In this document: piece after piece, positions 1-64,000 of the stretch | How the letters are laid out: each line of letters begins with the position of its first letter | How positions within the stretch are numbered: position 1 is the first letter of the stretch | Virus record (IMG/VR): IMGVR_UViG_3300037067_004891 | Coordinates: 160,001 to 224,000 of that record | From: a virus | Lineage: Duplodnaviria > Caudoviricetes | Direction: 5' to 3' (one strand) | Length of the DNA: 64,000 nucleotides | The notes under the pieces: model-generated | What the model saw: only the letters and a program-made list of their open reading frames with translations | Told to the model about the DNA's origin: nothing | Database searches by the model: none | Program-made: the position numbers and the translations under genes

Positions 1-649
1 TCAACGCTTCATTTTTAACATTTTCAAAACACCATTTATAATTATATGGTGTGGGTCGTGTCATATGAGAACAGATATTATCAATCCATTTATTTCTTAT
101 TGTAGCTTGATATATGTTTTTATTTTTATATTTGAATTCGCTTCTATGTTTATATTTCAAAGCTTCTTTTGCACAAGTTTCAAATGTATATTTAAGTTCA
201 CTTCCACCTAATGCACCAGCTTTTACCTTGTTTAAAACACTCCATCCATTGTTTTTATATTTTTCAATATAAAATGTTTCTAATTTTTGAGCTTCTTTTT
301 TATCGATATATTCAGTTAATTTATAACAAATACCTAAACATGAAGATAACTGTTTATAAACTGAACTTCTTTTATCTACTGAATGATTATATTTTCGTTC
401 TTCAAAATTATATGTTAAACCAATATATGCTGAGTTATCTTCAAATTCCCAAACATAAATACAACGTTTAACTCTATTACCAAGTATTAACATATGTGAA
501 CATACGATGTCATACCACTTATTAGATTTTGCAGCACAGTACGCACCATTGCTATATTTTTTGAAATCTTTTTTATATTTATATTTTAGAGCTTCTTCTT
601 TAACTCTTTCAAAATTCCAATAATACATTGGTTTATTAACTTTATTCAT
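1..649 (-). CDS. GIY-YIG-like homing endonuclease with repeated helical modules (runs off window start)
   Basis: Manual translation from ATG at 649 is open to position 2; CIYVWEFEDNSAYIGLT motif and repeated EALKY...W.D..CSHM modules; not in the ORF track because it has no stop in the window. Confidence 0.7.
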   Translation of the reverse strand, partial: MNKVNKPMYYWNFERVKEEALKYKYKKDFKKYSNGAYCAAKSNKWYDIVCSHMLILGNRVKRCIYVWEFEDNSAYIGLTYNFEERKYNHSVDKRSSVYKQLSSCLGICYKLTEYIDKKEAQKLETFYIEKYKNNGWSVLNKVKAGALGGSELKYTFETCAKEALKYKHRSEFKYKNKNIYQATIRNKWIDNICSHMTRPTPYNYKWCFENVKNEAL

Positions 650-656
650 TAAAAAC

Positions 657-688
657 GTCACATTTTTTATTATATATAAAAATGTGAC
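657..688 (-). promoter_or_regulatory. 11-bp inverted repeat enclosing TATATA motif, base 8 nt upstream of endonuclease ATG
   Basis: GTCACATTTTT (657-667) / AAAAATGTGAC (678-688). Confidence 0.55.
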
Positions 689-751
689 CAGTTCGTTCTA
701 TTCTAAAATACTTTCAATAATATGGTTTCGTTTTATATTTTATGTATAAAA

Positions 752-1000
752 TCATAATTCTAAAAATTCTTTAATTTTTTCTTTTCTTATCAATCTTTTT
801 ATTTTTATTAGGTCAGAATCATTCTCAATCAAATATAAGTATTTGTCTATTATATACACATTTTCGAATGGTATATCAGATTTTTCAATAAAATTTTCTT
901 TTAAACAAATCTCAAATTCATTATCAGCTATTCTAATAAAAATTTTACGGTTTAATAAATGTTTGCTATTTATTTTATATCTTTTGTGAAAGAAATCCAC
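752..1000 (-). CDS. small hypothetical protein (5' end probably disrupted by IS-end remnant)
   Basis: ORF track; its GTG start lies inside the hairpin at 990-1027. Confidence 0.45.
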   Translation of the reverse strand: MDFFHKRYKINSKHLLNRKIFIRIADNEFEICLKENFIEKSDIPFENVYIIDKYLYLIENDSDLIKIKRLIRKEKIKEFLEL

Positions 1001-1027
1001 GAAATCTTTAGTTTAGCGGTAAGTTCA
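990..1027 (+). mobile_element. isolated IS200/IS605-like end hairpin (PATE-like remnant)
   Basis: AAGAAATCCACGAAATCTTTAGTTTAGCGGTAAGTTCA closely resembles the reverse complement of 5725-5760 (AGGAAACCACTAAATCTTTAGTTTAGTGGTTGTTCA). Confidence 0.55.
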
Positions 1028-1067
1028 TAATCTGGAAAAAAATTTAAGATTTTTTAATTCCATCCAA

Positions 1068-2060
1068 CTATGTATTATAAATACGTTTAATATTATTAAA
1101 TTCATCCTTTACTGTTTCAGAATTTATATTTTCACTAATAATAGTATCCAAATCGAATATATCATAAGTTTTTTCTTTTTCAATGCACACTTCATCTTCT
1201 TGTTTGATATAATGTATGTTTTTTATATTTAACAATGAAAGTTTCAATTGAAATTCCGAATTATCAGAAAGTTCAGAATTAATATTCAAATTGACAAAAT
1301 TATTATTAAGATAATCTTCATCCAGATTTTTTAATTCTTCTATCGAATTTATATGTTTTGTTTCAAATTTGAAATTTATAGTATTTGGTATAAACATATT
1401 TTTACCTGTTTTTACATCTAATACATTTAAACCATTGAATTTTGATTTGAAATTTAATGAATATGGGGATTCTATACACATTATATTGTCTTTAATGTTA
1501 TCATTAACACCAGTATAAATATATTTATATTCAATTAAATTTAAATTTGATATTTCATTATTAACAAATAAAAATTCACTATCAGAATATTGTTCAATTT
1601 TTTCAACAGGTTCTAATATTTTATTGAAATGATTTAAAAAAATATTTTTATTTTCTATTTCTTTTTTTATGTTTTTGTGATAAGCGTATAACTGAACTTT
1701 ATTATCATATAATGTTGCTGATTTGTCAATAATATAAATATTTTTGATATTCTTTAATATAGACAATGTGTTCGAGTTACCATAAATATCATATTTACTC
1801 AGTAAGACGAAAATAGGTATTTGTTCTGATAATTGTTCAAATATAGAAACTGTTTGATGGATTGTTTTAATATTTATATTTTCACTTCTATTAAAGAAGT
1901 TACCCAAATGAATTAGGCAATCGTTTTCTTTTTTATATTTTTTAATAAAAGGTATTAAATATTCAAAATAGAATTTTCCTGATTCTTCCAGAGATTTGTT
2001 CAAATCAAAAAATTCTTTATATCCGAACGTACTATTACCTATTATGAAAATTTTAGACAT
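1068..2060 (-). CDS. gp47/SbcD/Mre11-like metallophosphoesterase-fold protein with degenerate metal ligands
   Basis: Likely start MSKIFIIG at 2060; IIGNSTFG, IHLGNFFN and LLSKYD align with DxH, GDxxD and GNHD. Confidence 0.65.
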   Translation of the reverse strand: MSKIFIIGNSTFGYKEFFDLNKSLEESGKFYFEYLIPFIKKYKKENDCLIHLGNFFNRSENINIKTIHQTVSIFEQLSEQIPIFVLLSKYDIYGNSNTLSILKNIKNIYIIDKSATLYDNKVQLYAYHKNIKKEIENKNIFLNHFNKILEPVEKIEQYSDSEFLFVNNEISNLNLIEYKYIYTGVNDNIKDNIMCIESPYSLNFKSKFNGLNVLDVKTGKNMFIPNTINFKFETKHINSIEELKNLDEDYLNNNFVNLNINSELSDNSEFQLKLSLLNIKNIHYIKQEDEVCIEKEKTYDIFDLDTIISENINSETVKDEFNNIKRIYNT

Positions 2061-2061
2061 A

Positions 2062-2349
2062 TTAATTTTGTAATTCAGTTTCTCTAATTCCCCACCACTG
2101 ATCGAAATCATATGGAAAATTTTGTTTATATTCTTCATCGTCATCACATTTCATGAGTTCATCATATTCTTTTTTCTTCTCATATCTATGAAATTCCATT
2201 GCGGTTTCAGCACCTTGCCTTGTTCTATGAATACTCATAGTATGAGCTGTACTTTCGCAACAAGAACTATTATATAAAAATTCATAAACTATTTTCATTG
2301 TTAAAATATTATTATATATAAACAACACAATATTTCTTTCTAATAGCAT
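2062..2349 (-). CDS. hypothetical protein
   Basis: ORF track; true start probably the internal MKIVYEF. Confidence 0.55.
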   Translation of the reverse strand: MLLERNIVLFIYNNILTMKIVYEFLYNSSCCESTAHTMSIHRTRQGAETAMEFHRYEKKKEYDELMKCDDDEEYKQNFPYDFDQWWGIRETELQN

Positions 2350-2626
2350 CTTTCAAAGCCCTTGATGCTTTACTATAATAAAGACTTTGGAAACTGTAAA
2401 TATAACCAGCATCACAACAAGCCACATATCTATTAGCTTCTTCTTCAGAAATATCGGATACTTTACACATTTGGATTAGGTTCATTGGTTTCTCATATTT
2501 ACACAACCAACTATCAGCATAATCCAACGTATTAAATCCTTTTATTTTATATGGTCTATTAAAAAAAACCTTTTCTTCAATATGAAGAAACCTACAAACT
2601 ATTCTATTAATAACTCTACGTATCAT
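2312..2626 (-). CDS. hypothetical protein
   Basis: ORF track; its ATG falls within the decayed terminal repeat of array 1. Confidence 0.55.
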   Translation of the reverse strand: MIRRVINRIVCRFLHIEEKVFFNRPYKIKGFNTLDYADSWLCKYEKPMNLIQMCKVSDISEEEANRYVACCDAGYIYSFQSLYYSKASRALKDAIRKKYCVVYI

Positions 2627-2845
2627 ATTTTGTTATATTCACCTCACCGATCTTATTGAATTTATCTTCCTATATACAGTTGTGTCAACCCTCATTTTTG
2701 TGTGTTCACTCACTCAATTGTTAATGCCCCACCACTTGCAGCATGTTGTGTCAACCCTCATTTTTGTGTGTTCACTCACCTATTTACAACTCTTAAATCA
2801 TATTTTTCTGTTGTGTCAACCCTCATTTTTGTGTGTTCACTCACC
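2623..2845 (-). CRISPR. CRISPR-like array 1 (repeat A): 3 full repeats plus 1 decayed
   Basis: Repeat GGTGAGTGAACACACAAAAATGAGGGTTGACACAAC (minus strand) at 2810-2845, 2745-2780, 2679-2714 (1 mismatch); decayed copy ~2623-2648; spacers 29, 30, 30 nt. Confidence 0.85.
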
Positions 2846-3111
2846 ATACCCTTAATTAATTCATTAATAGTTAGATCATTAAGATGATATTTCGTTTCTA
2901 AAACTTGATAAATTTTATAATAATTATAAAATAAAACATATGTTTTCTTATCGTAACTAAAATAAACAACGTCATTTTTCTTTCCAACTAAAATATCAGA
3001 ATTATACTTAGAAGCAAACCACTCAGTATCTTTAATTATTTGCCATAAAAAATACTTAGGACTTCTCGCTTCTTGTATCTTTCGAATTACATCTAATATA
3101 TCTTCTTCCAT
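2776..3111 (-). CDS. array-fused cassette protein, copy 1
   Basis: MEEDILDVIRKIQEARSPKYFLWQ...GMVSEHTKMRVDTT+spacer; start set at 3111 by comparison with paralogs. Confidence 0.8.
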   Translation of the reverse strand: MEEDILDVIRKIQEARSPKYFLWQIIKDTEWFASKYNSDILVGKKNDVVYFSYDKKTYVLFYNYYKIYQVLETKYHLNDLTINELIKGMVSEHTKMRVDTTEKYDLRVVNR

Positions 3112-3323
3112 TTTTTCTTCTTCTACTCTTACTTCTCTAAGACTGTTCAAAAAATCTTACACAAAGTTTAACAAAGTTAAACAATTTGTTTAGATTTAAT
3201 TTCTTGCTTTATACGCTCGTTCTCAACTATGACCTTGATATAAAACAATTGGTTACCCATGTGTTTTATTGAACACTACATCCCAGTCACCATCTTCAGA
3301 TGTGAAATTTTCATAAACTTTAC

Positions 3324-4421
3324 TCAATTCCATTCTATTATATTTTTTGATTCATCAGATTTACTAATCAAAACGTGTTTAATATTTAAAATGTTACTTA
3401 TTTTCCGAATGAAGTCATCTTCATTTGAAGATACTATTATTTCATTTTTATATGTAAATCTATATTCATCTACAATGTGGTCAAGACATGTAATAACGAG
3501 TGTTTTGTTCAAACAAAACCGAATATAAGGGTCTTTATTTATACTATATAATAATAAATCCAAATTAAGTAATGCCCGTCTAAATTCTCCTTGGTGTGGA
3601 TGCGTTACATTGGTTTCATTTGGGTTTATTAAAATATTATGTGGTATATCCTCACCGACCATAGCACCATTACCATGTCTTGTTTGATAAGCTCTTGTAA
3701 TTAAATATAATTCTGGATTAATTCCAGTATCCAATATATTTTTAGTACTTACACAACTTCTGGTGACATGTGGAAAAAACCCTATATTTGGGTCTAATAA
3801 TAACCCCTGAGAACCTTCAAAAATATAATTTCCATAATAAGGAAAATCATATGCAGGTTTTATATTTTTAGAAGATATGATTCTTTCTACACTTTGAAAA
3901 AATCTATCTAAACTATTGTTAATTTTTAAATTGTAGAACTTTTTTATTTCATCTAATTTTATTCTCAGTACTGGTTCATAATATAAATCTCCGAATTGTA
4001 AAGAATAAAACTTTTCTTCTCTGTTTATTGTTGCACCAACACCCACGCCAACACTACCATGTTGGTTAATTTTCTCTAATTCTTGATTATAATAAATATC
4101 AAATGGTGTTGTAATAGGGCATCTTTCATCAATATATAATAATGGTTGAACTCCTTTTTCAATTAAAATATCTAATTCTTTTATTAGTCCAACTGGGTCA
4201 ACAGTACAACATTTCGCCCAATACGATGGAACACCACGTAATGTACCAGAACCAAAATTTGAAAAGACGTGTCTTATACCATTTAAAAATACAGTATGAC
4301 CACATTGCTGACCACCTGAAAATCTAATAACTAAAGTATTATTAGAATGGGAACAAAGGTAATCGGTTGTTATGCCCTTACCCTCATCCCCATACCCTAT
4401 GCCAATTACAGCTCTATTCAT
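3324..4421 (-). CDS. purA: adenylosuccinate synthetase-like protein (PurA family)
   Basis: GYGDEGKG P-loop, GGQQCGHT, EGSQG, YQTRHGNG motifs. Confidence 0.85.
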   Translation of the reverse strand: MNRAVIGIGYGDEGKGITTDYLCSHSNNTLVIRFSGGQQCGHTVFLNGIRHVFSNFGSGTLRGVPSYWAKCCTVDPVGLIKELDILIEKGVQPLLYIDERCPITTPFDIYYNQELEKINQHGSVGVGVGATINREEKFYSLQFGDLYYEPVLRIKLDEIKKFYNLKINNSLDRFFQSVERIISSKNIKPAYDFPYYGNYIFEGSQGLLLDPNIGFFPHVTRSCVSTKNILDTGINPELYLITRAYQTRHGNGAMVGEDIPHNILINPNETNVTHPHQGEFRRALLNLDLLLYSINKDPYIRFCLNKTLVITCLDHIVDEYRFTYKNEIIVSSNEDDFIRKISNILNIKHVLISKSDESKNIIEWN

Positions 4422-4433
4422 TAAATAATTGTT

Positions 4434-5333
4434 TTATAACATATCACTTGGACTAAACTCGGTTGTGTCAGAAACTGTGATTGAATTAGATGAACTGGGT
4501 GTATAATCCTGTTCTTTAACTTTAGGGTTTTCACTTTTTTGAACTTTAAGAATAGTTTCAGAAATAATATTTGCTACATCATTCTTATTTTCAACAATAA
4601 TGAGTTTATCACCCATAAGTTGTTTCCAACCATTAATAGTCTCTTGGCGACCACCAGCATTTGTTTGTTTTATATGTAAGTGATAAACATGATATTTTTC
4701 ACAAGCTTTTTCTAAAAGAGAATCAGATGTGTAATCACTATGTTGTCCTTCACCTATCAGTTCTTTAACAGCATTTTTGGGTAAATTCTTTAAAGTTGGT
4801 TCGTCACCGATAGTGAATATAAATCCTTTGTTGTTTCTCTTTTCAAAACAATCAATTGAAGTATGATATGCAGCAAAATACCATGCAAGTAAATAACTTT
4901 CACCTTCGTTACCACCACCACCACCTTCAAGATATACATCAGTTAACCATTTATCAAGTAATTCATCACTTGACTCGAATTGAGCCACCTGTAAGGGTGA
5001 ATTATCTTCTTCGTGGTCTCCAATGGCAAGAAAAAGCACTTGTGGGTCAGCTATACCGCCAGTGATAATTTTTTCCATTATATTGGGTAATCCTTCTTTC
5101 ACAAGAAAATGTGGAATAGACCCCATAGAACCAGTAACATCTAAACCCAGTATAATTGATACCGAATTTGGGTGTTCATTAGAATCTCTCGACTCTCTAA
5201 TAGCGACTCCAAATGGATTCATTGCATTATTAATGGAACGCTGTTTGAAAATCTCATGAGTTGATTTAGTCTTATATCCTAAATCAGCAGCCCTTACTGA
5301 ACGAGAATGTAAGGAATACTCACCACAACCCAT
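4434..5333 (-). CDS. vWA-domain protein
   Basis: MIDAS-type LDVTGSMG, GGGGNEGESY and FTIGDE motifs. Confidence 0.8.
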   Translation of the reverse strand: MGCGEYSLHSRSVRAADLGYKTKSTHEIFKQRSINNAMNPFGVAIRESRDSNEHPNSVSIILGLDVTGSMGSIPHFLVKEGLPNIMEKIITGGIADPQVLFLAIGDHEEDNSPLQVAQFESSDELLDKWLTDVYLEGGGGGNEGESYLLAWYFAAYHTSIDCFEKRNNKGFIFTIGDEPTLKNLPKNAVKELIGEGQHSDYTSDSLLEKACEKYHVYHLHIKQTNAGGRQETINGWKQLMGDKLIIVENKNDVANIISETILKVQKSENPKVKEQDYTPSSSNSITVSDTTEFSPSDML

Positions 5334-5686
5334 TATTCAGACCCTCCAAATAAAAATTCATACCTTTTCTTGGCAATTTCTAACATGATTTCAGTATTGC
5401 GAATTTTCAAACCTAATTCAAGGTCTTTATCAACAAATTCAATACTCTTGAAATCACTTGCTACAATAAGTGATTGTGCATTTGTTGGAGAAAGGTCAAG
5501 CATGTTTTCGAGTTCCCTTTTCATCCTTTTTAAAGATGTTTCCAAATCCTCAATCTTACGCTTGTAAATCATTTGTGTATCTTCAACAATAGCAAGCGCA
5601 CGGTCATCCCGTATCTGTTTGTTATTGCGTTTTAACGAGCTGTAAAATGCACCAATCGTTTCCATTTGATCTTTTGAATTTTCCAT
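5333..5686 (-). CDS. hypothetical coiled-coil protein, coupled to vWA gene
   Basis: ORF track; stop/start overlap at 5333. Confidence 0.7.
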   Translation of the reverse strand: MENSKDQMETIGAFYSSLKRNNKQIRDDRALAIVEDTQMIYKRKIEDLETSLKRMKRELENMLDLSPTNAQSLIVASDFKSIEFVDKDLELGLKIRNTEIMLEIAKKRYEFLFGGSE

Positions 5687-5724
5687 AAAAATTGTTTTAA
5701 TTTTTGATTAATAATAATTATAAA

Positions 5725-6015
5725 TGAACAACCACTAAACTAAAGATTTAGTGGTTTCCTGCTAACCTCAGTCATAATATCTCGCAAGGCGTGTATTTCA
5801 GTAGTTCTTACCGTATTTGTTTTCAACCACCTCACACAACCATGTTTGCTAATCAAGATTTCTTGTTCGTGATTCAGTAGATTCTATATTTATAAGTTCT
5901 AAACATTTTATATTATAGTTATATTTTTGTAAAAAAGTTTACTTTATTTATAATTTTATTTTATCTGGTCAAAATTCATCCCACGAAGCTAAAGACTTCA
6001 GGGATTTCTTTTTAA
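5725..6015 (-). mobile_element. non-autonomous, internally deleted IS200/IS605 tnpB element
   Basis: Left-end hairpin 5978-6005, right-end hairpin within 5725-5760 ending TTCA, decayed tnpB 5' end from 5906 (MFRTYKYRIY..NHEQEILISKHGCVRW), TTGAT just outside the left end. Confidence 0.7.
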
Positions 6016-6131
6016 ATCAATAAAAATGTTTTTATTTTTTAGAGAATTATTTATGTTCATTATAAAAAAGATTTTGGTATATATCCTTAATTTGGTATAT
6101 TCACTTACCATACATTTACCAGAATAACACA

Positions 6132-6389
6132 TCAATTATTATTGATAAAAGAAATTATTTCATCCCAAGTTTCAATATCAACATTTTCAAGTTCGAAATC
6201 ATGATAATATGAAGAATTTGTATCATCATCCTCAGATAACCTACCACTGATACAAAAAATATCACCATAGAATCTGAGATTTAAAACCAATATTCCTTCA
6301 TCAATATTTATTGTTTGATTCGAATCTCTTTTAGATTGAACAGAACCATCAAAAGCATTAACAACATTAAGGACATCATTCTTTTCCAT
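6132..6389 (-). CDS. hypothetical protein
   Basis: ORF track. Confidence 0.55.
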   Translation of the reverse strand: MEKNDVLNVVNAFDGSVQSKRDSNQTINIDEGILVLNLRFYGDIFCISGRLSEDDDTNSSYYHDFELENVDIETWDEIISFINNN

Positions 6390-6474
6390 TTGAATAGTTA
6401 TTTACCATCATCATCCATAATACTGATAAAGTCGTTTTTAATTGAATAATCTAAAGTTAACATGTGTCATATTA

Positions 6475-8397
6475 TTAGTAAGTTTCTAAAAATTCATTTT
6501 TAAACATGATTGGGATGCCAAGTTGTGTAGCCTTTTCAAATTTACTTGAACCACTATTTTTATCCTTTACCAATAGGTGTGTAGTGTTTTTGGAAACTCC
6601 AGAAGCATTTTTGCCCCCATTTTCTTCAATCATCTTAGATAATTCAGCATCTCTGAACCCAGTCATACAAACATTGAAACCATCATATTTATTACTTTTT
6701 AATTCTACTTTTGGTGATTTAGCGTATGCAACTTTTATTGGTAAGTTCTGATGATAAAGATTATATTCTTTCAGACCAACGTAAAAAGCTTTGGCTTTTA
6801 TTTCACCAATACCTTCTATTTCACAAAGCTGCTCAATTACATTCGAATCATCAAAATCACCTTTGAAATTATCGAATACCCTTTGTGAATCCTTCTCACC
6901 AAGTTTACCTTCAAATAAATCGAGTGCGTGTATAATTTTAGCTAATGGTAAACCATCCCGATGAAGTTTATCAAACTGTGTTAATAATTTTGTTATGGAT
7001 TTATCAGCCCAACCTTCAAATTTATAAAGTTCATCATAGGTGATATTCAATAATTTTTTCGGGGTGTCATATCCAGCATTAAATATTTTTTCTATTTCTT
7101 TTTCACCAAAATTTTCAATTTTTATATTGGTGAAAAAAGATATTTGTTTATTAAGTAGCCGTTCGGGACACTTTATGTTATTACACATTAATTCGGTGTG
7201 AGTTTCATCCCAATAAGTTTCAGAACCACAACAAGGACATTTTTTTAATTGTTCCCTTAATTTATCGATTTCACTCTGATTATGGGTAAACGTTTTAAGG
7301 TGTTTTGGAATCACATCTCCAGAACGAGTTATTTCAACAATTGAACCAGCAGCAATATGATTTTCAAAAACATAATTCATATTGTAACAAGTAAAATTTG
7401 AAACCTCGACATTGGTTATTATAGTAGGTTCAATCTGAGCAACTGGTTTAATTTTACCCTGTTTAGAAACCCCCAATCTTAAAGACAAGCAATTAACTTT
7501 AACTTTTGTAGACCATTCTGGTAATTTTAATGCACGGGCGTAGACAGGATTATTATTTCTTTCTCGACCAAGTTCTTCACGAAGGTTGTTATCATCAATT
7601 TCAATCACCAAACCATCAATTTCGAATGTCTCACTTATTTTATTGTATATATTATTGAAATTTTCAAGTGTGAAATCATCCATATTCATCAATTCATAAT
7701 AAACTGGAATTTCATTTATCTGATTTACTAAATCCAATTGGTCAGATTTGTTCAGACATGTACCATCAGTATTTTCCACACCATAACGAACATATGTTCC
7801 ATGTTTAAGAAGTTCTTTATTTACTGATTTTTTAGTGTTTATTTGTCCAGCAATTGTGTTTCTTGCTGCTTTAAATGGTTTACCGTCTCTCGGATTTAAC
7901 TTTCCTTCGAAATTTTCCTTCCAATCTTTTTTGGTGATAATACATTCACCGTAGGTGACATCATTTTCTGTTATAAAATCTGATATGTTTTTACCAGTTT
8001 TTAATATTAAATAATGTTCATCTTTAATTTCACCAGTGATTCCTTTACCCCTTGTCCAACATTTTTTAATAATTTCTTTTGTGCAGAGAGATAAACCATC
8101 ATATTTACCAGTTGCGATGAAAATAGTATCCTCTGGTATCCCCTTACTTTTACACCACGATTTAATTTCTTCTATACTATGAAATTTATCCAAAGAATAC
8201 ATTTTAATTGGAAGTAATTCAGCATCTTCTAACGATTGCTCTATAACGCCATCGGCTGTTATATCTTCATCATCTGGATATTTTTCGACAAAATCATAAT
8301 ACACCTCATCATATTCAGCATCAGTTACTGTCGTATTACCACTACGATATTCTTTGTCTCTGGTTATAATCCACTCTTTTTGTTCTTCTCGTGTCAT
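6475..8397 (-). CDS. ligA: NAD-dependent DNA ligase
   Basis: TDAEYD, KYDG adenylation motif, IDGLVI, RSGDVIP, CPCC zinc finger, C-terminal BRCT (VSKNT, KATQLGIPI); likely start MTREEQ. Confidence 0.93.
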   Translation of the reverse strand: MTREEQKEWIITRDKEYRSGNTTVTDAEYDEVYYDFVEKYPDDEDITADGVIEQSLEDAELLPIKMYSLDKFHSIEEIKSWCKSKGIPEDTIFIATGKYDGLSLCTKEIIKKCWTRGKGITGEIKDEHYLILKTGKNISDFITENDVTYGECIITKKDWKENFEGKLNPRDGKPFKAARNTIAGQINTKKSVNKELLKHGTYVRYGVENTDGTCLNKSDQLDLVNQINEIPVYYELMNMDDFTLENFNNIYNKISETFEIDGLVIEIDDNNLREELGRERNNNPVYARALKLPEWSTKVKVNCLSLRLGVSKQGKIKPVAQIEPTIITNVEVSNFTCYNMNYVFENHIAAGSIVEITRSGDVIPKHLKTFTHNQSEIDKLREQLKKCPCCGSETYWDETHTELMCNNIKCPERLLNKQISFFTNIKIENFGEKEIEKIFNAGYDTPKKLLNITYDELYKFEGWADKSITKLLTQFDKLHRDGLPLAKIIHALDLFEGKLGEKDSQRVFDNFKGDFDDSNVIEQLCEIEGIGEIKAKAFYVGLKEYNLYHQNLPIKVAYAKSPKVELKSNKYDGFNVCMTGFRDAELSKMIEENGGKNASGVSKNTTHLLVKDKNSGSSKFEKATQLGIPIMFKNEFLETY

Positions 8398-8405
8398 ATA
8401 ATTAT

Positions 8406-8783
8406 TTATTTTAATATTTTGTGTAATATTGAATCGCCATCCCAAGTAAATTGTGCAGTTGTTATATCATAATTAAATATGTAAATATAGGTATTTACAT
8501 TATTTGGTATAATATATTCACCAGCTATTGAAAATGTGTAATTTTCGGTAATTATAAATGTTGCTGTTAATGTATCTTTAAAAAATTTTTCAAAAATAAC
8601 AGTACTTTTAATAAATCCAGCATTTATTGTATCACAAACAATTTTGTGTGTAGTATCTTGTAATATAATATTTGATGTTTTTTGCTGTTTAGATAATATA
8701 GAGAAACTACAACTCATCAATGATAATGATATTACCAATGATAAGAAATAAAAACATTTGTAATTTTTTTTCATTAAATTCAT
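8406..8783 (-). CDS. putative lipoprotein/membrane protein
   Basis: Basic N-terminus, hydrophobic stretch, LMSC lipobox-like motif. Confidence 0.5.
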   Translation of the reverse strand: MNLMKKNYKCFYFLSLVISLSLMSCSFSILSKQQKTSNIILQDTTHKIVCDTINAGFIKSTVIFEKFFKDTLTATFIITENYTFSIAGEYIIPNNVNTYIYIFNYDITTAQFTWDGDSILHKILK

Positions 8784-8941
8784 TTTTTATAGCACCACAA
8801 AAATAATAAAAAAATAAATATAATAATTAAATATTAACTTATTTTTTAACAATTTTAAAATTTTATTTCAAAAATAAAACATTTTAATACATTTGCAATA
8901 TATCAACCGATGATATTAATCATGATAAAAATCATACTTTT

Positions 8942-9157
8942 ATGTACGATAACATTGATAAAATTTATGGTGTTCCGATTAAAGAAATAGCTTGTCCAAG
9001 TTGTGGCAAAAAATACGGACACCACAAAACAAAGGTAGACACGTTATCAGAAGAATGTAGTTCTTGTGTAAAGGATGCTGGTTACAAAGAAACTAATTTT
9101 GTATCAGCAAAAGAATTTATTGAAAATATACTCGGATATAAACCATATATGTATTAG
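8942..9157 (+). CDS. small zinc-ribbon protein
   Basis: CPSC...CSSC; TACATTTG upstream at 8888-8895. Confidence 0.6.
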   Translation: MYDNIDKIYGVPIKEIACPSCGKKYGHHKTKVDTLSEECSSCVKDAGYKETNFVSAKEFIENILGYKPYMY

Positions 9158-9852
9158 ACTACAAGATTCATAATATGAATCGAATCTATTAAATCATCAA
9201 ACGGTTTAGGTATTTTCTTCGAACCAAGTAATATACTCTTATTTAAATTTACATAATATAATATAGGACTTTGAATGTTTGCATCAAGCATAGCAATTAA
9301 CATATCTGATTTTTCAAAATCCCCACCTTTAGCACCATTTGGACTCATTGATATCATAGGGTCTTTTAGTGTTTGACCCTTCTTACCTATTGGTGCTGGT
9401 AAATAACCATAAGTATTAATACAAGTTTGTAATTTGACGGTGTTGGGAGATATTATTTCGATATGTACCTTGGGTATTCTAACTAAAATTTTTTGTCTTA
9501 TTAAAGTTGAAAAACCAACTATATCTATCAAAGAATTTGTGTTTTTATTATTAAAAGAATACCCCTCAATATTTACAATGGTGTCTTGGTAAGGGTCAAT
9601 GTTGTTCAATATATCATCTAAAATTAAATCCGAAGATTCTTCGAAATCTTTTAATTTATTTATTTCTCTTTCGGAATACTTTTCAACATCTTCTCTACAT
9701 ATTAAAAATCTAAAATTTACAATTTTTTCAATTTCTTTAACCCATTTGTTATTTGGTTTTGTTGTAGTATAGTTAAATAGTTCTATTTTCTCATCCGATT
9801 TCAAAGACATAGCAGTGGATGATAAAGATATATCCAAACCAATTTTATTCAT
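9154..9852 (-). CDS. RuvC-like Holliday junction resolvase
   Basis: IGLDISLSST, IEGYSF and DLIDS acidic motifs. Confidence 0.75.
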   Translation of the reverse strand: MNKIGLDISLSSTAMSLKSDEKIELFNYTTTKPNNKWVKEIEKIVNFRFLICREDVEKYSEREINKLKDFEESSDLILDDILNNIDPYQDTIVNIEGYSFNNKNTNSLIDIVGFSTLIRQKILVRIPKVHIEIISPNTVKLQTCINTYGYLPAPIGKKGQTLKDPMISMSPNGAKGGDFEKSDMLIAMLDANIQSPILYYVNLNKSILLGSKKIPKPFDDLIDSIHIMNLVV

Positions 9853-9861
9853 TTATTAATA

Positions 9862-10143
9862 TTATTTTTTTATTATGATACAGTATGGTGAATCACTTTT
9901 TTGAATGATGTCATAATATTCATTCCTTACTATATCAGGATTAATATATCTTTTCGTTGTTTTAATTTCATCTTTTGAAACAAGAATTTTTTTTAATATT
10001 TTGTAATTTATTTCTTGTGGAATTCCCTTATAAATTACTTTATCAAGTTGACAATCAAAAATCAAATTTAGAATATATTCTCTTAACTCCTTTTTCGTTT
10101 TTATAGGTTTGTAAACAAGATTGTTTTGAAGTTCTATATCCAT
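9862..10143 (-). CDS. hypothetical protein
   Basis: ORF track. Confidence 0.55.
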   Translation of the reverse strand: MDIELQNNLVYKPIKTKKELREYILNLIFDCQLDKVIYKGIPQEINYKILKKILVSKDEIKTTKRYINPDIVRNEYYDIIQKSDSPYCIIIKK

Positions 10144-10312
10144 AACAAAAATTTCGTTTTATTTGTTTACGAAAATTCGTAAACAAAATTACAAAAAAAT
10201 TAACATATTTCCAAAATCACAATACTTTTTTTAAAATAATATATAATGATATATGTAGGATTTTTTTTATTTAATAAAAATGAGTTATTTTGAAGTATAA
10301 AAAATTATAAAT

Positions 10313-11821
10313 ATGAGAAACTATAAATCATTCATCGCAGAAAACTTAGAATCAGAAGATAATAAGAAAGACGTTAAACTTTCATATGAAATAAATACAT
10401 TCACTATTGAGTTGTCTCAAAATAAGCTTTCTACGTTTGATAAGTTAATGAAAAATATTAAACGTTATTCAAAACAGATTGGTCTGCCTATGCCAGTCAT
10501 AAAAGATTTACCACCAAAAAAATATTATATTTTATCTAAGATTTATTTAGATAACAATTTAGATAACAAAACACATTTTTATAAAGAAACAATAACTGAT
10601 GATGATAAAAAAGCATCAAATTTTAAAACCGAATACATAAAGAAATCACCTAAAACAAATTTTCAAATATTTTCAACTGAGGTATATTCAAAAACAATTG
10701 AATTAGTTGCCGAAATAAAACCACAAGATGAATGGGTTATTTTAGGTGTTATTAACCACATTGATGGTATTATAAAAGCTGCACCTAATCAACAAATACC
10801 TTTTGATTTAATACCTTCTGATTTACACAATTCTTGTACTTGTGACCATTGTAATACAGAAAGAACCCGCAACAAGACCGTCTATATTAAAAATTTAAAA
10901 GATGGTAAAACCATTAGAGTTGGTGGTTCATGTATCAAATACTATCTTGGTTATAAATATGAACACATTTTGGATTATTTATCGGATTTACAGTTGTTTG
11001 TAACCAGCTTCAATAATATGTCAAATGATGTGTATGATGAATTTGACGGTTATAATGGTGATAGATATATTCAAACGCAAGTAGATATCAAAGATTGTGT
11101 TAGATATTTCTCTTGGTATATTAAAAAACACGGTTATATATCTAAAAGCGGTGCTGAGAAAATAAATAGCAAAAAAATAGAAAAAGCTACTGGTGATATA
11201 GAACCTAAATTAGTATCATCAACTGGTGGTGTTGTATCAAATACATTATCATTTGTGAACTCTCCCCCACCTGAAAATGATTATGTATTATGGGCAGAAG
11301 AAGTTGCTATGGTAAATGATGTTATATCAAAAGAAAATGATGATTTTTATAATAAATTAGTTCCTTTTGTTGAAGCTGAATATAAAACCAATAATTTTCT
11401 TTTCAATATACATAACTTTATAAACAAGGGTGTTGTTGATTTAAAATGTATTAGTTACATCATTGGAGCTTGCTCAATGCTCCAAGGTAAAATATCTTAT
11501 GAAGAATTTAAAAATAAATCAAAAGAAGAACAGAAAGAATCGAATTGGGTTGGTAATGTTGGTGAAAAAGTTAAATTAGAAAACTTAACCATTAAACATT
11601 TTTCTGGTTTCGAGGGTCAGTGGGGTTGGACTTCCATTTTCAAGTTAGAAGATGAAAATGGAAATCAATACACCAGATTCGGTGATATTCCTAAGAAATT
11701 CTTAGTGTCTGGCGAAGAAGTCATCGTTGGAAGTGTTGTTAGTTTTACGGCTGAAATTAAGAAACACGATACTTATAATAACAATAAGCAAACAGTCTTA
11801 GGTAGATTGTTCAAAGTATAA
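10313..11821 (+). CDS. putative internal head protein with Zn-binding motif and C-terminal OB-like domain
   Basis: N-terminus MRNYKSFIAE; CDHC...GGSC; beta-rich C-terminus. Confidence 0.55.
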   Translation: MRNYKSFIAENLESEDNKKDVKLSYEINTFTIELSQNKLSTFDKLMKNIKRYSKQIGLPMPVIKDLPPKKYYILSKIYLDNNLDNKTHFYKETITDDDKKASNFKTEYIKKSPKTNFQIFSTEVYSKTIELVAEIKPQDEWVILGVINHIDGIIKAAPNQQIPFDLIPSDLHNSCTCDHCNTERTRNKTVYIKNLKDGKTIRVGGSCIKYYLGYKYEHILDYLSDLQLFVTSFNNMSNDVYDEFDGYNGDRYIQTQVDIKDCVRYFSWYIKKHGYISKSGAEKINSKKIEKATGDIEPKLVSSTGGVVSNTLSFVNSPPPENDYVLWAEEVAMVNDVISKENDDFYNKLVPFVEAEYKTNNFLFNIHNFINKGVVDLKCISYIIGACSMLQGKISYEEFKNKSKEEQKESNWVGNVGEKVKLENLTIKHFSGFEGQWGWTSIFKLEDENGNQYTRFGDIPKKFLVSGEEVIVGSVVSFTAEIKKHDTYNNNKQTVLGRLFKV

Positions 11822-12189
11822 AAAATTTTATTCTTCAAAAATTTCTTTTATTTTATATTTTCGCAAATCAGCATTAGTGATATTATATTCCACCTGAAGT
11901 TTTTTTGTGTCGTGTTCCTTGAAATAAATACTAATATTAAATAATGTTACTTCATCTTTAAAATAATGAATATCCTCATAGGTTTTTCCTTTCATTATAA
12001 CAGTGTTTGAGTGTAAAATTATCTCATTGTAATCCCTGAGAGTGTTTTCAATCTTTTTTATTTTTCGTATCTCATGAGTTCATATTTCTTCGAATATTGG
12101 TTTTTCATACACAAATATAATATTTTATTTTTAGATGTATATTTTTTAATATATAATATAATTCTAAAAAAATAATATTTTCAAGCTTA

Positions 12190-15100
12190 GTGAAGAATCT
12201 CAGATTTTACAATAAAGAGGGTTATCCTTACAACTTCCAATATAATGACGATACTGAAAAATGGGAAGGTAAAATGTTATTCGACCCAAATAGTAGCGAT
12301 TTATATAAAACAATAGGTATCTATTTATTTGAACATGTAGAACCGATCTCGTTTGCTGATTATTTCAATTTCAACAAATTTGAAATTTACAATGATAGTG
12401 GAATAATATTCAAGGGATCGACAAAACAAGGTTTAAATATCGAAAATATTCAAAAAACTAATAATTCATCAGCATTTAAAACAAAATGGATAAAGGGTAA
12501 AGGATTTCATCAGATATTTCCTGAAGGAACGGTTGTTAGATTCGTGTTAAGTGGCGCAAATTATACAGATTTCGCAGATGACTTATATTTTAATGTATTG
12601 GAAACCCGAAAAAATGAAATATTAGTTCAAACACAAACCACGAATGATATATTTGCAGCATTCACATACACATCTGGAAAAATATACAGTTGCGATGTTA
12701 TAAAATACCCAGATTATAATCAAGGATATGGTGCAATGTTTAGTTCAAAAATATATGTAGGTAAACAACTATCCGTAGTAAATTCAGATAAAAATTCAGG
12801 TGTAGTTGAAGTTAAAGATTATGAGGTCTTAAAAAGAAATATATATGATTTCGAATTATCAGGAACTACTAATGATAAATTAAATCTTGAAATTACATTA
12901 TTAACAGATAGAATTTTATTACACAATGGTGTTGTGAATATTATTGGAAACAAATTCATATTTAGTCAACCATTTGGTGATACTTTTAATATTGGACAAA
13001 ATATAATATTTGAAGATTATAATGGAAACCAATTATTAAACGGATATCAATATACAATCACATCAATATCGGATAACATCTCGGTCAAAACTGGAGTAAA
13101 TTTAGAATTCTTTGAATATTATGATGAAAACACAACGGACGAAACTGAATATTATATTAGAACAACATCAACACTCAATGTTCAGTTAGTAGCAAATGAT
13201 ATAATATACTTCACTGGTGCATCTTTAAATATCCAAAAGGATTTCAAAGTTTTATACACTTATCAAGAAGATGGTTATACATATATTCAACTCGAACAAC
13301 ATGTTCATGAAGAAAATGTGACAAACATGTCAATTGTAAAACGATTAAGATTTTATGAATATTTTACTTTAGATGCTTCTGGAATACCACTCACTCAAAC
13401 AATTGATGGCAATTGTTTTTTAACAACAAATATTTTAAACTATAAACAAGACATTATACCCGCAGCATCAGGTTATACTACTTATCATGAAACAATAAAT
13501 GCTTTTGTAAAAAATTTTAATAACGATTTAAATAAACTTGGTATCAATTCATATCTGTTAAATGATAAACTAATAATTGAAGGATTGTATGATTATACAT
13601 ATGCGCCATATTTCACAGTTACTCTGTATTTAGAAAATGATGGAGTAAATGTTGGAACAATTCCAAATCAAAATACATATTCATCTGCATCTGTTTCAGA
13701 TATACATTATATATTCACCGAAGAAAAAATATACAATGAAAAAATTTATTTATATGAAACAAATAAATTATCAAGTAATTATAACGAAGAAATAATATTT
13801 GATTTATATAATGATGTTTTAGATTACGGTTTTAATTTAACTTTAAACGATGTAGAATATTTCATTAATTACCAAGATAGTACTGGAACAACAAACAACA
13901 CACAAGAAACCATTAAAGACTTTGTTGAAAAATACTACACAGCATTGTATAACAAAGGAATAGAAATTTTTACTGGTACGACAGTGGATAACAAATTATA
14001 TATTCAAACATTATATCCAGATATTCAAATATTGAGTTTAAAAATTAAAGTAAACACATATTCTTCTTACAATATATTATATCAATCAGAAAACGAATTC
14101 AAAACAAATGGCATTATCATATCTGGTAATCAACTGGATATATCTATGATGGGTTCAACGAATTTATTTGATATTGGATTGTCAACTGGTATGATATTTT
14201 CAGTATCGGGTAGTTCATATAATGAAAACGAAAAAGAATATAACATATTAGGTTTAACTACTAATACAATACAATTGTCATATCAGGGTGCATTTTTTGA
14301 AGAAAATAATATTCTTTTAGATATTGATTCAAGAGAATATATTCGTAAGCCAAGACTATCATACAATAAAGATATTTATTATAGATTTTCGTGGATAACA
14401 AGCGATGAACATCTTATTGATGAATCTATATTTTTCTATGATATCTCTGGTGAACAACTTCAACCACCAAAAGATAATTCTGGAAACTATATTGAAAAAT
14501 TAAGATATATAGGACAAAAACCAATATGGGATTCAAAACAACAAAATATCATTAGATTAAATAAAGAACCAAATAATAAATTGGAATATATTTCAAACCC
14601 GAAATATCAACAAACAATATTTTCAGAATTAAACTTTTTATTACCTCAACTGGATTCTGATGATGATTTCAACTATCTACCAAAACCATTTGAAATTTTT
14701 ATTGGTTATAATACGTTAAACGAAGGTGTTAATTATAACATGATGAAAATAGAAAAGGTTGAAAGTGTTGTTTTTAGTGGCATAACGGGTGTTTCAGATA
14801 ATTTTTTTATTTTTAATACAGATGGAATAATTGAATTTAAATCAAACACTTTTGATAATTTTATAAATTTGGGATTTGAAATTGGACAACCAATACAAAT
14901 TAAAATGACCGATACTAACCCATATGATCAGTCATTATTCAAAAATTATGAAACATATACTATTATAGATATTTTAAAAAATAAAATAGTAGTTGATATT
15001 TCTAATATTAATGATTTCGTATATTTCAATTCGTCTGGTAAAACATTCAATTACTCAATTAATGTTCAACCAAAAGAAATTGGTCGTTTTTCTATTTATG

Positions 15101-16179
15101 GTGAAACTGAAATCGAAGATGAACGCTTTGATATAAATTTAAAAAACTTAGGTATCCGAATACACAAAGAAGAAGAAATGATTTTCAAAGATTCCGACTT
15201 AGAAGAAAATGGTATAGATTATTCTTTGTTAAATAGAAAACGAAAAGAAATGTTAATAATGTATCCACATATTTATAATTATATTGGTGCATATAAATCT
15301 CTTATGGGAGCTATTAATTTCTTTGGGTATAATGATTTGGAACTGTATGAATATTATAAAAATGTCAACTCCAGTTCTCCTTTTTATAAAAAATATATGA
15401 GAATATACATTCCTGATATATTTGATACCACAGTAGATGGATGGAATGAAGTCGATTTTATTAAAAATAAAGGAAATAGAAATAATTATGTCAAAAGTAA
15501 TTTATTCAATTTGACTTACAAAATAACTGATGAAGATGGTTACAATTTGAATTTATATTCATTAAAAGAAGTTCAAATAAAACTTCAAAAATTGAAATTA
15601 TGGTTAAGAGAAAACGTCATTCCACTTTCAACAAACATTATTGATATAACAGGCTCGGCTAAAATACCAAATACTAATTATTTAGTGCATGATACATCAA
15701 ACCAGATAAAAAAATTAAAAACTGAAAAAACAGGAATTGTTATAAATTTTAATCATATTACTACACTTAATTTCAGTACAAATTATTTATTTTCAATTTT
15801 TTTCTATACAGTTAGTGGGTTTATTCCAGATCATTTTGAATTGATAATAAAAACTTTCACCAAAAATGCAGAAGGAAAATTAATACCCGTTCAATATTTT
15901 AAAGTATTTAAAACAGACCTCGAACCATTTAATTTTAATATAGATAAAGATGTAGACCCATATATTTACATCGAAACATCATATTATGGTGATTATGGTG
16001 TTGGTTATCGTAATACTGAATTGTTTAATTTTGATGAACCAAAAAACTATTATTTAATCAATAATAATTTTAGATATAAATATTATCCAAGAATAAGTAC
16101 CAATGAAGGATACTATATTATAGATGATGATGGCAGTCTTTGGATTGTAGAAGAATATAGCAATGTTATAAATAGTTAA
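12190..16179 (+). CDS. large putative virion/baseplate structural protein (1329 aa)
   Basis: Long ORF, beta-rich composition, AATATATA motif upstream. Confidence 0.55.
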   Translation: MKNLRFYNKEGYPYNFQYNDDTEKWEGKMLFDPNSSDLYKTIGIYLFEHVEPISFADYFNFNKFEIYNDSGIIFKGSTKQGLNIENIQKTNNSSAFKTKWIKGKGFHQIFPEGTVVRFVLSGANYTDFADDLYFNVLETRKNEILVQTQTTNDIFAAFTYTSGKIYSCDVIKYPDYNQGYGAMFSSKIYVGKQLSVVNSDKNSGVVEVKDYEVLKRNIYDFELSGTTNDKLNLEITLLTDRILLHNGVVNIIGNKFIFSQPFGDTFNIGQNIIFEDYNGNQLLNGYQYTITSISDNISVKTGVNLEFFEYYDENTTDETEYYIRTTSTLNVQLVANDIIYFTGASLNIQKDFKVLYTYQEDGYTYIQLEQHVHEENVTNMSIVKRLRFYEYFTLDASGIPLTQTIDGNCFLTTNILNYKQDIIPAASGYTTYHETINAFVKNFNNDLNKLGINSYLLNDKLIIEGLYDYTYAPYFTVTLYLENDGVNVGTIPNQNTYSSASVSDIHYIFTEEKIYNEKIYLYETNKLSSNYNEEIIFDLYNDVLDYGFNLTLNDVEYFINYQDSTGTTNNTQETIKDFVEKYYTALYNKGIEIFTGTTVDNKLYIQTLYPDIQILSLKIKVNTYSSYNILYQSENEFKTNGIIISGNQLDISMMGSTNLFDIGLSTGMIFSVSGSSYNENEKEYNILGLTTNTIQLSYQGAFFEENNILLDIDSREYIRKPRLSYNKDIYYRFSWITSDEHLIDESIFFYDISGEQLQPPKDNSGNYIEKLRYIGQKPIWDSKQQNIIRLNKEPNNKLEYISNPKYQQTIFSELNFLLPQLDSDDDFNYLPKPFEIFIGYNTLNEGVNYNMMKIEKVESVVFSGITGVSDNFFIFNTDGIIEFKSNTFDNFINLGFEIGQPIQIKMTDTNPYDQSLFKNYETYTIIDILKNKIVVDISNINDFVYFNSSGKTFNYSINVQPKEIGRFSIYGETEIEDERFDINLKNLGIRIHKEEEMIFKDSDLEENGIDYSLLNRKRKEMLIMYPHIYNYIGAYKSLMGAINFFGYNDLELYEYYKNVNSSSPFYKKYMRIYIPDIFDTTVDGWNEVDFIKNKGNRNNYVKSNLFNLTYKITDEDGYNLNLYSLKEVQIKLQKLKLWLRENVIPLSTNIIDITGSAKIPNTNYLVHDTSNQIKKLKTEKTGIVINFNHITTLNFSTNYLFSIFFYTVSGFIPDHFELIIKTFTKNAEGKLIPVQYFKVFKTDLEPFNFNIDKDVDPYIYIETSYYGDYGVGYRNTELFNFDEPKNYYLINNNFRYKYYPRISTNEGYYIIDDDGSLWIVEEYSNVINS

Positions 16180-16195
16180 ATTATTTGAAGAATAA

Positions 16196-16426
16196 TTAAT
16201 TCAAATGTAATATTTCTTCTCTTATGTGTTTAATATGTTTATACTTAAAATATCTGATAGCATCTAACACCATCGCATAGGGTAAACATCCACCTATTAT
16301 AAAAAAAATAGTCACAACGACAGGTATACATATCATAATAGAAGCTTGTTGCAGAATAGGTTTATTAATTATAATATTTTCAAATTTTATATAATTTCCA
16401 TTAATTAAATAATTAGTGTTTTTCAT
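16196..16426 (-). CDS. small membrane protein
   Basis: Single hydrophobic segment. Confidence 0.45.
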   Translation of the reverse strand: MKNTNYLINGNYIKFENIIINKPILQQASIMICIPVVVTIFFIIGGCLPYAMVLDAIRYFKYKHIKHIREEILHLN

Positions 16427-16449
16427 AATTTAAAATATTCTAAAAAAAA

Positions 16450-16938
16450 TTATTTGAAATTTTTGTTTTTTAATTCTGAGCGAACATTCATAAGAACTTT
16501 TCCAAGTAAGTTTTGTCCTTTCCATTTTGTTTCATCAAGAATATCAGGGTTATTTTCATCCATAGCAATACCCCAAATAGAATCTCTTGGGTTAACTTCA
16601 ACAAGTATTTTATCACCAGTTGCTAATAACTTGTTTTTCAAGTCCTCATTTTGGTTATATTTAAGAAAATTAACTTCATACATTACATCAAACCTAACTT
16701 TAGACCAATAATCATCGTTATAATCTTTGACTTTTCTACCCAATGCTTTAGCTTCATATGGTACTGGAGTTCTGAGTATTTCTTCGGCTGTTTCAAAATC
16801 TTCAAAAAACATTGCCTTATGATACATAAACATTTGCTCAGTATTATTGAATGTTTTATCACCATCTTTGATAATACAAGCTTTGAAATTACTTAGCCAT
16901 TCTTTCAAAAAGAATATGTGGGTATCCGTTGTTTTCAT
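16450..16938 (-). CDS. NADAR (YbiA-like) family hydrolase
   Basis: LSNF, TEQMFMYHKA, KALGRKV, LLATG, D.IWGI, GQNLLGKVLM motifs. Confidence 0.9.
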   Translation of the reverse strand: MKTTDTHIFFLKEWLSNFKACIIKDGDKTFNNTEQMFMYHKAMFFEDFETAEEILRTPVPYEAKALGRKVKDYNDDYWSKVRFDVMYEVNFLKYNQNEDLKNKLLATGDKILVEVNPRDSIWGIAMDENNPDILDETKWKGQNLLGKVLMNVRSELKNKNFK

Positions 16939-16947
16939 AAGTTATTT

Positions 16948-17748
16948 TTATTTTTCTATAATAAAATTTAATGGTGCAATATTATTATTTTTAAATGAAT
17001 CTACTATTCTTTTTTCAATTATTATAAAATCATCTGAATTTTTTTCAATTAATATAAAATCTCTATTCAAATTTATACAAGCCTCACCAAGTGTTCCGCT
17101 ACCAGCAGTATTATCTAAAACTAAAGCACCTTCATCTGTATATGTTTTGACAATCCATTCTATTAATTTAACAGGTTTTTGTGTTCTATGAATAGCTACA
17201 CTTGGATGAGGTTTTTGAAATTTTAATATACTCGTTGGGTGCTTCATATCTCCAAGAATTTCAGCGTTATCAACAAACTCGGCATGACCATAATTATTAT
17301 TGGCGACTTTTTTTTCCTTACCCCTTGAATGTGAAACTGCACCTTTTACTTTTTGTGGGTTATAAATGGGTTGTTTTCTATAAAACACCATAATATCTTC
17401 ATGACATCTTAAAGGCATTCGGTTTGCATTCAACACACCCGTAACCAATTCTTTATCCCATATAAGATTATACTTGTGATTTTTATCACTCAACATCATT
17501 TTAGCCGTGAATTTATCCTGACCAAATAAGACAACTGGAGCATTTAGTTTTGCAATACGCCAGTATTGTTCCCATAATTTTGATGGGTCAATCATAATAT
17601 CTAACTTATTAGCAGTGACACCAAATGGTAAATCAGCACATATTAAATCAATACTATTATCTGGAATATGAGCCATCTTTTCCAAACAATCACCCCATAT
17701 TATTTTACTTTTATTAAAAAGATACCCACTCATAAAACCAAATCCCAA
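16948..17748 (-). CDS. DNA amino-methyltransferase (N4-C/N6-A, beta class)
   Basis: GDCLE, DLPF (motif IV), H.TQKPV, VLDNTAGSG (motif I). Confidence 0.88.
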   Translation of the reverse strand: MGFGFMSGYLFNKSKIIWGDCLEKMAHIPDNSIDLICADLPFGVTANKLDIMIDPSKLWEQYWRIAKLNAPVVLFGQDKFTAKMMLSDKNHKYNLIWDKELVTGVLNANRMPLRCHEDIMVFYRKQPIYNPQKVKGAVSHSRGKEKKVANNNYGHAEFVDNAEILGDMKHPTSILKFQKPHPSVAIHRTQKPVKLIEWIVKTYTDEGALVLDNTAGSGTLGEACINLNRDFILIEKNSDDFIIIEKRIVDSFKNNNIAPLNFIIEK

Positions 17749-17936
17749 AAATGTTTTTTAACAAAATTCTTTTTATTATTAGATGAATCAAAATGTTTCT
17801 CCATTAAAGCTTCCATAGCTTTAGCACCAGCTACAAATGCTTCATATGCAACAGCCTCTACATCACCATGTGACTGATGAATTCTGTTTTCATTTTCTTC
17901 ATACCACTTTTTGTAAATATTTTTATTGTCCGTCAT
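17730..17936 (-). CDS. hypothetical protein
   Basis: ORF track. Confidence 0.5.
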   Translation of the reverse strand: MTDNKNIYKKWYEENENRIHQSHGDVEAVAYEAFVAGAKAMEALMEKHFDSSNNKKNFVKKHFWDLVL

Positions 17937-18030
17937 CTTCTAATTGTTAACATTTAAACTTGAAAACGAATCAAATTCGGCTTCCTCAATTTTATAAATA
18001 GCGTATTTTTTAACGAGCATATTCAATTAA

Positions 18031-18579
18031 TTAAAATATTAAATAATCGGTTTTTATATTTTTATTCTCAATGTTTGTTAAAGTTTTATTTATTTTCTTC
18101 ATAACTTGTGAATCAAATCTTTTTATAAATAATGTTCCGAATATGTGATCGTATTCGTGTTGTATAATTCTTGCTATAACACCTTCATATTCAACACATT
18201 TACTTTCAAATTTGTCATTTAGATATTCTATTTTTATCTTATCAGATCGAGAAACATTCTCTAATAAAGATGGAAAACTTAAACAACTTTCAATAGCGAT
18301 GTTTTTAGTATCACTTCTTTCTGTTATAACTGGATTTATAAAAACTTCTTTAAACCCAAAAAACGAATTTTCTTCTAATCCTTCTGTTGTATCAACAATA
18401 AATAATTTTATTGGGAATCCAACTTGGTGTGCAGCAAGTCCTACACCTTTTGATGCATGTAGAGTTTCAAACATATTTTGGATTAAATCTTGTATTTCAT
18501 TTTTTTCTTGTTCTAAATTTATAAGTCTTGGTTGCTGAATTAAAACATTTTCACCATAGGTGTATATTGGTAATATCAT
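18031..18579 (-). CDS. def: peptide deformylase
   Basis: GVGLAAHQ, ESCLS and QHEYDH motifs. Confidence 0.93.
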   Translation of the reverse strand: MILPIYTYGENVLIQQPRLINLEQEKNEIQDLIQNMFETLHASKGVGLAAHQVGFPIKLFIVDTTEGLEENSFFGFKEVFINPVITERSDTKNIAIESCLSFPSLLENVSRSDKIKIEYLNDKFESKCVEYEGVIARIIQHEYDHIFGTLFIKRFDSQVMKKINKTLTNIENKNIKTDYLIF

Positions 18580-18645
18580 TAAATAATATTATTTTTAATT
18601 ACTATTATCGTAATTTGACTTTTATATAATCAATTACGTAATGTT

Positions 18646-18948
18646 TTAATCTTCATTTGATTTCGTTTCAGATTGAATTATTTCTAAATATTTTGTATTT
18701 AATAAATGTTCCAATTGTCCACAAATAGGAAGTTTTCCAATTCTGGAATCATTCAGATTAGTACATCTGAACCCGACATTAGGTATAAAATTTAACATGA
18801 TAGAAGAATTTTGATCTATTATTGCACCTCTTTGTAACATATAAGCAAGTTGTTCATCACCAAATTGGTTTATCAATGTATGAACTTTGGAATGATATTC
18901 AGTTAGTTTGTTGTGTTCTAATATTAGATTTAAACATGTTTTTAGCAT
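18646..18948 (-). CDS. hypothetical protein
   Basis: ORF track. Confidence 0.5.
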   Translation of the reverse strand: MLKTCLNLILEHNKLTEYHSKVHTLINQFGDEQLAYMLQRGAIIDQNSSIMLNFIPNVGFRCTNLNDSRIGKLPICGQLEHLLNTKYLEIIQSETKSNED

Positions 18949-19059
18949 ATTTCAATGATTATTTTTTGTTATATATTATATAATTAGTGTTTTGTTTGTA
19001 GTTTATAATTTTTTTATAATAAATATTATGCATATTTTTGTTGAATTAAAATAATTATT

Positions 19060-20008
19060 ATGAAGGAAAAAATGTTTTATAATGACATTTTTCAAATTGA
19101 AAGTTCTTGCGAAAAATGTAAAGAAGAAATTCACGAAACATTATTTGGTATTGATACCAGTGGGATATTTGATTTTAATCAAGAACAATCTCACAAATCA
19201 AATGAAGAACTTAAACGTGAAGAACGTAAAGCAAAAATTGAAGAAATATTTAATGATGAATTATGATAACAATAAATGACATACAGGAATTATATGATTA
19301 CAGAAATTCTAAACCTCAGAATTTTTCATTCAATTTCAGAGTAGTCGATAGCAAAAATAATCTGGATAGAACAGTAGAAGTCTATGCGACCAGTTTATTA
19401 GTTGCCAAAGAAAATCTTCAGAATGAAATCGGTCATAATTTTAATATAATAGAACTATGATAGTAGGTCAAATTTATACTTTTAAAAGTTTTTCCTTCCT
19501 GAATAAATTAGGTGGAACTGGTATGAGTAACTGGGAGCATGATGAAAAATTCGAAAAACCAGCAGCAGAATTCCAAATCATAAAAGTTTGGGAAGATTAT
19601 GAAATAGGTGAACGTGCGTGGGGTATTCCAATTGATGACGAAGTAAAAGAATATCTCAGTAGAGTATCCAATAAAGGTATTGATGTTTCTATGGGAGAAG
19701 GTGAACCTGAAATATTATTTCAGAATACATATGTTGTTTTTGTTGGATGTTCTGATTTTTTATTAGTTGAATATTAATAACCCATCGATAAAATGAACAC
19801 AATAGACACAAATTTAAGTAGATTAAACATCAGAAGTTTGGTAAGATGTATTTATGAAAAACAAAAACACATTTCAATTCTCAAACAATTAATTCCACAT
19901 CATAATAATGATTTGGAAACATCAACAAAAAAGAATGAAATAAAAGAATTGGAAAAACAAATCACTACCTATCAGGCAGAAATAAAAAGAAGATATAATA
20001 AAATTTAA
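19060..20008 (+). other. operon of four small hypothetical ORFs (19060-19266, 19263-19460, 19457-19777, 19793-20008)
   Basis: ATGA stop/start overlaps; TATTTTTG at 19033-19040. Confidence 0.65.
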
Positions 20009-20020
20009 TATTTTTATTTT

Positions 20021-20596
20021 ATGAAACCACTCGATTACATTAAAAAATATAACCTTGATAAAGGTGTAAACTTCAGTCATAATGAATTCATTTCAGACTT
20101 GACAATGGATTTTATTACACTTTTAGAAGTGGGTAATGCACGAGGTAATATTAAAGGTTATAATAACGCTGTCAATGCTATTCGAATGAAATGGGATGGC
20201 ATAGATAAAAAAACGGCTGGTCAATTACCTGAAAAACTCTGGAAATATTTTTTCGCTTCTGTGATAGCTAAATTGCGTGAAGAATTATTTCCAGAAGAAA
20301 TGAAAAGGCAACGACAAGAAAAAGAGGATTGGAAAAGAAGAAAAGAAGAATGGGAGCGCATGGAAAGAGAACACGATTCTTGGATATTTGGTTTCTTTTT
20401 ACATTCTTTATTTTCTAAACAAAAACCAGTTTCCAGTTTCCAAGTCCTCGGACTAACATCTGACGCAACGCTGGAAGACGTGAAAACAGAATATCGTAAA
20501 TTATCAATGATTCACCATCCTGACAAAGGTGGTAACAGAGATAAATTCATTGAGCTAACTGAGGCTAAAAACAAATGTTTGGCATTTTTATCATAA
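20021..20596 (+). CDS. protein with C-terminal DnaJ (J) domain
   Basis: VLGL...VKTEYRKLSMIHHPDKGG. Confidence 0.85.
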   Translation: MKPLDYIKKYNLDKGVNFSHNEFISDLTMDFITLLEVGNARGNIKGYNNAVNAIRMKWDGIDKKTAGQLPEKLWKYFFASVIAKLREELFPEEMKRQRQEKEDWKRRKEEWERMEREHDSWIFGFFLHSLFSKQKPVSSFQVLGLTSDATLEDVKTEYRKLSMIHHPDKGGNRDKFIELTEAKNKCLAFLS

Positions 20597-20597
20597 A

Positions 20598-20984
20598 ATG
20601 GAAGAAGACATATTAGATATAATAAAAAAGATACAAGAAGCTCGTAATCCCAAATATTTTTTATGGCAAATAATTAAAGATACTGAGTGGTTTACTGCTA
20701 AGTATAATTCTAATATTTTAGTTGGAAAGAAAAATGATGTTGTTTATTTTAATTACGATAAGAAAAATCACACTTTATATTATGATTACAACAAAATATA
20801 CACAGTTTTAGAAACGAAATATCATCTTAACAGATTGAATGCTAATGAAATAATTGGTGGTATGGTGAGTGAACACACAAAAATGAGGGTTGACACAACC
20901 AAGGTGCAGGAGTACAGATATATAAGAATGGTGAGTGAACACACAAAAATGAGGGTTGACACAACTCATTTATATCAATTTTAA
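20598..20984 (+). CDS. array-fused cassette protein, copy 2
   Basis: Paralog of 2776-3111 and 48102-48443; reads through two repeats (VSEHTKMRVDTT twice). Confidence 0.8.
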   Translation: MEEDILDIIKKIQEARNPKYFLWQIIKDTEWFTAKYNSNILVGKKNDVVYFNYDKKNHTLYYDYNKIYTVLETKYHLNRLNANEIIGGMVSEHTKMRVDTTKVQEYRYIRMVSEHTKMRVDTTHLYQF

Positions 20985-21351
20985 TATCTTCCTTAGGTGA
21001 GTGAACACACAAAAATGAGGGTTGACACAACTATTCGCATTGCAATCGCCTTCTTCATGTTCGGTGAGTGAACACACAAAAATGAGGGTTGACACAACCA
21101 AGTATAAACCCGTTGTGCTTCATCATTAGGTGAGTGAACACACAAAAATGAGGGTTGACACAACTGGTGTATTGCGTTTCTCTATTATGTGGGCAGGTGA
21201 GTGAATATACAAAAATGAGGGTTGACACAACATTAGAGAGTTTATAAATGCGAAAAAAGGGGGTGAGTGAATATACAAAAATGAGGGTTGACACAACTGT
21301 TCTATGGTGGTTCAACAGACAACACATTGGTGAGTGAACACACAAAATGAG
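20864..21351 (+). CRISPR. CRISPR-like array 2 (repeat A): 7 full repeats plus 1 truncated
   Basis: Repeats start at 20864, 20930, 20996, 21063, 21129, 21196, 21262 (last two with GAATATAC variant); truncated copy at 21329; spacers 30,30,31,30,31,30,31 nt, all unique. Confidence 0.9.
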
Positions 21352-21394
21352 TGAACTTTTAAAAATTAACAAAACAAATTATAATAAATTCAAA

Positions 21395-21732
21395 ATGAAT
21401 TCGACTGATGAAAAAATGTTGGAATTGTGTTTTGCACAAATTAAATCTTATTTTAAAGATGAAAAAGATTTAGAATTGTATAAAAAATTAACTGACCCCC
21501 CCATTCTATTGGTGGTAGATTACGTAACGAATTAAATCTATGGCATGACAGTGTAATTGCAAAATGGTTTAAATCATTAGGTATATATCACGGTGATGAT
21601 ATGTCTGGAATTATATTAGTTTCTTATCATCGAAAGTTAAATGATATACCTATAAATTTGGAAGAACAAGTTAAACACTATAAAGATTGGTGGGCTAAAT
21701 CAGAAGAATACCGATATGGACAAAAAAACTAA
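21395..21732 (+). pseudogene. DUF6794-like gene frameshifted at a C7 tract
   Basis: Frame change at 21496-21502; downstream frame reads HSIGGRLRNELNLW...GIYHGDDMSGIILVSYHRKLN. Confidence 0.6.
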
Positions 21733-21907
21733 AAGATACGTAAAACTTCACGAATTAAACAAATCTGAAGAACGATTAGAAATCGAAAGAACTCATACAC
21801 TTCACATGGGTATTGTAGATGATGAAGGTGTGGAAGGAATCGTAGAAATTGATAAAAAAAATCCAGATCAAAACGATATAAATCGATGGAACTTCGTTGT
21901 CGAATGA
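21716..21907 (+). CDS. hypothetical protein
   Basis: ORF track. Confidence 0.5.
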   Translation: MDKKTKRYVKLHELNKSEERLEIERTHTLHMGIVDDEGVEGIVEIDKKNPDQNDINRWNFVVE

Positions 21908-22051
21908 ATGGACAGAGGAATGACATTGTTTGTGGTTTCTGGGTTGATAATATCATGTTACCTCATATAAAAAATAAAACAAATTCTGAAACTTCACAAA
22001 ACTATTTGAAAAAAATAGCATATAAGATATAAATTAAAACATTTTATATCT

Positions 22052-22345
22052 ATGGATAATATTTCAGGAAATGTGAATTACACAGAGATGACAGATGAGT
22101 TTCAGAAAAGAAAAAATAAAGAAACTCCAAAAGAAAAAACAAGTTCAATCCAAAATTATAACAAAAAAGAGTTCACAAAAGTTTTAAAAGAATTAACAAC
22201 AAATTTTTATAAGGTATTAGAAAATAGTGAGAAACTTTATGAAATGAGAAGTTTAAAAGAATTAAACGATTTCAAAGTAACTGTCAAATCAGTCGAAAGA
22301 GATTTAAATAAAGTTCACGATATAAACGAAAAAAGTGGGGAATGA
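22052..22345 (+). CDS. hypothetical protein
   Basis: ORF track. Confidence 0.55.
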   Translation: MDNISGNVNYTEMTDEFQKRKNKETPKEKTSSIQNYNKKEFTKVLKELTTNFYKVLENSEKLYEMRSLKELNDFKVTVKSVERDLNKVHDINEKSGE

Positions 22346-22364
22346 CCATGACCCCCACTTTTTT
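22329..22364. terminator. bidirectional intrinsic terminator
   Basis: AAAAAAGTGGGG...CCCCACTTTTTT between convergent genes. Confidence 0.7.
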
Positions 22365-22387
22365 TATTATACAATATCACTTATTAA

Positions 22388-22759
22388 TTATCGAAGAAGT
22401 GCTTGTAATTCTTCCTCAGACATATCTCTAAGTTTACCTTCTCTTTTTTCTGCAATTAAAGTAAGAATCTTTTGATTATGTGCTTTATCTTCAGCAGCAT
22501 TTCTAAGTTCTTCGGCCTCTTTATTCTTAGTAAGATATACATCTTTCAGAATATCGAAACGAAGCTGATTTTCAACATCAACAACCTTGGTATCTTCAAG
22601 GAACGACAATTCATCATCATCGCTCTTTTTCAACACCTTTTTAACTGCTTTTATAGCATTTGAAAGTTCAATTTGAGATAAATCCCAAAGTTGTTCCACT
22701 GATAAGTTTCCTTTACCAGTTAAAACTCTTAATCCTAATTTTGAAGCCTCTTTATACAT
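22388..22759 (-). CDS. conserved-looking phage protein
   Basis: ORF track; same operon as the 721 aa gene. Confidence 0.7.
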   Translation of the reverse strand: MYKEASKLGLRVLTGKGNLSVEQLWDLSQIELSNAIKAVKKVLKKSDDDELSFLEDTKVVDVENQLRFDILKDVYLTKNKEAEELRNAAEDKAHNQKILTLIAEKREGKLRDMSEEELQALLR

Positions 22760-22804
22760 ACGTTTTAATTTTTAATTATTATACTTAATTTTTAAAATTT
22801 TATT

Positions 22805-23368
22805 TCAATGATGTCTTCTTGAACTATTTTCACTAACAGATATCCATCTACAATTTTCAGGTGTATAATTTCCATCGGAATTAATTCTATCTATTGATAA
22901 TTTATCTTTAAATGGTGTGTTTTTTGGCTGTTTAAAATAACCATTACTAATTGACCAATCCCTAAATTTTGTGAAATCGTTTAACTATTCATTACAAACT
23001 ATAATACCTTTACCACCATAATTATGATATTTGAGTGATTTTGGATTATAACATCTTTGTTTAATAGTATTCCAAACAAAAAATAAAGATTTATATTCAT
23101 TATATCCATTGGGTGTATTACCATGTGTTTTTGAATTTTCACCAATTCTTTCACCATTCACCTCTTTCATATAACAACCACAAGACACACTTCTATTATT
23201 CCTTAATGAATATAATAATACATTTGAGATATTACCACATTCACATATACATATGAATACTCTACAAAGTTTTCCACAAGGTTGTCTATGAGATGGTGCT
23301 TCTTTTAATATAGACCATCTTCCAAATTTTTGACCTGAAATTATCAAGATTGGTTTAGCCATTACCAA
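22805..23368 (-). pseudogene. HNH-type homing endonuclease with internal TAG
   Basis: Frame continues after TAG at 22985-22987: LNDFTKFRDWS...SIDRINSDGNYTPENCRW to TGA at 22805. Confidence 0.75.
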
Positions 23369-25520
23369 ATTTAACTTTTATTGTTCGTTTAAATGAACCA
23401 GAAAGTTTTAAAATTACACACTCAGAAACAGTAGCATTAAATCCAACACCTGATAATTGTTTTTCAGTAGGTTCAATCATGGTAGTGTTACCTAATACTT
23501 CAAGAACCTTACGATGTTTAGCCAGTTCAGGTATCAAGTTTTCATTATGAAAACTACGAATATTCACAGGGCATTTACAACCGTCAAGCATGATCAAATA
23601 ATGTTTATTACCTACATTATTATCACCCCAATGATTAGGACTTAGACACACCAAATTAACTTTATGAAATTCATTTGTTTGTAAACCATAAAGTTCTTTA
23701 GATGATGCAATTTCAGGTAGTAAATGCATAATGCTAAATTCCCCATTATTCAAAGTAACTTCAGCTACTTGTACATTGCCTGATACGGGTTTATTATATT
23801 CATAAGAATAATTTTCGCCCCCGAATTCAATTTCAGCTTTGAATCCTTTAGAACCCCTGCTGGCATATTGGTTAATCCACAATTTGTAAACACCATCTTT
23901 CATTCTTTTGATATCAGTCCAAGCGATATTCTCAACAATATTTTTATTACTAAAATTATTAGGTTGAGTTATATCAATATCCAACTGTCCAGACATAGAA
24001 GTTCTATGATTTCCTCTGTCTTTTCTGTAATCAGACGAATAATAAATATGAGTACCATTTGGTTCTTGTGCATGAGCATCTAAATCGGAATTATCTGTTG
24101 GGTCATTTTCTGCCCACATAATAGAGAAACGCAATACACCATCAACCTTACCACCTTTAGCTTCAACAGCATCTTTAATCATCGATTTACCAGCCAAGTT
24201 ACCATTGAATGTCCAACTGTAATTGTTATTCCATTTGAATATAGGTTTGCTTTCTTTATTGTTAGCTGTTGTTAAAGAAACAAGATTACCTTCATATTTG
24301 TTAGACAAATACGCTTCAACTGAAGTACACGAAGGAAGAACATCCGACATAAACTTTTCAATAGTTACTTCTTCCACATTATCAAATTCACTTCCTTTGT
24401 GACGAGTAGAAGTCGATTTAACATTGTCGAATATAGAAACAGTTTTTAATTTACCGTCTCCAACATTGATGTGTTTAATTTCCGAAACTTTAATATCATC
24501 AATTGTGGCAAATCTTCTATTAAAAGATTCTTCATAACCATTTTCTTCAACGAATTTTTTAGCTTCTTCAATTTGTTTCTTGGTAATCGGAGCAACAGTT
24601 TTCATATAATTAACTGGGTCAACTCTTTTATTCCAAGACTGACATGCTTTGTTTAAATCTTCCCCCTCTGCCAATTCGGTGCATAAAGTACCAATTAATT
24701 CATTTTTGAACTTAGCAAATGGAAGTTTATAACTGTTAACCCAACACCAATTATCCCTTTTATCCTCGGATAATTTATCATATTGTTCCTTTAATGGTAT
24801 GATTTGATGTAATTTATACAAATGAGTTTGTCCATCCAGCAGTGAACCTTGGTTAATAAGGTCTTTCACCAGATTGAGTGTATCAAGCGGTATCACTTGC
24901 ATAGCCTTTTGAAAAACATTTTTGGCATCTCGATAATTAGCCATTATTTTTTCAACTGAATCATCACCCATATCTACAAATACCCTTGGTAGATTAAGAT
25001 GTAAATGATTAAATGTTCTAATTTCTTCAGGTTTAACTATGAAAGAATCATCTGAATTTTTATACAATTCAGCTTCATCTTTTGTGTATTGCTTTACGTT
25101 TTTGTCAATACCCAATCTGAAAATTTCATTTGTTTTAGAACATTTCTCATAAGGTAAAGAATTTAGCTCGCTGAAAGTTTCAAAGAAAACACCCGAAACC
25201 GTAGCCGATTTTAGTTTAGAATCTACCACTTTAGCTACTGCACTGTATTCTTCATTTGCATCAACATCAAACATCGTAACAACATTGAGATTTTCATCAA
25301 TGGCAACGATATTACCATATCTACGAATAAAGTTATTACAGTGATTACAGTTATGTGAAGAACTGTCTGGACTTCTGAATATGGGATTGTGTTCTTTTGG
25401 AAAACTTTTAATATACAAATCCCACACTTCTTGACCAGTCAACGAACTACGAAATAACTTACCCGTTTCACACATCTTGTTGAATTGGGCTTGAATTAGT
25501 TTGTTAAACTCAATCATCAC
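23355..25520 (-). CDS. large phage protein (721 aa) of unknown function
   Basis: HNCNHC motif; C-terminal DLDAH / LDIDI region resembling YfaP/DUF2135-type domains. Confidence 0.6.
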   Translation of the reverse strand: MMIEFNKLIQAQFNKMCETGKLFRSSLTGQEVWDLYIKSFPKEHNPIFRSPDSSSHNCNHCNNFIRRYGNIVAIDENLNVVTMFDVDANEEYSAVAKVVDSKLKSATVSGVFFETFSELNSLPYEKCSKTNEIFRLGIDKNVKQYTKDEAELYKNSDDSFIVKPEEIRTFNHLHLNLPRVFVDMGDDSVEKIMANYRDAKNVFQKAMQVIPLDTLNLVKDLINQGSLLDGQTHLYKLHQIIPLKEQYDKLSEDKRDNWCWVNSYKLPFAKFKNELIGTLCTELAEGEDLNKACQSWNKRVDPVNYMKTVAPITKKQIEEAKKFVEENGYEESFNRRFATIDDIKVSEIKHINVGDGKLKTVSIFDNVKSTSTRHKGSEFDNVEEVTIEKFMSDVLPSCTSVEAYLSNKYEGNLVSLTTANNKESKPIFKWNNNYSWTFNGNLAGKSMIKDAVEAKGGKVDGVLRFSIMWAENDPTDNSDLDAHAQEPNGTHIYYSSDYRKDRGNHRTSMSGQLDIDITQPNNFSNKNIVENIAWTDIKRMKDGVYKLWINQYASRGSKGFKAEIEFGGENYSYEYNKPVSGNVQVAEVTLNNGEFSIMHLLPEIASSKELYGLQTNEFHKVNLVCLSPNHWGDNNVGNKHYLIMLDGCKCPVNIRSFHNENLIPELAKHRKVLEVLGNTTMIEPTEKQLSGVGFNATVSECVILKLSGSFKRTIKVKFGNG

Positions 25521-25668
25521 TTTTTATTTATTAAATTATTACTGTCCAGTACTACTACAATTTCATAACTGGAATTATTAATATACAAATGTATAATAAA
25601 AAATAATATACACATGATAAGTATCTTTATTTTTTTTTATATATACCTAAAAAATATTAATAAAAATA

Positions 25669-26160
25669 ATGTTGAAATATATTGATTTTATAAATGAAGA
25701 AGTTTCCCACGCTGATTATCTTAGTTGGAAAAGAAAAAATGTAACTATAAGAGGAATAAGAGATGTTTATGCTGAAGATAATGGTGGTTCAGCTATGTTA
25801 GGTAGAGGTTTATACACAGCAGCTTTATCAAACAAAGCTCTTGCAAAACAATATGGAACAGTACAATTTGTATTTAATGCCATACCTAAAAATCCAAAAA
25901 TATTCAATACTTTAAACGACTGGGAAGTGTGGTTTTATAATACATTAGTTTTTAAATTTTCCAAAGAACAAGGAAAAGATTATCCTGATAAGAGAGATTT
26001 TGAATCTAAATCATCCATTGAAGCTGAGATGATGAAACTCGGATATGATGGTGTAATTATTAAGGGACGTGAAATGGTAAACTATAAACCAGAGAATGTT
26101 TTATATTTTCAAACAGAACAGCAGTTAGAAAATTACTATTATTTCTTAAATGAAAAATAA
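25669..26160 (+). CDS. putative ADP-ribosyltransferase-fold internal head protein
   Basis: N-terminus MLKYIDFINE; RG...GRGLYT...KNP...GYDGVII...E pattern. Confidence 0.5.
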   Translation: MLKYIDFINEEVSHADYLSWKRKNVTIRGIRDVYAEDNGGSAMLGRGLYTAALSNKALAKQYGTVQFVFNAIPKNPKIFNTLNDWEVWFYNTLVFKFSKEQGKDYPDKRDFESKSSIEAEMMKLGYDGVIIKGREMVNYKPENVLYFQTEQQLENYYYFLNEK

Positions 26161-26197
26161 TATTTTTTTTTTAATATATACAAAAAAAAGTTTACAC

Positions 26198-26791
26198 ATG
26201 AAATATATCAAACCATTTTTATTAATAACCGAATCAACTACATTCGAATCTGAATATGCTCAGAAATATAAACCAGAAGGTTATAATTTAATAGCAAGAA
26301 ATGAATCGTATTGGGGATGGGAATATGATACTTCCTATAAATATGCTTTTCTTTATATGAACGATGCTGGTCTTTTAATTTTAAAAATCATAAATGTACA
26401 TATAAAGAGTGGGATTGGTGCTGGAACAAGAGTGTCGTCACTTTTTGAAGGGAAAGTTGGAAATATTAATAAACCTGATATTAAAACAATTCAAGAAAAT
26501 CTTAAAAAATTCGGTCATGATAAATCGAGAGCTGGTTGGCCATTTAGTAGAAATAATTGGATGTCTGTATATTCTGAAGAAAAAATGACACTTGGTGATA
26601 TATTAAAAGATCCCAAAACATCAAGAATGGCTAAAGTTGCAAACATATTAAAAGATGAAACAACAATAAAAAATAAACCAGAAGCATCTGGTGAAAACCG
26701 TGAAAAAATATCATTCATATATAATAATTTAGATAAATTAGATAATTTATCTGATGTTGAACTTGATGATATTATATCTAAATTAAAATAA
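26198..26791 (+). CDS. putative internal head protein
   Basis: Likely start MKYIKPFLLITE; AATATATA upstream. Confidence 0.55.
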   Translation: MKYIKPFLLITESTTFESEYAQKYKPEGYNLIARNESYWGWEYDTSYKYAFLYMNDAGLLILKIINVHIKSGIGAGTRVSSLFEGKVGNINKPDIKTIQENLKKFGHDKSRAGWPFSRNNWMSVYSEEKMTLGDILKDPKTSRMAKVANILKDETTIKNKPEASGENREKISFIYNNLDKLDNLSDVELDDIISKLK

Positions 26792-26795
26792 AAAT

Positions 26796-27479
26796 ATGAA
26801 ACATATAAATTCTTTTTCCGATTATAATTCATTAAACGAAAGCATATCAACTGTTTATAATGATAGAGATAAAATACCTGTTATTACTGATATTGAAGGT
26901 GCAATAAAATTATTTACTGACGGGGTTGATGAATTTAGATATTTAGATTTTTTGTTTGCAATTAATAGAGAAAAACTTACAATGGGCATTTTAAAATTGA
27001 CACCCAAGGGAAAATATTCTGGATATAAGGTTGTTCAAAATTATAGATATGGTAAAATTGAAAGAATAACAGAGGTTATAACACAATTTATACAGAAAGA
27101 AATTGATTTTGCAAATAGAAAAGAAGAAGAAAAAACCAAGAAACAACAGCTCCGTAAAGATATAGTGAATCCATTTAAATTGGGTGATTTACTTTATAGT
27201 TCTTGGGGATATGAACAAACAAATGTCGATTTTTATCAAGTGACAAAAGTTGGGGATAAATCAGTTTGGGTAAGACCAATCGCAAGTGAAATGGTTGAAG
27301 GCACTGCTGGACATGACAGCTCCAATGTTAGACCTATTAAAGATGATTTCAGAGGCGAAGAAGTATATAAACCATTGGTTGTTTCAACATATTCAGATAA
27401 ACCATGTCTCGGTGGCCGTTATCCACTTCGTCCATACACAAGTGGGGATAAAGGTGTTTATTCATCTTGGGGATATTAA
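26796..27479 (+). CDS. putative internal head protein
   Basis: N-terminus MKHINSFSDYNSLNE. Confidence 0.55.
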   Translation: MKHINSFSDYNSLNESISTVYNDRDKIPVITDIEGAIKLFTDGVDEFRYLDFLFAINREKLTMGILKLTPKGKYSGYKVVQNYRYGKIERITEVITQFIQKEIDFANRKEEEKTKKQQLRKDIVNPFKLGDLLYSSWGYEQTNVDFYQVTKVGDKSVWVRPIASEMVEGTAGHDSSNVRPIKDDFRGEEVYKPLVVSTYSDKPCLGGRYPLRPYTSGDKGVYSSWGY

Positions 27480-27501
27480 ACAAATTACATAATTACATAA
27501 T

Positions 27502-27540
27502 AAATGCACGATTATACATACTATCGTGCATTTTTCATTT
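27502..27540 (+). terminator. intrinsic terminator
   Basis: AAATGCACGAT / ATCGTGCATTT stem followed by T-rich tract. Confidence 0.6.
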
Positions 27541-27601
27541 TATATACACATGATTTTTTTATTAAAAAAATATTATTTATTTTTATAACAAATTATTTTA
27601 T

Positions 27602-28105
27602 ATGTTAGACATAAAAATATACAAACAAAAAACTCATTACACTTGTGGTTGTGCCACACTTCAAATGGTATTGGAATATTTCAATATGTCAGTTCCTTCA
27701 GAAGAAGAAAAGATTTCTTTATTGGGAACTAAACCAGAAGAAGGTACAGCATATGAATCTTTAGTAAATGGTGCTAAAAGTTTAGGTTTACAATGTCAAT
27801 TCGGTGAAAATGGAGATTTCGATAAATTAAATGAATATATAGAAGATGGATGGCTTCCTATTATCGCTTATAGTCTGGATGCCCCTCATTATTCAGTTTT
27901 TCTTGGGCATAATGGAAACCACATCAGATTGGCTGACCCCTTCTCAGGTCAAAACCAACATTATCTTATAAAAAAATTTATAAGAAATCAATGGAAAGTA
28001 GATGAGAAAGATTATAAACAGATAATTCAAGAATTTGGGTTATCTTTCAGTTATAATATAAACACTGTTAAATGGTGGGCTATTTTTAAAAAAATGAACA
28101 AGTGA
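27602..28105 (+). CDS. C39-like cysteine peptidase
   Basis: Q....TCG, PHYSV and ADP catalytic Cys/His/Asp pattern. Confidence 0.8.
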   Translation: MLDIKIYKQKTHYTCGCATLQMVLEYFNMSVPSEEEKISLLGTKPEEGTAYESLVNGAKSLGLQCQFGENGDFDKLNEYIEDGWLPIIAYSLDAPHYSVFLGHNGNHIRLADPFSGQNQHYLIKKFIRNQWKVDEKDYKQIIQEFGLSFSYNINTVKWWAIFKKMNK

Positions 28106-28326
28106 ACAAATCATTATGTTGTAATTCCGAAACAAAGGTTGGGAGTTACGATATGTCCCAACGACCTGATATTCATGGACATTTTGTACATGGATTGACA
28201 CAAGCAGTTCCAGTTAATGGAACATATTGCACTAAATGTGGAAAACTATGTGATTACAAAGACACAGAAGAAGGTATCAATTATCTTACAAATGACCAGA
28301 TTAAATGGAATACACTAAGACCATAA
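28102..28326 (+). CDS. small Cys-rich protein
   Basis: SLCC...CTKCGKLC. Confidence 0.55.
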   Translation: MNKSLCCNSETKVGSYDMSQRPDIHGHFVHGLTQAVPVNGTYCTKCGKLCDYKDTEEGINYLTNDQIKWNTLRP

Positions 28327-28591
28327 TAAATACCACATATACTATTTCTGATTCAGGAGTCGTCAAAAACAAAATGGGTCGTATAATAAAACCTCAAATT
28401 AGGGGTTCTAATACGACTTTTTTATTAACAGATGAAAATAAAAATATTATTTGTTATCGTTTAGAAAAATTACTCAATATTTATTTCGGTGTTGAAGAAA
28501 AAATAATAGATCATATTTCTGATTTACCAGAAGAAATTTGGAAGCCAGTTTTAAATTTTGAAGAATTATATGAAATATCCAATTGTGGACG

Positions 28592-30000
28592 GGTTAACCA
28601 ACTGCTAACAAAAATATAATAAAATCTACAAATATTTAATAAAATTAAAACAAAACGTTTTAATTTTAATATAAATTTAATGTTAAAAGCGATAAAAATA
28701 AGGTTGTACCCTAATAAAAATCAAGAAGTTTATATTAATAAACTTCTTGGTTGTTACCGCTTTATGTATAATAAATGCTTAGAGTTAAAGAAAAATAAAT
28801 ATACTGAAGAAAATATTTCTTTAGGTTTAAAAGATTTAGGAAAACATTTTCATCAAAATTTAACTAAAAATAATGATTATATTTTTCTTAAAGAACACAA
28901 TACCAAGGTTTTAAAACAAGCAATTATTAATCTTTTAGATTCTTACAAAAACTTTTTCATAAATGGAACTGGTTTTCCTAAATTTAAATCAAAGAAAGAC
29001 AACAAACATTCTTGTAGGTTTCCAGCAGAAAGTGTAAGTAAAAAGAATAATTATTTATCTGGGAAATTAACTTTAACCAGTCAAATTAAAGATATAAAAT
29101 TCAAATGTTCAGATAATTATAAAAATTATTTAGATAAATATAAAAATAATATTCGGTCAGCTACTCTTACTAAAACTGCTTCTGGAAATTATTTTTTAAG
29201 CGTTTTAGTTGATGGAAATATTGAAAAACAACTACCCAAACCTATAAATGAAATTGTTGGGATAGATTTGGGAATAAAGGACTTCGTGATTAGCTCCGAA
29301 GGAGCTGTTTACGAAAACCTTAAAACCCAAAGAGCCAACGAGAAGCAGCTCATTAAATTGCAAAAACAACTGTCTAAAAAAGTTATAGGAAGTAGAAACA
29401 GAAACAAAGCAAGAAAAAAATTAGCTAAAAAATATGATAAAATAAATAACAAGAAAGAAAAATATTTACATTTTGTTGCAAACCAATTACTTAATGATAA
29501 TCAAATTATAGTGTTGGAAGATTTAAATGTAAAAGGTATGTTGAAAAATCACTGTCTATCAAAATCAATACAAGAACTGTCACTAAACAGGTTTAAAAAT
29601 ATTTTAAGTTATAAATCTGCCTGGTATGATAGAAATTTAATTGAAGTTGATCGGTGGTTTCCTTCATCAAAGCTCTGTAACTGTTGTGGTTATAAAAAGA
29701 AAGACTTGAAATTAAATGATAGAGTGTGGGTCTGTCCCAACTGTGGGGTCGTTCACGACCGTGATTTTAACGCTGCTATAAATATAAGAGAAGAAGGGAA
29801 AAGAATTTTTAACAGTAAAATAACTGACTTTCAATCAAAAAAAGATTTTCAAGTAGGCAACCGTTTTGCCGAATTTACGCTTGTGGACTCCCCAACTATG
29901 GATGACCCAATCAGAAATGGTTTGCTAAAAAGTAGTGAGAGTGTGAAACAAGAAGAAATATTTTTAACAAATTTGTAATTTTTGTTAGATTTTTTTGAAC
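28592..30000 (+). mobile_element. tnpB-only insertion element, IS607-like ends
   Basis: GGTTAA at both junctions; subterminal inverted repeat CTAACAAAAAT (28605-28615) / ATTTTTGTTAG (29978-29988); no tnpA. Confidence 0.8.
28680..29978 (+). CDS. tnpB: TnpB RNA-guided nuclease
   Basis: KIRLYPN HTH, GIDLG, LEDL, CNCC/CPNC zinc finger, HDRDFNAAINI. Confidence 0.95.
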   Translation: MLKAIKIRLYPNKNQEVYINKLLGCYRFMYNKCLELKKNKYTEENISLGLKDLGKHFHQNLTKNNDYIFLKEHNTKVLKQAIINLLDSYKNFFINGTGFPKFKSKKDNKHSCRFPAESVSKKNNYLSGKLTLTSQIKDIKFKCSDNYKNYLDKYKNNIRSATLTKTASGNYFLSVLVDGNIEKQLPKPINEIVGIDLGIKDFVISSEGAVYENLKTQRANEKQLIKLQKQLSKKVIGSRNRNKARKKLAKKYDKINNKKEKYLHFVANQLLNDNQIIVLEDLNVKGMLKNHCLSKSIQELSLNRFKNILSYKSAWYDRNLIEVDRWFPSSKLCNCCGYKKKDLKLNDRVWVCPNCGVVHDRDFNAAINIREEGKRIFNSKITDFQSKKDFQVGNRFAEFTLVDSPTMDDPIRNGLLKSSESVKQEEIFLTNL

Positions 30001-30599
30001 GGTTAAATCTATTAATTTCAATAATGAAAAACATTCTCAATTGATAAAACAATCTGTATCCAAAAAAGGATACCTAAGAGTTAGAATCAATAAAAATAAT
30101 AATAGATACACTCTGAATGTTCATCGGATGGTAGCTACTGCATTTATACCTAATTCTGATAATAAGCCTCAGATCAATCATTCTGATGGGAACAAGAAGA
30201 ACAACTACTTCACCAATCTCGAATGGTCAACCAATCAGGAAAACCAAGATCATGCAAGAGGAATGGGATTGATACAACCACCACCAAGAGGATATGATAA
30301 CACTTGTTCATTGGAAGTATTACAGTATGATAAATATACATTGGATTTAATTAAAAGATGGGGCAGTATTGGAGAAGCATCAAGAGATTTAAAAATACCG
30401 ACTACAAATATATCAAAATCGAGTAGTCGCAAACGAATGATAGCTGGTGGTTTTATTTGGAGATATTCAGATGATGAAATAAAATTTCCAAAATGCCCAT
30501 ATTGCAATAAAGAAAATAAAAATTTAAATTATTCTAATACTCAACATAGAAAAGTAATATGTTCAAATTGTGGTTATAATTTTTTGTTAATTTTATAAT

Positions 30600-30744
30600 A
30601 TGGATGATACTTTTGATATAATAAAAAAGATACAGGAAGCCAGAAGCCCGAAATATTTTTTATGGCAAATAATTAAAGATATTGAGTGGGTTGATTCTAA
30701 GTATATTTCTAAATATTTATACAAAAAATGAGGGTTGACACAAC
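30600..30744 (+). pseudogene. internally deleted 4th copy of array-fused cassette
   Basis: MDDTFDIIKKIQEARSPKYFLWQIIKDIEW (43 aa, stop 30729-30731) joined to the 3' part of repeat A (30721-30744). Confidence 0.8.
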
Positions 30745-31009
30745 TATTGGATTTTATTCTCCATACTTATTATAAACCAGAAACTGGTGAATTAATCGTA
30801 CCAGAAAAATGGAAGAATTTTTCGGTAATAGACCCAAACAAATTACCTGCTGCCACACCAAGAGAACTTCTAAAAAAGAAACTGGAACAATTTCTTACAA
30901 GAGATGAATGGAATCAATTGGATATTTATTAAAAAATATAATTAAATAATATTAAATTAATATTTGTCTAATTCAAAAATTATGTTTTACTTTACACAAA
31001 AATAATGAT

Positions 31010-32281
31010 ATGATAGTAACATCATCAATGAAAATAAAAATAATACCAGTGGATGTAATATCCAAAAAGTGGATATTTGATATTTTTAATGTATCTTATA
31101 AGATTCAGAATCGGGCTTATGATATATCACGGATGTTACATCAATATCCAGTAATAATGTTACCTGTTACACCACCCAAATCACAAGTATATAATTTAAC
31201 TACTCAGGAATTTCCTAAAGTTATTACTACTTATCTGAGAGATTGGGTATATCAAGCAGAAAACAATTATAAAAGTGATGTTAAAGCTGGTTTATTATCA
31301 GGTAAAAGAAGTCCAAGACTGTATAAGAAATATGGTGCTACACGTTTTCAATTTTTGAAAAAATCTAATCCAAAATTAATAAAAGAAAATGGTGATTTTT
31401 TTATTCTTATTAACAGTAGAACAAATATCAAATTTAAAATACTATTCGACAAAAAAACAGGACATCTTAAAACTATGTTAAATAGATTTTTGGATTTAGA
31501 AAATAAAAAATACAATCTTAACTCAACTTTTTATATTAAAAAAACCAATAGAAACGAACTGATGTTAATCATATCCTATGAACAAGACATCCAAGGTTAT
31601 GTTGGCATAAATAATAGAGTGATGGGTATTGATATGGGTGTGAGAAGATTTATTTCTTTAAGAATAAATGACATACCAAGATATCAGAAGTCTATTCATA
31701 GTGAGAAATTAGTTCAACAGAAGTATGGTATTGCTATGAAAAATAAAAGGGTACAGGAATCTTCTGTATTAGCTAAATCAGGTCATGGTAGAACAAGAAA
31801 AATGCAGGTTTATAATAAAGTAAAAGATTCTGAAACATCATTTACTAATAATGTACTGGATAAATTATCAAAAGAAGTAATTGAATCTGCTGCAAAACGA
31901 AAAGTTCAACAGATAAACATGGAACGTCTTGATAAGAATTCTATGAAAGAACAAAATTCTTATCTTGGAAGATATTGGAGTGTTATGACTTTGATGAATC
32001 TAATTGAACAAAAAGCAACTAAACGTGGTATCATTGTTAAATATGTCGACCCTTATCATACAAGTCAGACTTGTTCATGCTGTGGTATGATTGGTGAAAG
32101 AAATGGTGCTGATTTTAAATGTATTAATGCTAAATGTGAAGAATTTAATAAAGATAAAGTAATTGATAGCGATTATAATGCTGCAATGAATATAGCTACA
32201 TCTGTTGATTATTTAGATGATGCAAGCAAAGGAAAATATTACTTAAATAAAACCAAAAAGGTTTTAGAAGAAGTTCTTTGA
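31010..32281 (+). CDS. cas12f: compact type V CRISPR effector, Cas12f-like (423 aa)
   Basis: RuvC motifs GIDMG, MERL, DSDYNAAMNIA; GHGR motif; TSQTCSCCG zinc finger; adjacent array. Confidence 0.8.
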   Translation: MIVTSSMKIKIIPVDVISKKWIFDIFNVSYKIQNRAYDISRMLHQYPVIMLPVTPPKSQVYNLTTQEFPKVITTYLRDWVYQAENNYKSDVKAGLLSGKRSPRLYKKYGATRFQFLKKSNPKLIKENGDFFILINSRTNIKFKILFDKKTGHLKTMLNRFLDLENKKYNLNSTFYIKKTNRNELMLIISYEQDIQGYVGINNRVMGIDMGVRRFISLRINDIPRYQKSIHSEKLVQQKYGIAMKNKRVQESSVLAKSGHGRTRKMQVYNKVKDSETSFTNNVLDKLSKEVIESAAKRKVQQINMERLDKNSMKEQNSYLGRYWSVMTLMNLIEQKATKRGIIVKYVDPYHTSQTCSCCGMIGERNGADFKCINAKCEEFNKDKVIDSDYNAAMNIATSVDYLDDASKGKYYLNKTKKVLEEVL

Positions 32282-32498
32282 AATAATATTGAGGTTTATT
32301 GGGTTGGACGTAAGTCCAGTAAATGAACTGCTATATACACTCACTAAAATGTATGGTGAGCGCAGGGATTAAAACCAGATAGTGAGGTCAGGAAATCAAA
32401 AATTGGATTTTTTAGAGTTAAATTTAAAAGATTACATATTTTTTTTCCACTAATACACTCACTAAATACCTTTATTTCAGTGGTTTAAAATGGGATAA
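32282..32498 (+). ncRNA. putative tracrRNA/scaffold RNA
   Basis: TTGGAC-GTAA-GTCCAG GNRA hairpin (32304-32319), CTCACT/GGTGAG stem, partial anti-repeat at 32466-32488. Confidence 0.55.
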
Positions 32499-32864
32499 GA
32501 TGGGTTAAACCACAAATTGAGAGGTATGCCCAGCTATACATCGCTTAACTTGGTAGTAAGAGCAAGATGGGTTAAACCACAAATTGAGAGGTATGCCCAG
32601 CTAAGGGACGAATACGATAAATCCACCTGTGATGGGTTAAACCACAAATTGAGAGGTATGCCCAGCTACCTTTTTTACATGCGTCAATTAAAGAAAGATG
32701 GGTTAAACCACAAATTGAGAGGTATGCCCAGCTTATAATTCATCATCATCATTTTTTAATTAGATGGGTTAAACCACAAATTGAGAGGTATGCCCAGCAG
32801 CCACAGTGAGGAATTTGTTTTTAACTATGATGGGTTAAACCACAAATTGAGAGGTATGCCCAGC
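32499..32864 (+). CRISPR. CRISPR array (repeat B): 6 repeats, 5 spacers
   Basis: GATGGGTTAAACCACAAATTGAGAGGTATGCCCAGC at 32499, 32566, 32631, 32697, 32763, 32829; spacers 31,29,30,30,30 nt; orientation inferred from the cas gene. Confidence 0.95.
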
Positions 32865-32896
32865 AAGTCACATGGACTTATAACACTAAGGAAAAT

Positions 32897-35834
32897 ATGC
32901 AAAAAACTCTTGGTCATTCAACCTCTATTAAAGAAAGTCAATGGTATGACAATGTACAGTTTCCATATTCTGAAAGTCGTTCATGGGGTCATATAAACGA
33001 ACCAAAAGATACCACTGTTGAAAGATTTGGTAAATATTGCAATTTTAATAAACACGCTGATAATGTTCGGGTACTGTATAATGAAGAAGAAATATTTAAT
33101 GATGTTTTAAAATAAAATAGATGGAAAAAATTTTAGGATATAAGTACAACAAAAATGTTTTTAAATCAGTCGTTATAGCTGATGTTGATGATAAGAAATG
33201 TGTATTATCTACCAACTTTAAAAAAGGTGATGCAGTTGTTAGATTTGTTGACAAACCCGCAAATAGTTATTGGATGCATGGTGTAGCATCGTCAGTATAT
33301 AATGATGGTTCATGTCTTATATACAAAGATGATGTGCCATGTGGCAATGCATATACTGAAATATGGTATAAAATAATCGCAATATTATCATAATATGAAG
33401 TTTAACAAAAACATAGCCGAAAAACATTTCAATAAGCTTTTAAAATAATATAAAAATAAAAGTGACAGAAGAACTAATCTTAAAATAATAACAATAATGA
33501 AATACGAAATCGATTATAACAACCAACAAAAACGTTTTTATTTATTTGAATACGTTGGTGATGAACCAGTAACATATGATTGTAAATCTGGTTACTGCTG
33601 GCGAGATTGTGTACCGTGTTCTTATTGTGAAGCGTCTATAAGAATTATCCCAGACCAAGCAAAATATGATGCATGGAAAGAAAAATATAAAAACCGTAAA
33701 AAAAATCCATGTTCAGCAAAAAATAATGAATATTTTACAAACCATCGTTTACAAACAAGAGATTTCACTGACAGTTATTTTGAAATTATAAACGGTGAAG
33801 CTGTACCATACATCCAGAAGAAAATTGAATTCGAATTTAAAGAATAAATATTATGCCATACATAGCTAAAGAAGACAGAGTGAAATTTGAAAAACCTGTA
33901 CAGAAATTTGCTGACAATATCGAAACTGATGGTGATTTGAATTATTGCATTTCATTACTGATGCATAAAGTCCTCAAAAAAAGAGGTGTTAAATATCAAA
34001 ACATGAATAACATCATGGGTGCTATCGATTGTGCAAAAACGGAATTTTACAGAACTGTCGCAAGTCCTTATGAAGATAAGAAAAAAGCCGAGAATGGAAA
34101 TGTAAGTGAATTGGATAAAATTGGATACAAAACGGATAAATATCGGTAATGTAGTATGGTCAGATGAACTTGATCTAAATACAGGAAATTACACTAAAAA
34201 AATTGTTGTAGTTGACCAATATATTCACAATTATATCTTAACTGGTAATTATCTAAACAAATATTCTGACATACCACTTACAGCTTCCATATTAATGTTT
34301 AACTTTGGTTTCGAACCATCTCATAATATAGGAAGTAGGCGTTTTTACAGTCTTGGAAATCTTGTTGTAGAAGAATGTCGTGGAAAGGATTTTCCATTAT
34401 ATTATCCAAAAGGTGAGTTACTATGTTTTGTCCATTCGGTAAGTCATTTGCAAAATTTATATCAATTTTTAAGTGATGGTGAATTAATATTTAAATTTTC
34501 TGAAAATTAAAATGTAAACATATGATAAAAACAGGTAAATTTAATCCGCTTGGCGATGAAATTCTTCAGATTGAAGAATCTGATATTAATTTCTGGAACA
34601 CAAAATGGGACGACTTAGAACTTGAACAGAAAGCTGATTTTGTTCTTTCATTAAAGCACCTTTTCTTGGTAAACAAAACGAAAAATCAGTAAAAGCAAGA
34701 TATGAATATTACCAATTAAAAAACACAATGAATTTATAATTTTAATTATGACTATAAAACACAAATGTGGTGATGAAATTGTAAGCAATTCTACCACCCG
34801 AAAAACAGAAAATCGTTCATCATATAGTGAACACGCTGAAATGCATTATGAAGGTGGTGGTTGGTTTCATTGGACTGAAATAACATATACTGTCAGTAAA
34901 AGTATAAAATGTGGCAAATCACATTTTTTAAAAGAAAGTGAATTATTATAACATATAAACACTTGTTATGACTGGATTGATGGGATTTAATGAGATTGAT
35001 AGAACTAAAATTGATTTTTGGGATTTCGAATGGAATAAACTAACTGGAAATCAAAAGGATTATTTTTGCGAATTAATTGGATTAAAATCCAGAGAACAGG
35101 AAGGCGAATTCCTCGCATTAATGGCTTTTCAAACACACAGAAAAAATTTGGGAATAATTAAAAAAATTATTTAATATGAATAGAATAGAAGCACTCGAAT
35201 CAGTTGTAAGTGGTAAGAAAATATTCCATAAATATTTTTCAGATTATGAATACCTCGAATTCAAAGACGGTAAATTATTAACTGAAGATGGATATGATTT
35301 TAAAAAAAGTTTTTATGAATTTGACCATTTCAAAGATGGCTGGGAAATATATAAGGATTTTAAACTTAAATATTGTGAGATATGCGTCCAAATGACTAAT
35401 CATTTTGATGGAGTGTGTCAGAAACATAATAAATAATAATTTTAATGATAACACCTATTACTGATATAGTATTGGTTAGAAAGTTGGAGCTGGAAACAAC
35501 TCCAATAAACAATTTTAGGATATTTGATGACGTTTTTGATTCCTACATGAGTGTTATATCATGGTATCATAACCGTAATGACATCGATGCAAATTCGTCC
35601 ATATACAAGAAATGGAATAAAATATCCGAATTACTGGGATTTAAACCCATTTATCATCCAACTTATCTATATAAAAATGGTTTGTGGGCTTTCTATTGGA
35701 ACGGTGACTCAGTATTATTATATTATGATAAAAGAGGAATGAAAATTCAAGTCGGACTTAAATTTAAGAAAAATGAGGTTGTACCGCTTTTAGAATATAT
35801 CAAAGGAATTTTAAATAAAAAATCCATCATATAG
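32897..35834 (+). other. cluster of small hypothetical ORFs (32897-33115, 33121-33393, 33497-33847, 33853-34149, 34106-34510, 34748-34951, 34968-35174, 35176-35436, 35445-35834)
   Basis: Tightly packed co-oriented ORFs typical of phage accessory regions. Confidence 0.65.
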
Positions 35835-35847
35835 AGGGATTTTTTTA
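35816..35847. terminator. probable bidirectional terminator
   Basis: AAAAAATCC...GGATTTTTT between convergent genes. Confidence 0.5.
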
Positions 35848-35858
35848 TGTTATCCGTT

Positions 35859-36518
35859 TTAACCAGACTCACGCTCCTTTTTTTCGTTAGAAATATGACT
35901 AACACCATATCTCTCTATCATAGTTCTTTTTTGTTTTTCTTTAAATTCTGGTAGACTCTGTGGGTATTTAGTACCATAAACTAATAAATTATGTTCATAC
36001 ATTTTATTCTTTATTTCATCAGAAAACATACAATGTTCAACACCATAAATTTTTAACATTGTTAGTTTAGATTTTTCTTTAACTTCTTCCAATTGGAAAA
36101 CATTATCTACATTATAATTTTCTTTAACAGTTTGCTTTACCTTTTCCTGATTCCAATTATTTTCTTGGCATATTTCACTACACTTATGACAACAATACAT
36201 CCTTGGTGTACCTCTATTAAATGAAACTAAATTATCACATTCAGGGTTTTTACATTTAGGATGACCATTTTGTTCAATATATTTCTTTTCTAACCACTCA
36301 TATCTATCATGTCCAATTGCATACCCTTTAAATCGAGTTCTTTGAAAATTTGGGCGTTCATTACAATACCCACATTCACATTTTGGTTCGACACCATTCA
36401 ACTCAGTTAAAATATAATAATCGGCTTTAGATAGACCATGTTTTTCTTTAACATGAATTGTTAAATTACCACCTTTATTGTTTTTAAATTCTTCACCACA
36501 TATTTCACACTTAACCAT
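35859..36518 (-). CDS. homing-endonuclease-associated zinc-finger protein, apparently lacking a nuclease domain
   Basis: CEICG, CECGYC, C.NPEC motifs and YGV/YNV repeats; ends abruptly. Confidence 0.6.
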   Translation of the reverse strand: MVKCEICGEEFKNNKGGNLTIHVKEKHGLSKADYYILTELNGVEPKCECGYCNERPNFQRTRFKGYAIGHDRYEWLEKKYIEQNGHPKCKNPECDNLVSFNRGTPRMYCCHKCSEICQENNWNQEKVKQTVKENYNVDNVFQLEEVKEKSKLTMLKIYGVEHCMFSDEIKNKMYEHNLLVYGTKYPQSLPEFKEKQKRTMIERYGVSHISNEKKERESG

Positions 36519-36525
36519 AAAATAA

Positions 36526-36562
36526 AAACTCTTTAGTATTATATATAAATACTAAAGAGTTT
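36526..36562 (-). promoter_or_regulatory. perfect 15-bp inverted repeat enclosing TATATA, base 8 nt upstream of ATG 36518
   Basis: AAACTCTTTAGTATT-ATATATA-AATACTAAAGAGTTT. Confidence 0.65.
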
Positions 36563-36590
36563 CCTTATTGAATATAACGTAACTACTTGA

Positions 36591-39500
36591 TTATGAACAC
36601 CTTGAACTTCCGCACGACATACATGTCATACACCCTTCTTTAAATTCAACATGTTCACTACCACATTCTTGACACACACCTTTTATTTTTTCACCATCTT
36701 TAATATATCGTTTAATAACTCTTTCAACACCAGCTTTCCAAGTGTTTAAATGAGCATCATTTAGGTTTAAAGAATTTATTAATTCATAAACATATATTAA
36801 AGGCATCGCATGTCGTAATAAACCACTCACCAATTTTGCATAGTTCCAAAATTCAGGGTTGAACGAATGATTTAATTCTAAATATGTTTTCTTTTCACCA
36901 TCGACATCAACATATTCCATATCATAACGAGAAATTTTCTTACCATCTTCACCATCTATTTTATTTTTAACAACCTCACATTCTTTAATAGTAGGTGAAA
37001 GAGAAGACAACCCGTTAACAAGACGACCAGTAAAGAGTTCGTATGGTCTACCATCTAATAAACCAACAACAGCAATCCACTTTTCAGAATCATTTTGGAA
37101 ACGGATAATATCAGCTTTTAAACGTTTAGGTCTTTTTGGTGCGTTGTGGTCTTTAAAAGCTTCAAGTTTTTCCTTTTCTTTTTGTTCTTTTTTAGAAACT
37201 AAAACACCTGACCGAGAACCGTCACGATAAACAGTCATCCCTTTACAACCACATCTCCAACCTGTTTCATATACTTTAGCCACAATTTCTTCAGTAACAT
37301 TATTTGGTAAATTAACGGTGACAGATATGGAATGGTCAACATGTTTTTGTAATCTTCCCTGCATTTCTACCTTTTCAAGCCAATCAACATCGTTAGCAGT
37401 CGCCTTAAAATAAGGTGATTCTTTAACGATTTCGTCCAATTGTTCTCTCTTCATATTTTTAACAGCGTCTATATCATAATTATTCACTCCAAGCCACATT
37501 TCAAATTTATGATGAAATACTGGGTACTCTTGCCATGATACACCTTCTTCGTCAATAAAGTCTACCCGAACATTTTTTTCTTGTGGATTAATTTTACGTC
37601 TACGCATATAAACTGGAAGAAAACATGGTTCAACACCCGATGTTGTTTGTGTCATTAAACTCACACTTCCAGTTGGAGCTATGGTTAATAAAGAAATATT
37701 CCTACGACCATATTTTACCATTTCATCATATAACAACAGGTCTTGTTCTTTTATCCTTAATATAAACGGGTTATTTATTTCACGTATAGAATCATATATT
37801 GGAAATGAACCTCTTTCATGTGCCATTATAACAGAAGAACGATATGCTTCTAATTTTAAAGTTTTTTGTATTTTTTCAGAAAATATAGTAGCTTCTTTTG
37901 TACCATATGTAAAATTAAGAGCTGCTAACATATCACCAAGACCTGTAATACCAAGACCTGTCCTACGTCCCATCTCAGCTTTTTTCTTAATTTCAACCCA
38001 AAGATTTTTTTCATAAATTTTTATAAATTCATCTTCTGGGTCATTATCTATTTTATTTAATATTTGGTCTATTTTTTCAAGTTCTAAATCAACAATGTCA
38101 TCCATCAATCTTTCAGCAAGAATTATATCTTTTTTAAATAAATCAAAATCAAAATATGCTTCTTTAGTAAATGGATTTTTTACATATCCAAAAAGATTTA
38201 AAGCTAATAAGCGACAACTATCCGATTTACAAAGTGTTATTTCTCCACAATTTCTCCCCAACACACTTACAGTTAACTGTTTACCACTTTTAGTTTTTTC
38301 TTGAAAACCCCCAAAATAAAAATTATGAACATCATCCACAGTACCATTATATACATCTTCATAACCATCTAATTCAACAGATATTACTTTATGATTATAT
38401 AATTCAGCTTCTTCTTTTAATTCATTAAAAGTATTAAAACCATGTTTAGTTTTTAATCTAAATGGGATATTTTGTATCTTACATTCATTTTCCCACTCTT
38501 TTAATAATGGTGTTCGTTCTAATTGAAATTGAAGTTTAGAGAATATTTTTATTTGTTTTTGTTTATTTTCATCTGATTTAATTTTAAAAATATCATTAAT
38601 AGTTTTAGTTCTTATAATATTTGCATCAGTTGTTCTATTCACATAAAGATTAGAACATGTGTTACTACAAAATGAATTTTCTCTTTGTTTATGTTCTACC
38701 CAAAATGGTTCACCACATTCTTCACAAATTTTCTCAACATAAACTTTATGATTTTCAATTTTTGTATTATAACCATTACTTAACATATTTTTATATGTTC
38801 TAACAAGTCGGGGGTCGTTATTTATAAATTCAATATTTAATTCTAATGCAGCCCACTTAGCCATAGATGTTATACCAGAATTAATTTCTTCCAATCTAAA
38901 TTTAGAAAAATACTTAGGTAATTTGTTTTCATTAGCATATTTACCCCAATCATCATTAGAAAACCTTCTTCCTAAAATTTTAGTTAATCTTAACGCATGG
39001 TCTTTTATATCATCTGATAATATATTACTATATTTGGAATTAGAAGAACCTTTATGTGATGCGAAATTAAACTTCCACTCATTTGACATTTTATGATAAG
39101 GATTTTTTTCACCAATCATATCAGTTTTGTGAAATTCGTCATGTTCATATTTGGTCATCATTAATAAATTATTAATATTGTTATTTAAACTATTATAATC
39201 TTTATGATGAATAACATTACCAGAATCGATTTTAATATTGTTTAGTTGTTCATATAAAAATCTATGTTCAGATACAGTAGATTTAAATTTGCCATTATTA
39301 ATCCATATATAATCACTACTTTTTGAGTTAGAATTTGGAAATAATTCTTCAAATGATGCAAACCATTTTGTTAAAATATTTAAACTATCACCACTTACTA
39401 AGTTCTTAGCTTCTTTAATATTTCCGTCTTTTAAAATAAATTTATGATTACCAGTTACTCTAACTGAATGACCACCTTGAATGTTAATTTTATATATTGG

Positions 39501-42041
39501 TTTATTAAACCCAGTAATACGAGGGTTACGCATAGTTTTAATAACTAATTTACTATTTACTTCATCCATAGCATAAACTGGTATGTCATTACCTTCATCA
39601 GCTAATTGCTTAATTGACACATATTGTCTACCATCAGCTACTGCAACCAAAGTTTCACCAACAATGCACGGATTAGTTGAAACTGTTTCAAATCCTAAAT
39701 CTGCATAACAATCAGGAATAGATTCTCTTAAAATAGTGTCCCAATATAAAATTCCTGGTTCTGCACTATTTGAAATTGCAAAACCATTTGATAATATAAA
39801 AGTATGATTATCATTAACTGTTAAATCATATACATAGTTATGTTTTGATTTATCAATTATATTTTTTTCTTTTACTTCTTCATATATAATATCATTATTG
39901 TAAATTATATCATCAATTTCTATATTTTTACATTTTAATTTTTTAATTAACACACTTTTTGAAATTCTTCCTGAATAATGTCTAAGTTTATTTTGGAATT
40001 TTTTATTTATAGGTATAAAAGTAGACCCCTTTTCTGTAATTAGATTTTCATTTAATATATTTTGTTTACATTTTAATATAAATTTTATGTATGTGTGAAA
40101 TAAAATATTATGTTCCTTACAGATATATAGTCTGTAACTGTTTTGTATATTACATAACTTTCCCATTATTATTTTTTTACCCATTTTTTCTTTTAAATGA
40201 ATAGAAGAACGAATACCAAATAACATTAATAATTTTTGAATATTATTAATTAAATGTAAATTAGATTGTGAAACATCTATCACACCGCTATTTATTGAAC
40301 CGTCCCCACTAAAAAAACCAGATAACAACGATGATATTTTATTTTTAGTTAGAGAAAAAACCCAATTTGGTAACATTTTTTGTCCATCAATATAATCAAA
40401 TCCAATAGATTTCATTAAATTACCTAATAACGTACTATTTATAGTTATGCAACAATAATTTTTATTAATTTTATAACTCCAATTACAATGAAATTTGTCA
40501 GATATATATTTTAATATATATCTGTAATCTTCAATCTCATTTTTATTAATATGTAATAATACCGAGTTACTATGATATGAACCTTCTGCCAGCCATAAAC
40601 CTAAAAAATTAGAAAATATATTATCAATAAAAAAATCTTTATTTATTAGAATTTCAGTGTTGTCATTTATATTTGGTTTTATTCTAATATTATTTATTTG
40701 AACTACATCTTTTATTTTTAAATATTCAAATATTGGTAACATTTTATAATGAATATAATTACTTGATTTATATCCACCATTTTTATTCATACCAAGTAAA
40801 TGTTTAATTTGTCCATTATTTAAAACATTTTCGAAATCATCAAATATTATAGAACTACCATTATTAAAATAATTTAAATCAATTTCAACCATATCCACAC
40901 CATCGTCATCTAATTTTGTTTTATCTGACAATAATATATAATCACCAATATTTACTTCATTAATAGGTATAGATAATATTTTAAAATCTCTTATTACATA
41001 TACTATATGGTCTTCAGTTGTCGATAATTCTTTTCTCGTTTTAGTTTTTAATGTTATAATATTTTTATTATTCTCATATTTTTGAAAATCTGTTATTGGT
41101 TTTCTTTCTATTCTTAATGTATTTAAATTTAAACTTATTGCTTCATATTTTCTATGTTTATCATGATTTTCAACTAAATCACCTATTTTAATAGTTTTGT
41201 AAATATCGTTTTCATATATAGGAATTTCAGTATCATACGGTACACACTTCCAAGCGTTAAAAATTATTTTATTCCATAATTTTTTAGCATCAATTTCTTG
41301 CTTTACTAATGGAATATCACTTACTAATGGGAATTGTTGAGAATATGAGGTTTCGTTTAAAACTGATTTCATAAATTCATCATCAATTTTAACTGAAATA
41401 TTTGCACCCGTAACTTTACCCTGTTCAAGTTTAGCATCAATAAATTTTTCTACATCTGGGTGTTTAATGGGCATTGAAAGAAGAAGTGCGCCCCTTCGTC
41501 CATCCTGCGCTACTTCACGGGTAGTGTTAGAATATCTTTCCATGAATGGAACAATACCTGTTGAAGTTAATGCACTGTTTTTAACGGGTGAACCTGTTGG
41601 TCTTATAAATGATAGGTCAAAACCGACTCCTGCTCGTCTTTTTTGAAGTTGAGCTGTTTCTTGGTCAAGTTTAAATATACCACCGTATGAATCAGAATCG
41701 TTTTCATTACCTATAACGAAACAATTACTAATACTAACAATTTGAAAGTTGTTACCGATACCAGACATTGGACTACCCTGTGGTATTACTCTTTCAAAAT
41801 TTTTTAATGAATCAAATATGACTTCTTCTGATATAGGATTTGAATATTTATTTTCAATACGTGCTAACTCACCAGACAACCTTCTATGCATATCATCTGG
41901 TGATTTTTCATATAAATTACCAAATGAATCTTTTAAACAATATTTATTAATCCATACTTCGGCTGCTAATTCATCGCCTTTGAAATATTTTAATGTTTCT
42001 GACAATACTTCTTCTCTTGTATATTTTACTAATTCTGACAT
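36591..42041 (-). CDS. nrdJ: class II (B12-dependent) ribonucleotide reductase with two inteins
   Basis: SNCF, RRGA, TNP/CGE, GLGITG, TIAPTGS, KGMTVYRDGSR, C-terminal zinc ribbon; ~850 aa after splicing. Confidence 0.93.
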   Translation of the reverse strand: MSELVKYTREEVLSETLKYFKGDELAAEVWINKYCLKDSFGNLYEKSPDDMHRRLSGELARIENKYSNPISEEVIFDSLKNFERVIPQGSPMSGIGNNFQIVSISNCFVIGNENDSDSYGGIFKLDQETAQLQKRRAGVGFDLSFIRPTGSPVKNSALTSTGIVPFMERYSNTTREVAQDGRRGALLLSMPIKHPDVEKFIDAKLEQGKVTGANISVKIDDEFMKSVLNETSYSQQFPLVSDIPLVKQEIDAKKLWNKIIFNAWKCVPYDTEIPIYENDIYKTIKIGDLVENHDKHRKYEAISLNLNTLRIERKPITDFQKYENNKNIITLKTKTRKELSTTEDHIVYVIRDFKILSIPINEVNIGDYILLSDKTKLDDDGVDMVEIDLNYFNNGSSIIFDDFENVLNNGQIKHLLGMNKNGGYKSSNYIHYKMLPIFEYLKIKDVVQINNIRIKPNINDNTEILINKDFFIDNIFSNFLGLWLAEGSYHSNSVLLHINKNEIEDYRYILKYISDKFHCNWSYKINKNYCCITINSTLLGNLMKSIGFDYIDGQKMLPNWVFSLTKNKISSLLSGFFSGDGSINSGVIDVSQSNLHLINNIQKLLMLFGIRSSIHLKEKMGKKIIMGKLCNIQNSYRLYICKEHNILFHTYIKFILKCKQNILNENLITEKGSTFIPINKKFQNKLRHYSGRISKSVLIKKLKCKNIEIDDIIYNNDIIYEEVKEKNIIDKSKHNYVYDLTVNDNHTFILSNGFAISNSAEPGILYWDTILRESIPDCYADLGFETVSTNPCIVGETLVAVADGRQYVSIKQLADEGNDIPVYAMDEVNSKLVIKTMRNPRITGFNKPIYKINIQGGHSVRVTGNHKFILKDGNIKEAKNLVSGDSLNILTKWFASFEELFPNSNSKSSDYIWINNGKFKSTVSEHRFLYEQLNNIKIDSGNVIHHKDYNSLNNNINNLLMMTKYEHDEFHKTDMIGEKNPYHKMSNEWKFNFASHKGSSNSKYSNILSDDIKDHALRLTKILGRRFSNDDWGKYANENKLPKYFSKFRLEEINSGITSMAKWAALELNIEFINNDPRLVRTYKNMLSNGYNTKIENHKVYVEKICEECGEPFWVEHKQRENSFCSNTCSNLYVNRTTDANIIRTKTINDIFKIKSDENKQKQIKIFSKLQFQLERTPLLKEWENECKIQNIPFRLKTKHGFNTFNELKEEAELYNHKVISVELDGYEDVYNGTVDDVHNFYFGGFQEKTKSGKQLTVSVLGRNCGEITLCKSDSCRLLALNLFGYVKNPFTKEAYFDFDLFKKDIILAERLMDDIVDLELEKIDQILNKIDNDPEDEFIKIYEKNLWVEIKKKAEMGRRTGLGITGLGDMLAALNFTYGTKEATIFSEKIQKTLKLEAYRSSVIMAHERGSFPIYDSIREINNPFILRIKEQDLLLYDEMVKYGRRNISLLTIAPTGSVSLMTQTTSGVEPCFLPVYMRRRKINPQEKNVRVDFIDEEGVSWQEYPVFHHKFEMWLGVNNYDIDAVKNMKREQLDEIVKESPYFKATANDVDWLEKVEMQGRLQKHVDHSISVTVNLPNNVTEEIVAKVYETGWRCGCKGMTVYRDGSRSGVLVSKKEQKEKEKLEAFKDHNAPKRPKRLKADIIRFQNDSEKWIAVVGLLDGRPYELFTGRLVNGLSSLSPTIKECEVVKNKIDGEDGKKISRYDMEYVDVDGEKKTYLELNHSFNPEFWNYAKLVSGLLRHAMPLIYVYELINSLNLNDAHLNTWKAGVERVIKRYIKDGEKIKGVCQECGSEHVEFKEGCMTCMSCGSSRCS
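38250..39668 (-). mobile_element. intein 2 with HNH endonuclease (473 aa) at the catalytic Cys
   Basis: TNP/CIVGET ... VYNGTV...GRN/CGE; IHHKDYNSLNNNINNL. Confidence 0.88.
39768..41246 (-). mobile_element. intein 1 with LAGLIDADG endonuclease (493 aa)
   Basis: AWK/CVPYDT ... VYDLTV...AISN/SAEPG; LGLWLAEG and LSGFFSGDG motifs. Confidence 0.88.
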
Positions 42042-42050
42042 TTTTCATTT

Positions 42051-42962
42051 TCATATTTTTTTAATTTCGATTAAACGAAATTTATTCATTTCTTCTTCTA
42101 AATTTTGTAAATATGATATTCTTATTAATTTGAAACCATTTTGTTTACAAAAATTTTCTTTTATTAAATCATGTTTTTTAATTTTTTCCAAATTTTTTTC
42201 ACCACCCCATTTTTCTATTGCTTCAAAATGGTGTCTTCCGTCAAATTCAATACACAACTTTTGTTTTGGTAAATAAAAATCAAAAGGTAATGTTCTTATA
42301 CTTTTACAATTTTCAAATTTATGTTGTCTGATAAACTCAATATTATTTTTTAATAACAAAGAAGTTATTTTTTTTTCACCTTGTGATTCTGAACACATTG
42401 GACAGCCAATACCTTTTAAATGATTATTTGGAGTTTGTTTAAAATCGCCATGTTTAGGACAAGTTATGACAACCTTTTTTTTAACTATTTCAAAATTTGT
42501 TTTATTATAATCATAAAAATAATTATGCACCTTTTCACTTCTACGTATAAAATCATCGTGTGAGAGTTTGTAAGTTAATGAACATTTAGGACAACCCTTT
42601 TCACCATACATATGATTATTTAATGTTTGTTTAAATTCACCGTGTATTGGACAAATTATAATAACATAATCATTCATTGTCTCATATTCAACATTAGAAT
42701 AATCATATTTATTCAAATGTATATTACCACATTTTATTAAAACTTCTTTTTTTCTTTTAGCATTTCTTTCTTCTTTTTTACATATTTTACATAAAAATTC
42801 ATTTAATAAATTTATAGGTGTTTGTTCAAAACAACCATGTTTTTTACAAATAACTTTAACTTTTGTATGCATATCTTTATAGATAATTTGACTATAATCA
42901 TACATATTATTAAGTAAATTTAAACGTTCAATGACAATATGTACTGGTAAAGTTTTTTTCAT
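42051..42962 (-). CDS. free-standing endonuclease (C.xHG repeats plus PD-(D/E)xK/Vsr-like C-terminus)
   Basis: Three YDYS/N...C..HG.F.Q repeats; PFDFY...IEFDGRHH. Confidence 0.75.
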   Translation of the reverse strand: MKKTLPVHIVIERLNLLNNMYDYSQIIYKDMHTKVKVICKKHGCFEQTPINLLNEFLCKICKKEERNAKRKKEVLIKCGNIHLNKYDYSNVEYETMNDYVIIICPIHGEFKQTLNNHMYGEKGCPKCSLTYKLSHDDFIRRSEKVHNYFYDYNKTNFEIVKKKVVITCPKHGDFKQTPNNHLKGIGCPMCSESQGEKKITSLLLKNNIEFIRQHKFENCKSIRTLPFDFYLPKQKLCIEFDGRHHFEAIEKWGGEKNLEKIKKHDLIKENFCKQNGFKLIRISYLQNLEEEMNKFRLIEIKKI

Positions 42963-42969
42963 ATTTTAA

Positions 42970-43758
42970 TTAAACGAAATTTATATTATCCAAATTTTTC
43001 AAATACCCCTTGGATTTGAGTTCTCTGATTACAATGGTAGCATATTTTTTATCTAAAAGTTTGAAAATATTAAATATGTTATCGGAAAAATAATAAGCCA
43101 GTTCAACAAATATTTCCGAATGTGTATATTTTATACTCAAATGATTCAACAATAGCCTATAATAATCATTAAATGATTGTTTGTTTGGTTTTCTTCGATT
43201 ATTTTTAAATTCTAAATCAGTATGTTTTTCTAAGATTTCAAAAACATCATTTGAAAGATTTTTTTGATTAACATATTCTTCATTGTTTCGAGATTCTTGT
43301 TCAAATAAACTACCAGAATCAATCTTATAATTTTTATTAATAGGATGATCAGATGTATCGTCATCTGCTGTTTCTATTTTATTTTCTTTGCCTTTAAATA
43401 TTGTATCTCTCTTTAAAGAATGTCTACCTTCTCTTTTATGTTTATTGTTATTAAAACGATAAAGAGCATTTAAATCGGAATGTTTATTAGTAGAAACGCT
43501 TTGATTTTCATTTTCTTTCACATTCTTATCACCATCATCATCTTCATCATCTTCGATTTCTTCTATATAAGATAAATCTTCTACATTTTCTTCAACATCA
43601 CTTATATCTTCAAATTGGTTATTACCGAGTGTAATTTCATTATACTCATCAGAATCTTCATTATCAATTTCTAAAAAATCTGGGGTTTCATAATCATCTT
43701 CTAATTTTAAATTTTTATTTTTATCGTTCATAAAATTAAATTTGTTTTTAAACAACAA
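42970..43758 (-). CDS. hypothetical protein with acidic N-terminus
   Basis: ORF track. Confidence 0.65.
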   Translation of the reverse strand: MLFKNKFNFMNDKNKNLKLEDDYETPDFLEIDNEDSDEYNEITLGNNQFEDISDVEENVEDLSYIEEIEDDEDDDGDKNVKENENQSVSTNKHSDLNALYRFNNNKHKREGRHSLKRDTIFKGKENKIETADDDTSDHPINKNYKIDSGSLFEQESRNNEEYVNQKNLSNDVFEILEKHTDLEFKNNRRKPNKQSFNDYYRLLLNHLSIKYTHSEIFVELAYYFSDNIFNIFKLLDKKYATIVIRELKSKGYLKNLDNINFV

Positions 43759-44833
43759 CTAATAAATCGTTTTCCATTGTTAAAGTTTCTGGTTTAAAGG
43801 TGAATTTAATCTGTTGCTCTTTACATTCACCATCACGGAGTTTTAAGTTTTTCAGACGATAAAGATTTTGTCTTTTCATTTCTGTCGTTCTGATAATAGC
43901 CCAAACAGTGTCGGCAGTTTCGACAATAGCTTTTGATTCTGGTACTGCATCCATTTTGATATCAGATGCTCCCCACACTGCCCTATCAGTTTGTGTAGCA
44001 GTAATAAATGTGGTGTTATGTTTTCCAGCCAAATACCTTAGACCTTCAGCTATATGTTTTCCTTTTTGATATAAATTATTTTTAAAATCTAAATTTTTTT
44101 CAAGACTCATAATATTAAGATAATCGACAATTACCATATCAACTTTAAATTGTTTGGTATCTTGAATTTTCATGATATAATTGTCAATATCTGTAACAGT
44201 GCAATCACTTGTATTAAACTTTTTTACAAAGAGTTCCCCTGATTTATTATTAAATAAATTAGTAGTTATCGTACTATTACGAAATGATTTTAATTTATTA
44301 ATCATATATTGGGTATCATTACTCTTTTCTTCATAAAGACTTGGTGGAATTTCAAGTAACATAGAACCCATTCTTTTGGTACACTTATATTCAGCCATTT
44401 CTAATGTCAAAACCAAAACATTTCGACCAGATTTAATAGTATTGGATGCTATATTATGAAGCCACATTGAATTATGAGATAATATACCACTTGTGTAATA
44501 TCTATGTTCGTCACCCTTTAAAGAGATATCAAACATATTAGATTTTATTTCAGTTTTATTATTATATAATATTTCACTTACATCGTTTATAGTGATTATT
44601 TTATCTCCTTTAACTAAATTTTCTACATATACTTCATTATAATTTTCATCAAATAAAATATGTTTATCAGCACATATTAATTCAAAACCATCTGTTGTTT
44701 TTAATTTCCACTCATCATATTCAATTGTCTTACCAATCTGGTCAATATCTGACCACCCACTATCAGTTTCTATTTGCCAATCTTCGACATCAAAAACTTC
44801 AATAAATTTTTTAAAAGTATTATCACTTAACAT
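43748..44833 (-). CDS. split replicative helicase (gp41/DnaB), IntC plus C-extein
   Basis: 121 aa IntC ending SHN, then SMWL; TLEMA, IVDYL and TATQ helicase motifs. Confidence 0.88.
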   Translation of the reverse strand: MLSDNTFKKFIEVFDVEDWQIETDSGWSDIDQIGKTIEYDEWKLKTTDGFELICADKHILFDENYNEVYVENLVKGDKIITINDVSEILYNNKTEIKSNMFDISLKGDEHRYYTSGILSHNSMWLHNIASNTIKSGRNVLVLTLEMAEYKCTKRMGSMLLEIPPSLYEEKSNDTQYMINKLKSFRNSTITTNLFNNKSGELFVKKFNTSDCTVTDIDNYIMKIQDTKQFKVDMVIVDYLNIMSLEKNLDFKNNLYQKGKHIAEGLRYLAGKHNTTFITATQTDRAVWGASDIKMDAVPESKAIVETADTVWAIIRTTEMKRQNLYRLKNLKLRDGECKEQQIKFTFKPETLTMENDLLVVV

Positions 44834-44980
44834 ATATTAATTATTGTTTATTTATAAAATATATACATTTTGTATATTTATCTTCTATATTTTGTTTATT
44901 CTTTTTCTCAAATTTTCGAAGAACATAATATGTGGTAACTTTTACTAACAGTCAAAAATTTAGTATCATTTCCACATATT

Positions 44981-45724
44981 TTACAAACCAATTTTTATAT
45001 TTTTATTTTTATTTTTAATTAAATTGAAAAAATCACCAGTTTTCATTTCTATTACCTTCCCAGTTGTTTTATTTCGTAACTTAATGATACTCAGATAATT
45101 ATGACACTTCCCAATATTTGTCTCACCCATAATTACGTTTAATGTAGCGTTATCCCAACCGCCACCTAATACTGTATCAATAGCAGTCCAACCTGTTCTT
45201 ATCTTGTTTAAAGCAATATTTTGTTTATGTGATTCTGGATCATAAAAATCAGAACCTAAATCTTCATCTATATTATCTATAATTAGAAGATTCTTGTATA
45301 AATTTTCTAATTCAGATGATATACCAAGAACATTCGATATATTAACATCATCTAAACCTCTTATTAATTCAACACTTTTAAATACTCTTTCTTTAACAGA
45401 ATTGGAAATTTTCCAAGCTCTAAATCTACTTTCAACCCATTCTTTTTCAAGTGTATCTATTTGATGTTTTAAAATACTATTTAATGTTCCGTCAGTTATT
45501 TTATTTTCGGAATCGTTCATTTTAACCATCTCGATTATCTGTTCATTAGATGGAACTTTTTTCACTTTACTTGATAGATAATAATCATGTAATATTTTAT
45601 AAATAAACTGAAGTACATCAACTTTAAAAAATGATGTTTCAACGTATTGAAATTGTATAGGATTTACCAATATATAAGAAAAAAACGATAATTCCGTTTG
45701 TGGTGTTATTCTTTCTCCAGACAT
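44981..45724 (-). CDS. split replicative helicase, N-extein plus IntN
   Basis: Walker A GETNIGK followed by a 41 aa IntN starting with Cys (44984-45106). Confidence 0.88.
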   Translation of the reverse strand: MSGERITPQTELSFFSYILVNPIQFQYVETSFFKVDVLQFIYKILHDYYLSSKVKKVPSNEQIIEMVKMNDSENKITDGTLNSILKHQIDTLEKEWVESRFRAWKISNSVKERVFKSVELIRGLDDVNISNVLGISSELENLYKNLLIIDNIDEDLGSDFYDPESHKQNIALNKIRTGWTAIDTVLGGGWDNATLNVIMGETNIGKCHNYLSIIKLRNKTTGKVIEMKTGDFFNLIKNKNKNIKIGL

Positions 45725-45798
45725 TTTATATTTGCATTATTTTAGATAAAAACATGCGAATTATAATTTCACATGTTTTTCTATATTTTTATTAATGT

Positions 45799-47040
45799 TT
45801 AATCGAAAAGTTTATTTTCAGAACCGTCAACATCTATATCAAAAGTATCATCAATTTCATCGATAACATTTGATTCTGCTTTGTGATGTTGTTCTAAAGA
45901 TTGTTCCTGATATTGTTGAGCTTCTTCATAAGATGCATAACGAAAATAATCTTTTACAATTGGTTCTAACTTTTCTAATATATCTTTTGTGAACACTTTA
46001 GTTGTATAAAGGTCTTTATCATAAAAAGTTTGGTCTAAATGTCGAACATACCACTTTGAACGTTGTCCACCAGCTTCAAATTCCAACACACCATCTTTAT
46101 TTTTTATCATTTTACCTCTTGCAATACCAATTTTTTCAAAATTTTCAGCATTACAGAAAAAATCAAGTCCACCATATTTATTTGTACCACCATCACCATC
46201 GATATCAAATTTTATCTTTTTCAATTTAGCCATACGATTTTTCTTAGCTTTTGCACTAACAACAATACCAGTCTGTCCAATAGACATATCATCTTCTCTC
46301 TCACTTTTCAACTTTGCCGATGTTAAATAAACTATAACAGAAGCAGAATATTCAAGACCTTTCCCACCATTCATAATTGCTTGTGGAAATAAATCTTGTG
46401 ATAAATAAATATGATTTGTGGCTACAAGAGGCATCCGTAAAAATCCCATTTCGACTGATATAATTCTAAATAATTGTTTAAGTGATTTAGCCCTCGTCAT
46501 ATCTTGTTTGTTTTTCCCTTCGATTGCATCATCAATTTCTTTTCTTGATGCAACACCACCAATTGAATCGAAAAATATAATAGTTTTTCTAAGTTCAAAA
46601 CCTTCTTCTTTTTTCTTTCTCATATTATTAAGAAATTTTGCCATAACAGTTTTGATAGTATCAACGTCCTTTATTCTTATTAATTGAAAATTTTCTTTTT
46701 TCACATCAACTCCAAATGTTTCAAATGTAGATAATGTACAAGCATGTTCTGTATCAATAAATATTACATAATATCCTTGTTTTTGGGCATTTCTGGCTAT
46801 ATTATAACATATATACGATTTACCAGTTTGAGGATCACCTGCAAACACTGTGATTCGATCATCAGCTACTCCACCATCTATTACATGTGTAGAAAGTAGT
46901 GCATCCAATATGTGAACATCTGTGCTTATGTAAGTGTTTTGAATGTTTGAATTTTCCAGAATAACATCTGTTTTATCAGAAGCAGATTCAAGTAATCCTG
47001 AAATATCACTGAATTGATTTAATGAAGTTTTTTTTGCCAT
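45799..47040 (-). CDS. uvsX: UvsX/RecA-like recombinase
   Basis: GDPQTGKS, IDTE, FFDSIG, DMTRAK, NH and GG motifs. Confidence 0.9.
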   Translation of the reverse strand: MAKKTSLNQFSDISGLLESASDKTDVILENSNIQNTYISTDVHILDALLSTHVIDGGVADDRITVFAGDPQTGKSYICYNIARNAQKQGYYVIFIDTEHACTLSTFETFGVDVKKENFQLIRIKDVDTIKTVMAKFLNNMRKKKEEGFELRKTIIFFDSIGGVASRKEIDDAIEGKNKQDMTRAKSLKQLFRIISVEMGFLRMPLVATNHIYLSQDLFPQAIMNGGKGLEYSASVIVYLTSAKLKSEREDDMSIGQTGIVVSAKAKKNRMAKLKKIKFDIDGDGGTNKYGGLDFFCNAENFEKIGIARGKMIKNKDGVLEFEAGGQRSKWYVRHLDQTFYDKDLYTTKVFTKDILEKLEPIVKDYFRYASYEEAQQYQEQSLEQHHKAESNVIDEIDDTFDIDVDGSENKLFD

Positions 47041-47283
47041 TTTTAAATTAAATTGTTTTTTATGCTATTAAAGCGACTAATGCCATTAATTGCTTTTTAA
47101 TCTTTTAGAACTAAAAAGTAAAAAAGTTTAAAAAATATTTGTTTTTTTAATCGTGAATATTATATATAAATGGGAAAAAACCTTTTTATAAATTATCAGA
47201 TAGTTAGGGGGAAAAAAAATAAAAATATTTTTTTAGACCCTATTATTACTTATATATACTTTAAAAATAGAATAGTTTAATTT

Positions 47284-47682
47284 ATGAATTTTTATATTGT
47301 ATTCTGTAAAACCCGAAAGAAATTCGATAAGTATATAAAAGTAAATAAAATTAGAAATAAAGTTATAATTGATATAAAAGATCAATTAGAACAAGAAGAT
47401 ATTGATTATGAAGAATTTAAAGAATATTTTGATGTGATAATTTACACGAAAATTATACATGCTTTTAAGAAGGGAAAGGATGTATATTATATACCAAATT
47501 TCGAAAAAGATAATATCGATATTAAAGAAATATTTAAAGTATCCAATACTATTAAGAATTCTGATATTAATTACAACGTTTTATTTTTTCATGATGAATT
47601 TAAAAATGATATTCATATAAATAATTCAATAATAGAAAACATTGACAAATTTAATACATCGCAAATTATAAAAGATTATTAG
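47284..47682 (+). CDS. hypothetical protein
   Basis: ORF track. Confidence 0.6.
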   Translation: MNFYIVFCKTRKKFDKYIKVNKIRNKVIIDIKDQLEQEDIDYEEFKEYFDVIIYTKIIHAFKKGKDVYYIPNFEKDNIDIKEIFKVSNTIKNSDINYNVLFFHDEFKNDIHINNSIIENIDKFNTSQIIKDY

Positions 47683-47741
47683 AACACATCTAATTTTCTT
47701 TAATTTGGATATGTTCATTTAAAACAAATGTGGCAGGAATG

Positions 47742-48177
47742 ATTGTGTCAACCCTCATTTTTGTGTGTTCACTCACCAAAGAATATATTGGTGAAAAAAT
47801 GATTTGTGGTTGTGTCAACCCTCATTTTTGTGTGTTCACTCACCTATCGAATATTTCAACCACATCGGTTACATAAGTTGTGTCAACCCTCATTTTTGTG
47901 TGTTCACTCACCTTTTCCTCGCCATAAGGAAAGCAGATAATTAGTTGTGTCAACCCTCATTTTTGTGTGTTCACTCACCCAAAAATAAAAAAGATAGTAA
48001 AGTGGCTGGGTTGTGTCAACCCTCATTTTTGTGTGTTCACTCACCGTACAAAGTATGCAAAACCGCCCCATCCTGTTGTGTCAACCCTCATTTTTGTGTG
48101 TTCACTCACCTGAGTTGGGTGTAGTATATATAGTCGGGTCAGTTGTGTCAACCCTCATTTTTGTGTGTTCACTCACC
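47742..48177 (-). CRISPR. CRISPR-like array 3 (repeat A): 7 repeats, 6 spacers
   Basis: Repeats start at 47742 (1 mismatch), 47809, 47877, 47944, 48010, 48075, 48142; spacers 31,32,31,30,29,31 nt. Confidence 0.9.
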
Positions 48178-48443
48178 ATACCACCAATTATTTCATTAGC
48201 ATTCAATATGTTAAGGTGATATTTCGTTTCTAAAACTTGATATATTTTGTTGAAGTTATAATATAAAACATATTTTTTCTTATCGTAATTAAAATAAACA
48301 ACATCATTTTTCTTTCCAACTAAAATATTAGAATTATACTTAGCAGTAACCCACTCAGTATCTTTAATTATTTGCCATAAAAAATACTTAGGACTTCTCG
48401 CTTCTTGTATCTTTCGAATTATATCTGATATATCTTCTTCCAT
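48102..48443 (-). CDS. array-fused cassette protein, copy 3
   Basis: Paralog ending GMVSEHTKMRVDTT+spacer; TATATTTG promoter-like element at 48463-48470. Confidence 0.8.
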   Translation of the reverse strand: MEEDISDIIRKIQEARSPKYFLWQIIKDTEWVTAKYNSNILVGKKNDVVYFNYDKKKYVLYYNFNKIYQVLETKYHLNILNANEIIGGMVSEHTKMRVDTTDPTIYTTPNSGE

Positions 48444-48532
48444 TTATTTAAAAATCTTATAACAAATATACTTTATTTTTTAATATATACTATAAGACTA
48501 TAAGTAATCTAATAAAAATTTAAATATTACAA

Positions 48533-50209
48533 ATGTATAACGAAATGAGTTTTTTATTCAGTAAAGAGTTAAAAGTTAATACCATTCGAACAAATGGCGA
48601 AGAATTAACTAATTTAAAACCATTATTTGAAAATATTAATACTGAAAAAAGCTATGTTGTTTACAAAGATAAGAATTTTTTTAAGGGTCAAAACGGTCAA
48701 ATAAGAAATTATATAAAAGAAAAAATATATGATGTTGATTCAACTGATACAAATCCATATATACAATTATTAAAAGACTCAGAATTTCAATCTGGTTCGA
48801 AACGTTTAAAACCAAGTTATTTTTCATATTTGAGAGATTTGGGTGTATTTCCAATAAACAGATTAATAATATTAAGGAGATTTCCAGAAGGTACAGTAGT
48901 GACAGATGATTTGAATCAAATAAAAACTTCTCCAATTTCGACAATGGTTGGTTGGGTAAAAGAAGATTTAGATATTTTTAATTTGTCATTCAATGAAGAA
49001 TGGGATACTCAGACAAAATATTTACATGAAATAATATTCGATATTCTTAAAAACGATTTCAAAGTTGGTGGAGCAGAAAAAGTTATTCCAGCTCCAGGCT
49101 GGTCTCAAGGATTATTATTTGGTTTTTTAAAAGCTATGGGTCTAACTGATAGTGATGCATATGATATACCATTTGGTGATCCCAATCTTTTACGAGAAGC
49201 AGCTTATAGGGATTATGATAAACAAGGATTAAAATCAACAATGAATATATCATTTGAGACTATATATGAACAAAAAATAATTGGTGATTTTGATCCAGCA
49301 ACTGCTATGTTAGATATTTTAAGAAATATTTTAAAAATGGGTACTTCAGATATGAGATATATATTTAAAGCCAATTCACCAATACTCAAACAACTAACGT
49401 CTGCTGTCAATGGTAAAGGTAATAATATAGATGAATGGGCTTTGCTTGTCAAAGAAATAGTAGATGCTTTTATCGAGGCAATTGGAAAAACATTCGAAAA
49501 TATATCAGGTAAAAAATTAGATGATGCTGCAAATGATTTTGAAAATTTGTCCAATGAACAAAAATCTGAAGATACAAGATTGATTGAAATTAATAATGAA
49601 CTAAAAATATTGGATAAAAAACCGAGACCAGATGGTTGGAAAGCGAGAAAAAAAGAATTAGAAACAGAAAAAAAATCATTAGATAAATCTGTGGAAGCAA
49701 AACAAGGTCAAGAAAAAGCAAAACAAAATGAATTAGAAAACAATCAAAATATACAAAATGCAGCAGCAGTAAACGCAAGTATTGGAACATTAAAAAACAT
49801 ATCAGATGATAGTAAAACATCTGATTTTTTACGAACAATAGTAGCTTCAACTTTTGCCAAACACAGATGGCCTATTCGTGGTTCTATTGGAGCAATGACT
49901 GGACAACCAACAACACCTTGGCATATAACAATTGGAAATCCTTGGTCACCAATTGTTTCAGCAGGTAATATGATAGTTGATAAAATTGATTTATCTGCCA
50001 AGGGAGAAATGGGTTTTAATGATATGCCAATATTTTTAAATGCTACTGTTAATTTACGATTCGGAAGAAATATGGGAGCGCAGGAAATTGAACGAATTTT
50101 TAACAATGGATATCAAAGAATATATAACAAACCACAAAATGATCAAAGTAGAACTGATAAAACAAAACCAAAAGATAATATAACAAAACCGCCAACATAT
50201 AACAATTAA
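48533..50209 (+). CDS. putative baseplate/tail-tube-associated protein
   Basis: First gene of baseplate-like operon; WHITIGNP motif. Confidence 0.5.
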   Translation: MYNEMSFLFSKELKVNTIRTNGEELTNLKPLFENINTEKSYVVYKDKNFFKGQNGQIRNYIKEKIYDVDSTDTNPYIQLLKDSEFQSGSKRLKPSYFSYLRDLGVFPINRLIILRRFPEGTVVTDDLNQIKTSPISTMVGWVKEDLDIFNLSFNEEWDTQTKYLHEIIFDILKNDFKVGGAEKVIPAPGWSQGLLFGFLKAMGLTDSDAYDIPFGDPNLLREAAYRDYDKQGLKSTMNISFETIYEQKIIGDFDPATAMLDILRNILKMGTSDMRYIFKANSPILKQLTSAVNGKGNNIDEWALLVKEIVDAFIEAIGKTFENISGKKLDDAANDFENLSNEQKSEDTRLIEINNELKILDKKPRPDGWKARKKELETEKKSLDKSVEAKQGQEKAKQNELENNQNIQNAAAVNASIGTLKNISDDSKTSDFLRTIVASTFAKHRWPIRGSIGAMTGQPTTPWHITIGNPWSPIVSAGNMIVDKIDLSAKGEMGFNDMPIFLNATVNLRFGRNMGAQEIERIFNNGYQRIYNKPQNDQSRTDKTKPKDNITKPPTYNN

Positions 50210-50228
50210 AAAATAAAATTATTATAAA

Positions 50229-50696
50229 ATGAAAATTTTTTCATTTAATAAGTTAAAAAGAGATACGAAAGTTAAAGGTGCGCCTTTTGATTTATTTATA
50301 AGTACTGTAACTGATAAAGATATAAATAATATAAAATTATATTTATATATAGTACCACCAGAAAATGTTGGTAGAATAGATAAAATATCATTAGAACTTT
50401 ACGGTTCGATAGATTATTCAGACGAATTAATGAAGATAAATAATATACTAAATTCTTTTTCAATAAACGAAAAAGATGAAATATTATATCCCGAACTCGA
50501 AAATATATCAATTATACATTTACCAATTGAAAATGAAATTGATACTGTTTCTAATATCAATAATCCTAAAAATACAAGAAAAGATACGAATAGAACAAAT
50601 TCAAATCAATCCGTTGTAGTAAAGGAAAAGGGTGCTAAACAGGTAGAATGGAATAAAAATAATAAAACAATTTCAATAACAAATATAATACCTTAA
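50229..50696 (+). CDS. gp53/LysM-like baseplate wedge protein
   Basis: RIDKISLELYGS...LMKINNI.N.FSI pattern. Confidence 0.6.
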   Translation: MKIFSFNKLKRDTKVKGAPFDLFISTVTDKDINNIKLYLYIVPPENVGRIDKISLELYGSIDYSDELMKINNILNSFSINEKDEILYPELENISIIHLPIENEIDTVSNINNPKNTRKDTNRTNSNQSVVVKEKGAKQVEWNKNNKTISITNIIP

Positions 50697-50697
50697 T

Positions 50698-52086
50698 ATG
50701 ATAACCAGAATAGTGAAACCTTCTATAGTATTACAGAAAATAGACATTCAGTATAATGACAACGTATCAGATGATAATGCCAATGATTTCATTTCAAAAG
50801 TTGGGTTTTATCCATTTGTTATTATAAATGGATTAATATTAGAATATCAATATTTTGTGAAATTTGTTTTAAGAAATGATCAATTTCTCCCAAAATTAGA
50901 AATTTCATTTAGAGATAAAAGTAATAAAATAACAGATGAATTATTTCCATTAGACGATGCAATTATTTCCATTTTTATAAAATCACCATCTGAAATTTTA
51001 ATGCCAGTTAGAATGGATTTTAAAGTGACTGTATTTAATCCAGTAAAAAACGAAGTAAATAATGAAGATGTTGTTTATACATTGGAAGGTATTTTAAATG
51101 TAAATGGTTTATATCATTCACCATACTGGGCTAAAAATAATACATCTTTTAATGTTTTAAAGGAACTTGCTAATGAAATAGGGCTTGGATTTGCTACTAA
51201 TATACAAAACACAGATGATAAAATGATTTGGATAAATCCAAGTGATATAAATTTAGATTTCATAAAAGCTACAACAATGGTTTCATACAAAGATGATGAA
51301 TCTTTTCTATGGTCATATGTAGATTTTTATTATAATTTAAATTATATTGATATAGAAACTCAATTTGGTGATACGACTGAGGGTTTAGAAGGTATAAATT
51401 CAAATAAATACATAATGGATGATGCTAATAATATAACGCCACTATATTTAACAAATCACCCAGATTCATATGGTTCTTCATTATTTATATCAAAATATAA
51501 CATTGATAATTCATCAACTAAAATAAACCTTGATATTGGATATAACTTCTTTATTAAATATTATGACACAATTGAAAAAAATTTAGCTGGATTTGTATTA
51601 GATACAATTTCTAATATTGGTGATAATGGTGATATCGTATTAAAATCGAATAATGAAAATGGTGGTAATTCTGATTCATTGTATCAACAAAATGTAACAA
51701 ATGATTTTTGTGGTAGAATTGATATAGATAATATGCACAAAAATTTTTATTATGCTTCCGTTCAGAATGAAAGAAATATGAAATATTTTCAAAAAATTAA
51801 AATGAAAGTTGTATTATCAACTCCAAATTTCAATTTAACAAGATTTCAAATGATTCAAGTTAAATTATATAAAATACAAGAATTAGATAATAAAACAAGA
51901 ACAACACCGCCAGAAAATAGAGATAAGTTAGCAAATAAAAATATATATGAAGATAAATTGAATAAAAGACTATCTGGAAATTGGATGATATCTGGAATTA
52001 ATTACACATTTAGCTCAGATAGTGGGTGGCAACAAGAAATTAATTTAGTTCGCAGAGAACTTGGGGATAGTCAAATAAAAACTTAA
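50698..52086 (+). CDS. putative baseplate hub (gp27-like)
   Basis: C-terminal LSGNWMISGINY...QEINLVRR; position upstream of the gp5-like gene. Confidence 0.55.
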   Translation: MITRIVKPSIVLQKIDIQYNDNVSDDNANDFISKVGFYPFVIINGLILEYQYFVKFVLRNDQFLPKLEISFRDKSNKITDELFPLDDAIISIFIKSPSEILMPVRMDFKVTVFNPVKNEVNNEDVVYTLEGILNVNGLYHSPYWAKNNTSFNVLKELANEIGLGFATNIQNTDDKMIWINPSDINLDFIKATTMVSYKDDESFLWSYVDFYYNLNYIDIETQFGDTTEGLEGINSNKYIMDDANNITPLYLTNHPDSYGSSLFISKYNIDNSSTKINLDIGYNFFIKYYDTIEKNLAGFVLDTISNIGDNGDIVLKSNNENGGNSDSLYQQNVTNDFCGRIDIDNMHKNFYYASVQNERNMKYFQKIKMKVVLSTPNFNLTRFQMIQVKLYKIQELDNKTRTTPPENRDKLANKNIYEDKLNKRLSGNWMISGINYTFSSDSGWQQEINLVRRELGDSQIKT

Positions 52087-52094
52087 ATTTAAAA

Positions 52095-53612
52095 ATGGGA
52101 GTATTTAGTCTTAAAAATAATACGGCAGCTACAAAAGCAAATGATATTATAAAATCTGTTAAAGAAGCTACTACACCTGTAAACAAAGTTTCAGATAATC
52201 GTCATGGCCCAAAACGAGAATTAAACACTGGTTATATAAAAGGTTATGAAGAATTAACCAAAAATGAAGAACAACGAATTGTAGTTGGACTTGATGTTAA
52301 AACCAGAGAAATTGGTGACACATATGATTATATTAGAAACCAAGTTCAAGCTGACTATGATATGGATACTTTCAAATATGGACTGGAAAAAAACACACCA
52401 TTATATGAAGACCCAACAATACTTGGATTTGAATTGTTTTTTGACGATACTGATTCTTCTTCACCATTTTTTTATGGAAATGAAAATAAGGTTATGAAAT
52501 TCTTGAATTTATATCAAAATATACCAGATATAGCAAAAAGAATAGATTTATTTAATGAATTTAGAAATAAATTTTTTGAAGTGTTTAATACATTATCTGT
52601 TGAAGGTATTTCATCATATGTAAGAAAAAATTATTATATATCATCTATTAGTGGTATGGATATTCTCACTAAAAAAATAATAAAATATCCTGAAGATAAA
52701 ATTACTATCACTTTAACAGAAGATGTTATGATGAGTATACAATATTTAAGTGAATTATATAATAATCTGATTTATTGTTATAGAAATAACAGATATATGA
52801 TACCAGAACATCTACTTAGATTCGATTTACATATTAAAATTTATGATATTCGAAAATTTAGAAATTTAAATTCAAAATATAACAAAGATAAAAGTATTGG
52901 AAAAGACAACAATCCTTATATATTACAAGAGAATCAATCAGTAATAATTTATGTTCTTCATGATTGTAATTTAAATTTTTTTAATAGTAAAAACATATCA
53001 AATGATATATTAGTAGCTGGTTATAATATTGGTATGCCTTCTATATCAAATTTAAGTTTTGATATTTTTTTCAAATCTGTATCAAAACGTATGGAAGCAA
53101 AATTAAGACCAAACTCTTTAACAATACACAATAAAGAAAAGGCATTATTTAAATTGGATAATATCAATGATCGTCAATATTTTAGTAACCAAAAAAATGA
53201 TGACTCATTAGCTGATTATGATATGCAAAATTTATTTAAATACAACCCAAGTGAAGTCTCAAAAGAATTTACAACTGCATCTTTATATAAAAAACCAAAC
53301 ATAATTGAAAGTGGTATAAATACTTTAGTAGATAAAGTTAAAAATACTGTTATTCAAAAAATAAAAGAAAAACGTAATGAATTAATTAATAGATTTTTTG
53401 GTCAAATTGAAGATAAAACACAAATCAAAAAACGTATTCCCGAAGGTAATGTTTATGATGACAGTTATAGAAACCAAAGTCGTATAGATGTTAATTCTCT
53501 TAAAAGTAGAGTTATTAACGATGTTGAAAATTATAAAAACAGTGTTATTCAAGAAGGCAAATTAGGGTTGAATAATTTGGTTTCTAATTTTGATAAAAAA
53601 ATAGGGTTTTAA
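52095..53612 (+). CDS. putative tail/baseplate structural protein
   Basis: Operon context. Confidence 0.5.
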   Translation: MGVFSLKNNTAATKANDIIKSVKEATTPVNKVSDNRHGPKRELNTGYIKGYEELTKNEEQRIVVGLDVKTREIGDTYDYIRNQVQADYDMDTFKYGLEKNTPLYEDPTILGFELFFDDTDSSSPFFYGNENKVMKFLNLYQNIPDIAKRIDLFNEFRNKFFEVFNTLSVEGISSYVRKNYYISSISGMDILTKKIIKYPEDKITITLTEDVMMSIQYLSELYNNLIYCYRNNRYMIPEHLLRFDLHIKIYDIRKFRNLNSKYNKDKSIGKDNNPYILQENQSVIIYVLHDCNLNFFNSKNISNDILVAGYNIGMPSISNLSFDIFFKSVSKRMEAKLRPNSLTIHNKEKALFKLDNINDRQYFSNQKNDDSLADYDMQNLFKYNPSEVSKEFTTASLYKKPNIIESGINTLVDKVKNTVIQKIKEKRNELINRFFGQIEDKTQIKKRIPEGNVYDDSYRNQSRIDVNSLKSRVINDVENYKNSVIQEGKLGLNNLVSNFDKKIGF

Positions 53613-53618
53613 TTTTAA

Positions 53619-55358
53619 ATGGATAATTCATATTTAGGTAAAGTATATTCTGGTATAGTAGTTGACATAAAAGACCCTCGAAGATTGGGTCGAGTTAGAG
53701 TTAAAGTTGCAACCATTTTTGAAGAAATAGAAGTAACATATATACCTTGGGCTACACCTTATAAAGGTCTTAGTGGTAAAAATTTTCATGTACCACAACT
53801 TGGAAAATTAGTTAATATAATGTTTGAAAATGGTTATTTATATTCACCAGTTTATATTTATACTGAACATTTTAATATTAATTTACAAAAAAAATTAGAA
53901 AATTTAAGTGAAGACGATTATACAAAATTTATAGCAATATTATTTGATCATAAAACTCAAATATATATTGATAATAATGGGTTTAGACTTGATTACTTAT
54001 ATAATCAAATTCATATTAATGAAGAAAATATATCATTTCGATTAAAAGATAACACACAAATATTAAATTTGGGGTCAAGTGATTCAAATCAAGATGCTGT
54101 ATTAGGTACTAATTTCTTTAAATGGTTTGATAAATTCGTAAACAAACTTATCATACCAACAACATTAACTGGAAATTTAGGCGCACCAATTTTAAGACCA
54201 GAATTAGATGCTTTAATGACAGAATATCAAACAATAAAAAACACTTTTCTATCGAAACATGTTAAATTACCAGATAATAACAAAATTGAAAAAGTTAAAA
54301 GAGATATTGAAACAGTTGCTGCTGAAAATGATAAAGATATACAATCAAATGATCAAGACCCATTCGTATCTGGTCAAAAAAGCACTCCGAATTCAGAAAT
54401 ACTTACTGAAGATGTAAAATCAAATATTAAAGAAAAAACTGAAAACGAACAAAGCGAATTAAACGATGCAAAACCGTCAAAATCAGCTAAAGTCGATGAA
54501 ATAGATTATCATGAAAACAATACTGATGCTCCTAATGATGTAGTTTACATGATTGATGATAATGGTGAACTGTATTCATCTTCATATGAAGATTTACAAA
54601 ATGAAGACAAATATGATTATGTTGGGGCAGAAGATATTGATATTAACAATTCTTATGAAAATGATGAATCATCATATACATCTTATAATGATGAAGTAGT
54701 AATTACTGATGATAATTATGGAACATATATAACATCTAATATAATTAATAATGATGATAATATAAACACTACACCAGTAAAAGTTCCAAATAGTGAACCA
54801 AAGCGTGATGTATATGGTAATGTTCAAAAAGACAATAATGGTAATGCAGTATATGAAAAGGTTGATGTATATTTAAAAGGAAAAATTATTGGAAAAGAAG
54901 AATATGTAACGTTTCAAAATCAAAAAGTTATTAGGAAATATTTCGAACCATTTAAAAGAATGTATGATGCTGCCAAAAAAGATGGAATTAATATAATATT
55001 AGTTGATGCATTCCGTTTTTGGGATGAACAATATGGATTGAGAGTTCAAAATAAAAAGAAAGATTTTACGGAACAAGAATTAAAAACGAATAGTTCAACG
55101 AATTATAAACCATATACAGGAAGACCTGGTCAATCGTTACATCATTATGGGACTGCATTTGATATGCAAACAAATAATGGGAAGAATAAAACATACAAAT
55201 GGTTAGTTAAGAATGCTATAAAATATGGATTTATTAGAACGGTTGAAAGCGAAACATGGCACTGGGAGTATCAGCCTTGGTTGTATTCAAACATCAAAGC
55301 AAATAATCAATTTGCAATAGTCAACCAAAATCACGAATCTTGGATGAATTTAGTTTAA
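53619..55358 (+). CDS. gp5/VgrG-like spike protein with C-terminal M15 (VanY-like) peptidase
   Basis: DPRRLGRVRV...IPWA OB-fold; SLHHYGTAFD and ETWHWEY zinc-peptidase motifs. Confidence 0.8.
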   Translation: MDNSYLGKVYSGIVVDIKDPRRLGRVRVKVATIFEEIEVTYIPWATPYKGLSGKNFHVPQLGKLVNIMFENGYLYSPVYIYTEHFNINLQKKLENLSEDDYTKFIAILFDHKTQIYIDNNGFRLDYLYNQIHINEENISFRLKDNTQILNLGSSDSNQDAVLGTNFFKWFDKFVNKLIIPTTLTGNLGAPILRPELDALMTEYQTIKNTFLSKHVKLPDNNKIEKVKRDIETVAAENDKDIQSNDQDPFVSGQKSTPNSEILTEDVKSNIKEKTENEQSELNDAKPSKSAKVDEIDYHENNTDAPNDVVYMIDDNGELYSSSYEDLQNEDKYDYVGAEDIDINNSYENDESSYTSYNDEVVITDDNYGTYITSNIINNDDNINTTPVKVPNSEPKRDVYGNVQKDNNGNAVYEKVDVYLKGKIIGKEEYVTFQNQKVIRKYFEPFKRMYDAAKKDGINIILVDAFRFWDEQYGLRVQNKKKDFTEQELKTNSSTNYKPYTGRPGQSLHHYGTAFDMQTNNGKNKTYKWLVKNAIKYGFIRTVESETWHWEYQPWLYSNIKANNQFAIVNQNHESWMNLV

Positions 55359-56131
55359 AATGGTAAATCATCGATATAATTAAGCGCAACATTATTTACT
55401 TGAGTATGTTGTGGTGGATTGTGAATATTAACAATATATCCCATTTTTTCTTTATAGTCATCTAAATTTTGATTATCACTCAATATTTCATTTATTTTCA
55501 ATATTCGGGTTTTTCTCAATCGATTCATATCATTAAAAATAATTTCATCGAAACCCTTTTCATACATTTTTCGTTTTCGAGCTTCTATTCGTTTATGATT
55601 ATACATCAAATTATCTTCTAATGATAAAAACTTTTTTTCCAAACAATGTTTAACACTACCAACATATGACTCATATAAAACTTCACCATCCCAAAACAAC
55701 CCACAGCAACTTAAATCAACATTTCTTAACAATTCAAAAAATGAATATATAAAATAATTTAAAAAATATTTACTATAATAATTCCCATCTAAATTTGGGT
55801 TCATAGAAGGTCTTATGAATTGAATTTTTTTACCATTCGAATTTATATAAGTTCTTGGTTCAGATATAACATGTATTTCTTCATACATATTTAAGATATC
55901 TCTCGAATATAAATCTGTATATATATACCCCTTACTTTCTACTATTTCAATAGCCCTTGTCATGGATTGTTTTAAACATAATATATCGATATCATTTATT
56001 TTATTATTCGTTAATATATCTCTCAGTGAACCACCAAAAACAACAAAGTGTTCATTTGGCAAAAGAATTTCATTGGAATCAAATTCTAAATATTCATTCA
56101 ATCCTTTTTTAATCTGTTCAGAATAATTCAT
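55355..56131 (-). CDS. nucleotidyltransferase (poly(A) polymerase/CCA head-like)
   Basis: FGGSLRD...NDIDI motif. Confidence 0.7.
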   Translation of the reverse strand: MNYSEQIKKGLNEYLEFDSNEILLPNEHFVVFGGSLRDILTNNKINDIDILCLKQSMTRAIEIVESKGYIYTDLYSRDILNMYEEIHVISEPRTYINSNGKKIQFIRPSMNPNLDGNYYSKYFLNYFIYSFFELLRNVDLSCCGLFWDGEVLYESYVGSVKHCLEKKFLSLEDNLMYNHKRIEARKRKMYEKGFDEIIFNDMNRLRKTRILKINEILSDNQNLDDYKEKMGYIVNIHNPPQHTQVNNVALNYIDDLPF

Positions 56132-56212
56132 AATATTTAATTAAATATAAAATATAATATTCCAGAAGTATTTTCTTGCATTATAATTTCTTGTAAATGT
56201 ATTAATAAAAAA

Positions 56213-56812
56213 TTATATTACGTTTTTTAGGAATTGTTTTTCTTTAAATAAATTATTTATATCAAATATTTCAAAAATATCATTATTCTGGTCTAACCTA
56301 ATAAAAACATCTCTATTGTTGTCTTTTAATCTTTTTGCTAAAAGGTTATCAACTATTATATTTAATATATTAAAATCTGAAAAGTCTTTTATAACATTTG
56401 CCAGTTTAGCATCTATGATACTGTATTTTAAACTTTCCTTAATTATTTGTTTAGGATTTTCTTCAAATGCAATTTCAGTTAAGAATTCTTTATCCATTTT
56501 TGTAAAGATATCAACATACATAAATAACTGAAAATCAAATAATACTTGATTTGTATTAGTATTACTTAATATAAAAGGTTTTTTGTAATTTATTTCGCCA
56601 GTTATAAGAAGTTTCCCACCGAGTTTATATTCATCCTGATTATATCTTTCGGCTTTTTCATCATCAATAAATGAAAACCACGTCCCACCTCTTAATTCAT
56701 TAGTATTTATAGTATTAGGGGAACAATATCTTTTTACTTTAATTTTACCAGTTTTTATTATATTTATCTGGTTTTCAAATATTTTATATGATTTTATATA
56801 ATGCTGTTTCAT
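56213..56812 (-). CDS. putative internal head protein, possible ART-like fold
   Basis: N-terminus MKQHYIKSYKIFE; GGTWFS motif. Confidence 0.45.
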   Translation of the reverse strand: MKQHYIKSYKIFENQINIIKTGKIKVKRYCSPNTINTNELRGGTWFSFIDDEKAERYNQDEYKLGGKLLITGEINYKKPFILSNTNTNQVLFDFQLFMYVDIFTKMDKEFLTEIAFEENPKQIIKESLKYSIIDAKLANVIKDFSDFNILNIIVDNLLAKRLKDNNRDVFIRLDQNNDIFEIFDINNLFKEKQFLKNVI

Positions 56813-56814
56813 TT

Positions 56815-57222
56815 TTAAAATATTTCATCATTTAAAATTTCAATAATATATTGAACAGCTTTTTTTGTTCCATTAATCATAATATCATAAAGACCATAAA
56901 CATTTAAAGCAGTCTTACCGTTAAAGTAACCTTTATCCTTCAATAATAAATCCACATCATCTTTATGTTTTAGATAAAAATTTTGAATATCAGAATCTTC
57001 AATAAACCCGTTAATTTTTATATTATCGACTCCATTTTTTTCAATGTCTGCTAAAAAATTTTGAACATTGACCATTTCTTTTTTCTGATTATCATCTAAT
57101 GTTCCATCAATTAATAAAAGAACATCTCTTTTTAATGATAAATATTTATCTGACAATTTATCTTTTAACTGGTCATCCAGATTTTCATTTAATTTATATT
57201 GAGAAAATGTTTTTATATTCAT
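56815..57222 (-). CDS. putative virion protein
   Basis: N-terminus MNIKTFSQYKLNE. Confidence 0.55.
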   Translation of the reverse strand: MNIKTFSQYKLNENLDDQLKDKLSDKYLSLKRDVLLLIDGTLDDNQKKEMVNVQNFLADIEKNGVDNIKINGFIEDSDIQNFYLKHKDDVDLLLKDKGYFNGKTALNVYGLYDIMINGTKKAVQYIIEILNDEIF

Positions 57223-57248
57223 TTTTTATTTTTATTTTTTTTTATATA

Positions 57249-58949
57249 TTAATCACCAACTTTACCATTTTTTAATTGTATCTTTTTAATTATACCATTA
57301 TGAATTTCGCCATTATTAAAAACACCATCTTGCCAGAAACCATTAACAAACGAACCATTATTCCAAATAGGTGTTGAAGACTCTGTTCCAAAATATCCAT
57401 TAAGAAATTCGCCATTATTAAATGTACCATCTTTAAGCCAACCACCATACCATTTACCGTTATTAAAATTACCATCATTCCAAATAGATATCTTGTGATT
57501 GCCTGATTCTTGAATATTTTCATTAGAGTCTTTGATCACACCAGAATGAAACTCGCCATTATTAAACTCGCCATTATTCCAAATACATCGTTCATAATTA
57601 TAAGTCGAATTATCTGTTGTATAATAAACATTAACCACTAATCCTGCAAAACGTATAAATGCATTTGTAACATAAATACCACTTTTATATAATTTGAAAT
57701 TTACCGAAAAGCTGTCACTATTTATATCCTTAGCAGATAAATTTGTTCCCCAAGTATTAGTTGGACTTCCAAAAATAAAATTATAAACAGGATTATATGG
57801 ACTTAATGGAAAAACTGGTATAACTTCGAAATCAGCCAAATTATTCGATTGATTAATAGGATCATTTGTCGGAAAAGGCGATATTGTAACATTTGTTATA
57901 TTATATCGCTTTTCAAATTCTGCTGTGACACTATAAAGTGCCAATTTAACTTCAATACCATTTATAACAGAATTGTTTGGTATGTTTAAATTAAATCCAT
58001 ATATGGAAATTGTTTTTACGTAATCTCTTCCACTTTTAGTTTCCGATTCAGCATATGTAGTTCTGTTTTCATGTATTTGTCCATTAACTACTTGATACAT
58101 ACCAGGTAATTTCCAAGCTATATAACCATCATTAAATTGATGAAATAATAAAGGTTTTATAAATGAAGTTGTTCCTGTATTTATTAAATATTCGATAAGT
58201 GGTTCAATATTTTCTGTTACGCCAAATCTCGATTTTATATTTTCATCAAAAGTAGTAAACACACCATCCATCCATTGACCATTTATAAAATCTCCACCTA
58301 AAAACGTACCATTATACCACACAAATCCATTAAATTGTCCATTATAAAATTTACCATTTATCCACTGTATATTTTCCATGTAACCATTATACCAGTTACC
58401 ATTATACCATATAGCATGATAAATTATACCATCATAAAAATTTCCATTTTTCCACACACAAGTTTGCGCACTATTAGAGTTAATATCATTATCTCCAAGT
58501 GAGTTATTAGGATCATATTGAGTATATTTTGACCAATCTACAATTTTTGTACCAAATGTACCACCATGAAAATCACCAGATTCCCATACCACAAACCCAT
58601 CACCAACACCCATAACAGAATATTGATTTCCTTTGTCTATTATATTGAAATTTCCATTTAAAATATCAAAATTATTAAGTTTATAACTATAAAATTTTCC
58701 ATCTTTCCACGTTCCGTTTTCAAAATTACCAGAATACCATGTACCATTATACCAATCTCCACAAATCCAATTACCAGAATACCAAACCAAACCATATGTA
58801 TCTTCACCTATTATAGCATCTTCAATAGAAGCATTGAAAATCCAATTATATCTAATTTTCAATTTGTCAATAGACATACCATCAACAAATGTTATATTCA
58901 TTTTATTAAAATCTACATTTTGTAAAGCTAATGCTATATTTACGGCCAT
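57249..58949 (-). CDS. (W/F)xxGx pentapeptide-repeat virion protein
   Basis: Many WYNG/FNNG 5-residue repeats flanking a globular insert. Confidence 0.65.
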   Translation of the reverse strand: MAVNIALALQNVDFNKMNITFVDGMSIDKLKIRYNWIFNASIEDAIIGEDTYGLVWYSGNWICGDWYNGTWYSGNFENGTWKDGKFYSYKLNNFDILNGNFNIIDKGNQYSVMGVGDGFVVWESGDFHGGTFGTKIVDWSKYTQYDPNNSLGDNDINSNSAQTCVWKNGNFYDGIIYHAIWYNGNWYNGYMENIQWINGKFYNGQFNGFVWYNGTFLGGDFINGQWMDGVFTTFDENIKSRFGVTENIEPLIEYLINTGTTSFIKPLLFHQFNDGYIAWKLPGMYQVVNGQIHENRTTYAESETKSGRDYVKTISIYGFNLNIPNNSVINGIEVKLALYSVTAEFEKRYNITNVTISPFPTNDPINQSNNLADFEVIPVFPLSPYNPVYNFIFGSPTNTWGTNLSAKDINSDSFSVNFKLYKSGIYVTNAFIRFAGLVVNVYYTTDNSTYNYERCIWNNGEFNNGEFHSGVIKDSNENIQESGNHKISIWNDGNFNNGKWYGGWLKDGTFNNGEFLNGYFGTESSTPIWNNGSFVNGFWQDGVFNNGEIHNGIIKKIQLKNGKVGD

Positions 58950-58951
58950 TT

Positions 58952-61042
58952 TTAATTGTTAATTTTTGATTTAAGAATATTTACTTCTTCTTTTAAATTT
59001 TTAATAATTTCATTTTGTTCTTGCATAGCTTTAACCAAAACTGCACTGAGGGTATTATAACTTACACCTTTTATAGAATCACCAATAGTTGGTGGTATTA
59101 ATTCTGGGATAACAATTTCAACTTCTTGTGCAATCAAACCAATTTTCTTAGATTTATCATCACCATTCTTAAAATTAAAATAAACTGGATTCAATTTAAT
59201 AATTTTATCAAGAGCATTTTCAAATGTTGATATATTTTCTTTTTCTCGGATATCTGAGATTGAAATCCAATCGGTCGCTTCACCAACACCATTAACTTTT
59301 AAACGTCTATTACTTGTGTTACTATTAGTGCCTATTAATACATTACCTCTTGCAGTTGAACTATAATATTGCATTATAATATCACCTCTTATACCGTTTG
59401 TAATCCCACCGTTTCCACCATTTCCAGTGAATATATTAATATTTCCGCTGTTTCCACCATAACGACCAGTGGAATGACCACCAGTTCCAGTTTGAAGTAT
59501 TAAATCACCACTATTTCCACCATTACCGCCATATATGGTATCTGTACCACCAGCAGTACCACCATTACCAGTATAGAAACTTAATATACCACTTGTAGCA
59601 CCATCCCCACCATATACTGGATATATATCATCAGTTCCACCCGCACCACCAACTAAAGTATATATAACTATATCACCTGATGAAAAACCAGGATTAATTC
59701 CAACTAAACCAGTAGTTCCAGCTCCAGCTCTTATATTAATATCTTGTTGTGCTTGATTATGATATAATGTACCAGTCGAATCATCATTGAAATATATACC
59801 GCCATTGAAATATACATAATTCGAATTGTATGGAAAATAAAACACTGCACTATTTGTACCTGATTGTCTTCTATAAAATATAACGTTATCAATTGGTGTT
59901 AATGCAGATGGTGTATTGTCACCATTATAAATAATACCGCCACCATTGGATATACTTTCACCTACATATAAATATCCAGTACCAGCACTTGGGCCGTATG
60001 CTTCAAAACCAGCTATATAACTACTATTAGCTAATGTTCTTATAACTGAATTAGCTGCTCTTGATGTTTTACCAACATTAAATACTCCATCTATTAATGT
60101 TGTAGATGTACCAATATTCAATGTAGTATTAACATTCAAATCATTATCAATTGTTACAGTACCAACATTATTTATTGTAATATAACTCGTACCACTAAAC
60201 GAAGAACCTCTCGATATTAAAAAATTATCTAAATTGTTAACTCCTGTATACCAATAATTAGCAGCAGAATTATGATATTTATACATCATAGTAACACCAT
60301 ACGCACCATTGTCAATATTATTCAAAGTTATACTTGGTGTGACTCCACCAGTAAAATGATTCACTACTATTTGATCAGAATGTGTTGTTACACCACTTAA
60401 TGTAGATGTAGTATCAGCTAATAATGTGGTTCTGACTCTTAATGAACCATTTATATCCAACGTTGCAGTTGGTGAATCAACATTTATACCAACTGAATTA
60501 CTCAAATCTGGTCTAACTATAACACCAGTATTAAAAATATTATTACCAAATCTCAATGGTGATAACACCAAAAGTATTTCATTATAATTATAAATAGAAC
60601 TTGTTGTTGGATCAATTGTAATTCTATCTGACGATGTATTATAAAAATGACTATCTCCAAAAACAGTTAATTTAGCAGTTATAGAAGCACCACTTAAACC
60701 AATTCCAACGTTTCCAACTGGTGGATTATACCATATACCTGTTGCACCAGATGTCCATATATTAGCAACACCAATTAAATAATCAGCAAAATTTATCCAA
60801 GATGAACCACTAAGTTGATATGTAGTCATCTGATTTCCTCTTTCAGCAGATGAACGCACAGTAATTAACATACCAGTTTCTGTGCGTAGGGGATAATTTG
60901 ATACTAAATTGTTTCTATCAGTATCATAATCTACAACATGATGACCACCCTTTATATCACTCGAATTAACAACAGCATATTTATCTGCATCATCAAAAGT
61001 TTTAATTGTATCAACAACTAATGTTCCTGTATTTTTTGCCAT
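58952..61042 (-). CDS. tail fibre with C-terminal intramolecular chaperone (peptidase S74)
   Basis: Gly-rich shaft; SDIREKENI, GLIAQEV and terminal coiled coil. Confidence 0.85.
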   Translation of the reverse strand: MAKNTGTLVVDTIKTFDDADKYAVVNSSDIKGGHHVVDYDTDRNNLVSNYPLRTETGMLITVRSSAERGNQMTTYQLSGSSWINFADYLIGVANIWTSGATGIWYNPPVGNVGIGLSGASITAKLTVFGDSHFYNTSSDRITIDPTTSSIYNYNEILLVLSPLRFGNNIFNTGVIVRPDLSNSVGINVDSPTATLDINGSLRVRTTLLADTTSTLSGVTTHSDQIVVNHFTGGVTPSITLNNIDNGAYGVTMMYKYHNSAANYWYTGVNNLDNFLISRGSSFSGTSYITINNVGTVTIDNDLNVNTTLNIGTSTTLIDGVFNVGKTSRAANSVIRTLANSSYIAGFEAYGPSAGTGYLYVGESISNGGGIIYNGDNTPSALTPIDNVIFYRRQSGTNSAVFYFPYNSNYVYFNGGIYFNDDSTGTLYHNQAQQDINIRAGAGTTGLVGINPGFSSGDIVIYTLVGGAGGTDDIYPVYGGDGATSGILSFYTGNGGTAGGTDTIYGGNGGNSGDLILQTGTGGHSTGRYGGNSGNINIFTGNGGNGGITNGIRGDIIMQYYSSTARGNVLIGTNSNTSNRRLKVNGVGEATDWISISDIREKENISTFENALDKIIKLNPVYFNFKNGDDKSKKIGLIAQEVEIVIPELIPPTIGDSIKGVSYNTLSAVLVKAMQEQNEIIKNLKEEVNILKSKINN

Positions 61043-61059
61043 TTAAATATTTTTCTTTT

Positions 61060-62166
61060 TTAATTTATCACAACTGTAATATTACCTGTTAATAAATTTG
61101 CACTTCTATAAAAATAATACGAAGCATTATTACCACTATTATTAATATGAGATATAGTTGAAACGATGGGAACATTTTCAACACCACCAATAGTAAATGT
61201 CGATGTACCCCATGATACTGGGTATATATAATAAAAATATTGATTAGCACATACATATGTTATCGTTTTAACCCTTGTGGTTGATAATTCATTAGAAAGT
61301 GCATTTATTTGACCATCAGATAAGGTAGTCAATGTACCAACACCCCAATATCTTGAATATCTAAAATTAACAGTTGCTGTTGCTAATGCCGTTGCTAATT
61401 CCAAATCAGTACAATGCATAGTATAAGTTGTATTTGTTGTTAGACTAAGACTATTTATTACAATTGTACCAGATGTTGCGGGTGCAAAATTTGTAACAGG
61501 CGCACCAGTTCCTGTTATTGTTACAGAAGACATAATTTTATTAGTTGTCCAACCAACAGAAACAGATGTGACAGTTGAACCAATTTCAACAGCACCACCC
61601 GATGGTATTGAAATTGTTCCAGTAACAACAGGTAAAACATATAATAAACCATTTAAAGCTAATTCAATTGTAGTATAAGCTGGATAAGATTGATTTGTAT
61701 ATGTGATTTCAGTTGCAGTTAAATTATTACTATTATCAACTTTACCCCACACAACACCATTATGAATAGCCCAATCACCAGATTGCCACTCATTAATACC
61801 ATCCAAATTAGTATTACCAGATGTTCCAACAATCCAATACCAGCCCTGTTCAGGCATTGTTGATGGTGGATTGCCTATACTCGCATTCCATGTTCCTTGA
61901 TATATAACTGCACCAAGTATTGAGCTTGGTAAATCAGACACTCTTATTTTTCCACTAATTGGGTCTATTAGTGCTATTTCAGTTACACCAGTATTGGTTC
62001 TCGTCCATAACCTATAATCTACCATATTAAGAAAAAACTCACCTTTATAGATATCAGTATCTAACCAACCCAGAGTATGATCTTCAACAGCAGGTACAGT
62101 TGGTTCAATACCACTTATTTCACTATTTTTTATTAATAACCTCGCACCTTTTACTAATTTTGTCAT
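61060..62166 (-). CDS. putative tail/virion structural protein
   Basis: YQGTWNA...GDWAI..G..WGKVDN; Thr-rich. Confidence 0.6.
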   Translation of the reverse strand: MTKLVKGARLLIKNSEISGIEPTVPAVEDHTLGWLDTDIYKGEFFLNMVDYRLWTRTNTGVTEIALIDPISGKIRVSDLPSSILGAVIYQGTWNASIGNPPSTMPEQGWYWIVGTSGNTNLDGINEWQSGDWAIHNGVVWGKVDNSNNLTATEITYTNQSYPAYTTIELALNGLLYVLPVVTGTISIPSGGAVEIGSTVTSVSVGWTTNKIMSSVTITGTGAPVTNFAPATSGTIVINSLSLTTNTTYTMHCTDLELATALATATVNFRYSRYWGVGTLTTLSDGQINALSNELSTTRVKTITYVCANQYFYYIYPVSWGTSTFTIGGVENVPIVSTISHINNSGNNASYYFYRSANLLTGNITVVIN

Positions 62167-62183
62167 TTCATTTATTTTCTTTT

Positions 62184-64000
62184 TTATAATTCAACTTCAT
62201 TAGAATCAACAACATAATCTGTTGATTCATTCGGATCAACAACTAAAAACACTAAAAACGCATTTCCATCAAGAACATTATATTCGCCAAGATAAAAATC
62301 ATCAATTCGCTCAGTTTGATTAAAATATTCTGGATATAATAATTGTTTAGGAATCATTGTTTTTTTATCAACTCCAACATCTAATATTTCAATTGGTCGA
62401 TAAAAAAGATTCACATCATCTTCTATTTTATAAAAACGCAATATAAAATTTCTTGTGTTTGGTTTACTTTCTGATAATAAACCAAGTGTGTAAAATTTTA
62501 TATAATCATTATTATTCATTATCTCTCCATAATATAGATATATATTTTTTTTTACAAAGTCATTTTTGGAAATATAATAATCATAATCCTCATTCTTATA
62601 AACATCATACAAAATCTCAGATATGGACAATAATTCTTTAATATTTTTTATTTTCACAACGGTTTCCAATGATAAAAAATATTTCGGTTTTTCCAACCAT
62701 ACAATATTTTCGTCTATTTTAAGAATTAAGGTTTTTGTATATGTTGTTGTACCAGATATTTCCACATATGTATATGGATTGAAATTGACCAAATCATCAA
62801 TGTTGGTTATATTCAATTGTATTATATCTTTATCTAAATAAAATTGTGAAAATGATGTTATTTCATCATCATTATAAAGTATCATATCTGGTTTAAATAC
62901 TATACTTGTAACTCCTGATAGAAATTCATATAATTTATATCTTATGTATGAGTTTTGAGTAGTGAATTTACTCGTTGAACCACTATAAACAAATTCTAAT
63001 CCATCATAATCGAATTTTATATTATATTCATATTCAGTTGGTTGAAACAATATTTTAGTCTCGGTCATTGTTGAGATATCATTAACACTAAAAAATTTAC
63101 TTAAAAAAGAATTTTGTAATGAAACCACCAATCCTTCACTACTCAAATCTGAATATTGAATATTACGAATAATCCATGTTATATTTAATTGATTATTAAA
63201 ATCTTTTATAATCCATTCTGGCATCAAATCTGATATTGTCAATCCAGATGATGTTATATCAGTAACAAATGTATCAAACATCAATAAAAGTTTTTCTTCT
63301 CTTTTAATTTCTATTCTAATATAATCATCAATGTTAATAGGTATTGTTGGAAAAACAGAATTGTCCACAATAGTATTATATTTTTTAGAATATGGGTCTG
63401 TTATTAAAAAGTTTTTTATAGTATCAACAGTATATGGTTCATATGTAATAGAACCAGCTACATAAATCATATCAAATAATTGCATTTCACTTATAGATAA
63501 TAATGTCGAACCGTTATTAGTAGTTACATATAATCTATAAAACAAATACGGAACTGTATTATTTATAATAAATTCTCGATATGATCTGGTAGACCAAGCG
63601 ACTTGAGACATCTGAACATCCAAATTTATCCAATCTATATCATTATTAGATGCTTGAAATTTCCAATTTTTTGGACTTTTACTTTCATCATCTGTACATT
63701 CAATACTATATTTCCATATTATAATTGGTGTATTATAATTAAATTTTAACCAACCATTACTTGTATTACTTCTCCAAAATGTTGTATTATTATCATCAAA
63801 AGCTTTCCAAGTTTCAAAACCACTATAAAATGAGCCATTTGCCGAACATGACCCAGATATAGAAACATTACTCGTCATGGGTGGTATGCTATCTGATGTT
63901 CTTTTTAAATAATCATCGAATGGATTATATGTATCAGAAAATTGTATTGAATATGTTTTATTATAACGATTTAAATCAAAAGTATAACCAGTATTTAATG
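62184..64000 (-). CDS. virion protein with discoidin (F5/8 type C)-like domain (probably starts beyond window)
   Basis: AFD...W...PKNWKFQASN...W...YRL...ISEMQL; ORF track gives 62184-63878. Confidence 0.65.
   Translation of the reverse strand, partial: LNTGYTFDLNRYNKTYSIQFSDTYNPFDDYLKRTSDSIPPMTSNVSISGSCSANGSFYSGFETWKAFDDNNTTFWRSNTSNGWLKFNYNTPIIIWKYSIECTDDESKSPKNWKFQASNNDIDWINLDVQMSQVAWSTRSYREFIINNTVPYLFYRLYVTTNNGSTLLSISEMQLFDMIYVAGSITYEPYTVDTIKNFLITDPYSKKYNTIVDNSVFPTIPINIDDYIRIEIKREEKLLLMFDTFVTDITSSGLTISDLMPEWIIKDFNNQLNITWIIRNIQYSDLSSEGLVVSLQNSFLSKFFSVNDISTMTETKILFQPTEYEYNIKFDYDGLEFVYSGSTSKFTTQNSYIRYKLYEFLSGVTSIVFKPDMILYNDDEITSFSQFYLDKDIIQLNITNIDDLVNFNPYTYVEISGTTTYTKTLILKIDENIVWLEKPKYFLSLETVVKIKNIKELLSISEILYDVYKNEDYDYYISKNDFVKKNIYLYYGEIMNNNDYIKFYTLGLLSESKPNTRNFILRFYKIEDDVNLFYRPIEILDVGVDKKTMIPKQLLYPEYFNQTERIDDFYLGEYNVLDGNAFLVFLVVDPNESTDYVVDSNEVEL

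Follow-up and report, generated by a model that had tools for sequence, protein, structure and literature searches.

A phage gene family whose 3' ends are the first repeats of CRISPR arrays

By definition, the leader of a CRISPR array is non-coding and holds the promoter and the integration signals. We describe here a family of phage cassettes in which a conserved protein gene has been swapped in for the leader, the C-terminus of the protein being encoded by the first repeat. In the window (the whole 64,000-nucleotide stretch analysed, part of a 421,673-bp genome) three paralogous open reading frames, at 2776-3111 (minus strand), 20598-20984 (plus) and 48102-48443 (minus), each read ...G-M-VSEHTKMRVDTT, and this peptide comes from the first copy of a 36-nt repeat that starts GGTGAGTGAAC and finishes GACACAAC. 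The question is what a coding sequence is doing at the head of an array. We give roughly even odds (probability about 0.5) to the reading that the cassettes are genuine CRISPR arrays under active renewal, each with a protein-coding gene in place of the non-coding leader. Such a layout seems to be undescribed, and it may reveal a new means by which viruses maintain guide-RNA libraries in the absence of cas operons. The cassette elements of the window are:

2776 to 3111, minus strand: gene of cassette 1, 111 aa from the ATG at 3111.
2620 to 2845, minus strand: array of cassette 1, with repeats at 2810-2845 (within the gene), 2745-2780 and 2679-2714 and a decayed fourth repeat near 2620-2648.
20598 to 20984, plus strand: gene of cassette 2, 128 aa as read; codons 1-89 are unique, codons 90-101 (VSEHTKMRVDTT) are the first repeat, and the tail reads through spacer 1, repeat 2 and spacer 2.
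20864 to 21351, plus strand: array of cassette 2, with 36-nt repeats from 20864, 20930, 20996, 21063, 21129, 21196 and 21262, a truncated eighth repeat at 21329-21351, and spacers of 30-31 nt.
30603 to 30744, plus strand: truncated cassette, in which ~40 codons of the N-terminus run straight into the final ~22 nt of the repeat.
48102 to 48443, minus strand: gene of cassette 3, 113 aa.
47742 to 48177, minus strand: array of cassette 3, seven repeats with spacers of 29-32 nt; the first repeat (48142-48177) lies within the gene and the last (47742-47777) has its final base changed.

The final 12 codons of each ~100-aa gene are the first 36-nt repeat of its array. The three arrays hold 3 + 7 + 7 = 17 full repeats, two of them with 2 mismatches each, and 16 spacers of 29-32 nt, all distinct, of which 14 are flanked by full repeats and 2 precede decayed terminal repeats. 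A preliminary description made from the letters alone had claimed three paralogs ending in a repeat-encoded peptide and the same numbers of repeats and spacers; it was right at all three loci, and our recount agrees with it. It had also placed decayed or variant repeats at the gene-distal ends, where we find them as well: the two distal full repeats of cassette 2 (21196 and 21262) are an older variant, the repeat at 21329-21351 is truncated and that at 47742 ends in T. Its count of three full cassettes in the window stands, although it missed the truncated fourth and four further full cassettes outside the window; the 421,673-bp genome carries the gene in 7 full and 1 truncated copies. Cassette 2 is embedded in a string of same-strand genes, its own gene starting 1 nt past the stop of a DnaJ-domain gene (20021-20596) and the ATG (21347) of the next gene falling within the truncated repeat, while a promoter-like motif, TATATTTG, lies ~22 nt upstream of the cassette 3 gene. 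As had been stated, no cas gene is adjacent to a cassette, the nearest related genes being those for a TnpB (28680-29978) and a Cas12f-like protein (31010-32281).

Seventeen near-identical 36-mers at a spacing of 65-68 nt cannot have arisen by chance. The cassettes show what is generally expected of CRISPR arrays, namely at least three near-identical direct repeats (23-50 nt) alternating with unique spacers of similar length, and across five phage records 23 arrays or single gene-embedded repeats (array size 2-8 repeats) gave 53 internal spacers of 28-32 nt, with a mode of 30. The usual AT-rich non-coding leader is not there: the upstream stretch and the first repeat are a gene under purifying selection. 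Because this small gene ends in the first repeat of the array, it occupies the leader's place.

The gene is truly coding and under purifying selection, with a dN/dS of 0.16-0.41 and differences by codon position of 411/247/523; the selection acts on its N-terminal part, and the possibility that the stretch is only a leader and not a gene is ruled out by these two patterns. In an AF2 model of the cassette 2 protein (pLDDT 94.5) the repeat-encoded residues 89-101 belong to helix 4 and to the fold, of which this conserved peptide is predicted to be an integral part. Searches with the ~100-aa protein gave no match in Pfam, PADLOC, PHROGs, NCBIfam or PDB sequences, and those with its structure gave Foldseek E values of at least 0.37 and a best VIA-align Z of 4.2; in the ESM Atlas it matched unnamed viral clusters only. 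These profile, PDB-sequence and fold searches are in line with the earlier statement that the protein resembles no Cas family.

The layout is widely shared. It is found in 640-kb and 676-kb megaphage relatives, and further cassettes occur in three other records; a metagenome scan for more loci gave three. The complete 640-kb relative has ~12 copies of the gene, 9 with arrays of 2-5 repeats, 2 with the gene-embedded repeat only and 1 with none. All four of the distant homologues (25-35% identity) whose DNA was readable are followed by 36+30-nt arrays that begin in their own 3' ends, and in relatives and distant homologues alike every array's repeats match the 3' end of its own gene. The preliminary description had proposed asking whether homologues in other phages are followed by arrays of this kind; as a rule they are. 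Together with the protospacers described below and the lack of a known family or fold, this upholds its notion of a candidate undescribed gene-array module. It had offered three functional readings: a crRNA-binding partner, a guide cassette for Cas12f or a host effector, and capture of a coding sequence by host Cas1-Cas2. An association that spans the family down to 25-35% identity makes recent accidental capture unlikely; the link to Cas12f gains modest support.

In every array that varies, the farther a repeat lies from the gene, the more mismatches it has to the gene-embedded copy. Three phages carry the cassette at 20598 in synteny; among them the repeats vary together with their genes, and not one spacer is common. 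Spacers turn over completely between related phages, and the mismatch gradient and the lack of shared spacers in syntenic cassettes together point to polarised growth, in which the array varies next to the leader and its last repeat degenerates. In Logan, the contigs of four DNA runs are interrupted at the repeats; no RNA run was listed with the sequence of the locus. The repeat itself (36 nt, 5' end GGTG, CAAC end) folds no better than shuffled sequences and matched no CRISPR-DR or other Rfam family, either at gathering thresholds or at E <= 10. Its termini are conserved even at fourfold-degenerate sites, as in an ACA codon that is invariant in 17/17 copies. Up to 8 repeat variants occur among the arrays of one genome, and synonymous divergence (pS) is 0.43 inside the repeat against 0.475 in the gene body; the tolerated variants and the similar pS values argue against a single strict RNA or protein partner.

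Protospacers exist, and the preliminary description had proposed looking for them. Eleven spacers match (at least 27/30, several at 100%) the genomes of their own or related megaphages, in core genes that include those for a helicase, topoisomerase II, a head protease and a glycosyltransferase; as is general for CRISPR, these 11 spacers derive from mobile-element DNA. Four spacers or protospacers lie in the window:

21165 to 21195, plus strand: spacer 5 of cassette 2, which matches the phage's own 721-aa gene without a mismatch.
24111 to 24141, minus strand: protospacer of that spacer, inside gene 23355-25520 (phrog_1735, function unknown); sense strand, 3' flank GAAAAT, also present at 100% in the 676-kb relative.
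2781 to 2809: spacer 1 of cassette 1, matching the phage's own glycosyltransferase gene at genome positions 256664-256692.
43609 to 43639, minus strand: protospacer inside gene 42970-43758, 31/31 to a spacer (number 4) of a cassette array that a related 98-kb phage fragment carries.

The spacers were copied from both strands of conserved core genes of the megaphage lineage, the carrier genome included. With two weaker matches counted in, 9 protospacers are sense and 4 antisense; this difference is not significant, and we do not take it as evidence that RNA is targeted. On the 3' side NAAAA occurs at 4/11 protospacers (uncorrected p = 1.4e-4), and the 5' flanks of the same 11, a small sample, showed no motif and no T-rich PAM. 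Five spacers match their carrier genome, one of them with a single mismatch and the other four perfectly; 4/5 of these sites retain the flank motif. Perfect self-matches had not been anticipated in the preliminary description. Carrier-genome matches make up only ~10-15% of spacers, and this holds for the complete 640-kb genome too. Spacers average 34% GC, the phage 26%; four GC-rich spacers had no exact match in IMG/VR, and two arrays had no blastn match among GenBank phages.

How might such arrays grow? We propose that new spacers enter where the unique part of the gene meets its last 36 nt, through a Cas1-Cas2-type integrase. Cas1 and Cas2 are absent from all five phage records; since the phages encode no integrase, it would be supplied in trans, most likely by a Bacteroidota host. 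Each insertion would duplicate the 36 nt and, because these are copied, the folded C-terminal helix would be kept and only a tail of ~3-12 residues would change. The tail would be longer where an in-frame spacer lets reading run into the next repeat, and after an out-of-frame spacer translation would stop at a TGA, which the start of the repeat has in both of its other frames. Each spacer gain would in this way rewrite the tail of the protein, and each change in the repeat would alter the protein. Transcription of the gene, acting as promoter, would run on into the array to yield pre-crRNA. The cassettes may record the birth of a CRISPR array from a gene 3' end, of which they would be a snapshot, and they are a compact natural substrate with which to study how integrases recognise leaders.

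Adaptation in trans has a precedent in Flavobacterium columnare, where a type II-C module adapts a VI-B array that lacks cas1 and cas2 (Hoikkala et al. 2021, PMC8092290). The cassettes share with that system a Bacteroidota context, 36-bp repeats, a GTTGT leader-distal end, repeat termini like those of Bacteroidota II-C and VI-B arrays, leader polarity and an A-rich flank motif, as well as the lack of adaptation genes of their own, despite which the F. columnare array still gains spacers. [quoted passage not shown]

We further propose that co-infecting megaphages use the guides against one another, through a class 2 effector that acts in trans and probably depends on a tracrRNA. A host enzyme could fill this role, as could the Cas12f/TnpB-like proteins of the phages, whose arrays have the most similar repeats. 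Further class 2 candidates are a 1031-aa protein encoded at genome positions 316482-319577 and the Cas9 of the 640-kb phage. The relevant elements of the window are:

31010 to 32281, plus strand: Cas12f-like/TnpB-family protein, 423 aa, a candidate trans effector.
32464 to 32864, plus strand: Cas12f-linked array, with a tracr-like imperfect anti-repeat at 32464-32498 and the array from 32499.

Cas12f-like genes occur in every cassette-bearing genome. The linked array (32499-32864) has six 36-nt repeats that are different from the cassette repeat but related to it (24-26/36 identical), and the array repeat beside the Cas12f-like gene of the 640-kb phage is 28/36 identical, the 99th percentile of shuffles being 24. 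These resemblances lend modest support to a link between the cassettes and the phage Cas12f. The complete 640-kb relative has no orthologue of the Cas12f of the window, yet it has ~10 cassette arrays, and where the Cas12f-like proteins of two phages are 93-94% identical the repeats of the adjoining arrays are only 23/36 alike. The cassettes share with type V-F (Cas12f/TnpB) arrays the 36/30 architecture, the orientation behind a gene and the most similar repeats (24-28/36), but they do not lie beside Cas12f-like genes, have no 5' T-rich motif and have no matching anti-repeat that we could find; an adjacent Cas12f with a pairing tracrRNA, as in type V-F, is thus not present, and the Cas12f-like gene has its own array and anti-repeat.

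A perfect anti-repeat is found only in the antisense of the truncated cassette, a unit that is not conserved in the 676-kb relative. The truncated cassette was rejected as a tracrRNA gene for Cas12f because it is missing beside the 93-94% identical Cas12f-like gene of that phage. BLAST, RNAduplex on ORF bodies and an ungapped scan for Watson-Crick and GU pairs found no anti-repeat or tracrRNA for the cassettes, at a low power that missed positive controls too, and RNAduplex around the Cas12f and IscB loci gave no convincing anti-repeat. A tblastn search found no Cas9 in the 421,673-bp genome, and the Cas9 of the 640-kb phage goes with a different repeat (20/36). IscB was ruled out as the effector, as it carries its own HEARO/omega RNA, and comparing coordinates revealed no positional link between cassettes and TnpB. 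Among known types, type II fits in its 36-nt repeat without a stable fold and its ~30-nt spacers, the 3'-side NAAAA at 4/11 protospacers being suggestive only; for type VI-B, whose repeats have paired GTTG...CAAC ends, repeat length and the CAAC end fit, the 5' end is GGTG, the fold is like that of shuffles and the spacers match both strands. A flank motif on the leader-distal 3' side is unlike the 5' PAM of type V or the arrangement in Flavobacterium II-C and VI-B. That the motif is kept at 4/5 self-matches argues against an active DNA nuclease, which should not tolerate self-matching. If the arrays are used, they point to an effector that tolerates self-matching guides, and to viral guide libraries run with all enzymes in trans.

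The same observations bear on another reading, in which the cassettes are decoys. The 3' end of the gene would mimic a host leader-repeat junction and divert the prespacers of host Cas1-Cas2; 7-12 copies per genome, multiplied by replication, would soak these up and spare the phage immunisation of its host. In a variant, cassette transcripts would tie up a host effector like RNA anti-CRISPRs; either way the arrays would be inherited by-products and not used guides. Such a role would make sense of a carrier genome that serves as a spacer source with the flank motif kept, of the lack of any sign of selection against self-matching spacers, of phages without adaptation genes or an assignable effector, of many dispersed cassette copies and of tolerated repeat variants within a genome, and a spacer GC above that of the phage would fit many host-derived spacers. 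We nevertheless hold it to be unlikely. Self-matches remain a small minority of spacers, and when the 3' 20 nt of the cassette repeat were compared with 185,579 bacterial species genomes there were four single chance matches and no host array. A decoy also needs no conserved, well-folded protein, yet selection maintains the N-terminal part, and the association has outlasted very deep divergence, in the course of which the repeats have changed. Were the decoy reading correct, it would amount to a new anti-adaptation strategy.

The protein is probably tied functionally to its own array. A stronger form of this, which we regard as doubtful, is that it is a new CRISPR-associated factor recognising the repeat of its own gene, so that each cassette is self-contained; it might be a leader- or repeat-binding adaptor that recruits the integrase, or it might bind, process or load pre-crRNA. 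The linkage of gene and array in a family of >100 clusters at 50% identity, with matches on viral contigs only in our searches, speaks for such a factor, as does the place of the repeat-encoded peptide in the fold. Most array-less members sit on long branches within array-bearing clades, as if constraint relaxes after array loss, but some array-less copies seem intact, such as that at 275106-275408 of the 640-kb phage, which is on a short branch; the homologue P0033, syntenic with the cassette 3 gene in a related phage contig, has no array either. Fold searches (best Z 4.2) found nothing like a nucleic-acid-binding or Cas protein, the pI of 7.9 means that the protein is not markedly basic, and the linkage could be purely in cis at the DNA level, the gene being only promoter and repeat template. 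If the protein is such a factor, dual coding locks it and the repeat into co-evolution. We entertain with similar reserve the proposal that gene plus array is a portable, self-templating guide cassette with which megaphages build and renew guide libraries without a cas operon.

Pseudo leader-repeat sites are known to receive off-target integrations in E. coli and, with arrays of only 2-8 repeats and no effector or tracrRNA found, the arrays could be functionless scars at a repeat-like gene 3' end, copied by gene duplication; this we consider very unlikely, as the layout is retained over 25-35% identity though the repeats themselves diverged, the arrays are fully renewed and not decaying, the repeat termini are kept at fourfold-degenerate sites, and copy number reaches ~12 per genome.

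Returning to renewed arrays headed by a gene, the closest known counterparts are the orphan or 'mini' arrays of huge phages (Al-Shayeb et al. 2020, PMC7162821; PMC12607003). According to the available text of these papers, such arrays are, like the cassettes, phage-borne and compact, with a median of about six repeats; they come without Cas1, Cas2 or Cas4 and often without an adjacent effector, their spacers are directed against core genes of other phages, and effectors in trans have been suggested. The landfill jumbo phage of this window was included by George et al. (2025, PMC12607003), where, in the available text, its arrays are reported only as "orphan" and megaphage arrays matched no virus in their data. 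A coding leader, a repeat-encoded C-terminus, a gene family and carrier-genome spacers are not mentioned in the available text of PMC7162821 and PMC12607003. The cassette could serve as a marker for arrays that standard pipelines label 'orphan'.

The omega RNA (reRNA) scaffold of TnpB overlaps the 3' end of tnpB. There too the 3' end of a coding gene is the constant part of a guide RNA with the variable guide directly after it; the guide, however, is single and fixed by the position of the transposon, and the protein is itself the effector, whereas in the cassettes a 100-aa protein without nuclease features is followed by an array of several spacers that grows. A single 760-aa open reading frame consists of five gene-array cassettes in tandem. 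Solitary repeat units and RNA anti-CRISPRs of phages, reportedly described by Camara-Wilpert and colleagues in 2023, are similar in being phage CRISPR repeats without cas genes beside small genes of unknown function. Solitary units, whether one repeat or a very small array, imitate a known repeat of the host, while the cassettes show spacer turnover and matched no host repeat in our searches. The one cassette element that looks like a solitary repeat is the truncated unit at 30603-30744, which probably arose by decay of a cassette copy and also occurs in two other metagenomes (joint 20713>21011).

This virus (record of 421,673 bp, GC 25.7%; the window is bases 160001-224000) has 36 nucleotides that belong both to a conserved protein-coding gene and to a live CRISPR array. 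Three ORFs in the window, paralogues of one another, each end in 12 codons that double as the opening copy of a direct repeat of 36 nt, which starts GGTGAGTGAAC, ends GACACAAC and recurs in the arrays at a spacing of 65-68 nt.

2776-3111, minus strand: cassette 1 gene, ORF ending ...G-M-VSEHTKMRVDTT
20598-20984, plus strand: cassette 2 gene, ORF ending ...G-M-VSEHTKMRVDTT
48102-48443, minus strand: cassette 3 gene, ORF ending ...G-M-VSEHTKMRVDTT
30603-30744: truncated fourth cassette

Full repeats number 17 in the window (3 in cassette 1 and 7 each in cassettes 2 and 3), with 16 spacers that are 29-32 nt long, no two alike, and the gene-distal ends of its arrays are variant or truncated repeats; these totals and this polarity had been set out in the preliminary description and were found again here. 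The whole genome carries seven full gene copies and one truncated copy, with an array behind every full copy, except that at genome position 23267 a vestige of an array takes its place. In two cassettes the next gene starts (21347; 2626) at the ATG internal to the repeat, within its decayed terminal copy (21329-21351; 2620-2648). The truncated repeat at 21329 reads ...EHTK-stop, with a stop/start overlap of ATGA, and could be a relic of the 3' end of the gene from before the array.

The cassette ORF is a real gene. Among seven copies, pairwise dN/dS across the 92 codons preceding the repeat is 0.16-0.41, with synonymous divergence of up to about 1 and 411, 247 and 523 differences at codon positions 1, 2 and 3, respectively. 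The termini of the repeat are kept even at synonymous sites (ACA is invariant, 17/17), its middle varies freely, and pS is 0.43 within the repeat versus 0.475 in the gene body. An AlphaFold2 model built on a 43-sequence family alignment is confident (pLDDT 94.5, pTM 0.80) and predicts a four-stranded sheet with two helices before it and two after, in which the repeat-encoded residues 89-101 complete helix 4 as part of the fold. The preliminary description saw no resemblance to a Cas family, and the protein has no match in Pfam, PADLOC, PHROGs, NCBIfam or the PDB sequences, fold comparison matched nothing known (top Foldseek E-value 0.37; top VIA-align Z 4.2), and its ESM Atlas matches are solely unnamed viral clusters (TM about 0.74). 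Profile searching across 1.84 billion representatives yielded 105 family members; they typically measure 100-150 aa and share a conserved motif at the C-terminus that resembles LIKGMVxEHLKLxVxT.

The preliminary description made its case depend on whether homologues are followed by arrays that repeat their own 3' ends, and they are. The close relatives are G001 (complete, 639,979 bp, about 12 copies), G002 (675,678 bp) and the fragments G003 (98 kb) and G004 (19.6 kb); the phage records searched contain 23 cassette-type arrays or single gene-embedded repeats, 76 repeats together, and in each of the 23 cases the repeats are the 3' end of their own gene. All four distant members (25-35% identity) with readable DNA have 36+30-nt arrays, whose repeats are made from their own, considerably different, 3' ends. 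On a 148-kb phage contig a single 760-aa ORF (L133:6001-8283) consists of five tandem cassettes with spacings of 288, 66 or 60 nt, all in frame; every unit length is divisible by three and the spacers lack stop codons, and the repeat-spacer units of this phage may be translated as linkers. A few family members have no array, for example P0033, which is syntenic with cassette 3 and lies only 4 nt from the next gene. Both major clades of the family tree hold array-bearing members, and array-less members fall mostly within array-bearing clades on long branches, so the link is ancient and its losses sporadic. One small group, array-less in both of the members scored, may be basal; the root of the tree is uncertain and its support values are modest.

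The growing end of the array is the gene end. In every array with variation, repeats farther from the gene differ more from the gene-embedded copy (0,0,4,5 and 0,1,2,4 mismatches, for example), and at genome position 410310 the gene-distal repeats are a variant still in use by another cassette. Cassette 2, at 20598, has syntenic counterparts in G001 and G002 (flank identity 77-81%); each of the three arrays has its own repeat variant, equal to that of its own gene, and no two of them share a spacer. This is the outcome expected if the first repeat is duplicated each time a spacer is inserted, and it implies complete renewal since the phages diverged.

The spacers originate in this phage lineage, self included. 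Protospacers, for which a search had been proposed, exist: matches of at least 27/30 in these phage genomes were found for 11 cassette spacers. Perfect matches elsewhere in the same genome were found for three spacers of this virus and one of G003, and G001 has two self-matching spacers, one perfect and one with a single mismatch; spacer 5 of the second window array matches perfectly at window 24111-24141. The targets are conserved core genes (helicase, topoisomerase II, head maturation protease, glycosyltransferase, epimerase and conserved unknowns), hit nine times in sense and four times in antisense when two weaker matches are counted in, so the spacers were taken from DNA, and nothing points to RNA targeting. 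No motif is present in the 5' flanks of the protospacers; the 3' flank is NAAAA at 4 of 11 (background 0.027; uncorrected p = 1.4e-4, or about 0.006 allowing for some 40 motifs). Mean GC is 34% in the spacers versus 26% in the genome, and most cassette spacers have no match among the sequences searched. One self-matching spacer targets a 721-aa gene at 23355-25520 (genome 183355-185523; phrog_1735, function unknown) that is 96.7% identical in DNA to the 676-kb phage, against about 80% in its flanks, suggesting a recent exchange between lineages. The chief difficulty is that perfect self-matches are tolerated, which keeps alive the alternative that the cassettes are a decoy or sponge.

Neither Cas1 nor Cas2 was detected in any of the five phage records, in a search in which control genomes gave signal. 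Class 2 nucleases abound in these phages. TnpB/Cas12f-like genes number 8-9 in each of the cassette-rich genomes, this one and G001, and two in G002. Class 2 nuclease loci include the following, with L handles denoting stretches read in the genome named.

Window 31010-32864: compact Cas12f-like locus, a 423-aa TnpB-family protein accompanied by an array of its own (six 36-nt repeats) and a tracr-like anti-repeat
G001 284683-288099 (L069:4683-8099): Cas9, 1138 aa (RuvC, HNH), with an 11-repeat array at 288242-288937
G002 128709-130298 (L099:8709-10298): IscB-type protein, 529 aa (RRXRR and HNH), with an 8-repeat array at 130402-130873
This genome 309307-310794 (L134:5307-6794): IscB, 461 aa, whose 5' end carries a HEARO/omega RNA (RF02033, 103 bits)

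The arrays of the Cas12f-like, Cas9 and IscB loci share the 36/30 format, NNTG...CAAC ends and a like orientation behind the leader. The cassette repeat is nearest to that beside a Cas12f-like gene of G001 (28/36; shuffle 99th percentile 24) and agrees with the repeat of the window's Cas12f array at 24-26/36; the imperfect anti-repeat of the latter (32464-32498) lies directly upstream of that array on the same strand. Cas12f stays a candidate effector of the cassettes that we do not assign, because an orthologue of the window's protein is absent from complete G001, the G002 orthologue is 93-94% identical yet adjoins a repeat just 23/36 alike, the NAAAA motif flanks the protospacer on the side opposite to that expected of type V, and low-power scans found no anti-repeat for the cassette repeat. 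The cassette repeat does not fold stably; this points to an effector that depends on a tracrRNA and not to a self-processing one. No array with this repeat occurs in 185,579 species-representative genomes.

Several observations concern these loci in their own right. One spacer of the window's Cas12f array has a 27/30 match, with 5' flank ATTA, in a related phage fragment, and in the array that follows a 475-aa Cas12f-like gene of G001 (184951-185305; 186092-186121) the distal-most spacer matches that same gene perfectly. The Cas9 locus of G001 lacks cas1 and cas2. The G002 locus is a CRISPR-associated IscB in a megaphage, of which G001 retains a 104-aa remnant beside a 2-repeat array at 395616-396029. 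A protein of 1024-1031 aa (L134:12482-15577; G001 178018-181092), conserved at about 80% across the three big phages and without a family match, is a possible unrecognised type V effector; its G001 copy adjoins an array of four repeats, which end ...TCCTACTATTGTAGGT and look Cas12a-like.

We propose that an integrase acting in trans would insert spacers at the gene/repeat junction and that the transcript of the gene would continue as pre-crRNA, since cassette 2 stands in a same-strand gene string, 1 nt from the upstream gene, and the ATG of the next gene falls within its decayed last repeat. An effector in trans would then use the guides in conflicts between co-infecting megaphages. That the protein defines more than a variant of the CRISPR array seems to us unlikely.

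The filling in trans of an array without cas1/cas2 has been described in Bacteroidota, where the 36-bp repeats of II-C and VI-B arrays share a leader-distal GTTGT (Hoikkala et al. 2021, PMC8092290); the cassettes resemble these in the GTTGT end and polarity of the repeat but differ in having the flank motif on the opposite side. Bacteroidota are also the predicted hosts of these phages, which belong to the Mahaphage group (PMC12607003). This genome is the landfill jumbo phage of George et al. 2025 (PMC12607003), credited with 'six CRISPR arrays', of which two are orphan; its cassette arrays have been reported before, but as orphan, and the passages searched do not mention the gene-repeat overlap. 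The 'Cas9 not proximal to any array' that appears in this phage's published annotation is possibly the 461-aa IscB. Compact cas-less phage-borne arrays aimed at other phages are already known (PMC7162821 and PMC12607003). We found no description in the open literature of a coding leader for a CRISPR array, a dual-coded first repeat, this family of proteins and the depth of its association with arrays, multi-copy and tandem cassettes, or their self-matching spacers. Elsewhere in the window (57249-58949), numerous degenerate direct repeats of about 30-60 nt (families D5 and D8-D10) lie within a 566-aa minus-strand ORF that probably encodes a repeat-rich structural protein.

Follow-up and report, generated by a model that had tools for sequence, protein, structure and literature searches.

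A probable self-contained Cas12f (type V-F) cassette with a putative tracrRNA and a CRISPR array in a huge phage genome

IMGVR_UViG_3300037067_004891 is a groundwater/landfill phage record from IMG/VR, 421,673 bp long and rated ~59% complete by CheckV; its content includes RNR, NAD-ligase and tail-fibre genes. The window analyzed here is a 64,000-nt stretch of this record (positions 160,001 to 224,000), and coordinates refer to the window unless stated otherwise. On its plus strand, a cas12f gene encoding a 423-aa protein (31010..32281) is followed by 217 nt of non-coding intergenic sequence (32282..32498) and a CRISPR array of six 36-nt repeats and five spacers (32499..32864). An earlier reading made from the letters alone (the sequence-only reading) had described a RuvC protein with three acidic motifs and a zinc finger, an intergenic stretch and six identical repeats of these sizes, and all of these elements were recovered. 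The 421-kb record represents a huge phage carrying a complete miniature cassette, comprising a predicted Cas12f, a putative helper RNA and five guides. The 5' edge of the cassette is an AT-rich segment directly upstream of the start codon (30952..31009 (+)), which presumably contains the promoter; similarity to a related locus in another phage (G001) starts at 30952. A single, weak sigma-70-like match at 30986–31014 shows no enrichment over shuffled sequence, and a consensus scan for promoters and terminators returned fewer sites than in shuffles.

The RuvC triad of the 423-aa protein (D208, E305 and D388) and the four cysteines of its CxxC...CxxxxC zinc ribbon (C355, C358, C371 and C376) are intact and invariant in a 42-sequence family alignment, with the catalytic residues aligned to the GxDxG, INxE and DxNAAxNIA motifs of CnCas12f1. 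The Pfam model Cas12f1-like_TNB was matched at 57 bits against a cut-off of 26. In a PDB sequence search, the top 13 matches were all experimentally active Cas12f enzymes, led by CnCas12f1 (8HR5, E 7e-36) and Al3Cas12f (9NZO/9NZR, 2e-32) and including RhCas12f (9NZP), AsCas12f, SpCas12f1 and Un1Cas12f1 (entry names from PMC13186708); no solved TnpB was listed at E<=1. The AlphaFold model (pLDDT 86) gave a concordant picture in Foldseek, where the 15 best matches were Cas12f chains, with TM scores of 0.71–0.76 to one protomer (chain A) and of 0.72–0.76 to AsCas12f and CnCas12f1, compared with 0.51–0.58 to TnpBs.

Phylogeny against TnpB had been proposed in the sequence-only reading as a check, and in a FastTree phylogeny of 110 relatives the protein clusters among array-linked Cas12f sequences, apart from the transposon TnpBs. 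Together with two other huge-phage proteins, it forms a clade with support 100, nested in a larger clade with an adjacent array for 28 of its 55 members; none of the 35 members of the clade beside this array-bearing group has one. Five TnpBs of the same genome formed the outgroup, and all seven TnpB-like ORFs of the genome fall outside the clade of the 423-aa protein. The score with CRISPR_Cas12f2 of NCBIfam was 92 bits against a cut-off of 450, a shortfall that counts against subtype f2 but not against a Cas12f identity in general, and the only NCBIfam model passed was the generic guided_TnpB subfamily (116 against 100). As curated Cas12f models all stay below their cut-offs, a subtype name can be given only from the nearest relatives. 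Sequence, predicted fold and tree converge in placing the protein within Cas12f (type V-F) rather than among transposon TnpBs, and it is predicted to load guides and act as a nuclease. Relative to a 93%-identical homolog, dN/dS is 0.47, which is only moderate constraint, and the changes are concentrated in the zinc-ribbon (TNB) region.

Near cas12f lie genes for an IS200/IS605 TnpB and an HNH endonuclease, together with the decayed remains of an array cassette. The TnpB (P0002, 28680–29978, 432 aa) is typical of its kind (NF038281, 353 bits), and its best natural PDB match is ISDra2 TnpB (E 8e-54), behind only an AI-designed nuclease entry. The sequence-only reading had called the 423-aa protein distinct from this neighbor, and rightly so: the two are 22% identical over a 225-column local alignment with 34% gaps. 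Profile searches with the 423-aa protein returned no IS200_TnpB match and no HTH_OrfB or other HTH domain, and the IS607_TnpB model scored 27 bits against a cut-off of 350. No TnpA accompanies the cas12f gene, and no second copy of the gene was found in the 421,673-bp record.

The whole intergenic stretch (32282..32498 (+)), which lies on the same strand as cas12f, is regarded as a putative tracrRNA region. At the related locus in G001 (L002), 201 of its 217 nt are identical, and 9 of the 16 differences fall within the last 26 nt. Among the predicted stems are a GNRA hairpin and a long, AT-rich one with GUGAGG/CACUCAC as its closing helix, and the region contains an internal 14-nt duplication. 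An Rfam scan of the region assigned no family, yielding at E<=1 only a chance snoRNA match, and neither blastn nor nhmmer detected a second tracr-like region in the genome. Near the 3' end, a candidate anti-repeat ATACCTTTATTTCAGTGGTTTAA (32466..32488 (+)) is predicted to pair with repeat positions 22–29 and 7–15. In RNAduplex, repeat and anti-repeat pair in one common register in all three loci compared (the window, L002 and a more distant locus, L004), and in every row of the three-locus comparison the cognate combination is predicted to be the most stable. Changes between the window and L002 preserve the pairing, namely C12-G to U12-A, A18-U to U18-A (hand alignment) and three wobble changes. 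An anti-repeat with compensatory changes is the sequence-level hallmark by which this region qualifies as a tracrRNA candidate. RNAduplex energies of the repeats with their flanks and with the tracr region lie within the random range and are no better than for random genome windows; the RNA model therefore rests on covariation among the three loci. The repeat tail probably has a pairing partner of its own further upstream. One candidate, TTGGGT (32299..32304 (+)), was read from the sequences opposite GCCCAG; the repeat tail is ACCCAA in L002, and L004 has TTGTAT facing ATACAA, so that the tail partner differs in step between loci. Cofolding picks an alternative candidate, GCAGGG (32362–32367).

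The array repeat (R1), GATGGGTTAAACCACAAATTGAGAGGTATGCCCAGC, is present in six identical copies starting at 32499, 32566, 32631, 32697, 32763 and 32829, separated by spacers of 31, 29, 30, 30 and 30 nt, and does not occur elsewhere in the 421,673-bp record. Its tail motif, AAUUGAGAGGUAU..CAGC, resembles repeats that accompany relatives from Alistipes, Bacteroides and metagenomic loci. Spacer searches, another check put forward in the sequence-only reading, linked two spacers to one other viral contig of 38.6 kb (IMGVR_UViG_3300037067_012589; G002), consistent with the earlier suggestion that the system is aimed at competing elements. Spacer 1 (32535..32565 (+)) matches positions 22326–22356 of this contig at 30/31 nt, and spacer 2 (32602..32630 (+)) matches positions 14617–14645 at 29/29 nt, the two lying in different genes. 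The 5' flanks of the protospacers, ATTG and ATTA, share the form ATTR, two instances being too few for a PAM logo; they fit the T-rich PAMs of type V systems and the targeting of one phage by another. An IMG/VR exact-match scan with spacers 3 and 5 returned no match, spacer 4 is of low complexity, and spacers 1 and 2 are the only ones in this array with a match. No array-1 spacer matches the phage's own record, and no protospacer was found in G001. In public runs, DNA contigs break inside the array.

Homologs 93% and 39% identical to the 423-aa protein lie on 678-kb and 233-kb contigs, and both show the same order of gene, intergenic region and 36-nt-repeat array. The closer one belongs to L002, in the 675-kb phage G001. 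Nucleotide similarity between the window and G001 is confined to 30952–32532, at 94% identity, and the flanks are unrelated; this boundary pattern indicates that effector, tracr region and array travel together as a cassette among huge phages with otherwise unrelated genomes. The 39%-identical protein is represented by two loci, L004 with ten repeats and L005 with seven. The three extra repeat units of L004 sit at the far end, between identical flanks, and since the length difference is compatible with deletion, it is not evidence of acquisition. Among GenBank phages, no near DNA match was found, and protein matches were only to distant TnpB-like sequences. The sequence-only reading had described the system as lacking cas1 and cas2; no Cas1 or Cas2 profile match was found in the 421-kb record, with positive controls working, and the statement holds only for this ~59%-complete record, in which no other array-linked effector was found either.

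The most probable reading, at about 80%, is that the huge phage carries at this locus a self-contained interference cassette of type V-F (Cas12f). The gene at 31010–32281 would encode the nuclease, and the 217 nt behind it would be transcribed as a tracrRNA, whose 3' anti-repeat (32466–32488) would pair with the 36-nt repeats of the pre-crRNA transcribed from 32499–32864. Solved Cas12f complexes suggest that the protein would bind the dual RNA as a dimer, recognize double-stranded DNA carrying a 5' T-rich PAM (ATTR/TTR) next to a ~30-nt guide match, and cut it with a single RuvC site. Sequence features, family placement, repeat/anti-repeat covariation and the spacer matches with their flanks were observed directly; we infer transcription, RNA processing, dimerization and cleavage, and likewise the biological role: as the guides are aimed at a co-occurring tailed phage, the cassette would serve phage competition in the same host. 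New spacers would have to come from adaptation proteins acting in trans, encoded either by the host or in the unassembled remainder of the genome.

Elsewhere in the genome, a related repeat class (R2) forms at least six scattered arrays, three of them with perfect self-matching spacers. One, with seven repeats (GGTGAGTGAACACACAAAAATGAGGGTTGACACAAC), lies at 20864..21297 (+) and may be read by the 423-aa Cas12f; others are located in the window at 2679–2845 (−) and 47809–48177 (−), and in the genome at 59407, 403883 and 409682. The R2 tail, ..AAAUGAGGGUUGACACAAC, belongs to the same repeat family as R1. Directly upstream of the cassette, a decayed unit (30600..30744 (+)) joins a multicopy small gene to the last 24 nt of R2, and sequencing depth there is about ten-fold that of its neighbors, as expected for a multicopy element. 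The first spacer of one R2 array (48111–48141) matches G002, the contig also matched by array-1 spacers 1 and 2, at 30/31 nt. Of the four R2 spacers with perfect or near-perfect matches, three stand first in their arrays, and spacers appear to enter R2 arrays at the gene-proximal end. None of the five R2 protospacers has a 5' TTR flank; the three perfect self-derived spacers, with self-protospacers at genome 256664, 184111 and 338395, lack it in the crRNA sense and have 5'-TTTTN on the opposite strand (3/3). An IMG/VR exact-match scan with two R2 spacers gave no match. A 1329-aa ORF (12190–16179), considered as a large R2 effector, was set aside, having no Pfam or PHROG match of any kind. A type II-like assignment of the R2 arrays (3' NAAAA flank) was also set aside; their repeat tail is of the Cas12f kind, and a Cas9-like gene was not seen.

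These arrays raise the question of whether Cas12f and its tracrRNA act as a hub that also loads crRNAs from the R2 arrays, leaving the six-repeat array as only a minor guide source. The shared tail family, the R2 spacer against G002 and the decayed unit adjoining the cassette favor such sharing, as does the finding of neither another array-linked effector nor a second tracr-like region in the record. Cofold gains are also alike (−11.2 kcal/mol for tracr:R2 and −10.6 for tracr:R1), but they are unspecific, as the non-cognate R4 reaches −9.3, and the distal anti-repeat helix fits R2 poorly (5/9 pairs by hand). The R2 protospacers lack the TTR flank. In G003, a complete relative of 640 kb, ~13 copies of the small gene and R2-like arrays occur with no ortholog of the 423-aa Cas12f; a 475-aa TnpB-like protein with its own array is present instead. 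The real R2 partner could also lie in the ~41% of the genome that is missing. On balance, a hub is a possibility that we regard as doubtful. A broader version appears slightly less probable again: one Cas12f and one tracrRNA would serve their own array and at least six R2 arrays in a distributed network of mobile gene–array cassettes, the leader being the 3' end of a multicopy protein-coding gene and adaptation occurring in trans. Self-derived R2 spacers would persist in such a network because the 5' TTR PAM is absent in the crRNA sense.

Two further explanations concern the nuclease itself, and both are very unlikely. The protein might bind without cutting, in a regulatory or decaying state; a dN/dS of 0.47 with changes clustered in the TNB region could be taken this way, and dead, exapted Cas12f homologs exist, with a dCas12f (PDB 9N9C) among the matches. 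However, the D-E-D triad and the four zinc ligands are all in place and do not vary among 42 relatives, the nearest relatives are active nucleases, and the targets are genes of another phage, not host or own regulatory regions. Marginally less probable still is a mainly selfish or mobile cassette, in which a TnpB-like nuclease keeps or spreads the cassette and the array is incidental or serves a host effector. The confinement of similarity to G001 to 30952–32532 (94% of nucleotides) between unrelated flanks would suit such an element, as would the TnpB, HNH endonuclease and decayed array cassette nearby and the seven TnpB-like ORFs in the genome. It is opposed by the lack of a TnpA, the single copy in the record and the position of the protein outside TnpB clades; moreover, the guides come from a multi-spacer array with a co-varying anti-repeat, not from a single right-end-derived guide, and the spacers match a foreign phage rather than an empty insertion site.

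The interference cassette resembles solved type V-F1 Cas12f systems, represented by CnCas12f1 (8HR5), Al3Cas12f (9NZO/9NZR), RhCas12f (9NZP) and AsCas12f (7WJU/8DZJ/8J12), in its predicted full-length fold, RuvC and zinc-ribbon motifs, size range (415–508 aa) and order of gene, tracrRNA region and ~36-nt repeats ending in ..GAA(A/U)G.A...CAAC. AsCas12f recognizes a T-rich 5' PAM, NTTR, and the two protospacers here have ATTR flanks. In contrast, the phage protein is only 20–24% identical to the solved enzymes in Foldseek structure-based alignments, and the phage trio forms a long separate branch. The system also differs in being carried by a phage, in showing no adaptation genes by Cas1 and Cas2 profiles in the ~59%-complete record, and in its 217-nt tracr region with a 14-nt duplication and a long AT-rich hairpin. 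For technology, the trio (420–423 aa) represents a separate, long branch of Cas12f among the smaller members of the family, and with a candidate tracrRNA, a crRNA and a provisional TTR PAM defined, it is directly testable as an editor.

The sequence-only reading had also noted that huge phages carry compact type V effectors lacking adaptation modules, and this is documented: type V-F variants without Cas1, Cas2 and Cas4 were reported in huge phages, with a median array of six repeats and other phages as targets (PMC7162821), and a 'dCas14' was proposed in another huge phage in the same work. Likened by description, the present locus shares with those type V-F/Cas14 systems (Al-Shayeb et al. 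2020, PMC7162821) a huge-phage carrier, a compact effector, conserved catalytic residues, a small array and anti-phage spacers, and it likewise shows no Cas1 or Cas2 in the ~59%-complete record. Its novelty is limited by that report: systems of this kind in huge phages date from 2020 in the literature, and the locus adds a good further example to them, not a new system. Beyond the published systems, it adds a cassette found in two unrelated phage backbones and dispersed arrays of a second repeat class. For biology, it provides a well-documented instance of a huge phage whose CRISPR guides are directed at another phage, two adjacent spacers matching one co-occurring phage.

With IS200/IS605 TnpB (ISDra2, 8EXA/8H1J, and P0002 of the same genome), the Cas12f has in common the RuvC and zinc-ribbon core and a guide scaffold directly 3' of the gene. 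It differs in having no HTH_OrfB domain, in falling in a different clade, and in taking its guides from a multi-spacer array with a separate anti-repeat, not from a transposon end. For evolution, classic TnpBs, a Cas12f cassette and arrays of a sister repeat without cas genes occur together in one genome; with the TnpB-like protein of a relative, which has an array of its own, this genome offers material on how TnpB-type nucleases gain arrays.

The source record, an IMG/VR virus sequence of which the window covers bases 160001-224000, comprises 421,673 bp at 25.7% G+C; its genes include those for a ribonucleotide reductase, an NAD-dependent ligase and tail fibres. The 423-aa protein P0001 is encoded on the plus strand at 31010-32281, followed by 217 non-coding bases and by array 1, which consists of six identical 36-nt repeats (GATGGGTTAAACCACAAATTGAGAGGTATGCCCAGC, R1) with spacers of 31, 29, 30, 30 and 30 nt; no further copy of R1 was found elsewhere in the 421,673-bp record. 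The sequence-only reading had described this gene and array, and all of its numbers were correct. Judged from sequence, the unit is best explained as a functional Cas12f cassette for interference against a rival phage, a reading to which we assign a probability of roughly 0.8; the original observation is confirmed as a whole, and its interpretation is supported.

Comparison of P0001 with all PDB sequences returned Cas12f enzymes as the top 13 matches, the best being 8HR5 (E 7e-36) and the others 9NZO/9NZR, 9NZP, 8J12/8J1J/8J3R, 7WJU, 8DZJ, 9NZQ, 9I8Y and 7L48/7C7L; no solved TnpB appeared at E<=1. The entries are named as CnCas12f1, Al3Cas12f, RhCas12f, OsCas12f, AsCas12f1 and SpCas12f1, all of which are active, tracrRNA-using nucleases (PMC13186708). 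Among Pfam models, a Cas12f1-like TNB zinc ribbon scored 57 bits and the OrfB_IS605 RuvC region fell slightly under the cut-off; the only NCBIfam model passed was the generic RNA-guided TnpB subfamily, and the Cas12f2 model, at 92 bits, stayed below its cut-off of 450. Residues D208, E305 and D388, together with C355/C358/C371/C376, are invariant in an alignment of 42 relatives, which bears out the earlier claim of intact RuvC acidic motifs and a zinc finger. An AlphaFold model built on this 42-sequence alignment (mean pLDDT 86) was searched against the PDB using Foldseek; the top 15 matches were all Cas12f chains, with one-protomer (chain A) matches spanning the full length at TM 0.71-0.76, followed by the ISFba1 and ISDra2 TnpBs at TM 0.51-0.58.

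The upstream 432-aa ORF (28680-29978) matches the IS200/IS605 TnpB model at 353 bits, and its best natural PDB match is ISDra2 TnpB (E 8e-54), outranked only by an AI-designed nuclease entry. P0001 shares 22% identity with it, over a 225-column local alignment with 34% gaps, and the two proteins have opposite family and PDB matches, so the distinction originally drawn between them holds. This TnpB and a 185-aa HNH endonuclease occupy 28680-30598, just upstream of P0001, and the 421-kb record contains seven full-length TnpB-like ORFs.

Few relatives of P0001 were present in a large protein index: one of 93% identity on a contig of ~675-678 kb (locus L002, huge phage G001), one of 39% on a 233-kb contig (locus L004), and the remainder at <=35%. 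Both close relatives share the layout of gene, non-coding stretch and array (36-nt repeats, 30-nt spacers). Another 120 loci were recovered by scanning metagenome and genome collections, many of them adjoined by arrays (called with a simple array finder) whose repeats often end ..TTTGAAAGGTA.AT.CAAC, as in the window. The phylogeny proposed as a check was constructed from 110 proteins using FastTree, a quick tree with long branches that was used for coarse placement only, and P0001 does not group with transposon TnpBs. The three huge-phage proteins form one clade (100% support, long branch) nested in a group of 55 (support 93), among them loci from Alistipes, Rikenellaceae, Bacteroides and Clostridium; an array is adjacent in 28 of the 55 members, with many of the others lying on truncated contigs. 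Arrays occur in 0/35 members of the neighboring clade, and five of the phage's own TnpBs formed the outgroup. This placement agrees with the sequence and fold searches. L004 and L005 (7415-8044) represent the same locus in two samples: L004 has ten repeats and L005 seven, and the additional three units lie at the gene-distal end between identical flanks.

Since pairing energies alone were no better than those of random genome windows and no Rfam family matched the 217-nt region, the case for a guide RNA is built on position and on covariation among three loci, which support its designation as a putative tracrRNA. Window and L002 are identical at 201/217 positions of this region, with 9 of the 16 differences within the last 26 nt, and their repeats differ at many positions. 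A candidate anti-repeat at 32466-32488 (ATACCTTTATTTCAGTGGTTTAA) shows complementarity to positions 22-29 and 7-15 of the repeat; the matching stretches in L002 and the distant L004 keep this pairing register with the repeats of their own loci, and in all three loci the best partner of each anti-repeat is its own repeat. From window to L002, U-A replaces C-G at pair 12 and, by hand alignment, A-U at pair 18; three more changes are wobble-compatible. The spacer-side repeat tail reads GCCCAG in the window, ACCCAA in L002 and ATACAA in L004, and a complementary hexamer lies near the region start (TTGGGT in window and L002; in L004 TTGTAT, which sits in the loop of a hairpin), a pairing that we take to mirror the UUGCAU:AUGCAA contact of the Un1Cas12f1 guide RNA. 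Cofolding selects GCAGGG rather than TTGGGT as the partner of the repeat tail, and the TTGGGT contact is accordingly a candidate. Folding predicts, for all three loci, a GNRA hairpin as well as a long, AT-rich one whose closing stem is GUGAGG/CACUCAC.

Spacers 1 and 2, the two nearest to the putative tracrRNA, match another viral contig, G002 (IMG/VR 3300037067_012589; 38.6 kb, 33% G+C, rated 48% complete), at 30/31 and 29/29 positions, respectively, in the spacer search that the sequence-only reading had suggested. The two sites lie 7.7 kb apart in different genes, one with a weak major-tail-protein match, and G002 and this phage have only 57 nt of DNA in common. Their 5' flanks in the guide sense, ATTG and ATTA, fit the orientation given by the gene and repeat family and a T-rich type V PAM, although with just two sites this PAM is provisional. 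Spacers 3 and 5 had no exact matches, and no array-1 spacer matched the phage's own genome.

Profile searches, in which control genomes did score, detected neither Cas1 nor Cas2 in the record, as had been claimed; because the record is rated 59% complete (CheckV), their absence from the whole virus is not proven. DNA similarity between this phage and G001 is confined to 30952-32532 (94% identity), and none was found in the 6 kb on either side by DNA or translated searches. By these comparisons, the unit of gene, putative tracrRNA and array is a transferable cassette that moves between phages. Both variants occur in groundwater and landfill metagenomes from three studies (public-run contigs). 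Comparing the two genes gives a dN/dS of 0.47, and their differences concentrate in the part encoding the zinc ribbon.

A sister 36-nt repeat, R2 (GGTGAGTGAACACACAAAAATGAGGGTTGACACAAC and variants), forms at least six more arrays with 28-32-nt spacers, at 2679-2845 (minus), 20864-21297 (plus) and 47809-48177 (minus) of the window and at genome positions 59407-59506, 403883-404183 and 409682-410310. Every R2 array starts within the 3' end of a multicopy gene of ~110-130 aa (e.g., 20598-20984), a family limited to a few huge phages. Immediately before the cassette, at 30600-30744, lies a decayed copy of this gene whose first ~45 codons run directly into the final 24 nt of R2, and contig depth there is about ten-fold that of its neighbors. 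In one R2 array, the first spacer (48111-48141) matches G002 31664-31694 (L147:11664-11694) at 30/31 positions, so both array classes appear to aim at the same rival.

P0001 may also read the R2 arrays: cofolding gains for R1 and R2 are of similar size, no effector was found beside the R2 arrays, and searches of the record turned up neither a further effector linked to an array nor a second tracr-like region. However, G003, a complete 640-kb related phage with terminal repeats and ~13 copies of the small gene, has R2-like arrays without a P0001 orthologue; it encodes instead a 475-aa TnpB-family protein (guided_TnpB, 164 bits) followed on the same strand by its own six-repeat array (L150:943-2889), whose repeat, GGTGTGGAAGATATTCAATTGAGTGGTGGCTGCAAC, is R2-like. 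Three R2 spacers match their own genome perfectly, two of them first spacers of their arrays: 21165-21195 against 24111-24141 (confirmed here), genome 162781-162809 against 256664-256692, and genome 404119-404147 against 338395-338423. A TTR 5' flank in the guide sense occurs in 0/3 of these, and NAAAA lies directly 3' in 3/3, equivalent to 5'-TTTTN on the opposite strand.

New type V-F subtypes were reported in huge phages by Al-Shayeb et al. 2020 (PMC7162821), along with a near-universal lack of Cas1, Cas2 and Cas4, compact arrays (median six repeats) and spacers that target other phages. The P0001 cassette resembles these systems in its type V-F effector, its six repeats, a record without Cas1/Cas2 and spacers to another phage, and is a real, well-supported further example of an already published kind. 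What it adds are the putative guide RNA defined by covariation, the identification of a target phage with a provisional PAM, the evidence for the unit as a transferable cassette and the connection to the dispersed arrays.

Elsewhere in the window, a 1329-aa ORF (12190-16179, plus strand) has no Pfam or PHROG match. The 1816-aa ribonucleotide reductase large subunit (36591-42041, minus strand) is interrupted near its centre (residues ~913-987) by an HNH endonuclease segment, which may represent an intein or a homing endonuclease insertion.

Follow-up and report, generated by a model that had tools for sequence, protein, structure and literature searches.

A 36-nt CRISPR repeat that appears to double as the coding end of a conserved small gene in a giant phage

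In the genome of a giant phage, one 36-nt repeat appears to have two roles, serving as a CRISPR repeat and encoding the last 12–13 residues of a conserved protein. The small gene lacks a stop codon belonging to it, and the first CRISPR repeat of the adjoining array makes up its last 12–13 codons. CRISPR leaders are usually taken to be free of coding sequence, and repeats to act purely as signals in RNA or DNA. The explanation that we favor, and consider fairly probable, is a composite module in which the gene for a protein of about 101 residues takes the place of a non-coding leader, the end of that protein is encoded by the repeat, and the tail that follows, encoded by a spacer, is a by-product. 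Searches of a paper library for this layout and for phage CRISPR arrays turned up no account of a gene whose end is a CRISPR repeat.

The stretch of DNA analyzed here, referred to as the window, is 64,000 nt long and corresponds to bases 160001–224000 of a 421,673-bp virus record. The genome is that of the landfill jumbo phage of 421,673 bp with six CRISPR arrays reported by George et al. 2025 (PMC12607003). It has a GC content of about 27% and carries phage genes for a UvsX-like recombinase, an intein-bearing ribonucleotide reductase and a PurZ-like synthetase; its closest database relatives are uncultured huge phages of 636–735 kb, and its host is probably a member of the Bacteroidota. The completeness of the record according to CheckV is given as 59% in one source and as >95% in another. 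The large subunit of the ribonucleotide reductase (window 36591–42041, minus strand, 1816 aa) is split by HNH-type homing-endonuclease regions (inteins). An adenylosuccinate-synthetase homologue at window 3324–4421 (minus strand) has a PurZ-type enzyme as its top PHROG match, which hints at the presence of 2-aminoadenine in the phage DNA.

Three arrays in the window, and others elsewhere in the genome, are built from a 36-nt repeat that in the sense of the gene reads GGTGAGTGAAC...GACACAAC. The window contains 17 occurrences of its 35-nt core, compared with 0 in shuffled sequences. The layout is the same at each array: an ORF of about 88 codons leads to an ATG whose G is the first base of the repeat, continues in frame through the repeat (MVSEHTKMRVDTT) and enters the first spacer. 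The small gene adjoins each array at the side where the repeats are intact.

The segment at 48075–48177, to which the original prediction referred, is made up of repeat 2, spacer 1 and repeat 1 of array 3, a cas-less array on the minus strand (47742–48177) that consists of seven 36-nt repeats and six spacers of 29–32 nt, with a single change in the repeat farthest from the gene. The ORF of the adjoining gene copy 3 (48102–48443, minus strand) begins with a body of 88 codons (48180–48443, MEEDISDII...NEIIGG), for which the ORF itself, the paralogues and an AlphaFold2 (AF2) fold speak. The Met codon and the gene-proximal repeat 1 follow at 48142–48179 (the 36-nt repeat alone at 48142–48177, minus strand) and read in frame as MVSEHTKMRVDT(T), a reading consistent with codon-like variation and with the AF2 model. 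The 31-nt spacer 1 (48111–48141, minus strand) encodes the tail DPTIYTTPNS, predicted to be disordered with pLDDT <50, and repeat 2 (48075–48110, minus strand) is entered out of frame (GE, then stop), its TGA at 48102–48104 ending the ORF.

Copy 2 of the gene (20598–20984, plus strand) crosses its first two repeats and the 30-nt spacer between them and stops in spacer 2; of the seven repeats in its array (20864–21297, plus strand), the two most gene-distal ones are variants, and a half-repeat remnant follows them. The tail of copy 1 (2776–3111, minus strand) is encoded by a 29-nt spacer and closed by the TGA in repeat 2, and the array of this copy (2679–2845, minus strand) comprises three repeats, of which the distal one is degenerate. 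A truncated copy at 30603–30744 (plus strand) consists of approximately the first 43 codons of the gene fused to the last 21 nt of the repeat. The original prediction had given the three ends of the full copies, and the spacer lengths of 29, 30 and 31 nt, exactly as found here: in copy 1, ...VDTT is followed by EKYDLRVVNR and a stop, in copy 3 by DPTIYTTPNSGE and a stop, and in copy 2, where the frame is kept, a second MVSEHTKMRVDTT is read and the stop lies in spacer 2 after HLYQF. The gene for a DnaJ-domain protein (window 20021–20596, plus strand) ends one base 5′ of the start of copy 2, and the two are probably co-transcribed; copies 1 and 3 have TAnnTTTG motifs upstream. We infer that the small-gene ORF is translated, and likewise infer the strand on which the arrays are transcribed.

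The small gene is real and under purifying selection, since the genome contains seven full paralogues with pairwise dN/dS of 0.16–0.41 over the 88-codon body, the sole indel among them is 12 nt long and in frame, homologues occur in other metagenomes at 48–80% identity, and 312 clusters were matched at E ≤ 1e-3 in a profile search of 1.84 billion representatives. Besides the full paralogues, the genome holds a truncated copy and a single weak match that is stop-interrupted. Related megaphages carry more than 20 further loci, including 11 in the complete 640-kb genome G001 and 2 in the 676-kb genome G002, and nearly all relatives of the gene run through the repeat into a variable tail. Members with just 25–36% identity keep the C-terminal motif (M)V-x-E-x-(L/F)-K-x-x-V-x-T-(T/P); in distant members for which DNA was available, this motif is again encoded by the first of 2–3 exact 36-nt repeats with spacers of 30–32 nt. 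Scans of viral collections for distant subfamilies yielded few additional long contigs. For the function of the protein, Pfam, PHROGs and PADLOC gave no match, and Foldseek against the PDB returned nothing at E ≤ 0.001. A wider VIA-align comparison reached a best Z of 5.4, scattered over small nucleic-acid-binding and winged-helix-like domains, which was too weak for a fold assignment, and none was retained.

Several lines of evidence speak for the repeat-coded residues being part of the protein. No stop codon precedes the repeat in any full-length close copy that was read. Among family representatives of ≤200 aa, the profile match extends to at least position 95 of 101 in 132 of 136, and a stop within two residues past the repeat-coded segment is seen in only 2 of the 74 representatives whose match reaches the end of that segment. 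Within the repeat, pN/pS, pooled over the 12–13 distinct first repeats found in the close family, was 0.35–0.36 in the gene frame versus 0.78 and 1.07 in the other frames; permutation of the columns of the repeat alignment gave a median of 0.77 (P = 0.049). The usual changes in the repeat leave the amino acid as it is (Val as GTT, GTG or GTA; His as CAC or CAT; Leu as TTG, CTG or TTA). This codon-like pattern is marginally significant and, because the sequences are related, suggestive rather than strong.

AF2 modeling of the small protein from a 27-sequence alignment gave a mean pLDDT of 83.7, with a helix at residues 79–94, a strand at residues 97–100 and a mean pLDDT of about 90 for residues 91–100; the spacer-coded tail, residues 104–113, fell below 50. 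On this model, the repeat-coded segment would be a structural part of the protein, supplying the end of the helix and the strand. The confidence of AF2 in the segment may in part reflect conservation imposed by CRISPR. Copies in which no multi-repeat array was detected still encode V-x-E-x-(F/L) at the position of the repeat.

The arrays are genuine CRISPR arrays, with 3–8 exact 36-nt repeats and, over the 50 spacers collected, spacer lengths of 28–32 nt. Variant and degenerate repeats are confined to the gene-distal end. Judged by this pattern, the small gene sits at what is likely the acquisition end of the arrays, i.e., the non-degenerate one. The position of the leader is occupied by a gene under purifying selection and not by non-coding AT-rich DNA. 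Shared spacers, sought across related arrays as a mark of turnover, were absent between non-redundant arrays and occurred only in duplicate contigs. Four perfect protospacers were located in this genome, three for its own spacers and one for a spacer of another phage; G002 contains a further perfect one, and G001 contains one with 2 mismatches. The perfect matches of the genome's own spacers lie at genome positions 256664–256692, 338395–338423 and 184111–184141, and two of the three self-matching spacers are the newest (first) in their arrays, including that of copy 1 (window 2781–2809), whose match is the one at 256664–256692. All three are in sense orientation to the target ORF and have N-AAAA on the leader-distal flank; overall, 4 of 5 protospacer-matched spacers are sense to the target ORF. 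The other flank shows a weak N6-T-W-A when read from the other strand. An assignment of system type from PAM and strand was rejected, as only five protospacers were at hand and their flanks are ambiguous.

The arrays share the 36-nt repeat, the spacers of about 30 nt and a leader-distal ...ACAAC (GTTGT), recognized by eye, with VI-B and II-C arrays of Bacteroidota. According to Hoikkala et al. 2021 (PMC8092290), Bacteroidota II-C and VI-B repeats have a leader-distal motif in common, and in Flavobacterium columnare VI-B arrays that lack cas1/2 use the II-C integrase in trans; transcription of VI-B arrays starts at the leader and enters the array, and that of II-C arrays runs towards the leader. 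The repeats of loci L027 and L028 end in the same 12 nt as the repeat of Flavobacterium branchiophilum (PMC5395568, Table 4). As far as repeat sequence can tell, the shared motif ties the arrays to Bacteroidota II-C-type adaptation without naming an effector.

Searches of the genome for Cas9 (TIGR01865) and Cas1 (PF01867) gave no match, and neither did tblastn with the Cas9 of G001. PADLOC and Pfam, applied to a 1329-aa ORF (window 12190–16179, plus strand) and ten other large ORFs, revealed no effector except a Cas12f/TnpB-like gene, which is accompanied by a different repeat. That gene (window 31010–32281, plus strand, 423 aa; PADLOC Cas12f, 1.5e-62) has a six-copy array of a different 36-nt repeat on its 3′ side (approximately 32488–32865), and the truncated small-gene module lies just upstream of it. 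The 1329-aa ORF was without a match in Pfam, PHROGs, PADLOC and PDB sequences and without a HEPN-type motif. A scan of the genome's large ORFs for dual HEPN RxxxxH motifs found no ORF with two, and PADLOC gave no Cas13b match. No isolated anti-repeat was detected in the genome, the only hits being the truncated module and a decayed repeat. In two pattern scans of 185,579 species genomes for a host repeat, no array was found, just single chance matches. Rfam contained no CRISPR-DR or other credible match. RNAalifold with 16 repeat variants predicted no consensus structure on either strand, in contrast to Cas13b repeats; single-sequence folds of the repeat are slightly more stable in the sense of the gene (−3.4 vs. 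−2.5 kcal/mol), a difference that is not decisive. A leader-repeat RNA hairpin was sought at 17 loci, where pairing was no better than with shuffled leaders.

In G001, a Cas9 gene (TIGR01865, 2.5e-88) is located at L043 10684–14100 (minus strand), with an 11-repeat array upstream (14242–14949) and an anti-repeat just downstream (approximately 10602–10660, minus strand). The repeat that belongs to this Cas9 is also 36 nt long but is not that of the arrays analyzed here, and the anti-repeat, which matches the Cas9 repeat, shows no pairing with theirs as judged by eye. About 1.7 kb from this Cas9 locus is a truncated copy of the small gene.

Set against known systems, the arrays resemble the cas-less mini-arrays of huge phages (PMC12607003) in being short and scattered, in having no adjacent cas operon and in carrying spacers that match related phages or the phage itself. 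They differ from that description, which lists the arrays and makes no mention of a gene running into them, in that here the leader is a conserved protein gene. With the type VI-B arrays of F. columnare (PMC8092290), they share 36-nt repeats, spacers of about 30 nt, the lack of a nearby adaptation gene and the tolerance of self-matching spacers, whereas no Cas13b candidate, conserved repeat hairpin or leader-repeat hairpin was found here, and the leader is coding. As in II-C (Cas9) systems, the 36-nt repeat is unstructured, its leader-distal end is GTTGT and acquisition would take place at the leader-adjacent repeat; unlike in II-C systems, neither Cas9 nor an anti-repeat was found in the genome, both of which are present in the related G001.

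In the composite module that we favor, the leader-proximal repeat of a cas-less, class-2-style array forms the last 12–13 codons of the gene, and whichever spacer comes first supplies the residues past the repeat. A stop codon could hardly become fixed: any earlier position would cut the fold short; one at the 3′ end of the repeat would change the conserved ...CACAAC motif, which the adaptation machinery would be expected to need; and past the motif there would be only a replaceable spacer. Since no stop could be fixed in or after the repeat, each acquisition at the gene-proximal repeat would replace the short disordered tail. Acquisition would be expected from a Bacteroidota II-C-type Cas1–Cas2 of the host acting in trans, as for the cas1/2-less VI-B arrays of F. 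columnare (PMC8092290). The tail would then end at a chance stop in the spacer or, where the length of the spacer is not a multiple of three, at the early TGAs of the next repeat. The partners for adaptation and interference are assumed, given that the genome record yielded no Cas1, Cas9 or Cas13-like gene.

Among 17 arrays, the tail ends at the TGA of repeat 2 in 6, at a TAG across the spacer–repeat boundary in 1, inside spacer 1 in 5 and after passing through repeat 2 in 5. The original prediction had also held that a new spacer or a repeat–repeat deletion would swap a short variable tail. This part is supported: in every array the gene lies at the non-degenerate end, where acquisition takes place, and the residues past ...VDTT would thus be replaced. 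The tail is probably tolerated as a by-product rather than serving as a device for diversity. The gene would be unable to own its stop, because its end is the repeat and what comes next is replaceable.

One property of the repeat goes beyond what a by-product would call for. As originally predicted, the repeat is open in the frame of the gene and carries TGA in both other frames, at repeat positions 3 and 21 in one and at positions 7 and 28 in the other. An open gene frame together with stops in both off-frames is found in all 12 distinct first repeats of the close family, which are related by descent, compared with 17% of composition-matched shuffles; stops in both off-frames alone occur in 31% of such shuffles. 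Selection for ribosome release, not required by the by-product model, could account for these stops and for the use of the GTG and AGT codons from which they arise. This would fit a translation-coupled control, in line with the second idea of the original prediction that translation controls array processing. In this alternative, to which we assign a minor share of the probability, ribosomes on repeat 1 keep it unfolded or occupied, so that no guide-less extraneous crRNA is made or integration is modulated, and the TGAs of the next repeat release them.

Migur et al. 2026 (PMC13187072) showed that in guide-repeat systems (VI-B, II-A) the first repeat yields extraneous crRNA, which is normally blocked by a leader-repeat hairpin. 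If the present arrays belong to the guide-repeat kind, the failure to find such a hairpin at the 17 loci means that another block on the first repeat would be needed. The liability of the first repeat would then be the same as in those systems, and any neutralizer here would, by analogy, be translation and not an RNA hairpin. That no relative was found with a stop before the repeat also agrees with this idea. Against it, 9 of the 17 first spacers are 30 nt long and keep the frame, and repeat 2 is read through in 5 of the 17 arrays. Moreover, the off-frame stops are not kept in distant relatives: in L071 one off-frame is without a stop, and most L077 repeats have none. The idea would fail altogether if the arrays were II-C-like, for crRNAs would then come from the opposite strand.

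It is less likely still, and in our judgment quite improbable, that the arrays are accidental, having arisen where the 3′ end of an unrelated gene resembles a host repeat and was hit off-target by the host integrase, leaving non-functional scars. Such an origin would account for the lack of a detected effector or cas gene for these arrays in the genome, for the single decayed repeat that follows some copies (genome 23267–23530; L029, L031, L038), for the decayed repeat–spacer units that persist as linkers in fused ORFs and for the three spacers that match the phage's own genes. It is difficult to reconcile with arrays of up to 8 identical repeats at 5–6 places in this genome and 11 in G001, or with a layout kept across 312 clusters that have diverged to 25–36% identity. 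The repeats are, in addition, identical within an array and different between arrays, as in active arrays.

The fused ORFs come from another phage lineage. On the 148.5-kb contig L077 (6001–8283), five tandem small-protein domains form one ORF of 760 aa (P0019) with no internal stop; each domain is followed by 1–3 decayed repeat–spacer units, every unit being exactly 66 nt and open. Shorter fused versions have three modules (P0022) or two (P0029). Open fused ORFs such as P0019, with its five modules and 760 aa, are hard to credit to chance and hint that read-through can be selected.

The original prediction went further and proposed that the array might be a cassette store serving to diversify the protein, here at a functional C-terminal tail. 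We regard this as very unlikely, although several observations are in its favor. The tails differ in all 23 non-redundant loci that were read, and the fused ORFs stay open across many spacers. The residues EKYDLRVVN of the copy 1 tail are an in-frame 9-residue piece of another phage protein, encoded at genome 256629–257837, which we attribute to coincidence of frame. In-frame stops in spacers are depleted, occurring in 13 of 50 spacers versus an expectation of 23.4 ± 3.4 from mononucleotide shuffling. The depletion does not, however, single out spacers that are read as tails: it is as marked in internal spacers, which are not translated in that frame (8 of 33), as in first spacers (5 of 17, versus 8.3 ± 2.0 in shuffles; P = 0.08). 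The other sense frames contain stops in 16 and 19 of 50 spacers, and the antisense frames in 18–22 of 50. Because the depletion extends to internal spacers and to other sense frames, it reflects the origin of the spacers, mostly from coding DNA, and not selection on the tail.

Other properties of the tails point in the same direction. The frame-keeping length of 30 nt is found in 27 of 50 spacers overall and in 9 of 17 at the first position; spacer length is thus biased neither for nor against read-through. The tails span 4–33 residues, with a family-wide median of 13, share no motif and are predicted to be disordered; by our estimate, their lengths are what random termination would be expected to produce. 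Finally, only the first spacer is expressed as protein, and the others could be used only after deletions. The weakest alternative, in which the ORF arose by chance within a conserved non-coding leader and is not translated, can be taken as nearly refuted: CRISPR leaders are conserved among the arrays of one genome and no protein family library matches the ORF, but its dN/dS of 0.16–0.41, its confident AF2 fold, a frame of 88–101 codons that is open at 27% GC in all full-length copies and in distant relatives, and a 12-nt in-frame indel as the only one among the paralogues are not those of non-coding DNA.

Together, these results describe a module in which, under the composite explanation, the same bases would be shaped both by selection on a protein and by recognition by Cas proteins and integrase, and each event of immune memory would edit the end of a protein. 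A bolder reading, to which we give a rather low probability, is that the overlap is functional, the small protein being a novel factor associated with the arrays, in co-evolution with the repeat from which its own C-terminus is read, and the translation of repeat 1 suppressing extraneous crRNA or gating integration; if true, it would be a ribosome-based counterpart to the leader-repeat hairpin of Cas13 systems. For annotation, the finding means that hundreds of "hypothetical proteins" reported by gene callers carry tails that are in fact spacers. The module may also serve as a test bed for the tolerance of the adaptation machinery to coding constraint, for translation as a possible stand-in for the RNA structures that silence the first repeat, and for the way in which giant phages without cas genes maintain libraries of guide RNAs.
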